This document shows, piece after piece, positions 1 through 50,340 of a DNA stretch of 50,340 nucleotides. Source of the stretch: Bdellovibrionales bacterium (GTDB lineage Bacteria > Bdellovibrionota > UBA1018 > CAIMNF01); NCBI GenBank assembly GCA_040380025.1, contig JBEIJY010000016.1, positions 1 through 50,340 of the forward strand, written 5' to 3'. Within the stretch, counting starts at the first letter, position 1. Every line of letters begins with the position of its first letter. A program made the position numbers and the translations under genes. The notes under the pieces were generated by a model. That model ran no database searches. It was not told the origin of the DNA and worked only from the letters and a program-made list of their open reading frames with translations.

Positions 1-813
1 GTTCAGGATTTGCTCGAACAAGGGATTCGCGAGGTCGTGCTCACGGGAACCAACATCGGCGATTATGGCGTCGATTGGAGTGGCGGACTCCGGATTGACG
101 ACTTGATCGAGGCGATTCTGACCCGCACGAAGCTCGAGCGCCTGCGGGTGGGGTCTCTCGATCCCACCGAGATTTCGGACCGCATGCTTGCTCTGATGGA
201 GCAGTTTCCGGCATTTTGTCCGCATTTTCATGTTTCTCTCCAGCACACCGAGAGCCGGATCCTGAAGCTCATGAAGCGCAAGTACTCCCGTGAAGCGATC
301 GAGTCGCTTTTTCGTCGCGTCGCCGGAATGAAACGACGGCCTTTCATCGGCATGGATGTGATTGTGGGGTTTCCGGGCGAGACCATGCAGGACTTCGAGG
401 CCATGGAGGCTTTTTTGAAGCAAGCGGATTGGAACAGGATCCATGTGTTTCCGTACAGCGAAAGGAACGGCACCCCAGCGACCCGGCTTCCGAATGCCGT
501 GCCTCCTGCCGTACGGAAGGAGCGCGCAAGGGCCCTGCAGGCGCTGAGCCTCGAGCGAATGACCCGGAATCATGCGGGAAGAAGGGACCTTTTGCTCGGA
601 GAGGTTCTTCTGGAGGGAGCCGTGCGGGGGCCGGACGGATCAAAGCGCTGGATCTCGGGATACAGTCCGGATTATCAGCGGGTTTTGCTTCCGGTCGAAG
701 ATCAGGGTGGCCAAACTCGACGAAATCAGGTAGTGAACGTGAAGCTGAATCGTTGGATGGTGGATCGGGCATCAGGAGAAGTCTCGTGGCTTGCGGAGTG
801 GACCCATGAATAA
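1..813 (+). CDS. mtaB: tRNA methylthiotransferase MtaB-like radical SAM enzyme (5'-truncated by window edge)
   Basis: Frame is open from base 1. Motifs EVVLTGTNIGDYG, RLRVGSLDP, HFHVSLQ, DVIVGFPGET and HVFPYSER.GTPA are typical of the MtaB branch of the MiaB/RimO/MtaB family. Confidence 0.8.
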   Translation, partial: VQDLLEQGIREVVLTGTNIGDYGVDWSGGLRIDDLIEAILTRTKLERLRVGSLDPTEISDRMLALMEQFPAFCPHFHVSLQHTESRILKLMKRKYSREAIESLFRRVAGMKRRPFIGMDVIVGFPGETMQDFEAMEAFLKQADWNRIHVFPYSERNGTPATRLPNAVPPAVRKERARALQALSLERMTRNHAGRRDLLLGEVLLEGAVRGPDGSKRWISGYSPDYQRVLLPVEDQGGQTRRNQVVNVKLNRWMVDRASGEVSWLAEWTHE

Positions 814-1507
814 GCCGACCATACAAGGATTGCAGGATCAGATCCGATATCCCTTTGGCGATCCTCGCCTGCTCATCCTTGCTCTCACCCATGTTTCGTA
901 CGGTCACGAAAACCATCAGGACCGCGTGCTCCCCCAACGCGACAATGAACGCCTTGAGTTTTTGGGCGATGCCGTGCTCGATCTCGTCGTCTCGGATCTT
1001 CTGCTGGAGTCCTACCCGGACGCGAGCGAGGGGCAACTCTCCAAAATGCGGGCTGCCGTGGTGAACGAGCGGACCCTCTCGGAGATCGCGAAATCGCTTC
1101 ATATGAACGAGCTCATCCGCCTGGGGCGGGGCGAGATCCGCTCGGGCGGAAACGAGAAGCCATCGATCCTTTCGAGCGCGTTCGAGGCGCTGATCGCGGC
1201 GATCTATCTCGACGGCGGATTCCATGCGGTGTATCCGGTCGTTCGGTACCTGTTCGCGCCGATCTTCAAGGATAGTTCCTCGGGGATCGTCTTCCAGGAT
1301 TACAAGACCCGCTTGCAAGAGCTGGTTCAAAGCCGGTTCAAGTTGACGCCCACGTATCACCTGGTGGGCTCAAGCGGACCGGATCACGCCAAGGTGTTCA
1401 CCGTCGAAGTCCGGGTGAAAGACGAGATTCTCGCAAAAAACGATGGCTCTTCGAAAAAAGAAGCCGAACAGAACGCAGCCAGGGCGGCGCTCGGGAGTAT
1501 GGAATGA
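806..1507 (+). CDS. rnc: Ribonuclease III
   Basis: Signature NERLEFLGDAVL, FEALIAAIYLD and C-terminal dsRBD (DYKTRLQE...SKKEAEQNAA). ATG at 806 overlaps the mtaB end. Confidence 0.97.
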   Translation: MNKPTIQGLQDQIRYPFGDPRLLILALTHVSYGHENHQDRVLPQRDNERLEFLGDAVLDLVVSDLLLESYPDASEGQLSKMRAAVVNERTLSEIAKSLHMNELIRLGRGEIRSGGNEKPSILSSAFEALIAAIYLDGGFHAVYPVVRYLFAPIFKDSSSGIVFQDYKTRLQELVQSRFKLTPTYHLVGSSGPDHAKVFTVEVRVKDEILAKNDGSSKKEAEQNAARAALGSME

Positions 1508-2418
1508 AATCCGGAGTGGTGGCCCTGATCGGCCGGCCGAATGTCGGCAAAAGTACCTTTTTGAATTGTGTGTTGCGCGAGGATCTCTCGATCGTGACGC
1601 CGAAAGCCCAGACCACGCGCGACCAGATTCGCGGGATCGTGACCGAGGAACGCGGACAGATCGTGTTCGTCGACACTCCCGGGATCCATCGGGCCCGCGA
1701 AGGCGGGATCAATGAATACATGATCCGCGAGGTGGAGCGGGCGCTCGAGGGGCCGGACGTGGTGCTGTATCTGATCGATCCCGCGAGCAAGCCCGAGGCC
1801 GAACGAAGGGTCCTCGACCACCTCAAGTCAGCGGATTCGAATCTTTTGGTGGTGGTGAACAAGAACGATCTTTTCGAGAAGATTCCCGGCAATGGCACCT
1901 GGATCGGTCCTTGGGTCGAAGAGCTGAAGACCGCGCTGGCCGGAACCCGTTGCCGCTTTGTGGAAACCCACGGAATTTCCGCCACGAAAAACCGGGGAGT
2001 GAAAGAGCTCATGAATCGCATCTTCGAGCTTCTTCCCGAAGGGCCTTTGCTTTACGGCGATACGGATTCGCTGACCGACCGCAGCTCGCGGTTCATCGTG
2101 GCCGAGCTCATCCGGAAGCAATTGTTCATGAATCTCGGCGACGAGCTTCCGTACAGCTGTGCGGTCGAGATCGAATCCTACCAGGAGTCCTCGCGTCCGG
2201 TGCGGATCGCGGCGCTCATTTATGTGGAGCGTGAGAGCCAAAAAGGCATGGTGATCGGCGCAGGCGGCAAGAAAATCAAAGAGATCGGCACGAAGGCCCG
2301 CGCCGAGATCGAGGCGCTCTTGCAAGAAAAGGTGCATCTGGAGCTCCGGGTGAAGGTGCTCGAAGGTTGGACGAGTGAAGCGCGGAAAATGAAGAGCCTG
2401 GGGTATGTGTCCGAATGA
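1504..2418 (+). CDS. era: GTPase Era
   Basis: GRPNVGKS, QTTR, DTPG, NKxD and KH domain (VIGAGGKKIKEIG). ATGA overlap with rnc. Confidence 0.97.
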   Translation: MKSGVVALIGRPNVGKSTFLNCVLREDLSIVTPKAQTTRDQIRGIVTEERGQIVFVDTPGIHRAREGGINEYMIREVERALEGPDVVLYLIDPASKPEAERRVLDHLKSADSNLLVVVNKNDLFEKIPGNGTWIGPWVEELKTALAGTRCRFVETHGISATKNRGVKELMNRIFELLPEGPLLYGDTDSLTDRSSRFIVAELIRKQLFMNLGDELPYSCAVEIESYQESSRPVRIAALIYVERESQKGMVIGAGGKKIKEIGTKARAEIEALLQEKVHLELRVKVLEGWTSEARKMKSLGYVSE

Positions 2419-3791
2419 ATGTCGTGATTGTCGGCCGGCCGAATGTCGGAAAAAGCAGTTTGTTCAATCGTCTTTTGGGTCGAAAGCGCGCGCTCGTTCT
2501 GGACACGCCGGGCGTGACCCGCGACCGGATCGTGGAGCCCGCCTCCTTTTGGGTGCGCGCGAAGGAATACCGCGTGAACCTCATCGATACGGGCGGGCTC
2601 GGAGAAGGGCGCTTCCGCGATGAGATCCGGGGCCAGGTCGAGACCGCACTGAAAGAAGCGGCGATTTTGTTGTTCGTGACCGACATCAAGGCGGGACTCA
2701 CCCATGCCGATCGTGAGGTGTTCGAGGAGCTTCGCCGCTCGGGGCTGAATGAAAAGATTCCGATGATTTTGGTTTTGAATAAAGCCGATTCCGATGCCGC
2801 CGAAGAGGGGATGAATGAGTTTTACGGCCTCGGCATCGAGACCCTGATTCCAGTCTCTGCCGAGCATGCGCTTCAGATCGACGAGCTGAAAGAGATGATC
2901 GTCGATCGGATTTTTCAGGAGGAGTCCCCGGCAGCTGTGGAAGAAGCGGCGGAAGGCGAATCCGAGCCCGCAGTGCAAGCCGAGCCCGAAAAGCCGCGCA
3001 TTCCCCGAATCGCCATCGTGGGCCAGCCCAACGTCGGAAAAAGCACGCTTCTGAACGCGATCTGCGGCGAGGAGCGCACGATCGTGAGCCCGGTCGCCGG
3101 CACGACGGTGGATCCGATTGATCTTTCCATTCGCTGGAACGACCAGGATTTCGTTCTGGTGGATACCGCGGGGATCCGTCGAAAAGACCGGACCGAACAG
3201 GGAATCGAAGTCCTTTCGGTCGTGCAGACCCGGAAGACCCTCGAGCGTGCAGACCTTGCCTTCTTGGTGATGGATGGCGAGAAGGGCGTCTACGAGCAGG
3301 ACGAGAAGATCGCGGGCCTGATCGAAGAAATGGGCTGCAGTGTGGTCCTCGTGATGAACAAGTGGGACACCCAGATCGGAAACCGCGAGTTCTCGCAAAA
3401 AAAGGCCGAAGAAGAGATCCGGAAGAAAATCCGGTTCCTCGGCTATGCTCCGCTCGTATTCACAACTGCAATCGAGTCGATCGGGCTCGAGAGGCTGTTC
3501 CGGGTGGCCGAAAGCGTCCTCGAACAGCGGGGAGCCAAAGTGCAGACGCGCGAGCTCACCGAGTACATCCGCCAAGCGGCCGAGGTTCACAATCCTGACA
3601 ATGCTAAGTTTTATTACGTCCACCAGTCAGGAAGGAATCCTCCCACCTTCGTGGCCCATGTGAGTGACCCGAAGAAAGTCCACTTCAGTCTGAGCCGGCA
3701 CCTCGTGCGTGCGCTGCGCGAACGCTACGGGTTTTCAGGATCGCCCATTCGCTTTCATTTTCTGAAAACGAAGAACTCGGGCGAGAAGTGA
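2415..3791 (+). CDS. der: Ribosome biogenesis GTPase Der (EngA)
   Basis: Two tandem G domains (GRPNVGKS/DTGG/NKAD and GQPNVGKS/DTAG/NKWD) and C-terminal KH-like PPTFV. Confidence 0.97.
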   Translation: MNVVIVGRPNVGKSSLFNRLLGRKRALVLDTPGVTRDRIVEPASFWVRAKEYRVNLIDTGGLGEGRFRDEIRGQVETALKEAAILLFVTDIKAGLTHADREVFEELRRSGLNEKIPMILVLNKADSDAAEEGMNEFYGLGIETLIPVSAEHALQIDELKEMIVDRIFQEESPAAVEEAAEGESEPAVQAEPEKPRIPRIAIVGQPNVGKSTLLNAICGEERTIVSPVAGTTVDPIDLSIRWNDQDFVLVDTAGIRRKDRTEQGIEVLSVVQTRKTLERADLAFLVMDGEKGVYEQDEKIAGLIEEMGCSVVLVMNKWDTQIGNREFSQKKAEEEIRKKIRFLGYAPLVFTTAIESIGLERLFRVAESVLEQRGAKVQTRELTEYIRQAAEVHNPDNAKFYYVHQSGRNPPTFVAHVSDPKKVHFSLSRHLVRALRERYGFSGSPIRFHFLKTKNSGEK

Positions 3792-3795
3792 GCCC

Positions 3796-5354
3796 TTAGC
3801 GCGAAGGGGCAAGCCGGGTCGCCCGCTCCCACATTCGAAGGTAACTCTCGGCCGAAGTCTCAAGATCTTTGGTGTCGGATCCCGCATTTTTCAGGTCCGC
3901 GAGAAGATCCGGAAGCTCTCCGATCGAGCCGAGGCCTGCGTGGTCGAGGCGCGTGCCGAGCGGGTTTTTTGTGATTTTTGCTGAAGCGTCCGTTCGCGGG
4001 CATCGGTCTCGGCCCCGCAGGTCTCATCGGCGTTTCCGAAGCGGGGTCTGGTTTGCTGGATGAACCCGTTCATGTCGGTCGAAAACCCGACAGCGAGCCC
4101 GCGGTTTCGTCCATAGGCATAGGTCTGCGCATAGGACTTCGAGCTTCCCTGGCAGTCATTCGGCGTGCCCGCGTTCTCGATTGCATGGGTTTTCTCGGGC
4201 CCGGTGCGAAGGCCGAATACTCCGCCTGAGAGGCGGATCTCGTCGAGCACCCAATCCGGCGAGGATTTTTCATACACACTGAATTTTCCGTCGTTCATGG
4301 CCTTTCGAAAATGCCCGTGCGAGACATAAATCGGGTAGCGCGAAGGACGGGTGATCTCGAGCACATCGCGGACGGACTGCTCCGACAGGTGGGCGATGTC
4401 GATCGGCATTCCCCGCTTCATCAGGGCGCGCACCACCTCTTTGCCCTCTTCGGTAAGGCCCGCGCGATTGGTCTCGGTTCCGGTTGCGGGATCGCGATCG
4501 GTCTGAAAGCCGAACTTGGAAGGGGTCAGGAGCTCCCACCAGTGGCCGTGGGCGCGAAAATCCTGAAGCCAGAAGAGAAACCGGAAAACCGGATGATGAA
4601 TGGCGGCTCCCCCGAAGCGGTTGTCGTACTGGTGCACGAACTGGAGGGTGCGCACCCCGCGATCAAAAGCCCGTTCGAATTCGGGCTTCCAAGGCCCGTC
4701 ACCGAAAATGTGCGAGGCTTCGATCGAGAGCACGACGGCGAGATTCCCCTTTGTGATTTCGGCGCGCGCCTCGGCAGGGGTGGTTACGATGCGAAACCAC
4801 GAATGCCTTGCCTGGAACGCCTCGGCGGCGTCGAGCTGGCGCTCGATTGCGGCGCTGTCGGAGCAGTCCTTGAATTTTTTGTTTTTTTCGACCATGAGCT
4901 CGCAAAGGGGCTCGAAGTTCACGAGCGAGACCACGAGCAAATCGAGGCCCTGGTTCTTCGCCTTTTCGAGGTGGCCGCTCCAGACTTGCTGGTGCGCGAT
5001 CGTGTCCCAGCGGGGCCAGTCCCGAAACGAGGGATGCCCTTCGGCGCGATTCCAGTGGGGGCCGGTGTCGCCGGCCGAGCCCGGAATTCGGCCGATGAGC
5101 GCACTTAAAAAAGGAATTTTCACTTCGCCGTGGGTGCCGCCGGTCCCGAAGGGATCAAAATGGGCCTCGCAGGGGCTCAGTGCCTCGGCGAGCACGCCCT
5201 CGACCGAGCCATGGAGCCAGGCTCCGCCGAAGGCATGTTCGGCGAACATGTGGTTGTGAAGGTCGGCATAGCCCGGAGCTTCCGCAGAATTCGCCCCGGC
5301 GGGCGGAGGACAGCAAAAAAGAAGCGCGAGGAAAGCGAAACGGAGCCTGTGCAT
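3796..5354 (-). pseudogene. Secreted M19/amidohydrolase-family protein (SCDase-like subgroup), frameshifted at a homopolymer (or sequencing error)
   Basis: Signal peptide MHRLRFAFLALLF; GYADLHNH, WPRW...HQQ, LSIEAS, IDIAHLS, YVSH, GFSTDMNG. The family-like C-terminus (GLGSIGELPDLLADL...SAESYLRMWERA) lies in another frame after the T6 run at 3965-3970 and ends at TAA 3796. Confidence 0.75.
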
Positions 5355-5360
5355 GGCAAA

Positions 5361-5412
5361 AGGGTAGCGCATACTTTCCGGATTGCAAAAAAAAGGAACC
5401 CCGTGGCACAGT
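5361..5412. promoter_or_regulatory. Putative divergent sigma70 promoters sharing a palindromic -35 TTGCAA
   Basis: TTGCAA at 5383-5388. Plus strand: N18 then TGgCACAGT toward the tRNA. Minus strand: N16 then TACCCT, 6 nt before ATG 5354. Confidence 0.4.
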
Positions 5413-5442
5413 GAAGGTTCGAGTCTTCTTCGATTCCTTCCC

Positions 5443-5531
5443 GCCGGGGTGGCGAAATTGGTAGACGCACAGGACTTAAAATCCTGGGTCCCGCAAGGGA
5501 CGTACCGGTTCGATTCCGGTCCTCGGCACCA
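5443..5531 (+). tRNA. tRNA-Leu (anticodon UAA)
   Basis: Acceptor stem GCCGGGG/CCTCGGC, D-loop TTGGTAGAC, anticodon arm CAGGA-CTTAAAA-TCCTG, long variable arm GTCCC-GCAA-GGGAC, T-arm ACCGG-TTCGATT-CCGGT and encoded CCA. Confidence 0.97.
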
Positions 5532-5889
5532 GGTTTTTAATGGCTTCCCCCAATTCATTCAGATCGCAGGGTTTCTCGAACCGAGCCGAGATTTTCGATT
5601 CGAGATCGGGTTCGAATCGCGTTCGAATGCTGTAGGTGACGACGGGCAGATCGGTATTCTGAATCAGATCGCGACAGTGCCAAGGTCCCGAGAGGGGATC
5701 GATCAGGATCAGATCGGGCGGCGTCCGGGCGAGCAGGATGCGGGAAGCGCTCCCCGGGTCTTCTGCTTCGAGGACGCGGAATCCGGATTGTTCGAGAAAA
5801 ACCCGGACCACCGCCCGAAGATCGGCACAGCGATCGACGATCAGGATTTGCGGCGGGTTTGCGTTGGGGTCGGGTGCATCTCGGGGCAT
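5476..5889 (-). CDS. Single-domain response regulator (CheY-like receiver)
   Basis: ILIVD...LEQSGFRVLEA...PDLILID...LPVVTYS...FEKP pattern. The last ~18 codons overlap the tRNA antisense. Confidence 0.7.
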   Translation of the reverse strand: MPRDAPDPNANPPQILIVDRCADLRAVVRVFLEQSGFRVLEAEDPGSASRILLARTPPDLILIDPLSGPWHCRDLIQNTDLPVVTYSIRTRFEPDLESKISARFEKPCDLNELGEAIKNLVPRTGIEPVRPLRDPGF

Positions 5890-6114
5890 CTTCGCAGGGT
5901 ATCACCCGCATTCCAAATGACCGGCGGTTTACCGGACAATCTGACATTCCCACTGCCACCCCCCTCTCCCCATCCCGCTGATTCAAAAAGCGCAATCAAA
6001 GAGGGCGGTTTGGAATTCGCATGGAATTTGCAGACTCTCTCCGGGACCACGGCGAGAAAATCCGGTATTCCGCCGTTCCCGGTCCCGAAAACTTCCTATG
6101 GTCAGGAAATCACC

Positions 6115-6408
6115 ATGTCGCTCCCCACGAACGGAAAGAAAAACGGCGCCCCGAATTCTCGAGCAGGTCAAGTTGCCCGCTCGGATGGCGCCCTTTTGCG
6201 GCAGATCGGGCGATTGCTCCATCAGACCCTCTACGAACAAAAGCGCCCGGTCGAATGGCTCTCGTTCAAATCGGGTGTGGCTCGATCGACCATCCGCGAG
6301 ATCATCGCGGGACGCAGCAATCCGCGCATTGCGACCCTGAACGCCCTAGCGCGGAGCCTCGGGTTTTCGGATCTGATCGAGTTCTTGAATCAGCTCCGGA
6401 AGACCTGA
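6115..6408 (+). CDS. XRE-family HTH transcriptional regulator
   Basis: LSFKSGVARSTIREIIAGRSNPRIATLNALARSLG matches HTH_3; AGGAA upstream of ATG 6115. Confidence 0.85.
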   Translation: MSLPTNGKKNGAPNSRAGQVARSDGALLRQIGRLLHQTLYEQKRPVEWLSFKSGVARSTIREIIAGRSNPRIATLNALARSLGFSDLIEFLNQLRKT

Positions 6409-6708
6409 ACGGGGCGGGATTTCTCCCCTGTCGCCTGTCTGGTCCCATTTCTTCTGTAAGGCTTGGTCTGGTCGCTCCTTTAAATGAGGGGCGTCCTTGG
6501 CGTGCGTTTTGCTTCCATTCTGCTTGTCATGTTCGTGGAACGTGATGGAGAAAGTGCGGCGGAGCACAGGTGAATGCGGGGATCCCGACTCAACAGGCAA
6601 GTCCAAGGTCGATCCGGGGTCGTTTGCGGGGTCGTATGACTCCGTCACCGGCTCCACGGCCTTTCTCCTTTTTTGAATTTTCCTGATCGACCCGGCAAAG
6701 GAGTTTGT

Positions 6709-7251
6709 ATGGCAATGTTACCTTCGATTTTCGACAGAAGTCTCTCTTCCAGCCCTCTCCGGAGTTTGGCGCAGATGCAGAGGCAGATGGATCGCATGTT
6801 CGATCGCATGTGGGCCGGAGCCGAACCTTCGCTCGAGATCTCTTCTGCGGCTCTTCCTTCGTTCGCATTCTCTCCCGCCTGTAATATCGACGAAACCGGA
6901 ACTCATTACCTGTTTTCGATCGATGTTCCCGGCGTGAAAAAAGAAGACATCAAGATCGAGATGCGCGGACAGGTGCTCACGATCTCGGGCGAGCGCAAAG
7001 AAGAGTACGAGCGAAAAAGCGCGACTCAATATCAATCCGAGGCTTCGTACGGCGCATTCCAGCGTTCGTTCGATCTGGCCTCGGATGTGAAGGCCGATCA
7101 GATCGAGGCCGAGTACGACAACGGCGTGCTTCGTCTTGCAGTTCCGAAAAAAGAGGCATCAAAAGCCCAGGCCATCAAGATTTCAGAGGGCAAGGGAGCG
7201 GTGTTTGCAAAACTTCTCGGTCACAAGAAGGAAGAATCGAAGACCCACTGA
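6709..7251 (+). CDS. Small heat-shock protein (Hsp20/alpha-crystallin)
   Basis: DVPGVKKEDIKI, LTISGER, YGAFQRSF, AEYDNGVLRLAVPK; SD AAGGAG. Confidence 0.95.
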   Translation: MAMLPSIFDRSLSSSPLRSLAQMQRQMDRMFDRMWAGAEPSLEISSAALPSFAFSPACNIDETGTHYLFSIDVPGVKKEDIKIEMRGQVLTISGERKEEYERKSATQYQSEASYGAFQRSFDLASDVKADQIEAEYDNGVLRLAVPKKEASKAQAIKISEGKGAVFAKLLGHKKEESKTH

Positions 7252-7273
7252 AGACGGGAATTGGCTTCTTCTG

Positions 7274-7320
7274 ACCTGCATTCTCCGGAAGTCGCTTCCG
7301 GGGAGTGCAGGTTTTTTATT
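7274..7320 (+). terminator. Intrinsic terminator after Hsp20
   Basis: 18-bp stem ACCTGCATTCTCCGGAAG / CTTCCGGGGAGTGCAGGT, 3-nt loop, followed by a T-rich tail. Confidence 0.85.
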
Positions 7321-7840
7321 GGCATCCTCCCGGAATGCAGCAGGGTTCATTTCCGACCGGAGGCGAGGCCCCGCACGCGCCCGCGGCATTGCACACGGTT
7401 CCGTTCGTGTAATCCAGAGCATCCAGGCACAGGCAGGTCTCGCTCGAGCAGCCGATCAGGCTTCGGGTTTGATGAAAAGGGAAGCCGCCGGAAGGATAGG
7501 TACCCGAGTCACCCTTGCACCACGCCCCGCTTCCTGTTCCGTAAATCCAGACCGGGCGATTAATGGTGGTTTGAAGGGTGACACAGTCTTCTTCCGAGAC
7601 AGGCGAGAAGCAGTTTGCCAGACCGCCGTTCGGAAAAAGCTGGGGCGAGGACTCGCACACCGCAAGTGTGCCCGTTTGGCAGTCGTTCAGAGAATCATAT
7701 GCTCCGTAGTCGGTGCAGGAGTAGGGGCCTCCGATCTGACCCGGGCTGATCACAGATGCAGGCTTTCGGGTTTCCTCGATTGCGGCGCAGCCAAAGATCA
7801 GAATCGGAATCGCCAGCTGAAGCAGGCTTATGGACCTCAT
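7316..7840 (-). CDS. Cysteine-rich lipoprotein of unknown function
   Basis: Signal peptide with lipobox IFG-C, then RKPAS; 14 further Cys in 174 aa. Confidence 0.7.
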   Translation of the reverse strand: MRSISLLQLAIPILIFGCAAIEETRKPASVISPGQIGGPYSCTDYGAYDSLNDCQTGTLAVCESSPQLFPNGGLANCFSPVSEEDCVTLQTTINRPVWIYGTGSGAWCKGDSGTYPSGGFPFHQTRSLIGCSSETCLCLDALDYTNGTVCNAAGACGASPPVGNEPCCIPGGCQ

Positions 7841-7975
7841 GATACGCTTTCGGTTGAATTGACTCTTGCCTGAAGTGTCAAGATTCCAACCGCCCCCAGA
7901 TTTGATTTTAACGCGATGCGCGTGCGCCCGCAAGGATCGGTCGCCCTCAGTCCTCCGATTTGCTACGCTCTTGAT

Positions 7976-9091
7976 ATGTCAAAGCAAACTCCTCCTTTTG
8001 ATCCGAATGAGTTCGCAGAGTGGATGCTTCAGGGAATCCAGGATGTGGTCCGGTATCGGGTCAAAACCACGCTCGATCGGGAGCGATGGAAGGAGATCTG
8101 GAAGGCGGCCGTGCCTGGGCGGAATCAGCTCGTGCACCTGGCACTCCGGCAGGCTCTGACCGGTGCCGGGTTCGAATTCGAGGACTTCAAGCAGGGCGAG
8201 GCGACGTTTCATCTCATCCGAAAAAAATGGCGGACCCCGCCTCCGGGGCAGGCCGTCCGCCGCATGATCGTGATTCCGGGCTTCGGCGACACGCCCGTTT
8301 CGTGGTTTCCCCTGTTTGCGCTCGCGCGCCGCGAGCTCGCTCCGGTCGTGGACGAGCTCCTCGTGTTGGATTTTCCGGGATATTCCGGATTTCTCTCGCA
8401 TCACGAGATGGTGACCTCGATGAAGATCCTGCTCTCGGTGGTCCGGAGCGTGTGCGAGGCCAATCCTCCGTCGATTTTGATGGGGCATTCGCTCGGGGGT
8501 TGGCTTGCCTCGAAAGTCGCGCAGGAACTGCCCCGGACGCTCGAGCATTTGCTGGTGATCGCGCCCTCGGGGCTCATTCCTCCCGATGAACGGGCGACCT
8601 TCGGCGAGTTCATCATCAAGAATCAGGAACTCAGTGTTCCGGAACTGATCTCGCTCGTGGTGTTCGACCCCCTGCGGCTCGCGCCCCTTTTGTCACGCGA
8701 GTTCGGAAGTTTTTATTCCCGCGGCGAAATCCGCAAATTCGTCGAGTCGGTCGAGGCCTCTGATTTTATCGATCCCGCAAAACCCATTCGCGCAAACAAG
8801 ATCAGCGCGATCTGGGGCGATCATGACCGCTTTGTTCCCTCGCACTGGCTTCGGCACTGGGTGGAGCATTATGGCGAGTATCTCGATGCCTACGTGCTCA
8901 AGAACACCGGTCATATTCCCCAGCTTGAGAGTCCCTATGCGACAGCGCGGGCGATCGCGCATGCCCTCCTCGAAAAAGGCGGAATGGAGGGAAAAGGCTG
9001 GAAGAAGGTCCAGTCGCGCCGGAAGACCTATTCGCCGAAACCCGGAAGGGAAGGCGCGGAGATCCGGCGGATCGCGCTTCAGGGCTCTTGA
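7976..9091 (+). CDS. Alpha/beta-fold hydrolase
   Basis: PGFG oxyanion loop, DFPGY, nucleophile elbow GHSLG, WGDHD acid and GHIPQLE His. Confidence 0.9.
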   Translation: MSKQTPPFDPNEFAEWMLQGIQDVVRYRVKTTLDRERWKEIWKAAVPGRNQLVHLALRQALTGAGFEFEDFKQGEATFHLIRKKWRTPPPGQAVRRMIVIPGFGDTPVSWFPLFALARRELAPVVDELLVLDFPGYSGFLSHHEMVTSMKILLSVVRSVCEANPPSILMGHSLGGWLASKVAQELPRTLEHLLVIAPSGLIPPDERATFGEFIIKNQELSVPELISLVVFDPLRLAPLLSREFGSFYSRGEIRKFVESVEASDFIDPAKPIRANKISAIWGDHDRFVPSHWLRHWVEHYGEYLDAYVLKNTGHIPQLESPYATARAIAHALLEKGGMEGKGWKKVQSRRKTYSPKPGREGAEIRRIALQGS

Positions 9092-10407
9092 TCGAAACGC
9101 ACCAGATGATGCGTTTTTTTGCCTTTCCGGAGCACGAGCGCCTTTCCTGAAATCAGGCTCTCCGGTCCGATCCGGGCCGAGATATCGGTGATCCGCTCAT
9201 TGTTCAGGTACACGCCGCCTGCCGGAATTTCCTTCCGGGCAGCACCCTTCGACTGGAACAGCCCCGTCTCGGCCAGCAGATCAATCAGGAGGATTCCCTC
9301 CTCGACGCGTTTTTTCGGGAATACGCTCGTCGGGGCATCGGCGAAGATCTCCGCGAGCGTGGCGAAATCGAGAGTCGCGATGCCCGCCCCGAACAGGGCT
9401 TCGGTGGCAAGAACCGCCCGGTCCAGTCCCTCGTCCCCATGAATCAAGCGCGTGACCTCGCGGGCGAGAGCGATCTGGGCCGCCTTTTTTTCGGGCTCGA
9501 TGCGGACTTTTTCTTCGAGCTCCGCGATCTCAGAAAGCGGCAGGAACGTCAGGAACTTGAGCCAGGTGATGATGGCGCTGTCCGGGGAGCCCAGCAAGAA
9601 CTGGTAGAGCTGATAGGGCGAGGTTTTTTCGGGAGAGAGCCATACGGCTCCTTTTTCGGTCTTTCCGAATTTGATGCCGTCCGGACGGGTGATGAGCGGA
9701 TGGGTGAGTCCGTAGGCATGGGACGATCCTTCTTGTTTTTCGTGGGCGGACTCGCTCGCATGCGCACGCTTCCTCCGGATGAGCTCGGTTCCGGCGGTGA
9801 TGTTTCCCCATTGGTCCGAGGCGCCGATTTGGAGCGTGCATCCGAAACGTTCGTGCAAGCAGTGAAAGTCATAGGCCTGAAGAAGCATGTACGAGAACTC
9901 CGTGTAGGAGATTCCGTGATCGCGATCCTCCATGCGCATGCGCACGGAATCTTTCTGGATCATCGAGTTCACGGTGAAGTGTTTTCCTACTTCGCGCAGG
10001 AACGTGAGCACGTTCATTCCCTCGTAGAACTCGCGATTGTTCACGATGAGCGCGGGGTTCGGCACGCCCTCGAACGCAAGGAACCTCGATGCGACTTTGC
10101 GGATCCCGGCAAGGTTCTGCTCTACCTGCTGTTCGGTTTGAAGGGTTCTTTCCTGGGATTTTCCGCTGGGATCGCCGATCATTCCCGTGGCACCGCCCAG
10201 AACGAGGATCGGGCGATGGCCCGCGTGCTGGAATCTTCGCAGGGTGAGCAGGGGAAGCAGATTCCCCACATGAAGAGAATCGGAGGTCGGATCGAAACCG
10301 CAATACAAGGTGATCGGACCTTTCGCAAGATGCGCCTTCAGGCCCTCATCGGTCAGTTGATGGAGAATTCCCCGCTCTTTCAGATCGTCAAAAAGATCGA
10401 TTTGCAT
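9079..10407 (-). CDS. tyrS: Tyrosine--tRNA ligase
   Basis: YCGFDPT.DSLHVGN, FSYMLLQAYDF, QIGASDQWGNI, KFGKT and C-terminal S4 domain. Confidence 0.98.
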   Translation of the reverse strand: MQIDLFDDLKERGILHQLTDEGLKAHLAKGPITLYCGFDPTSDSLHVGNLLPLLTLRRFQHAGHRPILVLGGATGMIGDPSGKSQERTLQTEQQVEQNLAGIRKVASRFLAFEGVPNPALIVNNREFYEGMNVLTFLREVGKHFTVNSMIQKDSVRMRMEDRDHGISYTEFSYMLLQAYDFHCLHERFGCTLQIGASDQWGNITAGTELIRRKRAHASESAHEKQEGSSHAYGLTHPLITRPDGIKFGKTEKGAVWLSPEKTSPYQLYQFLLGSPDSAIITWLKFLTFLPLSEIAELEEKVRIEPEKKAAQIALAREVTRLIHGDEGLDRAVLATEALFGAGIATLDFATLAEIFADAPTSVFPKKRVEEGILLIDLLAETGLFQSKGAARKEIPAGGVYLNNERITDISARIGPESLISGKALVLRKGKKTHHLVRFDQEP

Positions 10408-10495
10408 GACCTCACGTTATCCGAACTCCCTTGTGTCCGGAAGCCTTGCACGCGGGGAAAAGCACTTTCTTTTTGTCCTGCATTTTGGTTGAATC

Positions 10496-11224
10496 ATGAC
10501 CATGAGTTCCGGAGCGGATTCCCGATGCGTTCTGGTTTTTGATGAAGATCCCGAGATGCGATCTTTGCTTTCCGGCATTCTCTCCGCCTCGGGAGTGCGC
10601 ACGCTGATCGCGGGCCACAAAACCGAAGGGGCACGCCATCTGTCCCTCTCACCGGTCGATCTCGTGGTCGCCGACACCAAAGTGAGCGATCTGTCGGCAT
10701 TGGAGCTGATCCGGTTTTATCGCGAAGTCTCCGTGTGCGCTCATCGTCCTTCTTTTTTGTTCCTTGCCGATCCGACGGAGTCGGGCCCGGTTTCGCAGTT
10801 GGCAGGCGAGGGAGGCGTTCGGGTTCTTCGCCGTCCCTTCGAGCGTTCGGAGTTCCTTTCGTGTGTGCGAACCATGCTCGACGGGATCGCGCCGGATCGC
10901 GATTCCCCTTCGGGCTCGATTCGAGTGGATGTTCCGAATTCGGATGTGTATGTGGGGGGCGTCCGTGTTTCTCTCACTGCGAGCGAGTTCCGGTTGTTGC
11001 GGGAGCTTGTCGAGAATCCGGGGCGGATTCTGAGCCGGGATCACTTGATCCAGAAGGTTCAGGGCGAGGGAATCGTGGTCGTGGATCGTGCGATCGACAC
11101 CCATGTGTTCTCGCTTCGAAAAAAACTGGGTTCGGCCGGAGCCGTCATTGAAACCGTGCGGGGAGAAGGGTATCGCTTCCGGGAATCAGGCGACCGAGAA
11201 TCAGGTGAGAATCGCTTCGAGTAA
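10496..11224 (+). CDS. OmpR/PhoB-family response regulator (atypical receiver)
   Basis: Winged helix LTASEFRLL...ILSRDHL...DRAIDTHVFSLRKKL...IETVRGEGYRF with N-terminal receiver. Start may be 10502. Confidence 0.88.
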   Translation: MTMSSGADSRCVLVFDEDPEMRSLLSGILSASGVRTLIAGHKTEGARHLSLSPVDLVVADTKVSDLSALELIRFYREVSVCAHRPSFLFLADPTESGPVSQLAGEGGVRVLRRPFERSEFLSCVRTMLDGIAPDRDSPSGSIRVDVPNSDVYVGGVRVSLTASEFRLLRELVENPGRILSRDHLIQKVQGEGIVVVDRAIDTHVFSLRKKLGSAGAVIETVRGEGYRFRESGDRESGENRFE

Positions 11225-11797
11225 GAAGAAGCCGCCGATCGCTCCGAGGGCCGCTGCGGTAATCAGATTGAAGGTGCGGGGTTCGATCTTTTCCTGGAGC
11301 GTTTTGCCGAGAAGGAGCGCCAAAGCGGTCACGCCGAGCAGGGCCAGCAAGGCCCCGAGAAAAATCGAGAGCCGATCCGGGTATTTCGCCGCAAGCGAAG
11401 CGGTCGAAAGCTGGGTCAGATCCCCCCATTCGGCGGCAAAAATCACCAAAAATGCTTTCAAGAAGGTTTGAAACCCCGATGCGGGGGCGCGAGCCACCTG
11501 TGCGGTCGACGGTGTTTCTTCGGAGAGCGGGACTCTGGATCTTCTCCAGGCGACAAACGAGAACACCAAAAAAAGAATTCCTGCTCCGGCCTGGACGACT
11601 TCTTTCGGGAGAAGCCCGATGAATCCGCCCACCCAGACGGCGATCAGGGTCTGAATGAAGAAGGCAAGACCGATCCCGCAGAAGAGCGGAAGGAATCGTC
11701 CCTCGCCCGACATGAGAATGGCGGCAAAAGCAGTCTTGTCGGGAAGTTCTGAAAGAAACACGAGAGTGAAGGTGGTCGAAAACAGGGTCCAGCTCAT
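11201..11797 (-). CDS. TMEM165/GDT1 (UPF0016) Mn2+/Ca2+ transporter
   Basis: Duplicated motifs FLSELPDKT and FAAEWGDLTQ with multiple TM helices. Confidence 0.9.
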   Translation of the reverse strand: MSWTLFSTTFTLVFLSELPDKTAFAAILMSGEGRFLPLFCGIGLAFFIQTLIAVWVGGFIGLLPKEVVQAGAGILFLVFSFVAWRRSRVPLSEETPSTAQVARAPASGFQTFLKAFLVIFAAEWGDLTQLSTASLAAKYPDRLSIFLGALLALLGVTALALLLGKTLQEKIEPRTFNLITAAALGAIGGFFLLEAILT

Positions 11798-12621
11798 GGT
11801 GAGCCCGGAATCCTACCGCGAATTCGAGCTGCGATCCAGCCCGAAGCGACATGGATCGCGTAGGGAAGAACCATGAGAACATGAAACAAGGCCGCGAGCG
11901 CAATCGCGCGATCGAGGGGAATTCCGCTTTGATGAAGGGCCGCGCCCAGAATGCCCTCGAAAAGACCCCAGCGTCCCCAGGGAACCGGAGGAAGGGAGGC
12001 CGCCGAGACGGCGATCAGCGCGATCATGGCCTCAGAAAGAGGAACACCATCGGGACGCACCAAGACCCAAAGTGCCAGAAGATCCAGAATCCAGCCGATG
12101 CCACTCAGAAGAATCAAGAGGGCGATCCGATCGGGACGAATGCTCGAAAGAGAGGGAAGATCTGATTTTTTGCGGCCCTTCAGGAACAAAACGAGGGCGA
12201 CCACCGCAAGAATCCCTGCAATCGGAAGGGGGGATGAGATCGGGATCATTTTTTTCACGCTCGCAAGATCCGAGAACAGGATCCCGATCAGGGGGAGCGT
12301 GAGCGATTCCGAGAATCGTTCGATCGCGATGAACTGGATCCGATCGGCGGCCGCAAGTGGGGTGATCGGAGAAAGTCCCCCGAGCGCCTTGAAACGGTAG
12401 ACATCGCCCAAGGCCGGAATCGAGAAATGGGAGATGAGTTGTCCCTTGAAGAACACCGACCGGAGCGGACGGGCGAGAATGCCGGATTCTTTCGGAATCA
12501 AGAGCAAGAGCCGCAGGGAAAGCAAAAGCGGTTCCAAGGAGAGCAAGGCCAGTGTGGCCACGGCGGGGAGGGCAAGGGCGCTCAAATCGGATGCGGAGAG
12601 AAACTGGAATCGGATATCCAT
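11794..12621 (-). CDS. Lysylphosphatidylglycerol synthase TM-like (UPF0104/flippase-like) membrane protein
   Basis: Polytopic; GDVYR, ERFSE and P.P.GRWGLFEG patterns. ATGA-coupled to the GDT1 gene. Candidate promoter TTGCCA-N18-TACCCT upstream. Confidence 0.65.
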   Translation of the reverse strand: MDIRFQFLSASDLSALALPAVATLALLSLEPLLLSLRLLLLIPKESGILARPLRSVFFKGQLISHFSIPALGDVYRFKALGGLSPITPLAAADRIQFIAIERFSESLTLPLIGILFSDLASVKKMIPISSPLPIAGILAVVALVLFLKGRKKSDLPSLSSIRPDRIALLILLSGIGWILDLLALWVLVRPDGVPLSEAMIALIAVSAASLPPVPWGRWGLFEGILGAALHQSGIPLDRAIALAALFHVLMVLPYAIHVASGWIAARIRGRIPGSP

Positions 12622-12747
12622 GTCATGCCGGCACCGGCTGTTCTCAGGGTAGCAAGGGTAAGTTCGGCTTGGCAAATCCGAAAAAGATCTGAACATTTGG
12701 AGGATTTTCTTTCCCTCGGCCTTTGGGATGTACTAATTCCTTTGCCC

Positions 12748-14715
12748 ATGGTGGTTTGGCGCGGATTGCTGGTGATGGTGTTGTTGTTGATGTTGGTGTT
12801 CTTCGTTCCAGGATTAGTTCTTCCCCGGGCTCATGCCGGTGAGGTTTTTCGTCTGCGATCGGTGACCTTGAATGCAGGATTCCACCAGAACGGAAAGGAC
12901 CTGCGCTCGCAATTCCACTGGCCTGTTGCCCCGCAAGAGGGCGGGACGTTTCGAGAACGGTTGCCGCCCGTCCGGATCGGAGCCTGCGAGGTCGGCGTGA
13001 AGATCGAACAGCAAGCGCACGAAGTGGGGGTTTCGCTCGAGTCGCGTGCAGGCGCGCCGGAGTGTGCGGGTGTCGGGGTATTTAGCGTGGAACTCGAGGA
13101 GTCCTTCGAGCGGGTCCATTCGGGCGAGGCCCTGCAATGGGTGGTTTCGGATAACAGCTTCGGGGTGAACGGGGTGTTTCCGGTTCCCGCGAGGTCGAAA
13201 AGAAAAAATGCCGGTGAATCGAATCTCGATGTGACCGAGCCGATTGGTGCCGGAGGGAGTTTCTGGGCAACCGCGATTCGCATGCCTGATTCCGGGCCGG
13301 AAGGGCGCGCCCTGGTGCGGGCCGCGATTTCAGCAGAACACCAAAAAATCCGTTTTTGGGCGCATCAGAGCGGCAATCACGTGGTTCTTCGCACTCTGTT
13401 CGGAGACGATACGGTGTCGAAGCCTCTAGCGCAGTTTCAGGTCGATCCGCTCTGGGTGTCGGATGGAGTTTCTGTTCAGAATCAGCTGTTGGAGTATCGA
13501 CAGCATCGGATCAGGGCGTACGGGCGGAATCCGGGAAGCCCCGAGAGCAGATCCATTCCCGGTTTCGGCTGGTCGAGCTGGTATGAGCTGTTTCAGAACA
13601 TCGATGAAGCCTCGCTTTTGTCGATTCTGCGATCGCTGCAAAATAAATTCCAGAACCTCGTGCGCGAGCGGATTCCGGATGGATTCGTGTTTCAGATCGA
13701 TGACGGGTATGTCCGTCGGTGGGGCGACTGGGGCTTGCCGGATCCGGTTCGGTTTCCGAACGGTTTGGCTCCGCTTGCAAAAGAGACTCGCGAAGCGGGC
13801 TTTGTTCCCGGGATCTGGCTTGCCCCGTTTCTGGTCGATCAGGGATCAGAAGCATTTCGAATCTTGAAAGAGCGGGATCCTGCGATTTTTTTGAGGAATC
13901 ACTCCGGTGAAACCATCGTGTTCAAAGGAAATGGCGGGCGCGATCACGTCATTCTCGATGTCTCCCATCCCGGAGCGCAGGAGTTCGTGCTCTCCTCTGT
14001 GCAACAGTTCCGGCAAATGGGGTTCCGTCATTTCAAGCTCGATTTTTTGTTCCTCGCGGCGGCAGAAGCCCGGAATCGAAAAAATCCCGCACTTTCGGGG
14101 GTTGCGGCGTATCAGCTCATGCTTCGGAGAATCCGCGATTCGCTCGACCGCGATGCCGATCGCCTCGGATCTGCGACCCTCTCTCTCTCGGGTGCGATTT
14201 CGCTTCCTGCGCTGGACTCGGCGGATTTCTTTCGAACGGGCCCAGACATCGCCTACAGCAACCGGCCGGGACGGGCGACCTTGGCGATGGTCAAGGCCCA
14301 GCTCCTTGCCACCGCTTCGCATTGGCCTTTTTCGGGCGGAAGGCTCCGTCCCGATGCCGATGCGATCGTGATTCGGAATCAGGGGGCGGGGTTCAACAAA
14401 AGGCTCGCGCTTCAGGTGGCGATGACCGGAGGATTGATGTTTTCTTCGGACGATCCCAGACGAAATCATCGCGACGAATCCTTGTTTTTGGATCCGAAGA
14501 TCGTGAAATTGAATCAGTCCACCGAGGTCGTGGTGCCTCTCGACTTTTGGGATCATCCGAATTGTCTTGCTCGAAAGAGGGGAATGTCCTTCGGGCCCGG
14601 ATTGTTTTACCGCCCGCCCGAGCGGTGGCTTGCGGTTCCAAGAACAGGAACCGGTGTTCCGGCGACCCGGATTCGCCTCTTCCCCGAACCCGAGTTTCAT
14701 GAGCATGCGCAATGA
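12748..14715 (+). CDS. GH36-like alpha-galactosidase, secreted
   Basis: Signal peptide (...PRAHA); GWSSWY, FQIDDGY, FPNGL, GIWLAPF, FKLDFL (nucleophile) and RTGPD (acid/base). Exact start uncertain. Confidence 0.82.
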   Translation: MVVWRGLLVMVLLLMLVFFVPGLVLPRAHAGEVFRLRSVTLNAGFHQNGKDLRSQFHWPVAPQEGGTFRERLPPVRIGACEVGVKIEQQAHEVGVSLESRAGAPECAGVGVFSVELEESFERVHSGEALQWVVSDNSFGVNGVFPVPARSKRKNAGESNLDVTEPIGAGGSFWATAIRMPDSGPEGRALVRAAISAEHQKIRFWAHQSGNHVVLRTLFGDDTVSKPLAQFQVDPLWVSDGVSVQNQLLEYRQHRIRAYGRNPGSPESRSIPGFGWSSWYELFQNIDEASLLSILRSLQNKFQNLVRERIPDGFVFQIDDGYVRRWGDWGLPDPVRFPNGLAPLAKETREAGFVPGIWLAPFLVDQGSEAFRILKERDPAIFLRNHSGETIVFKGNGGRDHVILDVSHPGAQEFVLSSVQQFRQMGFRHFKLDFLFLAAAEARNRKNPALSGVAAYQLMLRRIRDSLDRDADRLGSATLSLSGAISLPALDSADFFRTGPDIAYSNRPGRATLAMVKAQLLATASHWPFSGGRLRPDADAIVIRNQGAGFNKRLALQVAMTGGLMFSSDDPRRNHRDESLFLDPKIVKLNQSTEVVVPLDFWDHPNCLARKRGMSFGPGLFYRPPERWLAVPRTGTGVPATRIRLFPEPEFHEHAQ

Positions 14716-14831
14716 CTGGAGTTGATTTGTTGATTTCATTGCTTCAAATCAGTTTTTTCCGGTCGACGACTCCCCGTTGATTTGCTAATCCTTCGAAGCT
14801 CATGTTTCGCGTGATTGGGAAATACGTTGGG

Positions 14832-16568
14832 ATGGATTCTTCGGGAGTGCTTGCTCTTTTTTTGGCATTCTCTCTTTCTTCCGTGGTTTTGCCCGTGCGC
14901 GGGATTGCGCAGGACTTCCCGGCGGATGACCTGCCGTTCATCGATGATTTCGAGATTCCACCCGAAAAACCGGGTGACTTGCGCTTGCCCGATGAGGACC
15001 TGCCCGTCTCGGACGCGCAGGCTCGTGCCTTCGGGGACGCCATGCTCTCGGATCAGGAGCGCGTGTACCGCGATGTGGTCCGGCTCGAGACGCTTCTGAA
15101 AGAAAAAGTGGATCAGGCGATTCCCGAGCTGGGGCGCGCTCGCATTCGGGAAATCCAGGGTGCGCTCGCATTGCCGGAAGGGGCTGCGAAGGCCTATCGG
15201 CTGAAAAAGCTGAATGCGCAGAGTTTCATGAAACTCGAAGGCTGGGACTCCGATGCCGGTGCGATCAGGATCGGTGAGGCCTTGTTTTTGGATCGCGTGA
15301 GCGCCGGCGGAAACATGGTCGATGATCTCCGCGTGGTGGTTCCCGGCGTCGGGTTCGCGGAGCCGAAGCTTGTCGGCGGAAAGCTCTACCCGAGAATCGT
15401 CGATGAGGCCACGGGATCTTCCCACTTTCTATTGGAGAGCGAGCTCGAAATCGAATCCGCCGAGTGGCGGCGGTATGTGGCCCGGGTCAGGGCATGGAGC
15501 AACCGCGGACGCGGCCGCCCCCAGGTGTTCTGGGTCATGCACAACCCTGTGGTCGAAGAGATCGCCCCTGCCGGCGCCGCGGGTGCGGATTACAAAGTCC
15601 GGGTGAAGCTGTTCGATCGCCCGAAGGGGGCGTGGAATCGCCTGACGAACTGGTGGAAGGCCGTGTACGCCCGTCCCGACAAGCAGGCATTCGTTCAAGC
15701 CGGAATCAAAGTGGTGCTTGAGGTGGGTGCCGCAGAAGCCCTCACGTATTTGTTGGCCAAGGGGCATTTGAATCACACCTTCACCGGGCTCACGGTGGGG
15801 TACGCCACGGTGCTGGGAATTTTTGGGTCGACCTTCCGGAACGCGTTCTCTCCCGTTGATCCCACGAACTTCTGGGAGCGGAACTACAAGATGTTCATGA
15901 GGCTCCTGGTGACCTCGTACAGTTTCGGGATGTGGAACAAGGTGCTCTCCGGTGGTGCGGAAAGTGTCTCCTGGTTCACTCCGACCGGGCGTTCGATGAA
16001 TCTCGAGATCATTCAAAACTCGATCGCGAGCAATGTTCTCAGGGACGGATTCAATTCCCTGAATGACGTCCGCGAGGCGACCGGACACGCCCGCTACTCG
16101 GTCGATGTGCTCGGCGTGAAGCTGAAGGGCACCCAGCTCGAGCGTACGCTTTGGTATCAGATTCCGAACACGCTCAAGAACGCCGACCTTCTGACTCTGA
16201 ACACTGAGATGAACGCGCTCCCGCACATGCTCTTTTATACGGCCATCGTGGCAACTCCGATCGCAGTCTGGAAACATGCGCAGGCGATCCGGTATGAGCA
16301 TGCGGACGCGCTCCCTGCGGGGAGTGTTGCCCGCTTCATCCGCGAGGCTGCGGATCACGTGAAGGCTCTTGCGGCCGATCCGACGGGGCATGCCCCGGTG
16401 ATTGGATCGCTGATCGCATCCACGATCTCGAACTACGGGCGCTCGCTCGTTCAGAGTTGTACGAACCTTCTCTCGCGCAAGAATGCCGAAGAATTGAAAG
16501 AAAAGTCGCCGCCGTTCGAGGCGACTCCCGATGGCGATTGGGTCGAGATCCGCTTCCCGAAACTCTGA
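14832..16568 (+). CDS. Hypothetical exported/membrane protein
   Basis: Long ORF with N-terminal signal-like segment and several hydrophobic C-terminal segments; no family recognised. Alternative start 14802. Confidence 0.7.
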   Translation: MDSSGVLALFLAFSLSSVVLPVRGIAQDFPADDLPFIDDFEIPPEKPGDLRLPDEDLPVSDAQARAFGDAMLSDQERVYRDVVRLETLLKEKVDQAIPELGRARIREIQGALALPEGAAKAYRLKKLNAQSFMKLEGWDSDAGAIRIGEALFLDRVSAGGNMVDDLRVVVPGVGFAEPKLVGGKLYPRIVDEATGSSHFLLESELEIESAEWRRYVARVRAWSNRGRGRPQVFWVMHNPVVEEIAPAGAAGADYKVRVKLFDRPKGAWNRLTNWWKAVYARPDKQAFVQAGIKVVLEVGAAEALTYLLAKGHLNHTFTGLTVGYATVLGIFGSTFRNAFSPVDPTNFWERNYKMFMRLLVTSYSFGMWNKVLSGGAESVSWFTPTGRSMNLEIIQNSIASNVLRDGFNSLNDVREATGHARYSVDVLGVKLKGTQLERTLWYQIPNTLKNADLLTLNTEMNALPHMLFYTAIVATPIAVWKHAQAIRYEHADALPAGSVARFIREAADHVKALAADPTGHAPVIGSLIASTISNYGRSLVQSCTNLLSRKNAEELKEKSPPFEATPDGDWVEIRFPKL

Positions 16569-16628
16569 TCGTTTTTATCGCAGGCCGCCCTGAAATCCGC
16601 ATGCTCCGGCCGGATGCATCGGTTTTTT

Positions 16629-16641
16629 CAAATCATTGATT
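16629..16641 (-). promoter_or_regulatory. IHF-like binding site
   Basis: Minus strand AATCAATGATTTG matches WATCAANNNNTTR within an AT-rich intergenic region. Confidence 0.35.
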
Positions 16642-16754
16642 TTTCATGCATTTCGACGATCGTATGATCGCGATCAGGTTTCTCTCATTTTGCAATTCCA
16701 AAGAAGACGATAATCACGGAGTCCTCAGATTGATTCTGAGAAAGGAAGAACAAA

Positions 16755-17309
16755 ATGAAGCAAATCATCAGTGCAGTCCTGATCCTCTCCCTGATTCACG
16801 TTCCCGCCCTGGCGGGGCAAACCACCAATCAAACAGCCGACCAATCCGCAATGATCGCAAGCGCGTTCGACGGATTCCGTTATGCGATGACGGTCGAAGT
16901 CCGCGCGGACGATGCCGAGGGCAAGACCCGTGCGCTTCGTCGTTTCGAGGCTGAACTTGCAGATCTCGAGAAGAAGGGCGTGAAGCCCGCCCAGTTCATG
17001 GATTACTTCAAGAACTCGATTCTCGATCGCGAGACGCGGGCCGATTTTGAACGCCTCATGGCATCGGTGGATGCGGATTCGATGACGGCGGATGAGGCTT
17101 CGGCGGTCGCCATGCAGTTCATGAATTCCCGCTACCAGCAGGGCGCGAACTACAGCGGGGGCGGCAAGGGCCGTGGACATGCCGGACTTTGGATTGCAGG
17201 AATTCTCGCTGCCGGTGTGGTGACCTTCCTTGTGATCCGTCACATCCACCATCAGCGCGATATGAACCAGGATGACTGTTACGACGGTGTCACGCCGGTT
17301 GCAAACTAG
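16755..17309 (+). CDS. Hypothetical secreted protein with C-terminal TM anchor
   Basis: SD AAGGA; signal peptide ending ALA; helical body; GANYSGGG linker followed by a hydrophobic helix. Confidence 0.8.
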   Translation: MKQIISAVLILSLIHVPALAGQTTNQTADQSAMIASAFDGFRYAMTVEVRADDAEGKTRALRRFEAELADLEKKGVKPAQFMDYFKNSILDRETRADFERLMASVDADSMTADEASAVAMQFMNSRYQQGANYSGGGKGRGHAGLWIAGILAAGVVTFLVIRHIHHQRDMNQDDCYDGVTPVAN

Positions 17310-17328
17310 GATTCCGCTGATTCCACAC

Positions 17329-17366
17329 GGGTCCGGCCGCTCTCGAAGCGGTCGGGCCCTTTTTCT
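17329..17366 (+). terminator. Intrinsic terminator
   Basis: 13-bp stem GGGTCCGGCCGCT / AGCGGTCGGGCCC (two G-U pairs) followed by TTTTTCT. Confidence 0.75.
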
Positions 17367-17383
17367 GTTCCGAGGAGGAATTC

Positions 17384-18397
17384 ATGTTCCAACGCGTTCT
17401 GATCGCTTTCTTGATCTCACTCGGGTCCGGGGTGGCTTTCGCTTCGGATGCCCCGACATATCTGCAAAACGACAAGGAGGCGGTTTCGAGAGTTTACTCG
17501 CCCCGGGATCTGAAACGGGCAAAAATCCGCGTTGGATCGGTCTCAGAGGGAGCATGGGGGGTCTTCTCGGCATGGGTCACGGGGGCGATCCGGTCGGGCG
17601 ATGACCTGAAATCCCATGCAGAGCTTCTGGATTCCCTGAAACCCTTCGGGTTCCAGGATCCCGCTCTGGCGCTTGCGGACTTGGTGATTCTTTGGCGATC
17701 CGAGGACAGGCTCGATGATGTTTTTGTCCAAATTCTCCGAGCCGGCGGCGCAGGAACTGCCCGCTACCTGAAGATCCTGAAGACCGTGAAAAACCGCTAT
17801 CGTCCGAATCCGGCATCCGATTCGGATCGCGGTCCGAATGAGTTCAGTTCTCGGCGCAAATACCGGCGCAAGGGTTCGGTCACGAATCGCATGGACCTGT
17901 ACCAGCGCTTCAGCGGGTTTCAGGTGTTGATGTTAAGCGATGTGCTCCGTCATCTCTTCGAGCGAATGGACGCGATCCGTGCCCAGCTCGTGTTCGTGTA
18001 TCCGGACCGTCAGGACGCGATCGACCTCTCGCCCATGGGGCAATACTACTTCGCACGCAGGCTTCTTCTGAAGGAAATGCAGGATCTGAATCGATCCGCT
18101 CTTTTTGCAGGAGTTCCGTTCGGATTCGAGGAGGTGATCACCGCCGCACTCGAGACCGGGCTTGTGAATGGCTCGATGCTCTCTCAGGTGTTCTCGATCG
18201 ATGATCTCTGGAATCCACAGGTGACTCCGTGGCAGAAGGTCACCTCCCTCGCGCTTCGTCTCACCGGGAGTTCGAGTGTGTTCCTGCCGCCTCCCTTCAA
18301 TGTGCTGGCCTCGCTTGCAGTGCTGGTGGTGTCGGGAATCGTCGAAAACCGTCGCAGACCCATGACCCAAGGGAGGGCCGGGTATGATCCGTTTTAG
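17384..18397 (+). CDS. Hypothetical secreted/membrane-anchored protein
   Basis: SD GAGGAGG; signal peptide ending VAFA; C-terminal hydrophobic hairpin. Confidence 0.8.
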   Translation: MFQRVLIAFLISLGSGVAFASDAPTYLQNDKEAVSRVYSPRDLKRAKIRVGSVSEGAWGVFSAWVTGAIRSGDDLKSHAELLDSLKPFGFQDPALALADLVILWRSEDRLDDVFVQILRAGGAGTARYLKILKTVKNRYRPNPASDSDRGPNEFSSRRKYRRKGSVTNRMDLYQRFSGFQVLMLSDVLRHLFERMDAIRAQLVFVYPDRQDAIDLSPMGQYYFARRLLLKEMQDLNRSALFAGVPFGFEEVITAALETGLVNGSMLSQVFSIDDLWNPQVTPWQKVTSLALRLTGSSSVFLPPPFNVLASLAVLVVSGIVENRRRPMTQGRAGYDPF

Positions 18398-19604
18398 CTG
18401 GTGGTTGTTTTTGTTTCCGGGAGTTTCGTTCGCATTCGAGCCGCCCGCGCAGGACGTTTTGGTTCGGGATGGAGCCTTTCGGCCGGTCATACAAAGAGTG
18501 AAGCTTCCGGATTTGATTTCGGACGACTCATTCGACGGAAAGCACTTCAAGATCGTCGCGGGGAAATCGAACGAGGCGATCCGGTTCGGAAGCGGGGATT
18601 CCGCCTTCCTGCTTCGTGCGGCGACGGTGTATTTTCATCTCGCGCGCGCACGGGAGTTCTGGGTTCAGAAGCTGGAATCCGAATCCGTGGCGAATCTCGA
18701 AAAAATCGTCGTCCGAATCGACCTGCCGAACGGGTTCAGCGATCTTGCGCACTTTCAGAACGATACCGTGAATCCGGAGTTCAACAATGCCGTGTCGATT
18801 CCTGCGGGGCGTCCCCTGCCCGGACTTTCGATCGAGCCCTGGGGAAGGGAGATCTGGTTCCGGCCGGTGAAGCGGATCCGCACCCGTGATCTTCCCGAGA
18901 GCGGCCTCGGGGGCGCGCGGAATCCGCTCGCCGCCTATGTGAGGGCCCTTGCCTCGATGGTCGGGGAGTCCGCCGTGAGCAGACTGGTGCAAACGACGCT
19001 TCAGGCGATCTTCTTTCGTGATCTTCTGCCCGCTCCGTATCCGCAGGTGGTGCTCCGGGATGCGGGCACCATGGCGCTCGCATCGCTTTTTCTGCGGGAG
19101 ATCTGGCGGATCGACCGGCTCTTCATGAAGAAATATTATTACCTCGATACCGCGATGGTTCCCGAGATCATTCATCACGAGTTCGCGCACATCGCGCTCA
19201 GTGATCAGCTGGAGCTGACCCGTTCGACTCCGGTCATCGAAGGCCTTGCTGATTATTTCGCAACGGCGATCTCGGGCAATCCCGATCTGGCCGCACGCAT
19301 TCGGCGGTATTCGGGATCGATTCCGAAGCGGGGCCGGAACCGGGTTCCGTATTCGCCCGAGGCGGAGCGATTTGTGTATGCGAACTCCGATTTCGTGCTC
19401 TCGGTGCTCTGGCTGGTGCGGGATCGCTTTCCGGCGGTCGCGGACCGGCTCATTCTGCACGCATCCTCCATGCTCTCGACCGGTTCGTCCGACATCCGCC
19501 ATGATCTGATCCGGGCTCTTTTGGAATCGTGCCGCGAGAAGTGCGCCGATCCGAGGCGGGACCGTTTAGAGCTCATTCGCGCTTTTGAAGAGAAGGGCTT
19601 TTGA
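18384..19604 (+). CDS. Secreted gluzincin-type Zn metallopeptidase-like protein
   Basis: Signal peptide; FNNA motif; HHEFAH (HEXXH) followed ~15 aa later by EGLADYFA. Confidence 0.75.
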   Translation: MIRFSWWLFLFPGVSFAFEPPAQDVLVRDGAFRPVIQRVKLPDLISDDSFDGKHFKIVAGKSNEAIRFGSGDSAFLLRAATVYFHLARAREFWVQKLESESVANLEKIVVRIDLPNGFSDLAHFQNDTVNPEFNNAVSIPAGRPLPGLSIEPWGREIWFRPVKRIRTRDLPESGLGGARNPLAAYVRALASMVGESAVSRLVQTTLQAIFFRDLLPAPYPQVVLRDAGTMALASLFLREIWRIDRLFMKKYYYLDTAMVPEIIHHEFAHIALSDQLELTRSTPVIEGLADYFATAISGNPDLAARIRRYSGSIPKRGRNRVPYSPEAERFVYANSDFVLSVLWLVRDRFPAVADRLILHASSMLSTGSSDIRHDLIRALLESCREKCADPRRDRLELIRAFEEKGF

Positions 19605-20813
19605 TTCCTGGCGTTTTTGATGGAGTGCCACGAGGACCGTCGCAAGGCACAGGACTCCCGCGAGAAGCAAGGTGGTTCTGGTACCGGCAAGGGCGAGCAG
19701 AAGCGGAGAAATGAGCGAAAAAAGCAACATGAAGCCATTTTCGAGAGCCATCCTCATTCGAAGGACGGCGAATTGATCCTCGGGACGGATCCGGTCCTGC
19801 ACCAGCTCCAACATGGGCGTGTCATTCAGTGGGCCGCCCGTGGCGCAAATCGCGGCGAAAATGCAAATCCAGACCAAAGACGAGCTCAGCGCCATCATCA
19901 GGAACGCCCCTCCGATCAGGATGATGCCGAGGTACACCCATTCCTCGGTCCGCTTGCGCTCAAAGCTCCCGAACAAAAGGGCTGAACCGAGATTTCCCGC
20001 CCCATAGCTTGCCATGATGAGCCCGTAGGTCATGAGGCCGCTGGAATCGATTTCCCGCGCCAAAAGCACAAAGCCCAGCGTGTACCCCAGATACCAGAGT
20101 CCGGCGCAAAACGATTTGGCAAGGAGCACGCGGAGCACTTGCGGGTGCTCCCGGAGAACGGAGATTCCGCGTTTCCAATTTCTTTTTCGCACGTTTTGTT
20201 GTGATTCCGCAGGAATGGCTTGCGAAAGCGTGGGTCCCACCGAGCGAAGCGAAATGGCGGAGAGCAGGAAGGTGATCGCATCGATCACGAAGAATGCCGC
20301 AAGGGGGATGACCTTGGACAGCATTCCGATCAGAAACGGCGCGACCACGCGGGAGAGCCGGTAGGTCGTGGCCATCAGGTTGTTGCCGGCTTTTCGCTCG
20401 CGCGCCGATCGGGAGAGGAGGGGAATGGTTCCCTGAAGAGCCGGATCAAAAACCGCTCCGAGCGCGGTGATGGCGAGAGTGCTGCCGATCAGAACGGGAA
20501 GCGAGCGAATCCCGGCGAACAAAAAAATGGCGGGAATCAGACAAAACCCGGCACGGAGCCAGTCGATGCCGATCAGGGCCCGGTCAAGCCGCCGGCGCTC
20601 GAGCCAGTGTCCGCCCGCGAGCGCACCCAGCACCACGATCGCAAGTTGCAGGGAGGTCACGTACCCCGCGCGAGTGCCGAGTTCCTCGACCGCGATCCAG
20701 AGGTAGGCCATTTTATAAAGTTCATCGCCCATGGTGGAACCCACCTGGCCCAGCCAGAGATTCCGGAGCGGTCGCGATCGCAAAGCTTCAAGCATCAACA
20801 TGAGATCCGACAC
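19566..20813 (-). CDS. MFS transporter (Mef/DHA3-like)
   Basis: LWLGQVGSTMGD, ~12 TM helices, F.PA, FVIDAITFLLSA. Start uncertain. Confidence 0.88.
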   Translation of the reverse strand: MSDLMLMLEALRSRPLRNLWLGQVGSTMGDELYKMAYLWIAVEELGTRAGYVTSLQLAIVVLGALAGGHWLERRRLDRALIGIDWLRAGFCLIPAIFLFAGIRSLPVLIGSTLAITALGAVFDPALQGTIPLLSRSARERKAGNNLMATTYRLSRVVAPFLIGMLSKVIPLAAFFVIDAITFLLSAISLRSVGPTLSQAIPAESQQNVRKRNWKRGISVLREHPQVLRVLLAKSFCAGLWYLGYTLGFVLLAREIDSSGLMTYGLIMASYGAGNLGSALLFGSFERKRTEEWVYLGIILIGGAFLMMALSSSLVWICIFAAICATGGPLNDTPMLELVQDRIRPEDQFAVLRMRMALENGFMLLFSLISPLLLALAGTRTTLLLAGVLCLATVLVALHQKRQESKALLFKSANEL

Positions 20814-20946
20814 AGTAATAAAGAGGGCCTCACACCGGCAACTGCAGATGTGGCAAGGAACGGGTTTAAGTGATTCGAGTTGAATTTGAGTTGTGCAATT
20901 TGGAATTCGTTGCTGTTTCAGACTGATTCAGTTAGGTTTTCGCGCG

Positions 20947-22671
20947 ATGAGGTGGTTGTTTCTTCTTAGTTCGTTGGTGGTTGGGTTCCAAACCAGTCCG
21001 ATCTGGGCACAGGAGGTCGATGAGGAATCGTGGAAGGGTACAGGACTCGATCTTGCTCAATTTCAGCAGGACATTTTAAGACACTGCGAGGATGGGCCCG
21101 AACAATTCGCGGTGTGTGTTCGTGCAATGAACAGCCTTGGGGAGCTTTTGCCCTCCCCGATGATTCTTACCTTTGGCGGATTCCCTCGGGTCCTGATCGG
21201 TCACACCGCCGGAGTCGAGACCGAACTGCCCGGCAGGGGAGCCATTCGATTTTTGAAGACGACCTGGCTGAAAAAGCTTGCCCGTCCTTTTCATCCGGAA
21301 GAAAAGTCAGGACGTTGGCCGGGCCGTCGAGCGGAGATCCTGCGGGAGTTATTCGCGCACTCCATTGAGGCGGCGAAGAAAAACCCGGAGATTCTTTTTT
21401 TCGACTTTCAGGTCTGGTTCCGGGAGTGGTTTTTCAAAGCTCTGAAAAAAAAGAACGAAACTGGGTCGGGGCCGGAGGCCCTGATCGCCCACGTTTACAA
21501 TGCCGCATTTTCGGCGAGCCCGGATCCGTATCAGCAGATCACGCCGGTGGCGGTCTATGAGGAAAGTGTATCGACCGATCACGAGGAGTATTTCGGGGTC
21601 GGATTCCATAGCTTCCGCATGCGACACGGGATCTTTGTCTCCGCTATCTATCCGGGCAGTCCTGCTGAAAAGGCCGGAATTCAAGTCGGCGACCGTTTGG
21701 TTTCGGTGAACGGAAAACGGGTCGGGATTTTCTCTCCGCAGCAACTTACCGGTCAGATTCGCGGGCCGAAGGGGACCCAGGTCACTCTCGGGGTCCGTAG
21801 GGACGGCAAAACTCTTTTGATTCCCGTCTTTCGCGGGCCGGTGCGGTCTGACAATGTCCGCGGAAGACTTTTGGAACGGGACGGGAAAAGATACGCTTGG
21901 ATCCGGGTTCTTTCATTCTCCAGTCTGGATACGGCTTCTGATTTGAAAGCTCTTGTCGTGGCATTTCAGAAACAGGGTGCGGAGAAATTCATTCTGGACC
22001 TTCGCAACAATCCGGGTGGAAGCATCAATCAGGCAGTCGAAGTCGCCTCGGTGTTTTTGGGCGAGAAGAAAATCGTGAGCACTCATCCGATCGATGCCGG
22101 GTTCGTACGAAATTACTACGGAACTTTATGGCAGCCCGTGAGTGCGAAGGAACCGTTGGTGGTTCTTGTGAATGCGAATTCGGCGAGTGCCTCCGAACTC
22201 GTTGCCGGATCTCTTCAGAGTTATCGACGTGCCTGGATCGTCGGAGACCGGACCTTCGGAAAAGGCTTGGTGCAGAATTACCAGTATTTTGCGCCTGAGC
22301 GCTTTGATGACCGGATTCTCTACAAGTCCACGACCGATGTGTTCCGTCTTCCTTCCGGAAGAACACCCCACTTTTACGGGATCATTCCCGACTTTGAAGT
22401 GACGCGGTTTCCGAACGGCGAGCCGATTCAAAAAGCGTTCTTTCGGGAGATGGACATGTACGAGGGTGCGCTTCCCCGGATGGAGCAATTCGGAGTCTCG
22501 AAATGGACTCAGCCGCGCGAGGAACAGGTCAAAAAAATCGAACAATGCCGGAAGAAAACAGGCTCCGCGGATCGTCTTTGGAAAAAGCGCGAGGATGATG
22601 GGTCTGGGGTGTTTGATTTTCAGGTTTTCTCTGCCGTTGATATTCTGAATTGCGTGGATCGGCTTGAGTGA
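20947..22671 (+). CDS. S41-family C-terminal processing peptidase with PDZ domain
   Basis: PDZ (YFGVG, GSPAEKAGI.VGD), ILDLRNNPGG, catalytic SASASE and TFGKGLVQ. Confidence 0.93.
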   Translation: MRWLFLLSSLVVGFQTSPIWAQEVDEESWKGTGLDLAQFQQDILRHCEDGPEQFAVCVRAMNSLGELLPSPMILTFGGFPRVLIGHTAGVETELPGRGAIRFLKTTWLKKLARPFHPEEKSGRWPGRRAEILRELFAHSIEAAKKNPEILFFDFQVWFREWFFKALKKKNETGSGPEALIAHVYNAAFSASPDPYQQITPVAVYEESVSTDHEEYFGVGFHSFRMRHGIFVSAIYPGSPAEKAGIQVGDRLVSVNGKRVGIFSPQQLTGQIRGPKGTQVTLGVRRDGKTLLIPVFRGPVRSDNVRGRLLERDGKRYAWIRVLSFSSLDTASDLKALVVAFQKQGAEKFILDLRNNPGGSINQAVEVASVFLGEKKIVSTHPIDAGFVRNYYGTLWQPVSAKEPLVVLVNANSASASELVAGSLQSYRRAWIVGDRTFGKGLVQNYQYFAPERFDDRILYKSTTDVFRLPSGRTPHFYGIIPDFEVTRFPNGEPIQKAFFREMDMYEGALPRMEQFGVSKWTQPREEQVKKIEQCRKKTGSADRLWKKREDDGSGVFDFQVFSAVDILNCVDRLE

Positions 22672-23384
22672 ACATAGCAGGCCTTCCCCCGCATCTTTCG
22701 GGCGTGGTCGCGACCGGACTGGTGGAAGGCGAGCCGATCGCCCAGTACGAGCTCGGTACGGGGCGTAATTTCGTTTATTTGATCCTCGATTGGACTTCCC
22801 GGATCGCAGCGATGGTGGATCCGCAAAAAGATCTCTCGGGCGTTCTGCGCGATCTCGAGGCACATGGGTTCACTCTGTCTGCGGTGCTTCTGACCCACAC
22901 TCATCATGACCATGTTGCCGGCCTGGACGGATTGCTTTCGCAGTTTTCCGATTTGGAGGTGTTTGTGGGATCCTCGGACCTGCATCGCATCGAATCGAAG
23001 GTGCGGAACTGGCCCGGCCTCCGAGTGCTTTCAGACCTTGAGCAGATCAAAATCGGCTCGCTTTTCCTCTCGGCTCATCACACACCGGGACACAGCCGCG
23101 GCGAGTTTTGCTATCATCTGAATCAGTCCGGCCCAAGGCGCGAAGAGTATCTGTTTACGGGCGATACGATCTTCATTCGTGATTGTGGCCGAACGGACTT
23201 TGTGGACGGAAGCAACGAGGAGATGTTTGCTTCGATTCAAAAGATCAAAACCTTCCCCGAAGACACGATCCTGCTGGTTGGGCATCATTATGCTCCGGAG
23301 TGCGCGACGACCCTGGCCCGAGAACTGCGGGAAAGTCCTCCGTTCCAGTGTCGATCGGTCGAAGAGCTCGCCCGGCTTCCCTGA
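22668..23384 (+). CDS. MBL-fold hydrolase (glyoxalase II/ETHE1-like)
   Basis: THTHHDH, TPGHS, FTGDTIFIRDCGRTDF and GH. GTGA overlap with the S41 gene. Confidence 0.9.
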   Translation: MNIAGLPPHLSGVVATGLVEGEPIAQYELGTGRNFVYLILDWTSRIAAMVDPQKDLSGVLRDLEAHGFTLSAVLLTHTHHDHVAGLDGLLSQFSDLEVFVGSSDLHRIESKVRNWPGLRVLSDLEQIKIGSLFLSAHHTPGHSRGEFCYHLNQSGPRREEYLFTGDTIFIRDCGRTDFVDGSNEEMFASIQKIKTFPEDTILLVGHHYAPECATTLARELRESPPFQCRSVEELARLP

Positions 23385-23402
23385 GAGGATTCGCTTGGGA
23401 GT

Positions 23403-24371
23403 TCAATTCGCCGTGGTTTTGTTGGGATTGGCCTCGCTGTGAATCGCGATTCCCACCCCGATGGCAATCAGGATTCCGCCTGCGATCTCAAAGCGGGTCA
23501 CGGATTGATTCAAGAACAAGAAGCCAATGAACAGCGACATCACGGTCTCGCCCGGTGACATCAGGCTCACCCAGAGGGGGTGGGCCCTGCGACTCACAAT
23601 CTGGCTCAGGGTGTGGCCCACGATGGTGGGAAGGAATCCGAGTGCGATGACTCCGGCAATGGCCGCCGTCGTGATGGGAGTGGCGGGAACGGGCTCCAAC
23701 GGGCGAAAAACGAGCAGAATCAAACCGGTGGTTGCGGCGGTGAAAAAGTAAATGATCGAGGCGAGCCCGAACCCCCTTCGAAGGGGGCCCGGCTGGAGGC
23801 TCGCGAGCTTTTGCTCCTCGGCCCGAAAAGATCGGTTCAGTCCGTAGTAGAGGGCATAGGTAAGAACCGCCGCCACGGCGGCAAGATCACCCGCGCCCCG
23901 CTCCGTCACGGCTCCCGCTCCGGCTTCGGTTTGTCCCCAGTGGGGCAGGATGCTGATCACCCCAATACCGAGAATGCAAAAGAGACTTGCCAGGGCGCCT
24001 TCCCACGTGAGCTTTTCGCGAAATGCGATCATGCCAACGGCAAGAATGAGCGCGGGTTCCACCGCAATCAGCATGACTGCGGTCGAAAGCGAGGAATGGG
24101 CGACCCCCAAGGCAAAAAAAGTGAAGTGGATTCCCAGGGTGATTCCGCTTGCCGCAAGAAGAATCCGGCCGCGGGTCGATAGGGCCTGAAAGAAACGACG
24201 CCCGTCGAGAAATAAAAATGGAAGAAGCCCGAGAAACGCAATGCCGCATCGACCGAAGGTGGTTTCGGTGGCGGTGAGGCTTCGTGTGACCACATACGAA
24301 ACAGGGCCGCCGAGGCCCCAGGCAAGGCTTACCGTCAGGACCCCGAGCAGATTCATCCATTGGTTTTGCAT
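23403..24371 (-). CDS. DMT/EamA-family transporter
   Basis: Two EamA repeats, ~10 TM helices, FREK motif. TTGACA -35 upstream. Confidence 0.88.
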   Translation of the reverse strand: MQNQWMNLLGVLTVSLAWGLGGPVSYVVTRSLTATETTFGRCGIAFLGLLPFLFLDGRRFFQALSTRGRILLAASGITLGIHFTFFALGVAHSSLSTAVMLIAVEPALILAVGMIAFREKLTWEGALASLFCILGIGVISILPHWGQTEAGAGAVTERGAGDLAAVAAVLTYALYYGLNRSFRAEEQKLASLQPGPLRRGFGLASIIYFFTAATTGLILLVFRPLEPVPATPITTAAIAGVIALGFLPTIVGHTLSQIVSRRAHPLWVSLMSPGETVMSLFIGFLFLNQSVTRFEIAGGILIAIGVGIAIHSEANPNKTTAN

Positions 24372-24480
24372 GAGCGTCAGGGGTAGCGGATTTCGGGCAG
24401 AAATGTCAATCTCGCAAATTGCGTTTCGTCGGAACGAGAAATCCGGTTAGAATCACCGGAGACAACCGGATGAATGAATC

Positions 24481-25209
24481 ATGGCGCCTGAAAAAACTGA
24501 AATCCTGAACTGGCTGGTGGAAGGAATTCCCATCGAGCTCCGGATCAAACGAATCCGGAGTTTCCGAATCACGGTCCACCCTCCGGGCGATCGCGTCGTG
24601 GTGTCTGCTCCTCGGGAAATGCGGGAAGAGAAGATCCTTCAGTCCATCCTTTCGCGGGTTGATTGGATTCGCTCCGTGAAAAAGCGCTGGGAAGGCGTGG
24701 TTCTCCCGAAACGGATGGAGTACCTCGACGGAGATCGGATTCGTTTTTTTGATTCTGTTTTGGAAGTGCGAAACCTGAAATCAGAACGGATGCGATCCAG
24801 TATCGTACGGGGGAACGGCGTGATCGAGATTCATGCGCCTCTGGGCGCATCCCTGCGCTTCAAAGAGAGCTTGTTCGACCGGTGGCACCGACGGGAGGTG
24901 CTCGAAATCCTGCCCGGTATGTTGAAACGCTGGGCCGCGCGGATGGGCGTCCGTCACGGGCCGATCACGGTCCGGAAAATGAAAACCCGCTGGGGAACTT
25001 GCAATCCGGGCACCAAAAAGATCACGATCAATTCCGATCTGGTCCGGTTTCCTCTTTCGGCCCTCGAGTATGTCGTGGTCCATGAACTGGCCCATCTGAT
25101 CGAGCCCTCGCACAATGCCCGATTCAAGGGGATCATGGATTTGCATCTGCCGGACTGGCGTCAGACCAAAAAAATCCTTCAGACCCTTCCGGGAGGGAGC
25201 ATCGATTGA
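24481..25209 (+). CDS. YgjP/DUF45 (M48/SprT-like) metallohydrolase
   Basis: MKTRWGTC, EYVVVHELAHL and H..RF...M....PDWR. Confidence 0.9.
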   Translation: MAPEKTEILNWLVEGIPIELRIKRIRSFRITVHPPGDRVVVSAPREMREEKILQSILSRVDWIRSVKKRWEGVVLPKRMEYLDGDRIRFFDSVLEVRNLKSERMRSSIVRGNGVIEIHAPLGASLRFKESLFDRWHRREVLEILPGMLKRWAARMGVRHGPITVRKMKTRWGTCNPGTKKITINSDLVRFPLSALEYVVVHELAHLIEPSHNARFKGIMDLHLPDWRQTKKILQTLPGGSID

Positions 25210-25646
25210 GTGGCTTCTGCCTGCGATTCCAAGGTGTGCAGGAATTCCCGCAGTAAATCCTCGGTGGTGACGATTCCACACACCTTGCCGGAACGCGAGG
25301 AGGTCACAAGAAGCGCCGAGATCTTCTCGGTCATGAGGGTCCGAACCGCATCGACAAGCGGAGTGATGTCCCGGATCGTGTGGGGCGGCCAACTCATGAA
25401 GTCCCGCACCTTCCGGTTTGCCACCAGAACCACCTCGATCTCGACCCCGCGCTTTCGGACTTCCATGGCCCGCTGGAGGTCGCGATCGCTCAAAACCCCG
25501 ATCACCTCGCCTGTGTGGTCGGTGACAGGAAGATGACGGCACCGGTGTTCGAGCATGAGTTCGCTTGCCTGTTCAATCCGGTCCTCATATCCGATCGTGA
25601 TCGGGTATTTGGTCATGATCTGATCGATTGTTTTCGTGGTTCCCAT
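25179..25646 (-). CDS. CBS-pair domain protein
   Basis: RHLPV...GVLSDRDL and ISALLV...GIVTTEDLL; SD AGGAGG. Confidence 0.92.
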   Translation of the reverse strand: MGTTKTIDQIMTKYPITIGYEDRIEQASELMLEHRCRHLPVTDHTGEVIGVLSDRDLQRAMEVRKRGVEIEVVLVANRKVRDFMSWPPHTIRDITPLVDAVRTLMTEKISALLVTSSRSGKVCGIVTTEDLLREFLHTLESQAEATQSMLPPGRV

Positions 25647-25698
25647 CGTCGGGGCCCTCCTGTCGGCCCTGCCTCAGAATACTACCGAAAACCCACGA

Positions 25699-25739
25699 TT
25701 TTGATGATCAAAACCGCTTTCGACATGACGCCCGTCATG
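25699..25739. promoter_or_regulatory. Two palindromic operator candidates between the CBS gene and murI
   Basis: TTTTGAT-G-ATCAAAA at 25699-25713 and CATGAC-GCCC-GTCATG at 25724-25739. Confidence 0.45.
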
Positions 25740-25812
25740 AGCGGACTCACGGGTTTTTGATTTTCTTCGCGATCGGGTTTCGCCGTCCCTCATTTTGGAA
25801 TATCGTGGGTCT

Positions 25813-26589
25813 GTGAAGATCGGTGTGTTTGATTCCGGAATGGGCGGGGTGACGGTGCTCCGCGAGTTGATCCGTCGCCAACCGGGCGCGGAATTTTTGT
25901 ATTTTGGCGATACCGCGAATGTGCCCTACGGGAGCAAGAGTCCGGTACAGATCCGTGCCCTCGTGCGGTCCGCCGCGGAGCGGATGAAGCAAAAAAGAAT
26001 CGACGCATTGGTCGTGGCCTGCAATACCGCGGCTTCGCTTGCAAAAGGCGAATTCCAAGAGGTGTTTCCTGACATTCCGGTCGTGGATGTGGTGCAGGCC
26101 GGAGTGCGTGCCTGCCTTCGTGCCGTGGAGGAGGCTCCGGATTCAACCGTGTTGATTCTCGGAACCCGGGCCACCGTGAAGAGCCGCATCTATGAGATTC
26201 TTCTTCAGGACTCGAAGCCGGGCATCCCCGTGCTTCAGCAAGCCTGTCCTCTTTTCGTCCCGATGATCGAGGAGGGGTGGATTGAGCATCCGATTCTTCG
26301 TGCCACCGTTCACGAGTATCTGGGCGCGTATCGGGAGGTGAGGAAAGGGATCGCTCTTCTGGCCTGCACTCACTATCCTTGGATCGAGCGTGCAATCCAG
26401 GACGAGTTGCCGGAGTTTCGCGTTCTGAATTCTGCTCTCGCCGCGGCGGAGATTCTCGAAGAATGTCTGCCCGGCCTTGTACGCCCGGGCACCGCTGAGC
26501 CAAAAGTCCGTTGGTTTTTTTCGGATCCGGACAGTGTCTCGCGCTCCTTGCTCGGTGATCTCCCGGATCGCGCGATTTCCTCGTTTTGA
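25813..26589 (+). CDS. murI: Glutamate racemase
   Basis: IGVFDSG.GG.TV, PYGSKS, VACNTA and LACTHYP (both catalytic Cys). GTG start. Confidence 0.97.
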   Translation: MKIGVFDSGMGGVTVLRELIRRQPGAEFLYFGDTANVPYGSKSPVQIRALVRSAAERMKQKRIDALVVACNTAASLAKGEFQEVFPDIPVVDVVQAGVRACLRAVEEAPDSTVLILGTRATVKSRIYEILLQDSKPGIPVLQQACPLFVPMIEEGWIEHPILRATVHEYLGAYREVRKGIALLACTHYPWIERAIQDELPEFRVLNSALAAAEILEECLPGLVRPGTAEPKVRWFFSDPDSVSRSLLGDLPDRAISSF

Positions 26590-26660
26590 TCCGCTTGCCT
26601 TTCATGATTTGACTTTACTTGGGTCTGATTTTTGGTGAATGTTTTTTTGAGGTCTGAATT

Positions 26661-27761
26661 TTGCTTCGCTCCACGGTTTCCCGCATTTGCTGTCCTGCCT
26701 TGCGTCGAAGCGCCCCTTGTCGGGGAGTGCTTGCGGTTTCGTCCCAAGAACAAGCCGAGGAAATCACGAGCGGGGAATTGGTCTGCGGCACCTGTGAAGC
26801 GCGGTTCCCGATTCTTCGGGGCGTCGCCGTGGTGGTTCCCGATGTCGATGGGTATCTTCTTCATCACGTGAAAGGCGTTTCGAAGTTTGTCCCGGACAAC
26901 GAAATCCCCGCCTCGATTCGAACGGAATTCACTCGCGCCCGAAAATCCATTCCGATCGAACACATCGAAGAGGATCTCGAGTCGGATCGCGTGAATGCCC
27001 TTTACCTCATGAACCATTACCTTCGGGTCACGGGCTCCGACCGGCCTTGGTGGAAGTCGATCCCGGAATCCGAAAGTCCGCTTATTTCGAGCCTGATCGA
27101 AACCCATTGGGATCATGGCCCCTTTCAAACCGTATCGCGCTGGGTGCCCGACGGCACGACAGTAGTGGAGCTCGGGTGCGGAGTCGGGGGGCTCTACCGC
27201 GAGCTTCAAGTAAAAAACATCCGATATCTCGGGGTGGACAGTTCCTTTTTGAGTGTCCTGATCGCGCGTCACATCCATTCCGGAGGCCCCCAGGCGGGAG
27301 CGTTCGGACACCCGGGCGATCTTTTGTCGGGGAATTTCTCGAAATCTCTTATGATCGAAAAATCACAGAATGAATCTGCTTCGAGAGCCGACTTCATCGT
27401 GGGCGAGATCGACCATCTTCCGGTGAAGCACGGCGCATTCGAGGTTTCGATCTCGCTGAACGCCATCGACATGCTCGATGAGCCCGCGATGCTTCCGAAG
27501 GTCCAGGCCGCGGTGACCGCTCCCCGGGGAATCGCAATCCAGAGCGGTCCCTATATCTGGCATGAAACAGTGGCGCGGAGACTTCGGGGGCGGGCACCGA
27601 AGCACGCGGATTCGTCTGCGCGAGCGGTCGAGTGGTTGTACGAAAAATCAGGCTTTGCGATCGAACAGCGCGAACTGCATGTGCCATGGCTGTTCTTCAA
27701 GCACCTCCGGCAACTCGAGATTTACTCAGTCCATTGTTTCTCGGCGCGAAAGCGCGACTGA
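26661..27761 (+). CDS. Class I SAM methyltransferase with N-terminal Trm112-like Zn ribbon
   Basis: CCP...C...L.CGTC..RFPI..GV N-terminus; VVELGCGVG motif I; GVDSS; LNAIDML. Confidence 0.8.
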   Translation: MLRSTVSRICCPALRRSAPCRGVLAVSSQEQAEEITSGELVCGTCEARFPILRGVAVVVPDVDGYLLHHVKGVSKFVPDNEIPASIRTEFTRARKSIPIEHIEEDLESDRVNALYLMNHYLRVTGSDRPWWKSIPESESPLISSLIETHWDHGPFQTVSRWVPDGTTVVELGCGVGGLYRELQVKNIRYLGVDSSFLSVLIARHIHSGGPQAGAFGHPGDLLSGNFSKSLMIEKSQNESASRADFIVGEIDHLPVKHGAFEVSISLNAIDMLDEPAMLPKVQAAVTAPRGIAIQSGPYIWHETVARRLRGRAPKHADSSARAVEWLYEKSGFAIEQRELHVPWLFFKHLRQLEIYSVHCFSARKRD

Positions 27762-27766
27762 ACCGT

Positions 27767-28966
27767 TCAGACCACCGCGCCTGCGGCGGCACCCGAGGCC
27801 CATGCCCACTGAAAATTATATCCTCCGAGCCAGCCTGTCACATCGACCACTTCTCCGATGAAGAACAAACCGGGGGCTTTTTTCGCCTCCAGGGTCTTGG
27901 ACGAAAGCTCGTTCGTATCGACCCCGCCCCGGGTCACCTCGGCCTTCGAATAGCCCACGGTTTCTTTTGGAATCACCGTCCAGGCCTTCAGGAGCTCACA
28001 GAATTTTTTTAGTTCTTTCTCGGAGACATCCGGAAGGGGGCGCGAGTCCTGAAAATGGAGCGCACAGAGCCGCTCTGCAAGCCGCGAGGGAAGGATCTCC
28101 GAAAGCAGGTTTTTCACGATCGCTTTGCTTCCCGATTTTTTCTTTTGCAAAAACCAGTCGAAAAGATCCACTCCCGGTGCGGTGTCGATGACCACCGGAT
28201 CAGCCGGCTTCCAGTGAAGCGAGGCCTGAAGGGTCGCAGGACCGCTCAGGCCCGCATGCGTGAAAAGAATCGCTTCTTCGAAGGTCATTCCGTTGCAGGT
28301 GATCCGCGAGTCAAAGGCAACCCCGGCGAGCCCCTCGAAGCGCACGCTATCCTCGTCCGAAAAGACAAAACCATCGAGTGCCGCCGCCCGATCCACGAGC
28401 TTCAGGCCAAACTGCGAGGCAATCTTGTAGCCGAATCCCGTTGCACCGATTTTTGGAATCGAGAGTCCTCCGGTTGCGATCACAAGGGATTCGCACGAGA
28501 ATGTGCCTGCGGAAGTTTCAACCCGGAACCGGATCGGATTCTCCGGATTCGGGTCCGTTCGTTCGATCAAGGTCACGTGGGTCTGCAGCGAGAATTTCGC
28601 GCCCGCATCGTGGCACTCGCGTACCAGCATGTCGACAATCGCCTGCGCGCTTCCGTCGCAGAACTGCTGACCGAGCTTCTTTTCATGAAAAGGAATCCGG
28701 TGCCGGTTCACCATTTCGATGAAGTCCCAAGGGCTGTAACGGGCAAGGGCGGATTTCGCGAAGTGGGGGTTTACCGAAACATAATTTCCGGGACCGGCAC
28801 CCAGATTCGTGAAGTTGCACCGGCCGCCACCCGAGATCAGGATTTTCCCCCCGATTTTTTTGCCATGATCCACGAGCAAAACCGATCGTCCCCGCCTGCC
28901 GGCATGGATCGCACACATCATTCCGGCACCGCCGGCACCGATTATCAAAACATCAACTTTGGTCAC
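27767..28966 (-). CDS. yhiN: HI0933/YhiN/BaiN-family flavoprotein
   Basis: IIGAGGAG, KILISGGGRCNFTN, ATGGLSIPKIGATGFGY, LFTH.GLSGP and GE..DVTGWLGGYNFQWAW.SG. Confidence 0.92.
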   Translation of the reverse strand: MTKVDVLIIGAGGAGMMCAIHAGRRGRSVLLVDHGKKIGGKILISGGGRCNFTNLGAGPGNYVSVNPHFAKSALARYSPWDFIEMVNRHRIPFHEKKLGQQFCDGSAQAIVDMLVRECHDAGAKFSLQTHVTLIERTDPNPENPIRFRVETSAGTFSCESLVIATGGLSIPKIGATGFGYKIASQFGLKLVDRAAALDGFVFSDEDSVRFEGLAGVAFDSRITCNGMTFEEAILFTHAGLSGPATLQASLHWKPADPVVIDTAPGVDLFDWFLQKKKSGSKAIVKNLLSEILPSRLAERLCALHFQDSRPLPDVSEKELKKFCELLKAWTVIPKETVGYSKAEVTRGGVDTNELSSKTLEAKKAPGLFFIGEVVDVTGWLGGYNFQWAWASGAAAGAVV

Positions 28967-29054
28967 GGAAATGGTTTATATCACAAGTATTTCGTTCATT
29001 GGTCGATTCTTGTAGTCAGATTTTATTTATTAGGATACAAAATCGATCTGATTT

Positions 29055-30602
29055 ATGAATTCCCCTCAAAACCCCGTTCTTTCTTTCTCTGAGTTCCAAT
29101 TGAGTCCTGAGCTTTTTCGCGCGATTGAATCCTTGGGGTTTGACCGTCCGACCCCGGTTCAAGCCGAAACCTTGCCCATTCTTTTGGGTGAGCCTACCGA
29201 TTTTTTGGGTCTTGCCAGCACCGGCACCGGGAAGACCGCCGCCTTCGCCATCCCGATTCTCGAGAATCTCGACCCGAAGGAATCCGGAGTTCAGGCACTC
29301 GTGCTTTGTCCCACCCGCGAACTGGCCAAGCAGACGGCCGATCAGTTCAATCTTCTTGCACGCTTCAAAAAGACGAAGGCCCTCGCCATTTACGGCGGTG
29401 CCGGCTACGCGGGCCAGCTTCGCGCACTGAAAGAAGGGGTCAGCATTGTGATCGGGACTCCGGGCCGGATCATCGATCATTTGGAGCGCAAAACGCTGAG
29501 CCTTGATGGGCTCAGGACGGTGGTGCTCGATGAAGCCGATGAGATGATCTCGATGGGCTTCAAAGAAGAGATCGAAAAGATCCTCTCGCTCGTGAACGGC
29601 GGGGAGTCACATCAGACTTGGCTGTTTTCTGCGACCATGAGCAAGGAAATCCGTAGAATCGCCGATGGGTTCCTGCACTCGCCGAAGCAGGTTCGGATCG
29701 CATCCGAATCCGCGACCGCCGAGAAAGTCTCGCAAGAGTGCTTTTATGTGAGCGAGCAACAGCGGCCGGATGCGCTCGAGAATCTGATCGACTCGGTGGA
29801 GGGCTTTTACGGGCTCGTATTCTGCCAGACCAAGGCGCTTGTCATCGAGATCACCGAGCAGCTCAAGAAGAACGGCTACGCCGCCGATTGTTTGCATGGC
29901 GATCTCGACCAGTCGGCGCGGGAGCGCGCGATGAGGGCGTTCAAAGAAAAGTCGGTGACGATCATGGTCTGCACCGATGTCGCCTCGCGCGGAATCGACG
30001 TGAAAGACCTCACCCATGTGGTGAATTTTTCGTTGCCCCGTGAGCTCGATCTGTACATCCACCGCATCGGTCGTACCGGACGCGGCGGAAAAGCCGGGGC
30101 CGCGTGGAATCTCGTGACCCCGTCCCATCAGTGGCTCGTCGGAAGAATCGAGCGCGAGACCCGCACGAAGATGAAGCGCGGAGAGCTCCCGACCGCTGAA
30201 TCGCTGATTCGCGGCAAGGTCCGCCGGGCCCGGGACGGATTCGATTCGACCCGTTCGAATCAGGCCGAAACGGTGCAGAAAATCCAGAGTTCCCTTCAGG
30301 GTTCGGGATGGATGGAAACGATCGAGCACCTCTCCAAAGAAGAGATCGTGGCGGGGTTTCTCGCAGGCTCGATCAGGATGCCCAAACCCGTCCGCGCGGA
30401 ATCAGGATCGAAAAAACAACCATTCCATTCCAAACCGAAACGCTTCGAGAAGAGACGCGATTTCTCGGGTCCGAAAGGAAAGCCCTATTTTCGGGGAAAC
30501 ACGCGCTTTGACGGCGGTTACGAAGGATCGCCCGCGCCGTTCGCTTCTCCCGAGATGACCCGCCGGCAGAGACCCAAAGTCTCGTTCAAGATGCCGTCAT
30601 AA
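29055..30602 (+). CDS. DEAD-box RNA helicase
   Basis: Q motif, TGTGKT, PTRELA, TPGR, DEAD, SAT, SRGID and HRIGRTGR; basic C-terminal tail. Confidence 0.97.
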   Translation: MNSPQNPVLSFSEFQLSPELFRAIESLGFDRPTPVQAETLPILLGEPTDFLGLASTGTGKTAAFAIPILENLDPKESGVQALVLCPTRELAKQTADQFNLLARFKKTKALAIYGGAGYAGQLRALKEGVSIVIGTPGRIIDHLERKTLSLDGLRTVVLDEADEMISMGFKEEIEKILSLVNGGESHQTWLFSATMSKEIRRIADGFLHSPKQVRIASESATAEKVSQECFYVSEQQRPDALENLIDSVEGFYGLVFCQTKALVIEITEQLKKNGYAADCLHGDLDQSARERAMRAFKEKSVTIMVCTDVASRGIDVKDLTHVVNFSLPRELDLYIHRIGRTGRGGKAGAAWNLVTPSHQWLVGRIERETRTKMKRGELPTAESLIRGKVRRARDGFDSTRSNQAETVQKIQSSLQGSGWMETIEHLSKEEIVAGFLAGSIRMPKPVRAESGSKKQPFHSKPKRFEKRRDFSGPKGKPYFRGNTRFDGGYEGSPAPFASPEMTRRQRPKVSFKMPS

Positions 30603-31183
30603 TCGCCCCGATCCCGCACGACTTTGTGGGCGTGAATGCTCGAAGGCTCGACGAACTCGTCGTGCATGGGTTTTACTTGTTTCAAAAACTGGTTTTTCAC
30701 TCCTTCGGGCGTCCGGCCGCGCTCGGCGACATCGCGGTTCAAACGCCGGTCAAAGCGCACGGACTCGGGCGTGTCGAAAAAGATCCTCCGGTCGAACTGG
30801 CTCCAGACTTCCTCGGGATGAAAAATCAAGATTCCATCGATCAGGATGATCGGCACGGGGCGGGCACGGATGGTCTTCGCAAGCCTCGTGTGGGTGACGA
30901 AATCATACAAGGGAAGCTCCGTCTCTTCGCCCCGTTTCAGTGAGGCGAGGCATCTGGCGAGGAGCGGAAAGTCCAGGCTCTCCGGATGGTCGAAATTCAC
31001 CGATCCTCCGTCGTGATCAAACCGATGAGACTGATCGATGTAAAAGTTGTCCTGGTACAGGATGGTCGAGACCTCCGGCCCGAGCGCCTCATGGAGGGCA
31101 CGGGCGAAGTAGGTCTTCCCCGAACCCGAACCGCCCGCGATCCCGATCAAAAACGGCTTATTTGGTCTGATAGAGCCGGTCAC
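30518..31183 (-). CDS. udk: Uridine kinase
   Basis: IGIAGGSGSGKT, QDNFY, NFDHPESLD, YDFVTHTR, RRL.RD..ERGR and VKPMH..FVEPS. GTG 31183 with GGAG SD lies inside the upp 3' end (alternative ATG 31189). Confidence 0.93.
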   Translation of the reverse strand: MTGSIRPNKPFLIGIAGGSGSGKTYFARALHEALGPEVSTILYQDNFYIDQSHRFDHDGGSVNFDHPESLDFPLLARCLASLKRGEETELPLYDFVTHTRLAKTIRARPVPIILIDGILIFHPEEVWSQFDRRIFFDTPESVRFDRRLNRDVAERGRTPEGVKNQFLKQVKPMHDEFVEPSSIHAHKVVRDRGDYDGILNETLGLCRRVISGEANGAGDPS

Positions 31184-31796
31184 CTGCATCTCCAAGCCCG
31201 GGAACAAGGTATCCCGATTCGTTCACTTCTTTTTCGATTTCGACGGTCAGAATCTCGGTATCCGGATGAAAATGATGGAGCCGTTCGATGGCGGCCTCGC
31301 TCGTCAGGATCGAGAGTACCCGGATCCGGCCCACCTGGTAGCTCTTCAGGCGGTCGATCGCGGCGATCATCGTGTCGGCGGTCGCAATCAAAGGGTCGCA
31401 AAGAAGAATCTCGCGGCCCTGGATGTCTTGCGGAAGCTTGAAGTAGTACTCGACCGTGTTGTGGATGAATTTGTCGCGATAGATGCCGATGAATCCGGCG
31501 GAGGCGATCGGAATCATGTCGAGCACCGCATCGAGCATGCCGTTCCCGGCGCGAAGGATGGCCACCGCGACCGGGGCTTTCGAGATCCGCTGCACTTTTG
31601 CCGGAGAGATCGGAGTTTCGACCTTGATCTCATCCAGATGAGGCCAGTCCCGCATCGCTTCGTAGGCGAGAAGCTTCGAGATCTCCCGCACGATCTCCCG
31701 GAACTCCTGCGAGCGGGTATTCCGGTCGCGGAGGTATCCGAGCTTGTGGTTCAACAGAGGATGATGAATGACTCTTGCGTTCGGTTTTTTTCCCAT
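31158..31796 (-). CDS. upp: Uracil phosphoribosyltransferase (URC6/FUR1 orthologue)
   Basis: HPLLNHKL, ILRAG, PRPP loop DPLIAT and YLVPGLGDAGDR; SD AGGAG. Confidence 0.95.
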   Translation of the reverse strand: MGKKPNARVIHHPLLNHKLGYLRDRNTRSQEFREIVREISKLLAYEAMRDWPHLDEIKVETPISPAKVQRISKAPVAVAILRAGNGMLDAVLDMIPIASAGFIGIYRDKFIHNTVEYYFKLPQDIQGREILLCDPLIATADTMIAAIDRLKSYQVGRIRVLSILTSEAAIERLHHFHPDTEILTVEIEKEVNESGYLVPGLGDAGDRLYQTK

Positions 31797-31804
31797 GGAA
31801 TCTC

Positions 31805-32965
31805 CTAAAATACCGTTCCGTCGCTCTCGATCATCAGGGGAGGCAAAGAGGAGTTTCTCTTCACCCGGGCGATTTTCCGTCCGGCATGCCAGGTGCCGCC
31901 CTCGAGAACCTTCGCAAGCGGGAACTGCTCTCCTGTGAGTCCGAGGCGGGTTCTGATCTCTGCTCCGACCCGGTCCAGGAGTGCGACGGTCAAGGCGCGC
32001 CATTCGATGATGGCATCGTGCGAGGGGGGAAGGGGGGTTTCGGCGAGCGAAGAATCCTTGAAGCGGATCAGGCCGCTATCCAAAAAGAGGCCTCCATTCC
32101 GGTACTCGGCAAGTCCGGTCAGTTCATCGACTCCGGTGATGACGAGTCCTGCGTCCATCAGGGGCTCGAGGAGCGAATACGAGAGCCACTGGGAGAGCTT
32201 GTGAAAACCGATCGGGCCGAGCGTGGAATGGCTCCAGACATCTCCGAGGTTCACGCCCGCATGCGAGATCCTGCCGGGCCAAATCGGACCAAGCGCAAGA
32301 AGTACCGCCTTCAGCACGTCTTTCGCGGCGATGGTGCGTCCGTGCTTTTCGATGAGGTAATCGACGAGGCTTCCGGGGCGACCGTCTTTGAAGAAAACCT
32401 GATTCTCGAGCTCGGAACCCAGACGATTCAGGAGTTTCGCCCGTCCTTTCAGGCCCACCAGCGGATTGGAATCGCTCACCTGGAATCCATGGGCAAGATC
32501 GGCCTCGGCAAGCGACTTCAATCCCCGCGCCGACGACTCCACGGTCCCGGAGTAAAACAAATGAAAGCTCGCAACCCCGAGGCCCTCGGATCGCCCGTAA
32601 GACCGGGCTGTTTCTTTTTCGTGATAGCTCCATTCCGCGCCTGCACCCGCATCCAGCAAGACCGAGGGGATCACGAGATCGAACTTGATTCGCGCGAGTT
32701 CCAGGGCCGAAGCGCCCTTGTGCCGGTCCTTGAGCCAGAGAAGCCGGTCCACACCGCCTGCCTTGAAGTGTCCCCAGCGGGAATGGAAGGGAACATCGAG
32801 GGTGGGATAGTTCTCGCGGATCACTTCGATCACGAATTGGCAGGTCTCTTCGAATTTCCCGGCATCATACGACAACAGGCCGTTTCCGGCGCAGGTCTGC
32901 ACGAATACTTTTTCGGCCGACTCGCGGACGAAACCGGGCGAAAGGTAGTGATCAAGATTATTCAA
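31805..32965 (-). CDS. URC4/Urg3 (DUF1688) family protein
   Basis: PFHSRW.HF, SVLLDAGAG..WSY, RSEGL.VAS, NPLVGL.GR, FHKLSQWLSYSL, LTGLAEYRNGGL, EWRALTV and VLEGGTW.AGR. Confidence 0.92.
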   Translation of the reverse strand: MNNLDHYLSPGFVRESAEKVFVQTCAGNGLLSYDAGKFEETCQFVIEVIRENYPTLDVPFHSRWGHFKAGGVDRLLWLKDRHKGASALELARIKFDLVIPSVLLDAGAGAEWSYHEKETARSYGRSEGLGVASFHLFYSGTVESSARGLKSLAEADLAHGFQVSDSNPLVGLKGRAKLLNRLGSELENQVFFKDGRPGSLVDYLIEKHGRTIAAKDVLKAVLLALGPIWPGRISHAGVNLGDVWSHSTLGPIGFHKLSQWLSYSLLEPLMDAGLVITGVDELTGLAEYRNGGLFLDSGLIRFKDSSLAETPLPPSHDAIIEWRALTVALLDRVGAEIRTRLGLTGEQFPLAKVLEGGTWHAGRKIARVKRNSSLPPLMIESDGTVF

Positions 32966-34211
32966 TGGTTCTTCCTTTCACTTTCTTCAGTTCATCCTGA
33001 TTTTTCTTCGGCTCGTTCGAGAAGTAGCCCGCTGCTTTCTTGGCCTCGATCTCGACGGTCGCATCGGCGGGAATCAACTCTTCGGGAATCGAGATCCGGT
33101 TCACAACACGGATTCCGCTCGACACGATCGCGTCGTGCTTCATGTTGCTCATCGAGTGAAGATGGTCGATCTTCCGGATGCCGAAAAAATGGAGGCAATC
33201 CGGCATGAACTCTTGGAATCGCGCGTCCTCGACCCCGGCCACGCATTCGGTGCGTTTGAAGTAGTTGGCGGCGGTATCCCCGCCGGCCTGGCGTTTCCGC
33301 GCATTGTAAACCAGGAACTTCGTCACCTCGCCCAGGGCGCGGCCCTCTTTGCGATAGTAGGCGATGATGCCGACTCCTCCCCGTTGTGCGGTCCGGGCCG
33401 CATCTTCGATTCCGTACATCAGGTACGGGCGGCACGTGCAGATGTCCGAACCGAACACATCCGATCCGTTGCACTCGTCATGCACGCGGCAGGTGAGTTC
33501 GATTTTCGGGTCCGCGAGATCTTGCGCATTTCCGAAAATGTACACTGTGGTGGATCCGATCGGCGGAAGCCAGACCTTCAGATCGGGTCTCGTGATCAGC
33601 TCGGGACACATTCCGCCCGACTCCTGGAACAGGGTGCGCCGGAGCACGCCCTCATCCACATTCAATCTTCTTGCCATGCCGGGCAAGAACCACACCGGTT
33701 CGATGGCGACCTTGGTGACCTTGATGTCGTGGTTGTCCAGGACGACCTTCCCGTCGACGGCGAGTCTGCCATCGCGGATTGCCGAATGGATCTCCGGGAT
33801 CTGCAGGTGGGCCTGGGTCACCGAGATCGAGGGACGGATGTCATACTCGCGCTCGAAGAAAGTCTTGAAGTGAATGGCGGGATCCAGACCCCACGGGTCC
33901 AGGGTCACGATTTTGGTGGGATCGAACCACGAATCATAAGGACCGATTTGGACGGGGCTCTCGGTGTTGTGCAGATCCGGCTTGTGGGAGGGAGAAAACT
34001 TTCCGGATGCGATCGAGAGGGCGCGGTAAACCGAGTAGCTGCCCGAGTGGGTGCCGATCGCGTTGCGCGCCCTCGGATTGGTATGCGAGGCCACGACCGG
34101 CGCCCGCCGGAGCGGATCGCGGTCGCCCCAATTCAGAATCGGCGACTCCGGATACCGGAGGTTCGAGTGAGTGGCAAGAATCACATGGCTGGAACGTTCA
34201 TACCGGTGCAT
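32958..34211 (-). CDS. URC1/Urg1-like GTP cyclohydrolase II family protein
   Basis: N-terminal extension RNAIGTHSGSYS.YRAL; PVW.LPG.A.R; Zn ligands RVHDECNGSDVFGSDICTCRPYL; EGRALGEVTKFLVYNARK; EI.AK.AAGY. ATG 34211 has SD AGGAGG. Confidence 0.92.
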   Translation of the reverse strand: MHRYERSSHVILATHSNLRYPESPILNWGDRDPLRRAPVVASHTNPRARNAIGTHSGSYSVYRALSIASGKFSPSHKPDLHNTESPVQIGPYDSWFDPTKIVTLDPWGLDPAIHFKTFFEREYDIRPSISVTQAHLQIPEIHSAIRDGRLAVDGKVVLDNHDIKVTKVAIEPVWFLPGMARRLNVDEGVLRRTLFQESGGMCPELITRPDLKVWLPPIGSTTVYIFGNAQDLADPKIELTCRVHDECNGSDVFGSDICTCRPYLMYGIEDAARTAQRGGVGIIAYYRKEGRALGEVTKFLVYNARKRQAGGDTAANYFKRTECVAGVEDARFQEFMPDCLHFFGIRKIDHLHSMSNMKHDAIVSSGIRVVNRISIPEELIPADATVEIEAKKAAGYFSNEPKKNQDELKKVKGRTIE

Positions 34212-34222
34212 AAGCCCTCCTG

Positions 34223-35698
34223 TCAGGACATCCAGTTCGAGTCGGTTTGCTTTTCCCATTTCACGGTGATCTTTTTCATCTCGCTCCAAAAATCAAGCGA
34301 ATGGGCGCCGGTGATGTCGCCATGGCCGAATTTCGAGGCGTTGATTCCGCCGAACGAGAACGGTTCGCGGGGAACAGGAACACCAACATTGACTCCGATC
34401 ATTCCGGCCTTCGCTTCGCGGGTCACGCGGTCGGCGAGTGCTCCGTTCGAGGTGAACACGCTACAGGCGTTTCCGTACGAAGAGGTGGCCTGGATCTTCA
34501 GTGCCTCGCTCAGGTCTTTGCAGCGGATGATCGCAAGGACCGGGCCGAAAAGTTCCACCGTATGTGCTTCCGAACCCGGCGAGACTTCGTCCAGAATGGT
34601 GGGACCGATCCAGTTGCCGCCATCCAGCCCTTCGGGGGCCTTCGATTTTCTTCCGTCGAGAATCACGCGGGCGCCCGATTCCTCGGCGCGAGTAATCGCG
34701 CCCTTCAAGAACTCCACCTGGCTTCGGCTGATGATGGCGCCCATGTCATCCCCGAGTTTGAGCGATGCCGCGCGAGTTTTGATCTGATCGATATGCTCGT
34801 CGACCTTCCCTACGGCCAAAAGAACCGAGGCGGCCATGCAACGCTGGCCGGCACAGCCGGTGAACGAATCCGAGATGCCGATGCCGGAGAGTTCCGGATT
34901 CGCATCCGGAAGCAAAATGATGTGATTTTTGGCCCCTCCAAGGGCCAGGACGCGCTTTCCTTGTCGTGTGCCGCGTTCGTATACCGCGCGAGCGATCTTC
35001 GTCGAGCCCACGAAGGCGACGGCCTTGATCGCCGCATGATCGATCAGGGATTCGACCGTGCGCGCACCGCCCGGAAGCACCGTCAGGAGTCCTGCGGGGA
35101 GTCCGGCCTGCCGGAATGACTCCGCAATCCGGTATGACGTGAGCGGCGTCTTGTCGGAGGGCTTCCAGACGACGGCATTCCCGAGCACAAGCGCGATCGG
35201 AATCGACCAGAGTGGCACCATCGCCGGAAAGTTAAATGGCGTGATCGTCAGGACCACCCCGAGCGGCTCCCTTCGATATTCGCAGGTCACGCCCCGGGAA
35301 ACCTCGAGCTTTCCGTTCAGGTCCAGATTCTGAAGCGAGAGCGCGAATTCGAGCACTTCGAGGCCTTTCAAGAGCCCCGCTTTTCCCTCTTCGAAGGTTT
35401 TGCCCGATTCTGCTGCTTTCAGGTGAGAAATCTCTTCCAAGTCCCGAAGAAGAATGTTCCGGAACTCATACAGGATTTTTGATCGCTCTTTGATGGGCAT
35501 TTTCGCCCAATCGCGTTGTGCCACCTCGGCGGCCTCGACGGCGCGCGCGATCTGTGCCGCATCCGGTTCGGTGAGGTTGCCGATGGGCTTTCCGGAATAC
35601 GGAGAGATCACCGGAGACTCGTTGGTGGTTCCTTTGACCCATTCCCCGGCGATGAAACAATCAGCATGAACTGGTGCGGCAGGCAGAGTTGCTCTCAT
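34223..35698 (-). CDS. mmsA: CoA-acylating (methyl)malonate-semialdehyde dehydrogenase
   Basis: ITPFNFPAMVP, FVGST, GGAKNH, GCAGQRCMA, E.FGPVL and G.NVGVPVP..PFSFGG...S.FG. Confidence 0.9.
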   Translation of the reverse strand: MRATLPAAPVHADCFIAGEWVKGTTNESPVISPYSGKPIGNLTEPDAAQIARAVEAAEVAQRDWAKMPIKERSKILYEFRNILLRDLEEISHLKAAESGKTFEEGKAGLLKGLEVLEFALSLQNLDLNGKLEVSRGVTCEYRREPLGVVLTITPFNFPAMVPLWSIPIALVLGNAVVWKPSDKTPLTSYRIAESFRQAGLPAGLLTVLPGGARTVESLIDHAAIKAVAFVGSTKIARAVYERGTRQGKRVLALGGAKNHIILLPDANPELSGIGISDSFTGCAGQRCMAASVLLAVGKVDEHIDQIKTRAASLKLGDDMGAIISRSQVEFLKGAITRAEESGARVILDGRKSKAPEGLDGGNWIGPTILDEVSPGSEAHTVELFGPVLAIIRCKDLSEALKIQATSSYGNACSVFTSNGALADRVTREAKAGMIGVNVGVPVPREPFSFGGINASKFGHGDITGAHSLDFWSEMKKITVKWEKQTDSNWMS

Positions 35699-35707
35699 AG
35701 ATTCTCG

Positions 35708-35735
35708 ACTATACCTGAGAGGGGGCTTTTGGCAA
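35708..35735 (-). promoter_or_regulatory. Putative sigma70 promoter of the mmsA-URC operon
   Basis: TTGCCA-N16-TATAGT, 9 nt before the mmsA ATG. Confidence 0.55.
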
Positions 35736-35747
35736 CTTGGAGGAGTC

Positions 35748-37178
35748 TCAGCTGGAACAAGAAACCGGCAGGTGCTTCAGACGGGGCGGGGTGGGCAGGC
35801 TTTCTGCCTCGAACCGACCGTGCTCTGAAAACGGGTCCCGGAGCACCTCCGCCCATTCCGAAAGCGGTGCGGAATCCCCGCGGGAGGCGGATTCGATCAC
35901 CGATTGCGCGATGTGGTTCTTGAGCACCCATTTCGGATTCACCCGCATCCTGGAGAGGGTCCTCTCCCCGTCGCTCCGGGATTCCCGCAAAACAAGATCA
36001 TCATACCTGCGAAGCCAGGCCCGGAGTGCTTGTTGTTTTTCGGGTTCCGGATAGGCGCGCAGGAGCAAGTCCATCGAGTCCGGTTGTTTCGCCTCATAGC
36101 GCGAGAGCTCGCGAAAAAAGAAAGTATAATCGAGCGAGGTCTCTTCGAGCATCGAGAGCAACGAGGCGAGATCCTGCGCTGGGATGGGATCAAGGAGCCC
36201 GAGTTTTCTTTGATACGCCTCCAAAAGATGCCGATGAAAGAGTTCCGGGTATTGATTCAAGAGTGAGCGGAGCGTTTCGACGGGTAGGACATCCGTGAAG
36301 CATACCAGGAGCTTTTCGAGGTTCCAGTAGGCGACCTGCGGCTGCCGCGCGTACGAGTAGCGCCCTTCGCGGTCGGAATGATTGCAGACAAAGCCCGGAT
36401 CGAAATCCTCCATGAAGCCGAACGGCCCGTAATCGATGGTCAGGCCCAGAATCGAGAAGTTGTCGGTGTTCATCACGCCATGGCAGAACCCCGAGGCCTG
36501 CCAGAGTGCGATCATCCTCGCAGTGCGATCGATCACCTCGTGAAGCATCGCTTCGATCGAATGCCCCTGATAAAAGAACTCCCGCACATACTCGATGAGC
36601 GCGTGGAGCTCATTCTTTTTTTGAAAGTGGAACGCCATCTCGAAATGCCCGAAGCGGATGTTGCTCGGGAACACCCGGGCCACCAGCGCCTCGGGTTCGA
36701 GTTCTTCGCGTTCCACGAGTCCTTCGCCCGAGAGGATCGCAAGCGAGCGCGTGGTCGGGATCCCGAGCGCGTGCATGGCTTCCGCGCAGAGGTACTCCCG
36801 AATCGAGGACCGAAGCACGGCCTTTCCGTCTCCCCGGCGCGAAAAAGGAGTGGGCCCCGACCCTTTGACCTGAATCTCCTGTCGTCCCAGGACCGGATGC
36901 AAAATCTCTCCGAGCGAGAGGGTGCGTCCGTCGCCGAGCTGTCCGGCCCACACGCCGAACTGATGGCCCGCATAGCGGGTCGAAATCCGTTGATCGCCGG
37001 GAAGGCGGGATTCGCCGTTCAGCCACGACACCAAAGATTCATCGCTCAGGGTCCCGAGTCCGAGTTCCGTGCGAAGCGGACCTGTATGAAGAAGCTTCGG
37101 GGCACGGAGGGGCAGGGGGGCCACCGGCTCAAAGAAAAACGAGGGCAGGGATACGAAGGAATTCTGGAAGGGAATCAT
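35748..37178 (-). CDS. selO: Protein adenylyltransferase SelO/YdiU
   Basis: YAGHQFG.WAGQLGDGR, KGSGPTPFSR.GDG.AVLRSSIREYL..EAM, GFCHGVMNTDN, IDYGPFGF and C-terminal SCSS. ATGA-coupled to the GT2 gene. Confidence 0.95.
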   Translation of the reverse strand: MIPFQNSFVSLPSFFFEPVAPLPLRAPKLLHTGPLRTELGLGTLSDESLVSWLNGESRLPGDQRISTRYAGHQFGVWAGQLGDGRTLSLGEILHPVLGRQEIQVKGSGPTPFSRRGDGKAVLRSSIREYLCAEAMHALGIPTTRSLAILSGEGLVEREELEPEALVARVFPSNIRFGHFEMAFHFQKKNELHALIEYVREFFYQGHSIEAMLHEVIDRTARMIALWQASGFCHGVMNTDNFSILGLTIDYGPFGFMEDFDPGFVCNHSDREGRYSYARQPQVAYWNLEKLLVCFTDVLPVETLRSLLNQYPELFHRHLLEAYQRKLGLLDPIPAQDLASLLSMLEETSLDYTFFFRELSRYEAKQPDSMDLLLRAYPEPEKQQALRAWLRRYDDLVLRESRSDGERTLSRMRVNPKWVLKNHIAQSVIESASRGDSAPLSEWAEVLRDPFSEHGRFEAESLPTPPRLKHLPVSCSS

Positions 37179-37936
37179 CGGCGCAGAAGAAGAATGAGTT
37201 TCACGTACTTGATGAAATACGCATGGGTCGAAAGCACGCTCCAGTACCATCCTTCGCGGCCGTTCAAGACATTGAGGTGAAGAAAATAGAACTGCAGAAA
37301 CTTCACCGGCGTGAGGAGGACATGAAGGGATGCTCGCGCGAGACTTGCGGTTTCCCGGAGCGATTGCGCTCCGAGAGTGGTGTAGCGGTTCATCTTCTCG
37401 AGATACAGTTCCAGATCCGGATAACTGAAGTGATGGATGTGGTTCCGGGTGGTGAGAACGCATGGATCCCGGAGGATGACTTTTTCATGCACCGATGCGC
37501 GATCGAAGTCCCCCGCGGACTTCCGGAATATGCGGAGCACCCGAACCCTGGACTCGCGCCCGAAGCGGAATGGCCTTCCCAAAAAAACCAGACGCGAACG
37601 GATCCAGATGCCGTTCCGTTCGGGGATCCGGATTTCCTCCAAAATCTCGCGGGCGAGTTCCGGGGTCACCTCTTCGTCGGCATCGAGGCTGAAAACCCAG
37701 TCATGGGTCGCACTCCGCACTGCAAACGACTTCTGCTCGCCAAAGCGCTCAAAGGGGTGGTCGATCACCGTGCATCCGAAAGACTGTGCGATCTCACAGG
37801 TACGATCGGTGCTTCCGCTATCGACCACGAGGATCTCATCGCAGAACGAAAGCGATCGGAGGGCGCGCGCGAGGTTTTTCTCTTCATTCTTGGTGATGAG
37901 CACCGCAGAGATCGGCGTGGGGTTTCGGGTCGGCAT
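37175..37936 (-). CDS. GT2 glycosyltransferase (WaaE/KdtX-like)
   Basis: IT.NEE, VVDSGSTDRT, WVFSLDADE, VHE, KMNRYT and KY.KL. Alternative TTG start at 37972. Confidence 0.9.
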   Translation of the reverse strand: MPTRNPTPISAVLITKNEEKNLARALRSLSFCDEILVVDSGSTDRTCEIAQSFGCTVIDHPFERFGEQKSFAVRSATHDWVFSLDADEEVTPELAREILEEIRIPERNGIWIRSRLVFLGRPFRFGRESRVRVLRIFRKSAGDFDRASVHEKVILRDPCVLTTRNHIHHFSYPDLELYLEKMNRYTTLGAQSLRETASLARASLHVLLTPVKFLQFYFLHLNVLNGREGWYWSVLSTHAYFIKYVKLILLLRR

Positions 37937-37943
37937 GGGCCGC

Positions 37944-37972
37944 AGGATATCGGGGGATCGTGCTTTTCTCAA
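37944..37972 (-). promoter_or_regulatory. Putative internal leaderless sigma70 promoter for GT2-selO
   Basis: TTGAGA-N17-TATCCT, 7 nt before ATG 37936. Confidence 0.5.
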
Positions 37973-39030
37973 GTCGCTTCCATCTGCCGGAGAATCTCGT
38001 CCGAAGTTCCTCGGGCGACGATTCGGTGTCGCTCCCGATCGAGTGATTTTTCGTACAAGGGGTCATAGTACCGGACAAGGAGCTCCCGGATCCAACCCTC
38101 GTGGACCCCCGCCTGCCGGAAGTCCGCGCTCTCGAAAGCCTGACGCATTTCGGCCTGAATCCTGGCCGAAACCAATCCCCCGAGCTTTTTTTCGATGCGA
38201 GCGAGACCCGAAAGAAAAAAAACGAGGGCCTCCTGGGAAGGGGCTTGCTCCGCTCCCGGGCTCGGCCCCAATCGCGGCAGGACGTAGTCATGGGCGATTC
38301 TGCGTACCCGTTCCTCGAGTGGAACTTCCAAAACCAGCATCGGAGATGATTTCATTTTTCGATACAGATTCGCCGGCACCACCCGCGCTCCCACCATGAC
38401 GGATTCGTCTTCGACCAGGATCGATCTGTTTTCGGGGAGTTTGAGCGCGGACGCCATGATTGCGTTCTCGAAAGTCGCCTGCGAGGGTTGGGGCCCGAGC
38501 GCCCCGAAACTCGACCCGCGATGATTCGCATGCAGTTCGATGTCAAGGCAGGGAATTCGATTTTGATGGAGAAACCGCGTCTTTCCGGCTCCGGTTTTAC
38601 CGCCGAGCACGAGGACGTTCCGGGTCCCAAGAATCTCATCGAATCGGATCATCAGGTGATTTCGAAGTCGTTTATATCCTCCCGCGATGCGCTCAATCGG
38701 CCACCCGGCCTCGCGGATCCAGGAACTTGCGATCTGCGAGCGGAGTCCTCCGCGGAGGCAGTATAGTCGCGCATCGGGATGATCTTGTACGAATGCGACC
38801 CACGCGGCCACGCGATTCTGGCGCACCTCACCCGAAACAAGCTCATGGCCAAGCCGGATCGCCGCCTCCTGCCCCTCGTTCCGGTAGCAAAGACCGACTT
38901 GGTGTCGTTCTTCGTTGTTCAGAATCGGAAGATTTCGCGAGGAAGGGAGGCTCCCCTCTGAAAACTCCACCGGAGCTCGCACGTCGATCAGGGGCAGGTC
39001 GTCTCGAAAAATCCGGTCAAAATCAAGCAT
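37969..39030 (-). CDS. selU: tRNA 2-selenouridine synthase
   Basis: Rhodanese domain IDVRAPVEF..G, YCLRGGLRS, GGYK; P-loop GKTGAGKT; ANHRGSSFG, QPSQATFEN, EDES and YYDPLY. Confidence 0.95.
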   Translation of the reverse strand: MLDFDRIFRDDLPLIDVRAPVEFSEGSLPSSRNLPILNNEERHQVGLCYRNEGQEAAIRLGHELVSGEVRQNRVAAWVAFVQDHPDARLYCLRGGLRSQIASSWIREAGWPIERIAGGYKRLRNHLMIRFDEILGTRNVLVLGGKTGAGKTRFLHQNRIPCLDIELHANHRGSSFGALGPQPSQATFENAIMASALKLPENRSILVEDESVMVGARVVPANLYRKMKSSPMLVLEVPLEERVRRIAHDYVLPRLGPSPGAEQAPSQEALVFFLSGLARIEKKLGGLVSARIQAEMRQAFESADFRQAGVHEGWIRELLVRYYDPLYEKSLDRERHRIVARGTSDEILRQMEAT

Positions 39031-40090
39031 GGACGAGGATTCGCGGGGTGGAGGGGCGTTCGCCTGCTGTTTCTTCTACTGTGCCAATGCGTGAGGTATC
39101 GGGAAACCTCGCACGGAGTTTTGCGGTCACGGCGTCGGCGGACTCGGCGGCGACCGAGAGCAAAAGACCGCCGCTCGTTTGCGGATCAAACAGGATCAAA
39201 TCCTCGCCCGAAGAAGACAGGGCCGGATCGAGCAGGCATTCTTTCTCGACATAGAGGCGATTGGTCCGATGAGCCTTGGTGAGGTTTTCGGCGCGCAGGG
39301 ACTCGCGCGCGAGGCGGAAGATTGGAATCGCAGGGGCTTGGATCCGGATCCGGACTTCGGATGCGCGGGCCATTTGAAGCGTGTGCCCGAGGAGTCCGAA
39401 CCCCGTGATGTCGGTTGCGGCATGGATCGAATCCCGTTCCGCTTCGCTCAAAAGGCCCGAGAGATCATTCAGCCTCGTCATCGATGAAATGGCTTCCTGC
39501 AAGTCGCTCTCGTCATAATCGCCGTTTTTCAGGCCGGCGCAAAGAGTTCCGGTTCCCAACGGTTTCGTGAGAATCAAATGATCGCCTGCTCGGGCGGTCT
39601 GATTGCTCCAAAACTTGCGCGGATGAACCGTACCGGTCACGGAGAGGCCGAACTTCAGCGTATCGTCATCGATGGAATGGCCGCCCACCATGGAACAATC
39701 GGCTTCGATCAGTTTGGATCGCGCGCCCTCGAGCACTTCGCGAAGAACTGCGGGGTCGAGAGTCGAAAGGGGAAAAGCCAGGATTCCCATGGCCGTCTTC
39801 GGAACGCCGCCCATCGCGTAAACATCGCTGAGAGCATTGGTGGCCGCGATTTGTCCGAACAGAAAAGGAGTATCGACGATCGGGGTGAAGAAATCGAGCG
39901 TCTGGACCAGGGCGAGATCGGGCGTGATTTGATAAATCCCCGCGTCGTCCAAGTGTCTTCCGTCAATCAATACGGCAGGGTCCTTTGATCGGAAATCCAC
40001 AGTCGAGAGGATTTCACGCAAAAGATCGGCGCTGATCTTTGCCGCGCATCCTCCTTTTTGTACGGTCTGGGTCAGGCGAACGGTTGTCAT
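39023..40090 (-). CDS. selD: Selenophosphate synthetase (Cys form)
   Basis: GGCAAKI, DDAG, QTLDFFTPIVD.P, NALSDVYAMGG, GGHS, TDITGFGLLGH and DPQTSGGLL. Confidence 0.97.
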   Translation of the reverse strand: MTTVRLTQTVQKGGCAAKISADLLREILSTVDFRSKDPAVLIDGRHLDDAGIYQITPDLALVQTLDFFTPIVDTPFLFGQIAATNALSDVYAMGGVPKTAMGILAFPLSTLDPAVLREVLEGARSKLIEADCSMVGGHSIDDDTLKFGLSVTGTVHPRKFWSNQTARAGDHLILTKPLGTGTLCAGLKNGDYDESDLQEAISSMTRLNDLSGLLSEAERDSIHAATDITGFGLLGHTLQMARASEVRIRIQAPAIPIFRLARESLRAENLTKAHRTNRLYVEKECLLDPALSSSGEDLILFDPQTSGGLLLSVAAESADAVTAKLRARFPDTSRIGTVEETAGERPSTPRILVHA

Positions 40091-40249
40091 GGGCACCTCG
40101 ATTCGAAGGCCCTGATGCTAACACGGTTCAGGGGGGCACGGGAGTCCTGAAGTCGGGCCATTTTGTCCGATGCCATCGGGGCCGGATCCGCCTCTCGCGC
40201 TTCTTTTGTCGAGCGCACGATTTTTGCTTTCTCTAATCCGGAGGGGTGA

Positions 40250-40654
40250 ATGAAAGCAACAAAGCTGAAAAAAGCAGTAACCTGGGTCATCCAGATCGTA
40301 CTGGCCATGATTTTTCTTACGATGGGTATGGCCAAGCTCTCAGGAGTCGAGGGCACCATCCAGCTCTTCGAGCAGATCGGGTTCGGACAATGGTTCCGGT
40401 TTGTCACGGGGGCGATCGAGGTGACGGCTTCGATCCTGCTTCTCTTCGGACCGTATGCCTCCCTAGGCGCCGGCTTAATCCTGATCACCATGACAGGCGC
40501 GGTGATGACTCATTTGTGGTGGATCGGCGGGAGCATTCTTCCGCCGCTTTCACTCGGGGCCGCGGCCGCGCTTTTGATGGCGCTCCGGCGGGCGAATCGC
40601 CGCGCGGAGGAGCTCGCAATGCTCGAAGAATTCCCGCGAAAAAAGAGCGCTTAA
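40250..40654 (+). CDS. DoxX-family membrane protein
   Basis: Four TM helices; F..IG.GQWFRFVTG.IE and M.GAV.TH. Confidence 0.85.
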   Translation: MKATKLKKAVTWVIQIVLAMIFLTMGMAKLSGVEGTIQLFEQIGFGQWFRFVTGAIEVTASILLLFGPYASLGAGLILITMTGAVMTHLWWIGGSILPPLSLGAAAALLMALRRANRRAEELAMLEEFPRKKSA

Positions 40655-40756
40655 GAAAAACTCAAGAAAATCAGGATCGAAATCCGCGAGAATCCCTGCG
40701 AAATTCCGTTTTCATTTCCTGAAAAGAATCTATGATCGGTTTCAGGGGGATCCGCA

Positions 40757-41476
40757 ATGACATCTGCAATGGCATCCTTGAAGGGCAGAAAAATCTTGGT
40801 CGCTGATGACGAGCCGATGCTTCGGGAAATTCTGAGGGATGTTCTCGAGTTCGAAGGCGCCGTCGTGAAAGAAGCATCAAACGGAAAAGAAGCGTTCGCG
40901 GCGATGTTGAGTGATCCGACCGAGGCAGTGATTTCAGACATCCGGATGCCCGGCGGAGACGGGCTCGAATTGCTCGAGAGACTCCGGGAGCGGAATTTCG
41001 ATACGCCGGTGGTTCTGCTGATCACCGGATTCTCGGATCTTTCTCACGATGCCGCCTATAACAAGGGAGCCGATGCGGTTTTTTCGAAGCCGTTTGATGT
41101 GAATGAACTAACGGATCGTCTCAGGGCTCTTTTGACGGGGTTCCGGGAGCGTTTGTCCTGGCCGGTTTCGGCTCCCGTGACGGGAGCGATTTCCCGCCCC
41201 GGGCGGGGCGGCGTCTCGATCGGTCGGGGCGGGATGTTCGTGGGCGGGTTCAGCGAGGAGTACGTCGGAACCGTGGTTTCTTTTGAGGTCGGCCCGTTCG
41301 AGTCGGAGCCGACGATTCGGGGAACCGGCGTGATCCGGTGGGTTCGAAAAGTGACTCAAGGGGAATTTCCGGAGGGGAGCGGAGTCGAGTTTCTGTATCT
41401 CGATCCTGATTCGCTCCGTGTCGTGGAGGAGGTTCTTGCTCGCGATCCTCGGCGTGCATTCATTCCAGATCGTTGA
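40757..41476 (+). CDS. Response regulator: receiver plus PilZ-like domain
   Basis: ILVADDE, ISDIRMP, ITG, KPF; C-terminal SIGRGGMFV...GTGVIRWVR...GVEF. Confidence 0.8.
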   Translation: MTSAMASLKGRKILVADDEPMLREILRDVLEFEGAVVKEASNGKEAFAAMLSDPTEAVISDIRMPGGDGLELLERLRERNFDTPVVLLITGFSDLSHDAAYNKGADAVFSKPFDVNELTDRLRALLTGFRERLSWPVSAPVTGAISRPGRGGVSIGRGGMFVGGFSEEYVGTVVSFEVGPFESEPTIRGTGVIRWVRKVTQGEFPEGSGVEFLYLDPDSLRVVEEVLARDPRRAFIPDR

Positions 41477-41573
41477 TTTTTGGCCGGATTTGGCCCGAAA
41501 TTGCAAAAAACGATCTTTTTTGTACGATTTTCGGGTTGTGCGGATGGCCTGATCCTTGTATCTCCTTCGGGTC

Positions 41574-42290
41574 ATGAAAGCCGTGCCCGTTTTCTCGCGA
41601 TGGATCCTGTTGATGTGTGTCGCGATCACCCTTCCAGAGACCTCTGTGAACGCCCATTCCCGGGCGGATGCTCGATTGATCCATGCCAAAGAGCTTCTCG
41701 GGGGAGGATTCAAAAAGAAAATTATCCGTCGCGAAAAGCGTTCGGTCGGGATTCCTGAATTCGTCGCCGAGACAACAAAGCGGTTCCTGCCCAGGAAATT
41801 CCGTTTCCGTTCGCGCGCGATTTCGAACGCTCTTCTTCGCTCGGCGGAACGATACGAGCTGGATCCCGTGTTTTTGATGGCGGTCGCCCTGAACGAGAGC
41901 AGTTTTGATCCACATCAGGTCGGATCGGTGGGAGAGATCGGATTGATGCAGATCCGTCCGTCCACCGCCGAATGGATCGCGGGTTTGTATTCCTTGGAGT
42001 ACCGGGGAGAGAGAACTCTTTATGATCCGGTGATGAACATCTGGATCGGTGCCGCTTTGATTCACTGGCTTCGCAGGGAGTTTGATCAGAACGGACCCTT
42101 GTACGTCTCGGCCTATAACCTGGGCCCTGGGAAGGTCCGTGAAATGGTCTCTTCGAACCGTCCGCCGAAAGCCTACGTGCGGGCGGTTCTTCGGCGGTAT
42201 GTCGCGATTTACGAAGCCTATCGGGCCCGCGGAAGCCTTACCGTGCTCAGCCAGACCGCCCTTCGGAAGGTGCGCGAGATCACGAATTGA
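41574..42290 (+). CDS. Lytic transglycosylase (SLT domain)
   Basis: Catalytic NESSFDP, GLMQI and SAYNLGPG; N-terminal signal/TM segment. Confidence 0.92.
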   Translation: MKAVPVFSRWILLMCVAITLPETSVNAHSRADARLIHAKELLGGGFKKKIIRREKRSVGIPEFVAETTKRFLPRKFRFRSRAISNALLRSAERYELDPVFLMAVALNESSFDPHQVGSVGEIGLMQIRPSTAEWIAGLYSLEYRGERTLYDPVMNIWIGAALIHWLRREFDQNGPLYVSAYNLGPGKVREMVSSNRPPKAYVRAVLRRYVAIYEAYRARGSLTVLSQTALRKVREITN

Positions 42291-42316
42291 CCGATCCGGC
42301 CTGCGGGGGATACTGT
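42287..42316 (+). promoter_or_regulatory. Putative leaderless sigma70 promoter
   Basis: TTGACC-N18-TACTGT, 7 nt before ATG 42324, with no SD. Confidence 0.55.
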
Positions 42317-42323
42317 CCCCCCC

Positions 42324-42968
42324 ATGAAACAAGAAATGCTCCTGACCGCCCTTCGTACCCGGTACGCCACAAAAAAATTCGATCCCGCACGAAAGATCAG
42401 CGAAGCGGACTGGAAGACTCTCGAGTCGAGCCTTGTGCTTGCCCCGTCCTCGTACGGGCTTGAGCCCTGGAAGTTCCATGTCATCGAAAATCCTGCGATC
42501 CGCGAGAAGCTTCGTGCTGCCTCGTGGAACCAGACGCAGGTGACCGATGCTTCCCATTATGTCGTATTCACCTTCAAGAAGTCCGTGAAGGAATCCGATG
42601 TGGCGGAGCTTCTGGAGCGCACGAGCGCCACGCGTGGCGTTCCGATCGAGGCGCTCGACGGATACCGCAAGGTGATCACAGGTGACTTGATCCACGGTCC
42701 GCGATCGGCCGTGATCGCGCCGTGGGCGGGACGGCAGACCTACATCGCGCTCGGATTTGCGATGCTTTCTGCGGCGATCCTGGGCATCGACACTTGTCCG
42801 ATGGAGGGCATTGATCCCGCCGAATATGACCGCATTCTGGGCCTCGAAGGCTCTGAGTATGCGACGGTGGCGGGCCTTGCGCTCGGCTACCGGCACGCGG
42901 AAGACCGCTATGCCGATGCCAAAAAGGTACGCAAGCACGTTGATCAGGTGATCGTGCATCACCGGTAA
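42324..42968 (+). CDS. NfsB-like nitroreductase
   Basis: RYATKKFD, APSSYGLEPWKF, QTYIALG and GIDTCPMEG. Confidence 0.93.
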   Translation: MKQEMLLTALRTRYATKKFDPARKISEADWKTLESSLVLAPSSYGLEPWKFHVIENPAIREKLRAASWNQTQVTDASHYVVFTFKKSVKESDVAELLERTSATRGVPIEALDGYRKVITGDLIHGPRSAVIAPWAGRQTYIALGFAMLSAAILGIDTCPMEGIDPAEYDRILGLEGSEYATVAGLALGYRHAEDRYADAKKVRKHVDQVIVHHR

Positions 42969-43004
42969 GAAATTCCTCCGGCAATCAGAGAAGGGGCGAG
43001 GGGA

Positions 43005-44888
43005 TCAGGTGATCCTCTCGCTCCGCTTCACCGAACGAAGATTCGTCTGCAGGACTTTCTTCCGCATGCGGATGTTCTTCGGCGTGACTTCGATCCATTC
43101 GTCCTCGTCGATCCATTCAAGGCAGCGCTCAAGCGACATCTCGCGGATTCCCGAAAGGGTCACGAGCACCTCGGCGTGGGCCGCGCGGATGTTCGTGAGT
43201 TTCTTTTCTTTGCACGGATTCACGTTCAGGTCGTTGTCTTTGTTGTGCTCGCCGATGATCATGCCTTCGTACACCTTGGTACCCGGACGCAGGAAGAGCA
43301 CGCCGCGGTCCTCGAGCCCGAGAAGGGCGTACTCGATCGCCTCACCGGTGCGATCCGAGATGATCGCGCCGTTCATGCGGTGGGGGATCTCTCCGCGATG
43401 CGGAATGAAGCCGGTAAGATACGAGCTGAAAAGCCCGTCGCCGCGGGTGGCAGTCAGGTAGCGCGAGCGGATTCCGAGGAGTCCGCGCGAAGGAATATCA
43501 AACTCGAGTCGGACGCGCTGGCGCCCGATGCCCTCGTGATGGGGCATGGTCTCGTACTTCACGAGCGTGCCTTTTCGTTCCTGGAAGATCCGCGTGACGT
43601 CGGATGCGTACACTTCCGGAAGATCCAAAACGGCGCGCTCATGTGGCTCCATGCGGACGCCGCTTTCTTCGCGATAAAGAACGATCGGTTTCCCGACCAT
43701 GAACTCGTATCCTTCCCGGCGCATTTGCTCGATCAGGATCGCGAACTGGAGTTCTCCGCGGCCGAGGATCCGGAACTGGTCTGAGGTGTCGTGCTCCTCG
43801 AAGCGGAGCGCCACATTGTGGCGCACTTCCCGAAGCAAGCGCTCGCGGAGTTTCCGCGATTGGATCGCTTCTCCTTCTTGTCCCGAAAGAGGCGAGGTGT
43901 TCACCGAGAAAATCATCGCCAGGGTCGGCTTCTCGACAATGATCCGCGGCAGGGCCGCAACCGAAGCATCCGAGGTGACGGTGTCCCCGATTTCGACGCC
44001 CTCATTGCCCGAGATCACCACGATGTCCCCTGCGGTCCCTTCGGCCACTTCTTGTTGCTTCAGTCCCACATAGGTGAAGACCTGGGTGATCGTGAAGGCC
44101 TGGGTCAGGGCCGTTCCGTCGGGGCTCACGCCCTGACGGGCGCATTTTGTGTTCTTTTTCACCGAACCCGAGATCACGCGGCCGATGGCGAGCCTTCCCA
44201 CGTAGTCGGAGTGCGAGAGGTTCGAGACGAGCATCTGGAAAGTCTCGGACTGGTTCACCTTCGGAGCGGGGACCGAGGCGAGGATCAGTTCGAAAAGCGG
44301 CTGGAGGGAGCCGGTTTTTTCGCGCGACAGATAGGCTGGAATTTCGTCAAAATCGGTGGTGCACCAGCCCTGGCGGGCGGCCGCGTACACGATCGGGAAA
44401 TCGGCCTGTTCCTCGTTCGCGCCGAGTTCCAGGAACAAATCGAAGGTCGCATTCACGACTTCGCGAATCCGCTTGCCGTCCGCGCACTCGGGGCGGTCGA
44501 CTTTGTTGATGACCAAAATCACCTTGTGGCCTTTGGAAAGGGCTTTTTGAAGTACAAAGCGGGTTTGGGGAAGGGGGCCTTCGGCCGCATCCACCAAAAG
44601 AAGGGCTCCATCGACCATGCCCATGATCCGTTCGACCTCGCCGCCGAAGTCGGCGTGACCCGGGGTGTCGACGATGTTGATCTTGGTGTCGCCCACCATC
44701 ACCGAGGTGTTTTTCGAGAGAATCGTGATTCCCCGCTCTTTCTCGAGGTCGCCCGAGTCCATGACCCGTTCTTCGACCACTTGGTGCGTTTGAAAGGTAC
44801 CGGATTGGCGAAGGAGGTGGTCAACGAGGGTCGTTTTTCCGTGGTCGACGTGGGCGATAATACAAACATTGCGAAGATTCAGGCTCAT
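43005..44888 (-). CDS. typA: Translational GTPase TypA/BipA
   Basis: [42 protein letters not shown] and K.LTNIRA. Confidence 0.97.
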
Positions 44889-45019
44889 AAAGGGGGGAGT
44901 CTTTCAGTTCAGTAGCTGATTTTTTTGGATTGCTTTTTCTCCACGATACAGGTAAACCCCTAACTTCTGAACCGATTTTTTGCTTTTTTCGCAAAGTTTT
45001 AGAGAAGGAAACGACAGTC

Positions 45020-45334
45020 ATGGCACGCGTATGTGATTTAACCGGCACCAAGCCGTTCAGCGGAAACAAAGTATCCCACTCCAACATCAAGACTCGCACC
45101 AAATGGTTGCCGAACCTGAAGGAGAAGCGCTATCTCGTTCCCGAGCTTTCCCGCTCGGTGACCCTGAAGCTTTCGACCCGTGCCATCCGCACGATCGACA
45201 AGCTCGGCGGCGTCTCCCAGGCGATCATGAAGGCCAAGCTCGAAACCCTGAGCCCTCGCGCAGCGAAGCTCCGGAATGAGATCAAAAAAGCCCGCACGCT
45301 GATCTCCGCGGGCAAGAAAAAACTCGCAGTCTGA
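45020..45334 (+). CDS. rpmB: 50S ribosomal protein L28
   Basis: MARVCDLTG.KP..GN.VSHSN.KT...WLPNL; SD AAGGA. Confidence 0.95.
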   Translation: MARVCDLTGTKPFSGNKVSHSNIKTRTKWLPNLKEKRYLVPELSRSVTLKLSTRAIRTIDKLGGVSQAIMKAKLETLSPRAAKLRNEIKKARTLISAGKKKLAV

Positions 45335-45374
45335 TTTGATCCGGGAAGTTTGATCCCGGAAGGAAAGATCGAAC

Positions 45375-45407
45375 AAGCCCCGTGGGTCATCCCCGCGGGG
45401 CTTTTTT
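45375..45407 (+). terminator. Intrinsic terminator after rpmB
   Basis: Stem AAGCCCCGTGGG / CCCGCGGGGCTT followed by a T run. Confidence 0.85.
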
Positions 45408-45421
45408 CATTTCTCTCTTTT

Positions 45422-46219
45422 TCATTGCCCGCTTTGCAATTCGAGCAAATGGCGCAAGTGAGCGTAGCTTCCGCGCCAGGCGCCGGGGGAGCGCAGCGAG
45501 GGGGCTTCGATGCAGGTCAGGCTCTTCGCCTCCGGGCGCACCAAAAACACCGAAACGCCCGCATTCGTGGCCGGAAGGTCCATCTTCCTCTCGTTTCCGA
45601 TCATGAGGCATTCGGAGGCCTCGAATTTTTCTTGCGAAAGCAGCTCAAGGTAATACTCCTTGTGCGGCTTGCAGGCGTGCATCCGATCGGCGGTCGTGAT
45701 GCTCCCGAAATAAGCAGGGTCGATCCCGCCCCAGCGCATCCGCATGTGGACCAGATCGATCGTCCAGACCGGATTCGTGGCGAGCGTCAGGGAGTACTGG
45801 GGCTTCGCCCATTCTAGGAACTTCCCGGCCCCTTTGATTTTTCCGAAGTGCGGTTTCAGCTTCGGAAACACCCGGAGGAGGTTTTCGCGCACCTCTTTTT
45901 CGGCCTCCTCGAAGCCGATCTTGAAGTAACGCGCGAAGTTCTCGATCATCCGTTCGTGATTTGTTTTCGTGCGATGGGGGTTCTTCATCGACTCGGCGCC
46001 CGCCCGGAGTGCCTGATAGGCCGCGGCCCAACCTTGGCGCTTCTTCATGAGCGGGAGCGTCCGGCCGATGAACTCGATATGAACCATGAAGCCGCCGGAG
46101 TCGATCAGTGTGCCGTCGAGATCACAAAGAAGATGGCGGAAGCGGTTCTGGGGAAGCGTGATCGGGCTCAAGAGGGACTCCTTCGAACGAATTCTACTCC
46201 AAAAAGAGGTTGTCGTCAT
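45422..46219 (-). CDS. HAD-family hydrolase
   Basis: Motif I DLDGTL, motif II ATNP, CKP and CLMIGN...D. Confidence 0.9.
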   Translation of the reverse strand: MTTTSFWSRIRSKESLLSPITLPQNRFRHLLCDLDGTLIDSGGFMVHIEFIGRTLPLMKKRQGWAAAYQALRAGAESMKNPHRTKTNHERMIENFARYFKIGFEEAEKEVRENLLRVFPKLKPHFGKIKGAGKFLEWAKPQYSLTLATNPVWTIDLVHMRMRWGGIDPAYFGSITTADRMHACKPHKEYYLELLSQEKFEASECLMIGNERKMDLPATNAGVSVFLVRPEAKSLTCIEAPSLRSPGAWRGSYAHLRHLLELQSGQ

Positions 46220-46245
46220 GAGGGTGGCTTTGTTTTAATTCGGTC

Positions 46246-47004
46246 ATGGAGTTTGCGGGGTATGTGCATCAGTTGGAGTCGTTGTACCTTTCGTCGGGCG
46301 GCATCGTGGCCAGGCCAAGGCCGATCGCCGATCTTTTGCCCGATGTTCCCCGGCGAATCCTGATCATCGCCCCGCACCCGGATGACGAGTGCCTGATGGC
46401 AGGCCTTGCGCTACGGGCGCGCGAGGAGGTCAGAGCAGAAGTCTCGGTTCTGCCGTACACCTTCGGAAGCGATCCCGCGCGGCAAGCGGCACGGCGTTCC
46501 GAGCTTGTGGCGGCTCTGTCCGTTCTCGGGTTCGAGCTCGTCGATCCTCGCGATCCCAGTACTTTTTTTGCCCTTTCCGAACGCGAAATCCTCCGTGCGC
46601 TCGATTCGGTATCTCCGGATCTGGTCATTCTTCCTCACTCCGATGATCTCCATCCCACGCATGTTCGCTGTTCTAACGAGTCCCGGTCTGCGGTCCTCCG
46701 TCATCAAAACCAGCAACAGATCCCGATCACCATTCTCGAGTCCGAGTACTGGCATCCGATCCGCGAGCCGAATCTGCTGGTTCCGCTCCCGGCCTCGATC
46801 GTGGCGATCATGGGAGAAGCGCTCATGAGGCACCAAGGCGAGATTCAGCGAAATCCCTACCACCTGTCGCTTCCGGCCTGGCTCATGGATCAAGAACGGC
46901 GGGGAACGGAACGGGTTCAGGGGATGGGTTCCAAGCCCCGGTCCCCGTCCCAGTTCTCCCAACTTTATCGCCTGACCCGAATCACTTCTGAAGCCGGGTC
47001 CTAA
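46246..47004 (+). CDS. PIG-L/LmbE-family N-deacetylase
   Basis: IAPHPDDE, R..EL..A and D.HPTH. Confidence 0.9.
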   Translation: MEFAGYVHQLESLYLSSGGIVARPRPIADLLPDVPRRILIIAPHPDDECLMAGLALRAREEVRAEVSVLPYTFGSDPARQAARRSELVAALSVLGFELVDPRDPSTFFALSEREILRALDSVSPDLVILPHSDDLHPTHVRCSNESRSAVLRHQNQQQIPITILESEYWHPIREPNLLVPLPASIVAIMGEALMRHQGEIQRNPYHLSLPAWLMDQERRGTERVQGMGSKPRSPSQFSQLYRLTRITSEAGS

Positions 47005-47389
47005 GAAGCTCCGAGAGCGCCCGCATGGCGTCGGTCGTAGTGAAGATGCCCACCAGTTGATGGTGATCCATCACGAGAGCCGATCCGATCCTGCGCTCGG
47101 CAAGCTCGGCCGCCACTTCATCGAGCTTGGCTTGAGGACTCACTTGGTAGGGATCCTCGAGCGCGAAGTCCTGCACGCGGGTCAGGATCGGGTTCACCCC
47201 GTTCAAGCCGAGCGCCATCTTCACGTCCCGGTCGGTCAGGATTCCCACGAGCTTTCCTCCCGAGAGCACGGGGAGGTGCCGGATTTCATGTTTCTTCATG
47301 AAATCCCGGGCGGTAGCAAGCGATTGCTCGGCTCCGATCGTATGGGGAATCGGGGTCATGTATTTTTGGATTTCCGGGATGGGTTTCAT
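46982..47389 (-). CDS. CBS-pair domain protein
   Basis: IRHLPV...LVGILTDRD and IGSALV...LVGIFTTTD. Confidence 0.92.
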   Translation of the reverse strand: MKPIPEIQKYMTPIPHTIGAEQSLATARDFMKKHEIRHLPVLSGGKLVGILTDRDVKMALGLNGVNPILTRVQDFALEDPYQVSPQAKLDEVAAELAERRIGSALVMDHHQLVGIFTTTDAMRALSELLRTRLQK

Positions 47390-47488
47390 GTCTCAATTCT
47401 CAGGACAATTTATCCCTTTTGCCCCGGTGCCGGGGAGGGCCGTCCTGCCTTTCTTGATGCGTAATAGCGCGAAACCTTGCGGATTTCG

Positions 47489-47502
47489 TTGACTCGCATC
47501 AA
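47489..47502. promoter_or_regulatory. FNR-type box
   Basis: TTGAC-TCGC-ATCAA, one mismatch to TTGAT-N4-ATCAA, between the divergent CBS and Crp/Fnr genes. Confidence 0.65.
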
Positions 47503-47550
47503 TTGCGCACTGTTTTTGCTTTGGGTCGGGTGAAGAAAAGGAGATTCGTC

Positions 47551-48171
47551 ATGATTCCAGATGAGAACTTGATCAATGAAGCAATCCAGGAACTCGAAAA
47601 AAGGGGAGGTGTCGTTCGAATGAGGTTCAAGCCCGACCAGACCCTGTTTGACTCCGGAAATGAGGCCGCGGGCACCTACTGGATCCGTCAGGGGCAGGTC
47701 AAGCTCGAGTCGATCGATCCTGCCGGGAAGACGCATTTTTTGCACGTGATCACCGGCTCCAAGGTGTTGGGCCTCGGGGCGTACCTCTTCAATCGGCCGC
47801 ATGCGTATCATGCACGGGCGCTCGGTGAGGTGAGCGTGATCTGGCTGGACCGGGTGAACACCCGGAAATTCATGGAGCAGAATCCGCGGGTCATGGAGCC
47901 GCTCATGCGCCAGCTCGGAGAGGAGCTCGAACTCCTGGAGCGCAGGCTCCGTTCGGCGTATTCTTTGGATGCGGTAGAGCGCGTATTCGAGACGATTTCG
48001 TACCTCAAGAAATGCGATCCCGTCCGCGTATGGACCCGCACCGAGATCGCCGAGTGGGCCGGGACCACGCCCGAAACGGTGGCGCGCTCGATCGGGGCGC
48101 TCCGCGAGGACGGCCGGATCTTCACCGAAGGCCGGAGAATCGTGATCCTCCGGAACAAGCTCCTGAACTGA
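47551..48171 (+). CDS. Crp/Fnr-family transcriptional regulator
   Basis: cNMP-like domain (Y.I..G.VKL) and HTH TR.EIAEWAGTTPETVAR; SD AGGAG. No FNR-type Cys cluster. Confidence 0.9.
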   Translation: MIPDENLINEAIQELEKRGGVVRMRFKPDQTLFDSGNEAAGTYWIRQGQVKLESIDPAGKTHFLHVITGSKVLGLGAYLFNRPHAYHARALGEVSVIWLDRVNTRKFMEQNPRVMEPLMRQLGEELELLERRLRSAYSLDAVERVFETISYLKKCDPVRVWTRTEIAEWAGTTPETVARSIGALREDGRIFTEGRRIVILRNKLLN

Positions 48172-48180
48172 ATCCGGGAT

Positions 48181-48909
48181 TCACAGCAAGGCGGAGGATT
48201 CGGAGTCGAGAAACCAGGTCACCGAAGGGTGGCTCTGGAGCGAGCTCGCCGGCAGGGTGCGGGTGGGCACTTCGCGAATCGCACCGCGGACCGCACGCGC
48301 CTTGTTTTTGCCCAAGGCCACGACGATGATTTTCTTTGCCTCGAGGAGGGTGCCGATGCCCATGGTGAGCGCATGGGTGAAAGGCGCGGTTCCGTTGAAG
48401 TTCGAGAGCAAGGTCTCGGGATGGAGCGCGATCGCGCGGGTGCGCGAAAAAAACTCGGATCCCGGCTCATTGAACGCGATGTGGCCGTTCGTTCCGATTC
48501 CGAGAATGGCGAGATCGATTCCGCCGCAGTCGCGGATCCGTTCCTCGAAGTCATCGCATTCGATCATGAAGTTCTCCGTCCCGGAGTCGAGAGCGAATCT
48601 CGCCCGGGGCGGGGTCTTCAGCCGCGAAAAAAAATGCTCATCGAGATAATTCTTGAAGCTCAGATGTGCCAGATACTTCGGGACCGGATAGTACTCATCG
48701 AGACCGAAGCAGGTCCAGCGGGCGACCGCGAGCGGTTCTTCCTGCTCGGCCGCGATCCGGTAAAAGGGAATCATGGTGTTTCCGGTGGGGAGGGCGAGCA
48801 CGGGGTTTCGTCCCTGCGAAACAAGCGCGCGCACTTCTGTCGAAAGGTGCTCGACCAGCGCATAATAAAGGGCGTTCGCATTCCCATGGCGTTGAAGGTT
48901 CGGGCTCAT
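48181..48909 (-). CDS. nagB: Glucosamine-6-phosphate deaminase
   Basis: LPTG.T, LDEY, GIG.NGHIAFNEPGS, ALTMGIGT and PAS.LQ.HP. Confidence 0.93.
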   Translation of the reverse strand: MSPNLQRHGNANALYYALVEHLSTEVRALVSQGRNPVLALPTGNTMIPFYRIAAEQEEPLAVARWTCFGLDEYYPVPKYLAHLSFKNYLDEHFFSRLKTPPRARFALDSGTENFMIECDDFEERIRDCGGIDLAILGIGTNGHIAFNEPGSEFFSRTRAIALHPETLLSNFNGTAPFTHALTMGIGTLLEAKKIIVVALGKNKARAVRGAIREVPTRTLPASSLQSHPSVTWFLDSESSALL

Positions 48910-48953
48910 CGGTTGGACGGATCGTATCACACGTGGTAGGCCTGTCCACGAGT

Positions 48954-49433
48954 ATGAAAAGCCTGCAAGAGACCCATGCGCCGAACAGTATTTGTTTTGG
49001 CTGCGGCCCCGCGAACGCGAAGGGCCTGCGAATCCGTAGTTTTGTGGAACCGGACGGAAGCGTCATCGCCGAGTTCCGTCCCGAGCCCCATCACGAGGCG
49101 TTTCCCGGGATGCTGAACGGGGGCATTATGGGAGCGCTCCTCGATTGCCACTCGAACTGGACTGCAGCATACACCCTCATGAGCCGCGCGGGGCTTTCGG
49201 CCCCCCCCTGCACCGTGACGGCGGAATTCCATGTGAAGCTAAGGGCGCCCACGCCTTCGGGGCAAATCGTGCGATTGCGGGCCCGCGCCATCGAAGTCCG
49301 AGAGGATCGTGCAGTCATCGAAGCGCAGGCGTTCACCGTCGGATCGGATGGCACCGAAAAACTCACTGCAACTTGCCTTGGAACCTTTGTTGCCGTGAAA
49401 GAAGGCCATCCGGCCTTTCATCGGTGGGGGTAA
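48954..49433 (+). CDS. PaaI-family hotdog thioesterase
   Basis: CFGCGPAN..GL, LNGGI...LLDCH, VTAEF.VKL..PTP and HPAFHRW. Confidence 0.88.
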   Translation: MKSLQETHAPNSICFGCGPANAKGLRIRSFVEPDGSVIAEFRPEPHHEAFPGMLNGGIMGALLDCHSNWTAAYTLMSRAGLSAPPCTVTAEFHVKLRAPTPSGQIVRLRARAIEVREDRAVIEAQAFTVGSDGTEKLTATCLGTFVAVKEGHPAFHRWG

Positions 49434-49438
49434 GACCG

Positions 49439-50206
49439 ATGAAGATCGTTTCGTGGAATGTGAACGGGTACCGCGCCATATTGGGCAAAGGCTTTCAAAA
49501 ATGGTTTCACTCGGTGGACGCCGATGTCGTGGGGCTTCAGGAAGTGAAAGCGCATCGTGAGGCCGTCGATTCAAAACTGCTCGAGTACGAAGGGTACCAG
49601 TGCTTCTGGCATGCAGCGAAGAAACCGGGCTACAGCGGGACTGCGATTTGGACCCGCGTCGAGCCGCTTGCGTATCGGGAAGGCTTCGGGAATCCCAAGA
49701 TCGACGACGAAGGACGAGTGCAGATCTTGGAGTTCCGGGATTTTCATCTGCTGAACTGTTATTTTCCGAATTCGCAGGATGAGCGCGCACGCTTGGGCTA
49801 CAAGCTCGAGTTTTGCTCCGAGATCCAGGACTATTGTTCCGCCGTCATGAAAAAGGGCAAGGGCGTCATCGTTCAGGGTGATCTGAATGTCGCCCACACC
49901 GAACTCGACATCAAGAATGCGAAGTCGAATGTGGATTCTCCGGGGTTTTATATCGAAGAACGCGAGTGGATGACCGGATTCCTGAAAACCGGAATGCGCG
50001 ATGTCTTCCGGGAGCGGTATCCGGGCGAGACCGGCCTCTACACCTGGTGGAGTTACCGCGCGAATGCGCGTGCGAACAACACGGGCTGGCGGATCGATTA
50101 TCATATCGTGAGCTCGAATCTGGTCGAGCGCGTCCGCGACATCGATCATCAAAGGAATGTCTTCGGCTCGGACCATTGCCCAGTCTGGATGGAGCTCCAA
50201 GATTGA
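49439..50206 (+). CDS. xth: Exodeoxyribonuclease III
   Basis: SWNVNG.RA, LQEVK, GYSG, EGR, YFPN, GDLNVAH, YTWWSYR, GWRIDY and SDHCP. Confidence 0.96.
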   Translation: MKIVSWNVNGYRAILGKGFQKWFHSVDADVVGLQEVKAHREAVDSKLLEYEGYQCFWHAAKKPGYSGTAIWTRVEPLAYREGFGNPKIDDEGRVQILEFRDFHLLNCYFPNSQDERARLGYKLEFCSEIQDYCSAVMKKGKGVIVQGDLNVAHTELDIKNAKSNVDSPGFYIEEREWMTGFLKTGMRDVFRERYPGETGLYTWWSYRANARANNTGWRIDYHIVSSNLVERVRDIDHQRNVFGSDHCPVWMELQD

Positions 50207-50209
50207 TTT

Positions 50210-50340
50210 TTTGGCAAGGCAGCGCGTTTCTTGAAAAAAGAGGTTAGCCGGCGAGCCGGGGCGGCCGGGCTGGCTGTGGCCGCCGGGGGCGGGGGAGGGG
50301 GCGGACCGCTTTTTTCATGAAAAGCGCGGGCGTGGCCAAA
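50210..50340. repeat. Imperfect ~37-bp inverted repeat enclosing a G-rich core
   Basis: 50210-50245 vs reverse complement of 50304-50340 match at 29/37 aligned positions (hand count). Confidence 0.6.

Follow-up and report, generated by a model that had tools for sequence, protein, structure and literature searches.

A conserved five-gene operon of Bdellovibrionota and its proposed role in carbon-recovering, nitrogen-discarding pyrimidine catabolism

What becomes of surplus pyrimidines in predatory bacteria is the question raised by five tightly spaced ORFs, mmsA-urcA(URC1)-urc4-upp-udk, that lie on the minus strand at 30518..35698 of the window (the whole 50,340-nt stretch of Bdellovibrionales DNA analysed here). 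A preliminary description had read them as an operon for URC-type uracil/uridine catabolism, a route that converts uracil, by way of a nucleotide, into urea plus a C3 unit (PMC7530994, PMC3869809, PMC2174524). The clustering of URC1, URC4, and UPRTase homologues bears this reading out, and profile matches agree with all five gene identities. The features are:

35708..35735, minus strand: sigma70-like promoter TTGCCA-16-TATAGT, 9 nt 5' of the mmsA ATG, no Shine-Dalgarno
34223..35698, minus strand: mmsA-like, putative CoA-acylating malonate-semialdehyde dehydrogenase, ALDH6, Lys111/Arg444 subclade, 491 aa
32958..34211, minus strand: urcA / URC1, UTP cyclohydrolase as judged from homology, 417 aa
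31805..32965, minus strand: urc4 / DUF1688, Qng1-fold protein, predicted 5'-phosphoribosylurea N-glycosidase, 386 aa, TTG start
31158..31796, minus strand: upp / URC6, uracil phosphoribosyltransferase, 212 aa
30518..31189, minus strand: udk, uridine kinase paralogue, start ATG 31189 or TTG 31150

The coordinates confirm co-orientation with tiny gaps or overlaps: 11 bp separate mmsA from urcA, urcA and urc4 overlap by 8 bp, an 8-bp gap follows between urc4 and upp, and upp and udk either overlap by 32 bp (ATG start) or are 7 bp apart (TTG start); the 3' end of udk runs 85 bp into a convergent gene for a DEAD-box helicase. The five-gene operon is real and conserved, the order of all five genes being kept in 51/54 and 27/39 evaluable Bdellovibrionota loci, so that the adjacency of mmsA is not peculiar to this genome. 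This layout is typical of the phylum and was absent from 5/5 plasmid loci of other phyla. A larger operon including the upstream selD-mnmH-GT2-selO genes was considered and rejected, as selO occurs in 0/125 related loci and is thus a chance neighbour. No regulator or transporter gene lies within the operon, and upstream of it, where a shared regulator site was sought, every 8-mer was confined to 10 or fewer of 93 loci. The promoter fared unevenly: taken alone, the motif is at chance level (2 found versus 1.3 expected in the scan), but in all three closest relatives examined (L023, L024, L025) both hexamers recur with equal spacing, again 9 nt from the ATG and with no Shine-Dalgarno, while the arrangement is not general (3/82 loci). 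Its position would probably give rise to a near-leaderless transcript.

UrcA comprises the GTP_CH_N and GTP_cyclohydro2 domains (NF005536, 697 bits versus a cut-off of 403) and matches the UTP cyclohydrolase structures 7EEV/7EJ3, which we take to originate from Rhodococcus wratislaviensis, over its full length in sequence and structure (62–63% identity, TM 0.90–0.94); the best four Foldseek matches were all titled UTP cyclohydrolase (62–63% identity, TM 0.90). This enzyme was reportedly published in ACS Catal in 2021. Cys247/258/260, Tyr302, and Arg331 align with Cys54/65/67, Tyr105, and Arg128 of E. coli RibA, are invariant in 47/47, and presumably represent the metal ligands and catalytic positions of the GCHII site. 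Identity with an ordinary GTP cyclohydrolase II, which would have spoken against the pathway, was not seen by sequence: the RibA profiles score below their cut-offs (TIGR00505, 42/206 bits; NF001591, 53/148 bits) and a separate ribA lies elsewhere in the genome, on contig C13. Since UrcA is 62–63% identical to a solved UTP cyclohydrolase, the ring-opening substrate is, on this identity, UTP and the step already known; according to PMC9499338, the close solved homologue hydrolyses UTP in two steps. The earlier expectation that URC1 acts on a nucleotide can thus be narrowed to UTP, whereas the view that the chemistry is poorly resolved does not hold for this step, since the solved homologue is a UTP cyclohydrolase. 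With UTP as the substrate, the route would run through UTP and require PyrH and Ndk, whose genes are both present in the genome. A dedicated UMP kinase was discarded as a candidate: a second pyrH exists, but in 9/241 genomes, 6 of those without DUF1688.

Urc4 is recognised by the DUF1688 profile (433 bits), and its predicted structure (pLDDT 92) adopts a Qng1-like two-lobe HhH fold with a C-terminal tail, aligning with Qng1 at Z 28.4 (rmsd 2.9 over 312 aligned residues, the C-termini being in register) as compared with Z 11 for the next family. A profile match to Qng1 was obtained as well (probability 93.4, E 2.5e-7); PDB sequence searches with Urc4 or its profile returned nothing meaningful, Qng1 emerging there from the fold search only, and PF10343 was not matched by the window protein and weakly by 31/64 relatives (best E 0.0022). 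K256, E287, Y288, R289, W359, and F386 are invariant in 113/113. Four of these correspond to the HhH Lys199, Tyr232, Lys233, and Trp302 of Qng1 (K256, Y288, R289, and W359, respectively), F386 corresponds to its terminal aromatic residue according to the aligned ranges and the invariance, and its catalytic Asp231 is conservatively replaced by Glu287 (residue roles in PMC9881137). On the model, Urc4/DUF1688 is a sister family of Qng1 rather than a member. From fold and residues we predict that it hydrolyses phosphoribosylurea to ribose-5-phosphate and urea; yeast URC4 acts on ribosylurea (PMC7530994). We hold it to be very likely that DUF1688/URC4 performs this reaction as a Glu-dependent nucleotide N-glycosidase with its own C-terminal carboxylate. 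If true, this would close the last URC step lacking an enzyme role, in bacteria as well as fungi, and it makes the role of Urc4 testable down to residues: a tag on the C-terminus, for instance, is expected to abolish activity, as it does in Qng1. The literature searched, which was that beyond the primary URC and UrcA papers (where the dehydrogenase may already be mentioned), contained nothing on a DUF1688–Qng1 link or on the operon in Bdellovibrio.

The mmsA product, an Aldedh family member, was assessed by published ALDH6 criteria, namely that Cys and Asn are kept and the catalytic Glu is replaced (PMC12041015). N156 and C287 are kept and L253 stands in place of the Glu; R286, adjacent to the catalytic Cys and equivalent to R283 of 1T90, is found in 97/97, the second carboxylate-binding Arg (R107 in 1T90) is Lys111 in 97/97, and the subclade carries an added invariant Arg444. 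The TIGR01722 score of 423 lies below the cut-off of 448.5, with the next family at 255; the cut-off is exceeded by 3/5 orthologues and 5/5 sister enzymes tested, and Lys at the R107 position also occurs in sister enzymes that pass it. Among the six ALDHs of the host genome, this is the only ALDH6. Across 401 genomes, urcA and the dehydrogenase occur together in 143, urcA only in 21, the dehydrogenase alone in 9, and neither in 228, which places the dehydrogenase in 143/164 urcA genomes versus 9/237 others. Of seven sister-clade loci, six belong to reductive pyrimidine clusters, where the enzymes adjoin preA, hydA, and NCS1; their sister status rests more on 48–52% identity and shared residues than on the tree, a quick version with SH-aLRT only and one distant canonical MMSDH. 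Malonate semialdehyde as the dehydrogenase substrate, and hence as the C3 product proposed earlier, is well supported by the CoA-acylating ALDH6 signature, the co-occurrence, and the sister-clade context. The suggestion that such an enzyme takes the place of a reductase is likewise supported. Within the operon, no URC8-type reductase, whose role is reduction to 3-hydroxypropionate, is encoded. One family (f16) has urcA in 13/14 genomes and the dehydrogenase in 0/14, which means that the dehydrogenase is not indispensable to the route; a reductase replacing mmsA where it is absent was sought in the ORF lists of 15 loci (by eye, with 2 ORFs scanned), and no common replacement emerged.

Upp is a UPRTase (NF001097 and TIGR01091 above cut-off) and its gene the only copy found in the genome. 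The operon udk (NF004018, 206 versus a cut-off of 180) is a dedicated paralogue of a housekeeping udk elsewhere in the genome, in keeping with its proposed function as a second entry to UMP. NCS2, NCS1, and CNT transporters were not found in the host genome, nor was a beta-ureidopropionase of the hydantoinase/carbamoylase type. As the preliminary description had stated, the window holds no urea-degrading gene (41 further ORFs scanned), and the host genome, 98% complete, lacks urease, urea carboxylase, and allophanate hydrolase, a candidate amidase match for the last being GatA. Among the 401 genomes of the phylum sample, a single one, which lacks urcA, gave a full-length urease alpha match, and urea carboxylase was found in 0/160 urcA genomes; two marginal partial urease-domain matches (24–25 bits) occur in urcA genomes. 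With neither urease nor urea carboxylase turning up, the nitrogen is probably discarded.

Taken together, we think it rather probable that the operon is a conditionally expressed pyrimidine-catabolic unit that recovers carbon and discards nitrogen via UTP, phosphoribosylurea, and malonate semialdehyde. Upp (from uracil and PRPP) and Udk (from uridine and ATP) would supply UMP, which PyrH and Ndk, encoded outside the operon, would convert to UTP. UrcA would then hydrolyse the pyrimidine ring in two steps to malonate semialdehyde and a ureido-ribotide, the latter most likely being 5'-phosphoribosylurea, formed as PPi is lost, to judge from the kept RibA Arg. Urc4 may cut the N-glycosidic bond as Qng1 does, with Glu287 serving as the nucleophile or stabilising the cation, the ribose held by Lys256 and the carboxylate of the C-terminal Phe386, and the phosphate by Tyr288/Arg289. 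The dehydrogenase would turn malonate semialdehyde into acetyl-CoA, CO2, and NADH, and urea would be excreted. Starting from UMP, 2 ATP would be spent against a return of ribose-5-phosphate, acetyl-CoA, and NADH. Expression is probably triggered when uracil or uridine accumulates inside the cell, whether because the cell turns over its own RNA during starvation or because digested RNA floods in, rather than by routine growth.

The counterpart in B. bacteriovorus HD100, Bd1534–Bd1530, corresponds in order, annotations, and lengths (1476, 1248, 1218, 633, and 624 bp, from tables rather than sequence alignment) and shares the 8-bp overlap. Its genes shift together on a microarray and are silent in published RNA-seq of the attack phase and of 3 h intraperiplasmic growth (RPKM 0–14 and 0.7–1.6), so that expression of the operon looks conditional. 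This argues against the earlier idea that RNA-derived pyrimidines serve as a routine carbon and energy source during growth in prey, which we consider improbable: the genes are not induced at 30 min (fold 0.85–1.0, not significant), show 1 read each at 3 h, and 237/401 genomes have no urcA match, even though urcA reaches 164/401 Bdellovibrionota genomes, the five-gene layout sets the phylum apart from the plasmid loci, and unrecovered nitrogen would fit a protein-rich diet. The same silence favours a valve for overflow with identical chemistry, in which UrcA trims an excess of UTP or uracil, the dehydrogenase mainly clears a reactive aldehyde, and the energy gain is incidental. The lack of a transporter in operon and genome, the ATP cost of passage through UTP, and the f16 family, which keeps urcA-urc4-upp(-udk) without the dehydrogenase, point in this direction too; upp and a dedicated udk, however, draw bases and nucleosides in, beyond draining UTP, and in most loci the operon opens with the dehydrogenase gene. 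We regard this explanation as unlikely, if somewhat less so than routine use of prey RNA.

A mixed neighbourhood, with upp and udk serving salvage and mmsA acting on methylmalonate semialdehyde from valine, is what the iCH457 model assumes by filing Bd1534 under valine degradation, and the host does possess both de novo pyrB and salvage genes. In that model, however, methylmalonate semialdehyde occurs in this one reaction only, the host genome yielded no mmsB/3-hydroxyisobutyrate dehydrogenase beyond weak partial PF03446 matches, and the dehydrogenase tightly co-occurs with and adjoins urcA, with its sister clade in pyrimidine clusters; such a patchwork is very improbable. Acquisition of nitrogen from uracil, which is what URC is known to serve in L. 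kluyveri (PMC7530994), has hardly any likelihood here, given the missing urea-degrading enzymes in the host and, apart from the two marginal urease-domain matches, in the phylum sample.

The preferred catabolic reading offers a testable answer for the fate of surplus pyrimidines in predators. It would also mean that iCH457, from whose supplements Bd1532/Bd1533 are absent, misses a pathway and mis-files Bd1534. Its physiological half, that Bdellovibrionota starving between prey burn the uridine of their own RNA by a nitrogen-discarding, acetyl-CoA-yielding route, is a tentative suggestion with somewhat less than even prospects, and the conjunction of this URC form with the Urc4 glycosidase is more doubtful still.

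Compared with known systems, the window operon clusters URC1, URC4, and UPRTase homologues as do the URC genes of Lachancea kluyveri (URC1, URC4, URC6, URC3,5, URC8) and urg1-urg2-urg3 of S. pombe. It differs from these in lacking urea amidolyase or urease (URC3,5), regulator, and permease, in having udk inside, and in carrying a putative CoA-acylating dehydrogenase rather than reducing to 3-hydroxypropionate through URC8. UrcA shares with 7EEV/7EJ3 the two domains, the metal ligands, and the residues at catalytic positions, with no notable sequence-level difference, whereas the proteobacterial and actinobacterial plasmid urcA loci differ in gene context (mmsA or udk in 0/5). Urc4 has in common with Qng1/QNG1 (DUF2419; queuosine-5'-monophosphate N-glycosidase; 7UK3/7U91) the full-length fold, the HhH Lys, the acid-Tyr-basic motif, the Trp, and the terminal aromatic, but shows 16–17% identity, Glu for Asp231, another base pocket, and no PF10343 match. 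The dehydrogenase resembles ALDH6 (IolA, 1T90) in its Cys and Asn, the absent catalytic Glu, and the Arg next to Cys, and departs from it by Lys at the Arg107 position and the invariant Arg444. In the extended reductive pyrimidine pathway, the PydE step is, we assume, catalysed by an ALDH6-type (methyl)malonate-semialdehyde dehydrogenase; the window enzyme would be supplied by UTP ring opening rather than from beta-alanine. For HD100, iCH457 does not handle Bd1530–34 as one pathway. Since the core cluster and UrcA were already known, the system does not represent a new kind; this version of it probably keeps the carbon and discards the nitrogen, and a specific job is now proposed for Urc4.

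The five co-oriented genes that had been read as a candidate URC-type uracil/uridine catabolic operon were confirmed in presence, strand, and position, and the identity of each was upheld by Pfam and NCBIfam:

35698-34223, minus strand: mmsA, the ALDH6-type dehydrogenase
34211-32958, minus strand: urcA (URC1)
32965-31805, minus strand: urc4, encoding the DUF1688 protein
31796-31158, minus strand: upp
31189 (or 31150)-30518, minus strand: udk

The genes are separated by gaps of 11 and 8 bp or overlap by 8 and 32 bp, and GC content is flat over the whole window. The operon udk is a paralogue, the housekeeping copy adjoining rnj; the operon copy is about 10 residues longer than in most relatives, and at its 3' end (30518-30602) it shares 85 bp with a convergent gene for a CshA-like DEAD-box helicase. 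Just upstream of the operon, on the same strand, lies a selD-mnmH(selU)-GT2-selO run (35748-40096; tRNA 2-selenouridine synthesis beside a SelO adenylyltransferase) that is unlinked to urcA in relatives, and three long ORFs at 14802-19604 (588, 337, and 406 aa) had no Pfam match. The promoter-like site upstream of mmsA is of a kind found twice in the window scan versus 1.3 times expected, which is not above chance. Because both hexamers and their spacing are kept in the three closest relatives, 9 nt before the ATG and without a Shine-Dalgarno motif, the sequences suggest a real, near-leaderless promoter restricted to the window's lineage; the arrangement occurs in 3 of 82 loci, and 59 of the 82 have an SD-like motif instead.

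For the URC1 step, the preliminary description's wording, via UMP and with poorly resolved chemistry, is out of date, since UrcA is 62-63% identical (TM 0.90) to the solved structures 7EEV and 7EJ3, titled UTP cyclohydrolase, and since two-step hydrolysis of UTP by UrcA during uracil breakdown is described in a review (PMC9499338). In our alignment, Cys54/65/67, Tyr105, and Arg128 of E. coli RibA correspond to C247/258/260, Y302, and R331 of UrcA, all invariant (47/47). Retention of the RibA arginine as R331, which presumably acts by the RibA mechanism, implies by analogy that PPi would be released and a monophosphate formed. The genome has a RibA of its own, as well as PyrH, Ndk, and de novo pyrB. 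A second, stand-alone UMP kinase gene (pyrH, contig C4, 10947-11711; L149:4948-5715) scores over the family cut-off; close relatives occur in 9/241 genomes, all of the same taxonomic order, and do not track urcA.

The dehydrogenase matched TIGR01722 best (423 bits, below the 448.5 cut-off; next family, 255), and its ten best solved relatives are all MMSDHs. Judged by the residue criteria of PMC12041015, it has Asn156, Cys287, and Arg286, with Leu replacing the catalytic Glu; the second Arg position is Lys111 (97/97). It is the sole ALDH6 among six ALDHs of the genome, in which a search for mmsB found none. Relatives at 48-52% identity have K111 and R444 as well and pass the TIGR01722 cut-off, and in 6/7 loci (two being one near-identical pair) they are adjoined by dihydropyrimidinase, PreA, and/or NCS1 genes, that is, by the other pyrimidine route, which also ends in malonate semialdehyde. 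Reductive pyrimidine catabolism couples malonate semialdehyde to acetyl-CoA. Two contexts, the URC operon and the reductive route, thus point to malonate semialdehyde as the probable substrate. Use of malonate semialdehyde with CoA by ALDH6-family members is reported in PMC4907197.

Adjacency of mmsA proved widespread rather than peculiar to this genome. All loci were scored by the same criteria. In a first set, 68/73 evaluable loci have mmsA immediately upstream, 55/58 have udk downstream, and 51/54 have all five genes; for 40 further, non-duplicate loci that rank lower (61-73% identity), the counts were 30/40, 37/39, and 27/39. Almost all of the 80 best urcA loci in GTDB carry a Bdellovibrionota title; a few are titled just 'bacterium'. 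In a small sample of plasmid loci from other phyla (five examined of 16 matches), urcA-urc4-upp occurs in four and mmsA or udk in none. Of 401 genomes of the phylum, 164 carry urcA and 152 carry a dehydrogenase of this clade (143 have both, 21 urcA only, 9 the dehydrogenase only, and 228 neither), counts that include kin and are to be read as a pattern, not a statistic. Thirteen of the 21 urcA-only genomes belong to one family (f16, e.g. L115, L118, L122, L123, L126), with urcA in 13/14 genomes and the dehydrogenase clade in 0/14; in one of the nine dehydrogenase-only genomes, urcA is cut by a contig end. At L026:11122-11754 and L030:4989-5627, both without mmsA, a DTW-domain gene (tRNA-uridine aminocarboxypropyltransferase family) follows upp in place of udk. 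In two genomes without urcA (L237, L238), a URC-clade dehydrogenase gene comes immediately after a PhnSTU2-like ABC transporter, whose matches fell short of the cut-offs. Within one genus (g1), urcA comes in two types (G001, G011, G016 versus G002, G010, G013) with ~61% and ~85% identity to the gene in the window, a hint that the entire operon may have been replaced or transferred. A divergent urcA-like gene on a Rhizobium plasmid (L107, 49%), with no urc4 or upp within 9 kb and adjoined by deaminase and Rieske protein genes, perhaps has another cyclohydrolase function.

Routine catabolism of prey RNA, as proposed for the operon, is disfavored by expression data for B. bacteriovorus HD100, whose Bd1534-Bd1530 share order, annotations, lengths, and the 8-bp overlap with the window operon, as matched from tables rather than by alignment. 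RNA-seq (PMC3627812) classed all five genes as silent, with RPKM values of 0-14 during attack phase and 0.7-1.6 after 3 h in prey; on microarrays (PMC2797640) they were unchanged at 30 min. All five were 2.3- to 5-fold lower in host-independent growth versus attack phase (PMC2797640), a weak operon signal because 37% of genes fell likewise. These data count for a conditionally expressed operon, by analogy with HD100; starvation or uracil excess would be the likely trigger. S. pombe urg1-3 are induced by uracil (PMC2174524, PMC3869809). In the HD100 metabolic model iCH457 (PMC7529429), Bd1534 is filed under valine, its substrate in no other reaction, and Bd1532/33 are omitted. The preliminary interpretation is partly supported: its C3 product is well supported, and routine use of prey RNA is not supported so far.

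Urease alpha, urea carboxylase, and allophanate hydrolase were all looked for in the genome (98% complete) and not found, nor were transporters of the three families searched, NCS2, CNT, and NCS1. Among the 401 genomes, urease alpha gave one full-length match, in a genome without urcA, and five marginal partial matches, of which two slightly exceeded the cut-off and came from urcA genomes; urea carboxylase was found in 0/160 genomes searched of the 163 other urcA genomes.

Sequence search found no solved relative of Urc4. Its AlphaFold model (pLDDT 92; alignment of 64 of 120 listed homologues) matched the queuine salvage enzyme Qng1/DUF2419 with a Foldseek E of 1.5e-9 and, in VIA-align, with Z 28.4 and rmsd 2.9 over 312 residues (range 5-386 aligned to 5-323); the next family scored Z 11. 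Profile comparison with Q_salvage (37 of 39 homologues) gave probability 93.4 and E 2.5e-7. Urc4 K256, E287, Y288, R289, and W359 correspond to K199, D231, Y232, K233, and W302 of S. thermophilus Qng1, and these Urc4 residues, together with the terminal Phe386, are invariant in 113/113 loci. According to PMC9881137, the Qng1 site residues serve ribose orientation, C1' attack, and 5'-phosphate binding, and the terminal Tyr323 carboxylate belongs to the active site. Yeast URC4 converts ribosylurea to urea, according to PMC7530994 and PMC8709784. By its fold and active-site residues, Urc4 is predicted to hydrolyze 5'-phosphoribosylurea to ribose-5-phosphate and urea. A true Qng1-family gene lies between secA and gap in 1/301 Bdellovibrionota genomes (G083; L148:1207-2304).

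Our literature search returned no report of the five-gene, nitrogen-discarding form in Bdellovibrionota, on which primary papers or supplements outside the search may bear, and no paper joining Urc4 to Qng1. Both the URC core cluster, in fungi as well as in bacteria, and the reaction of UrcA were already known. Urc4 is a sister family of Qng1 rather than a member, because the catalytic Asp of Qng1 is replaced by Glu and the window protein gave no match to PF10343.
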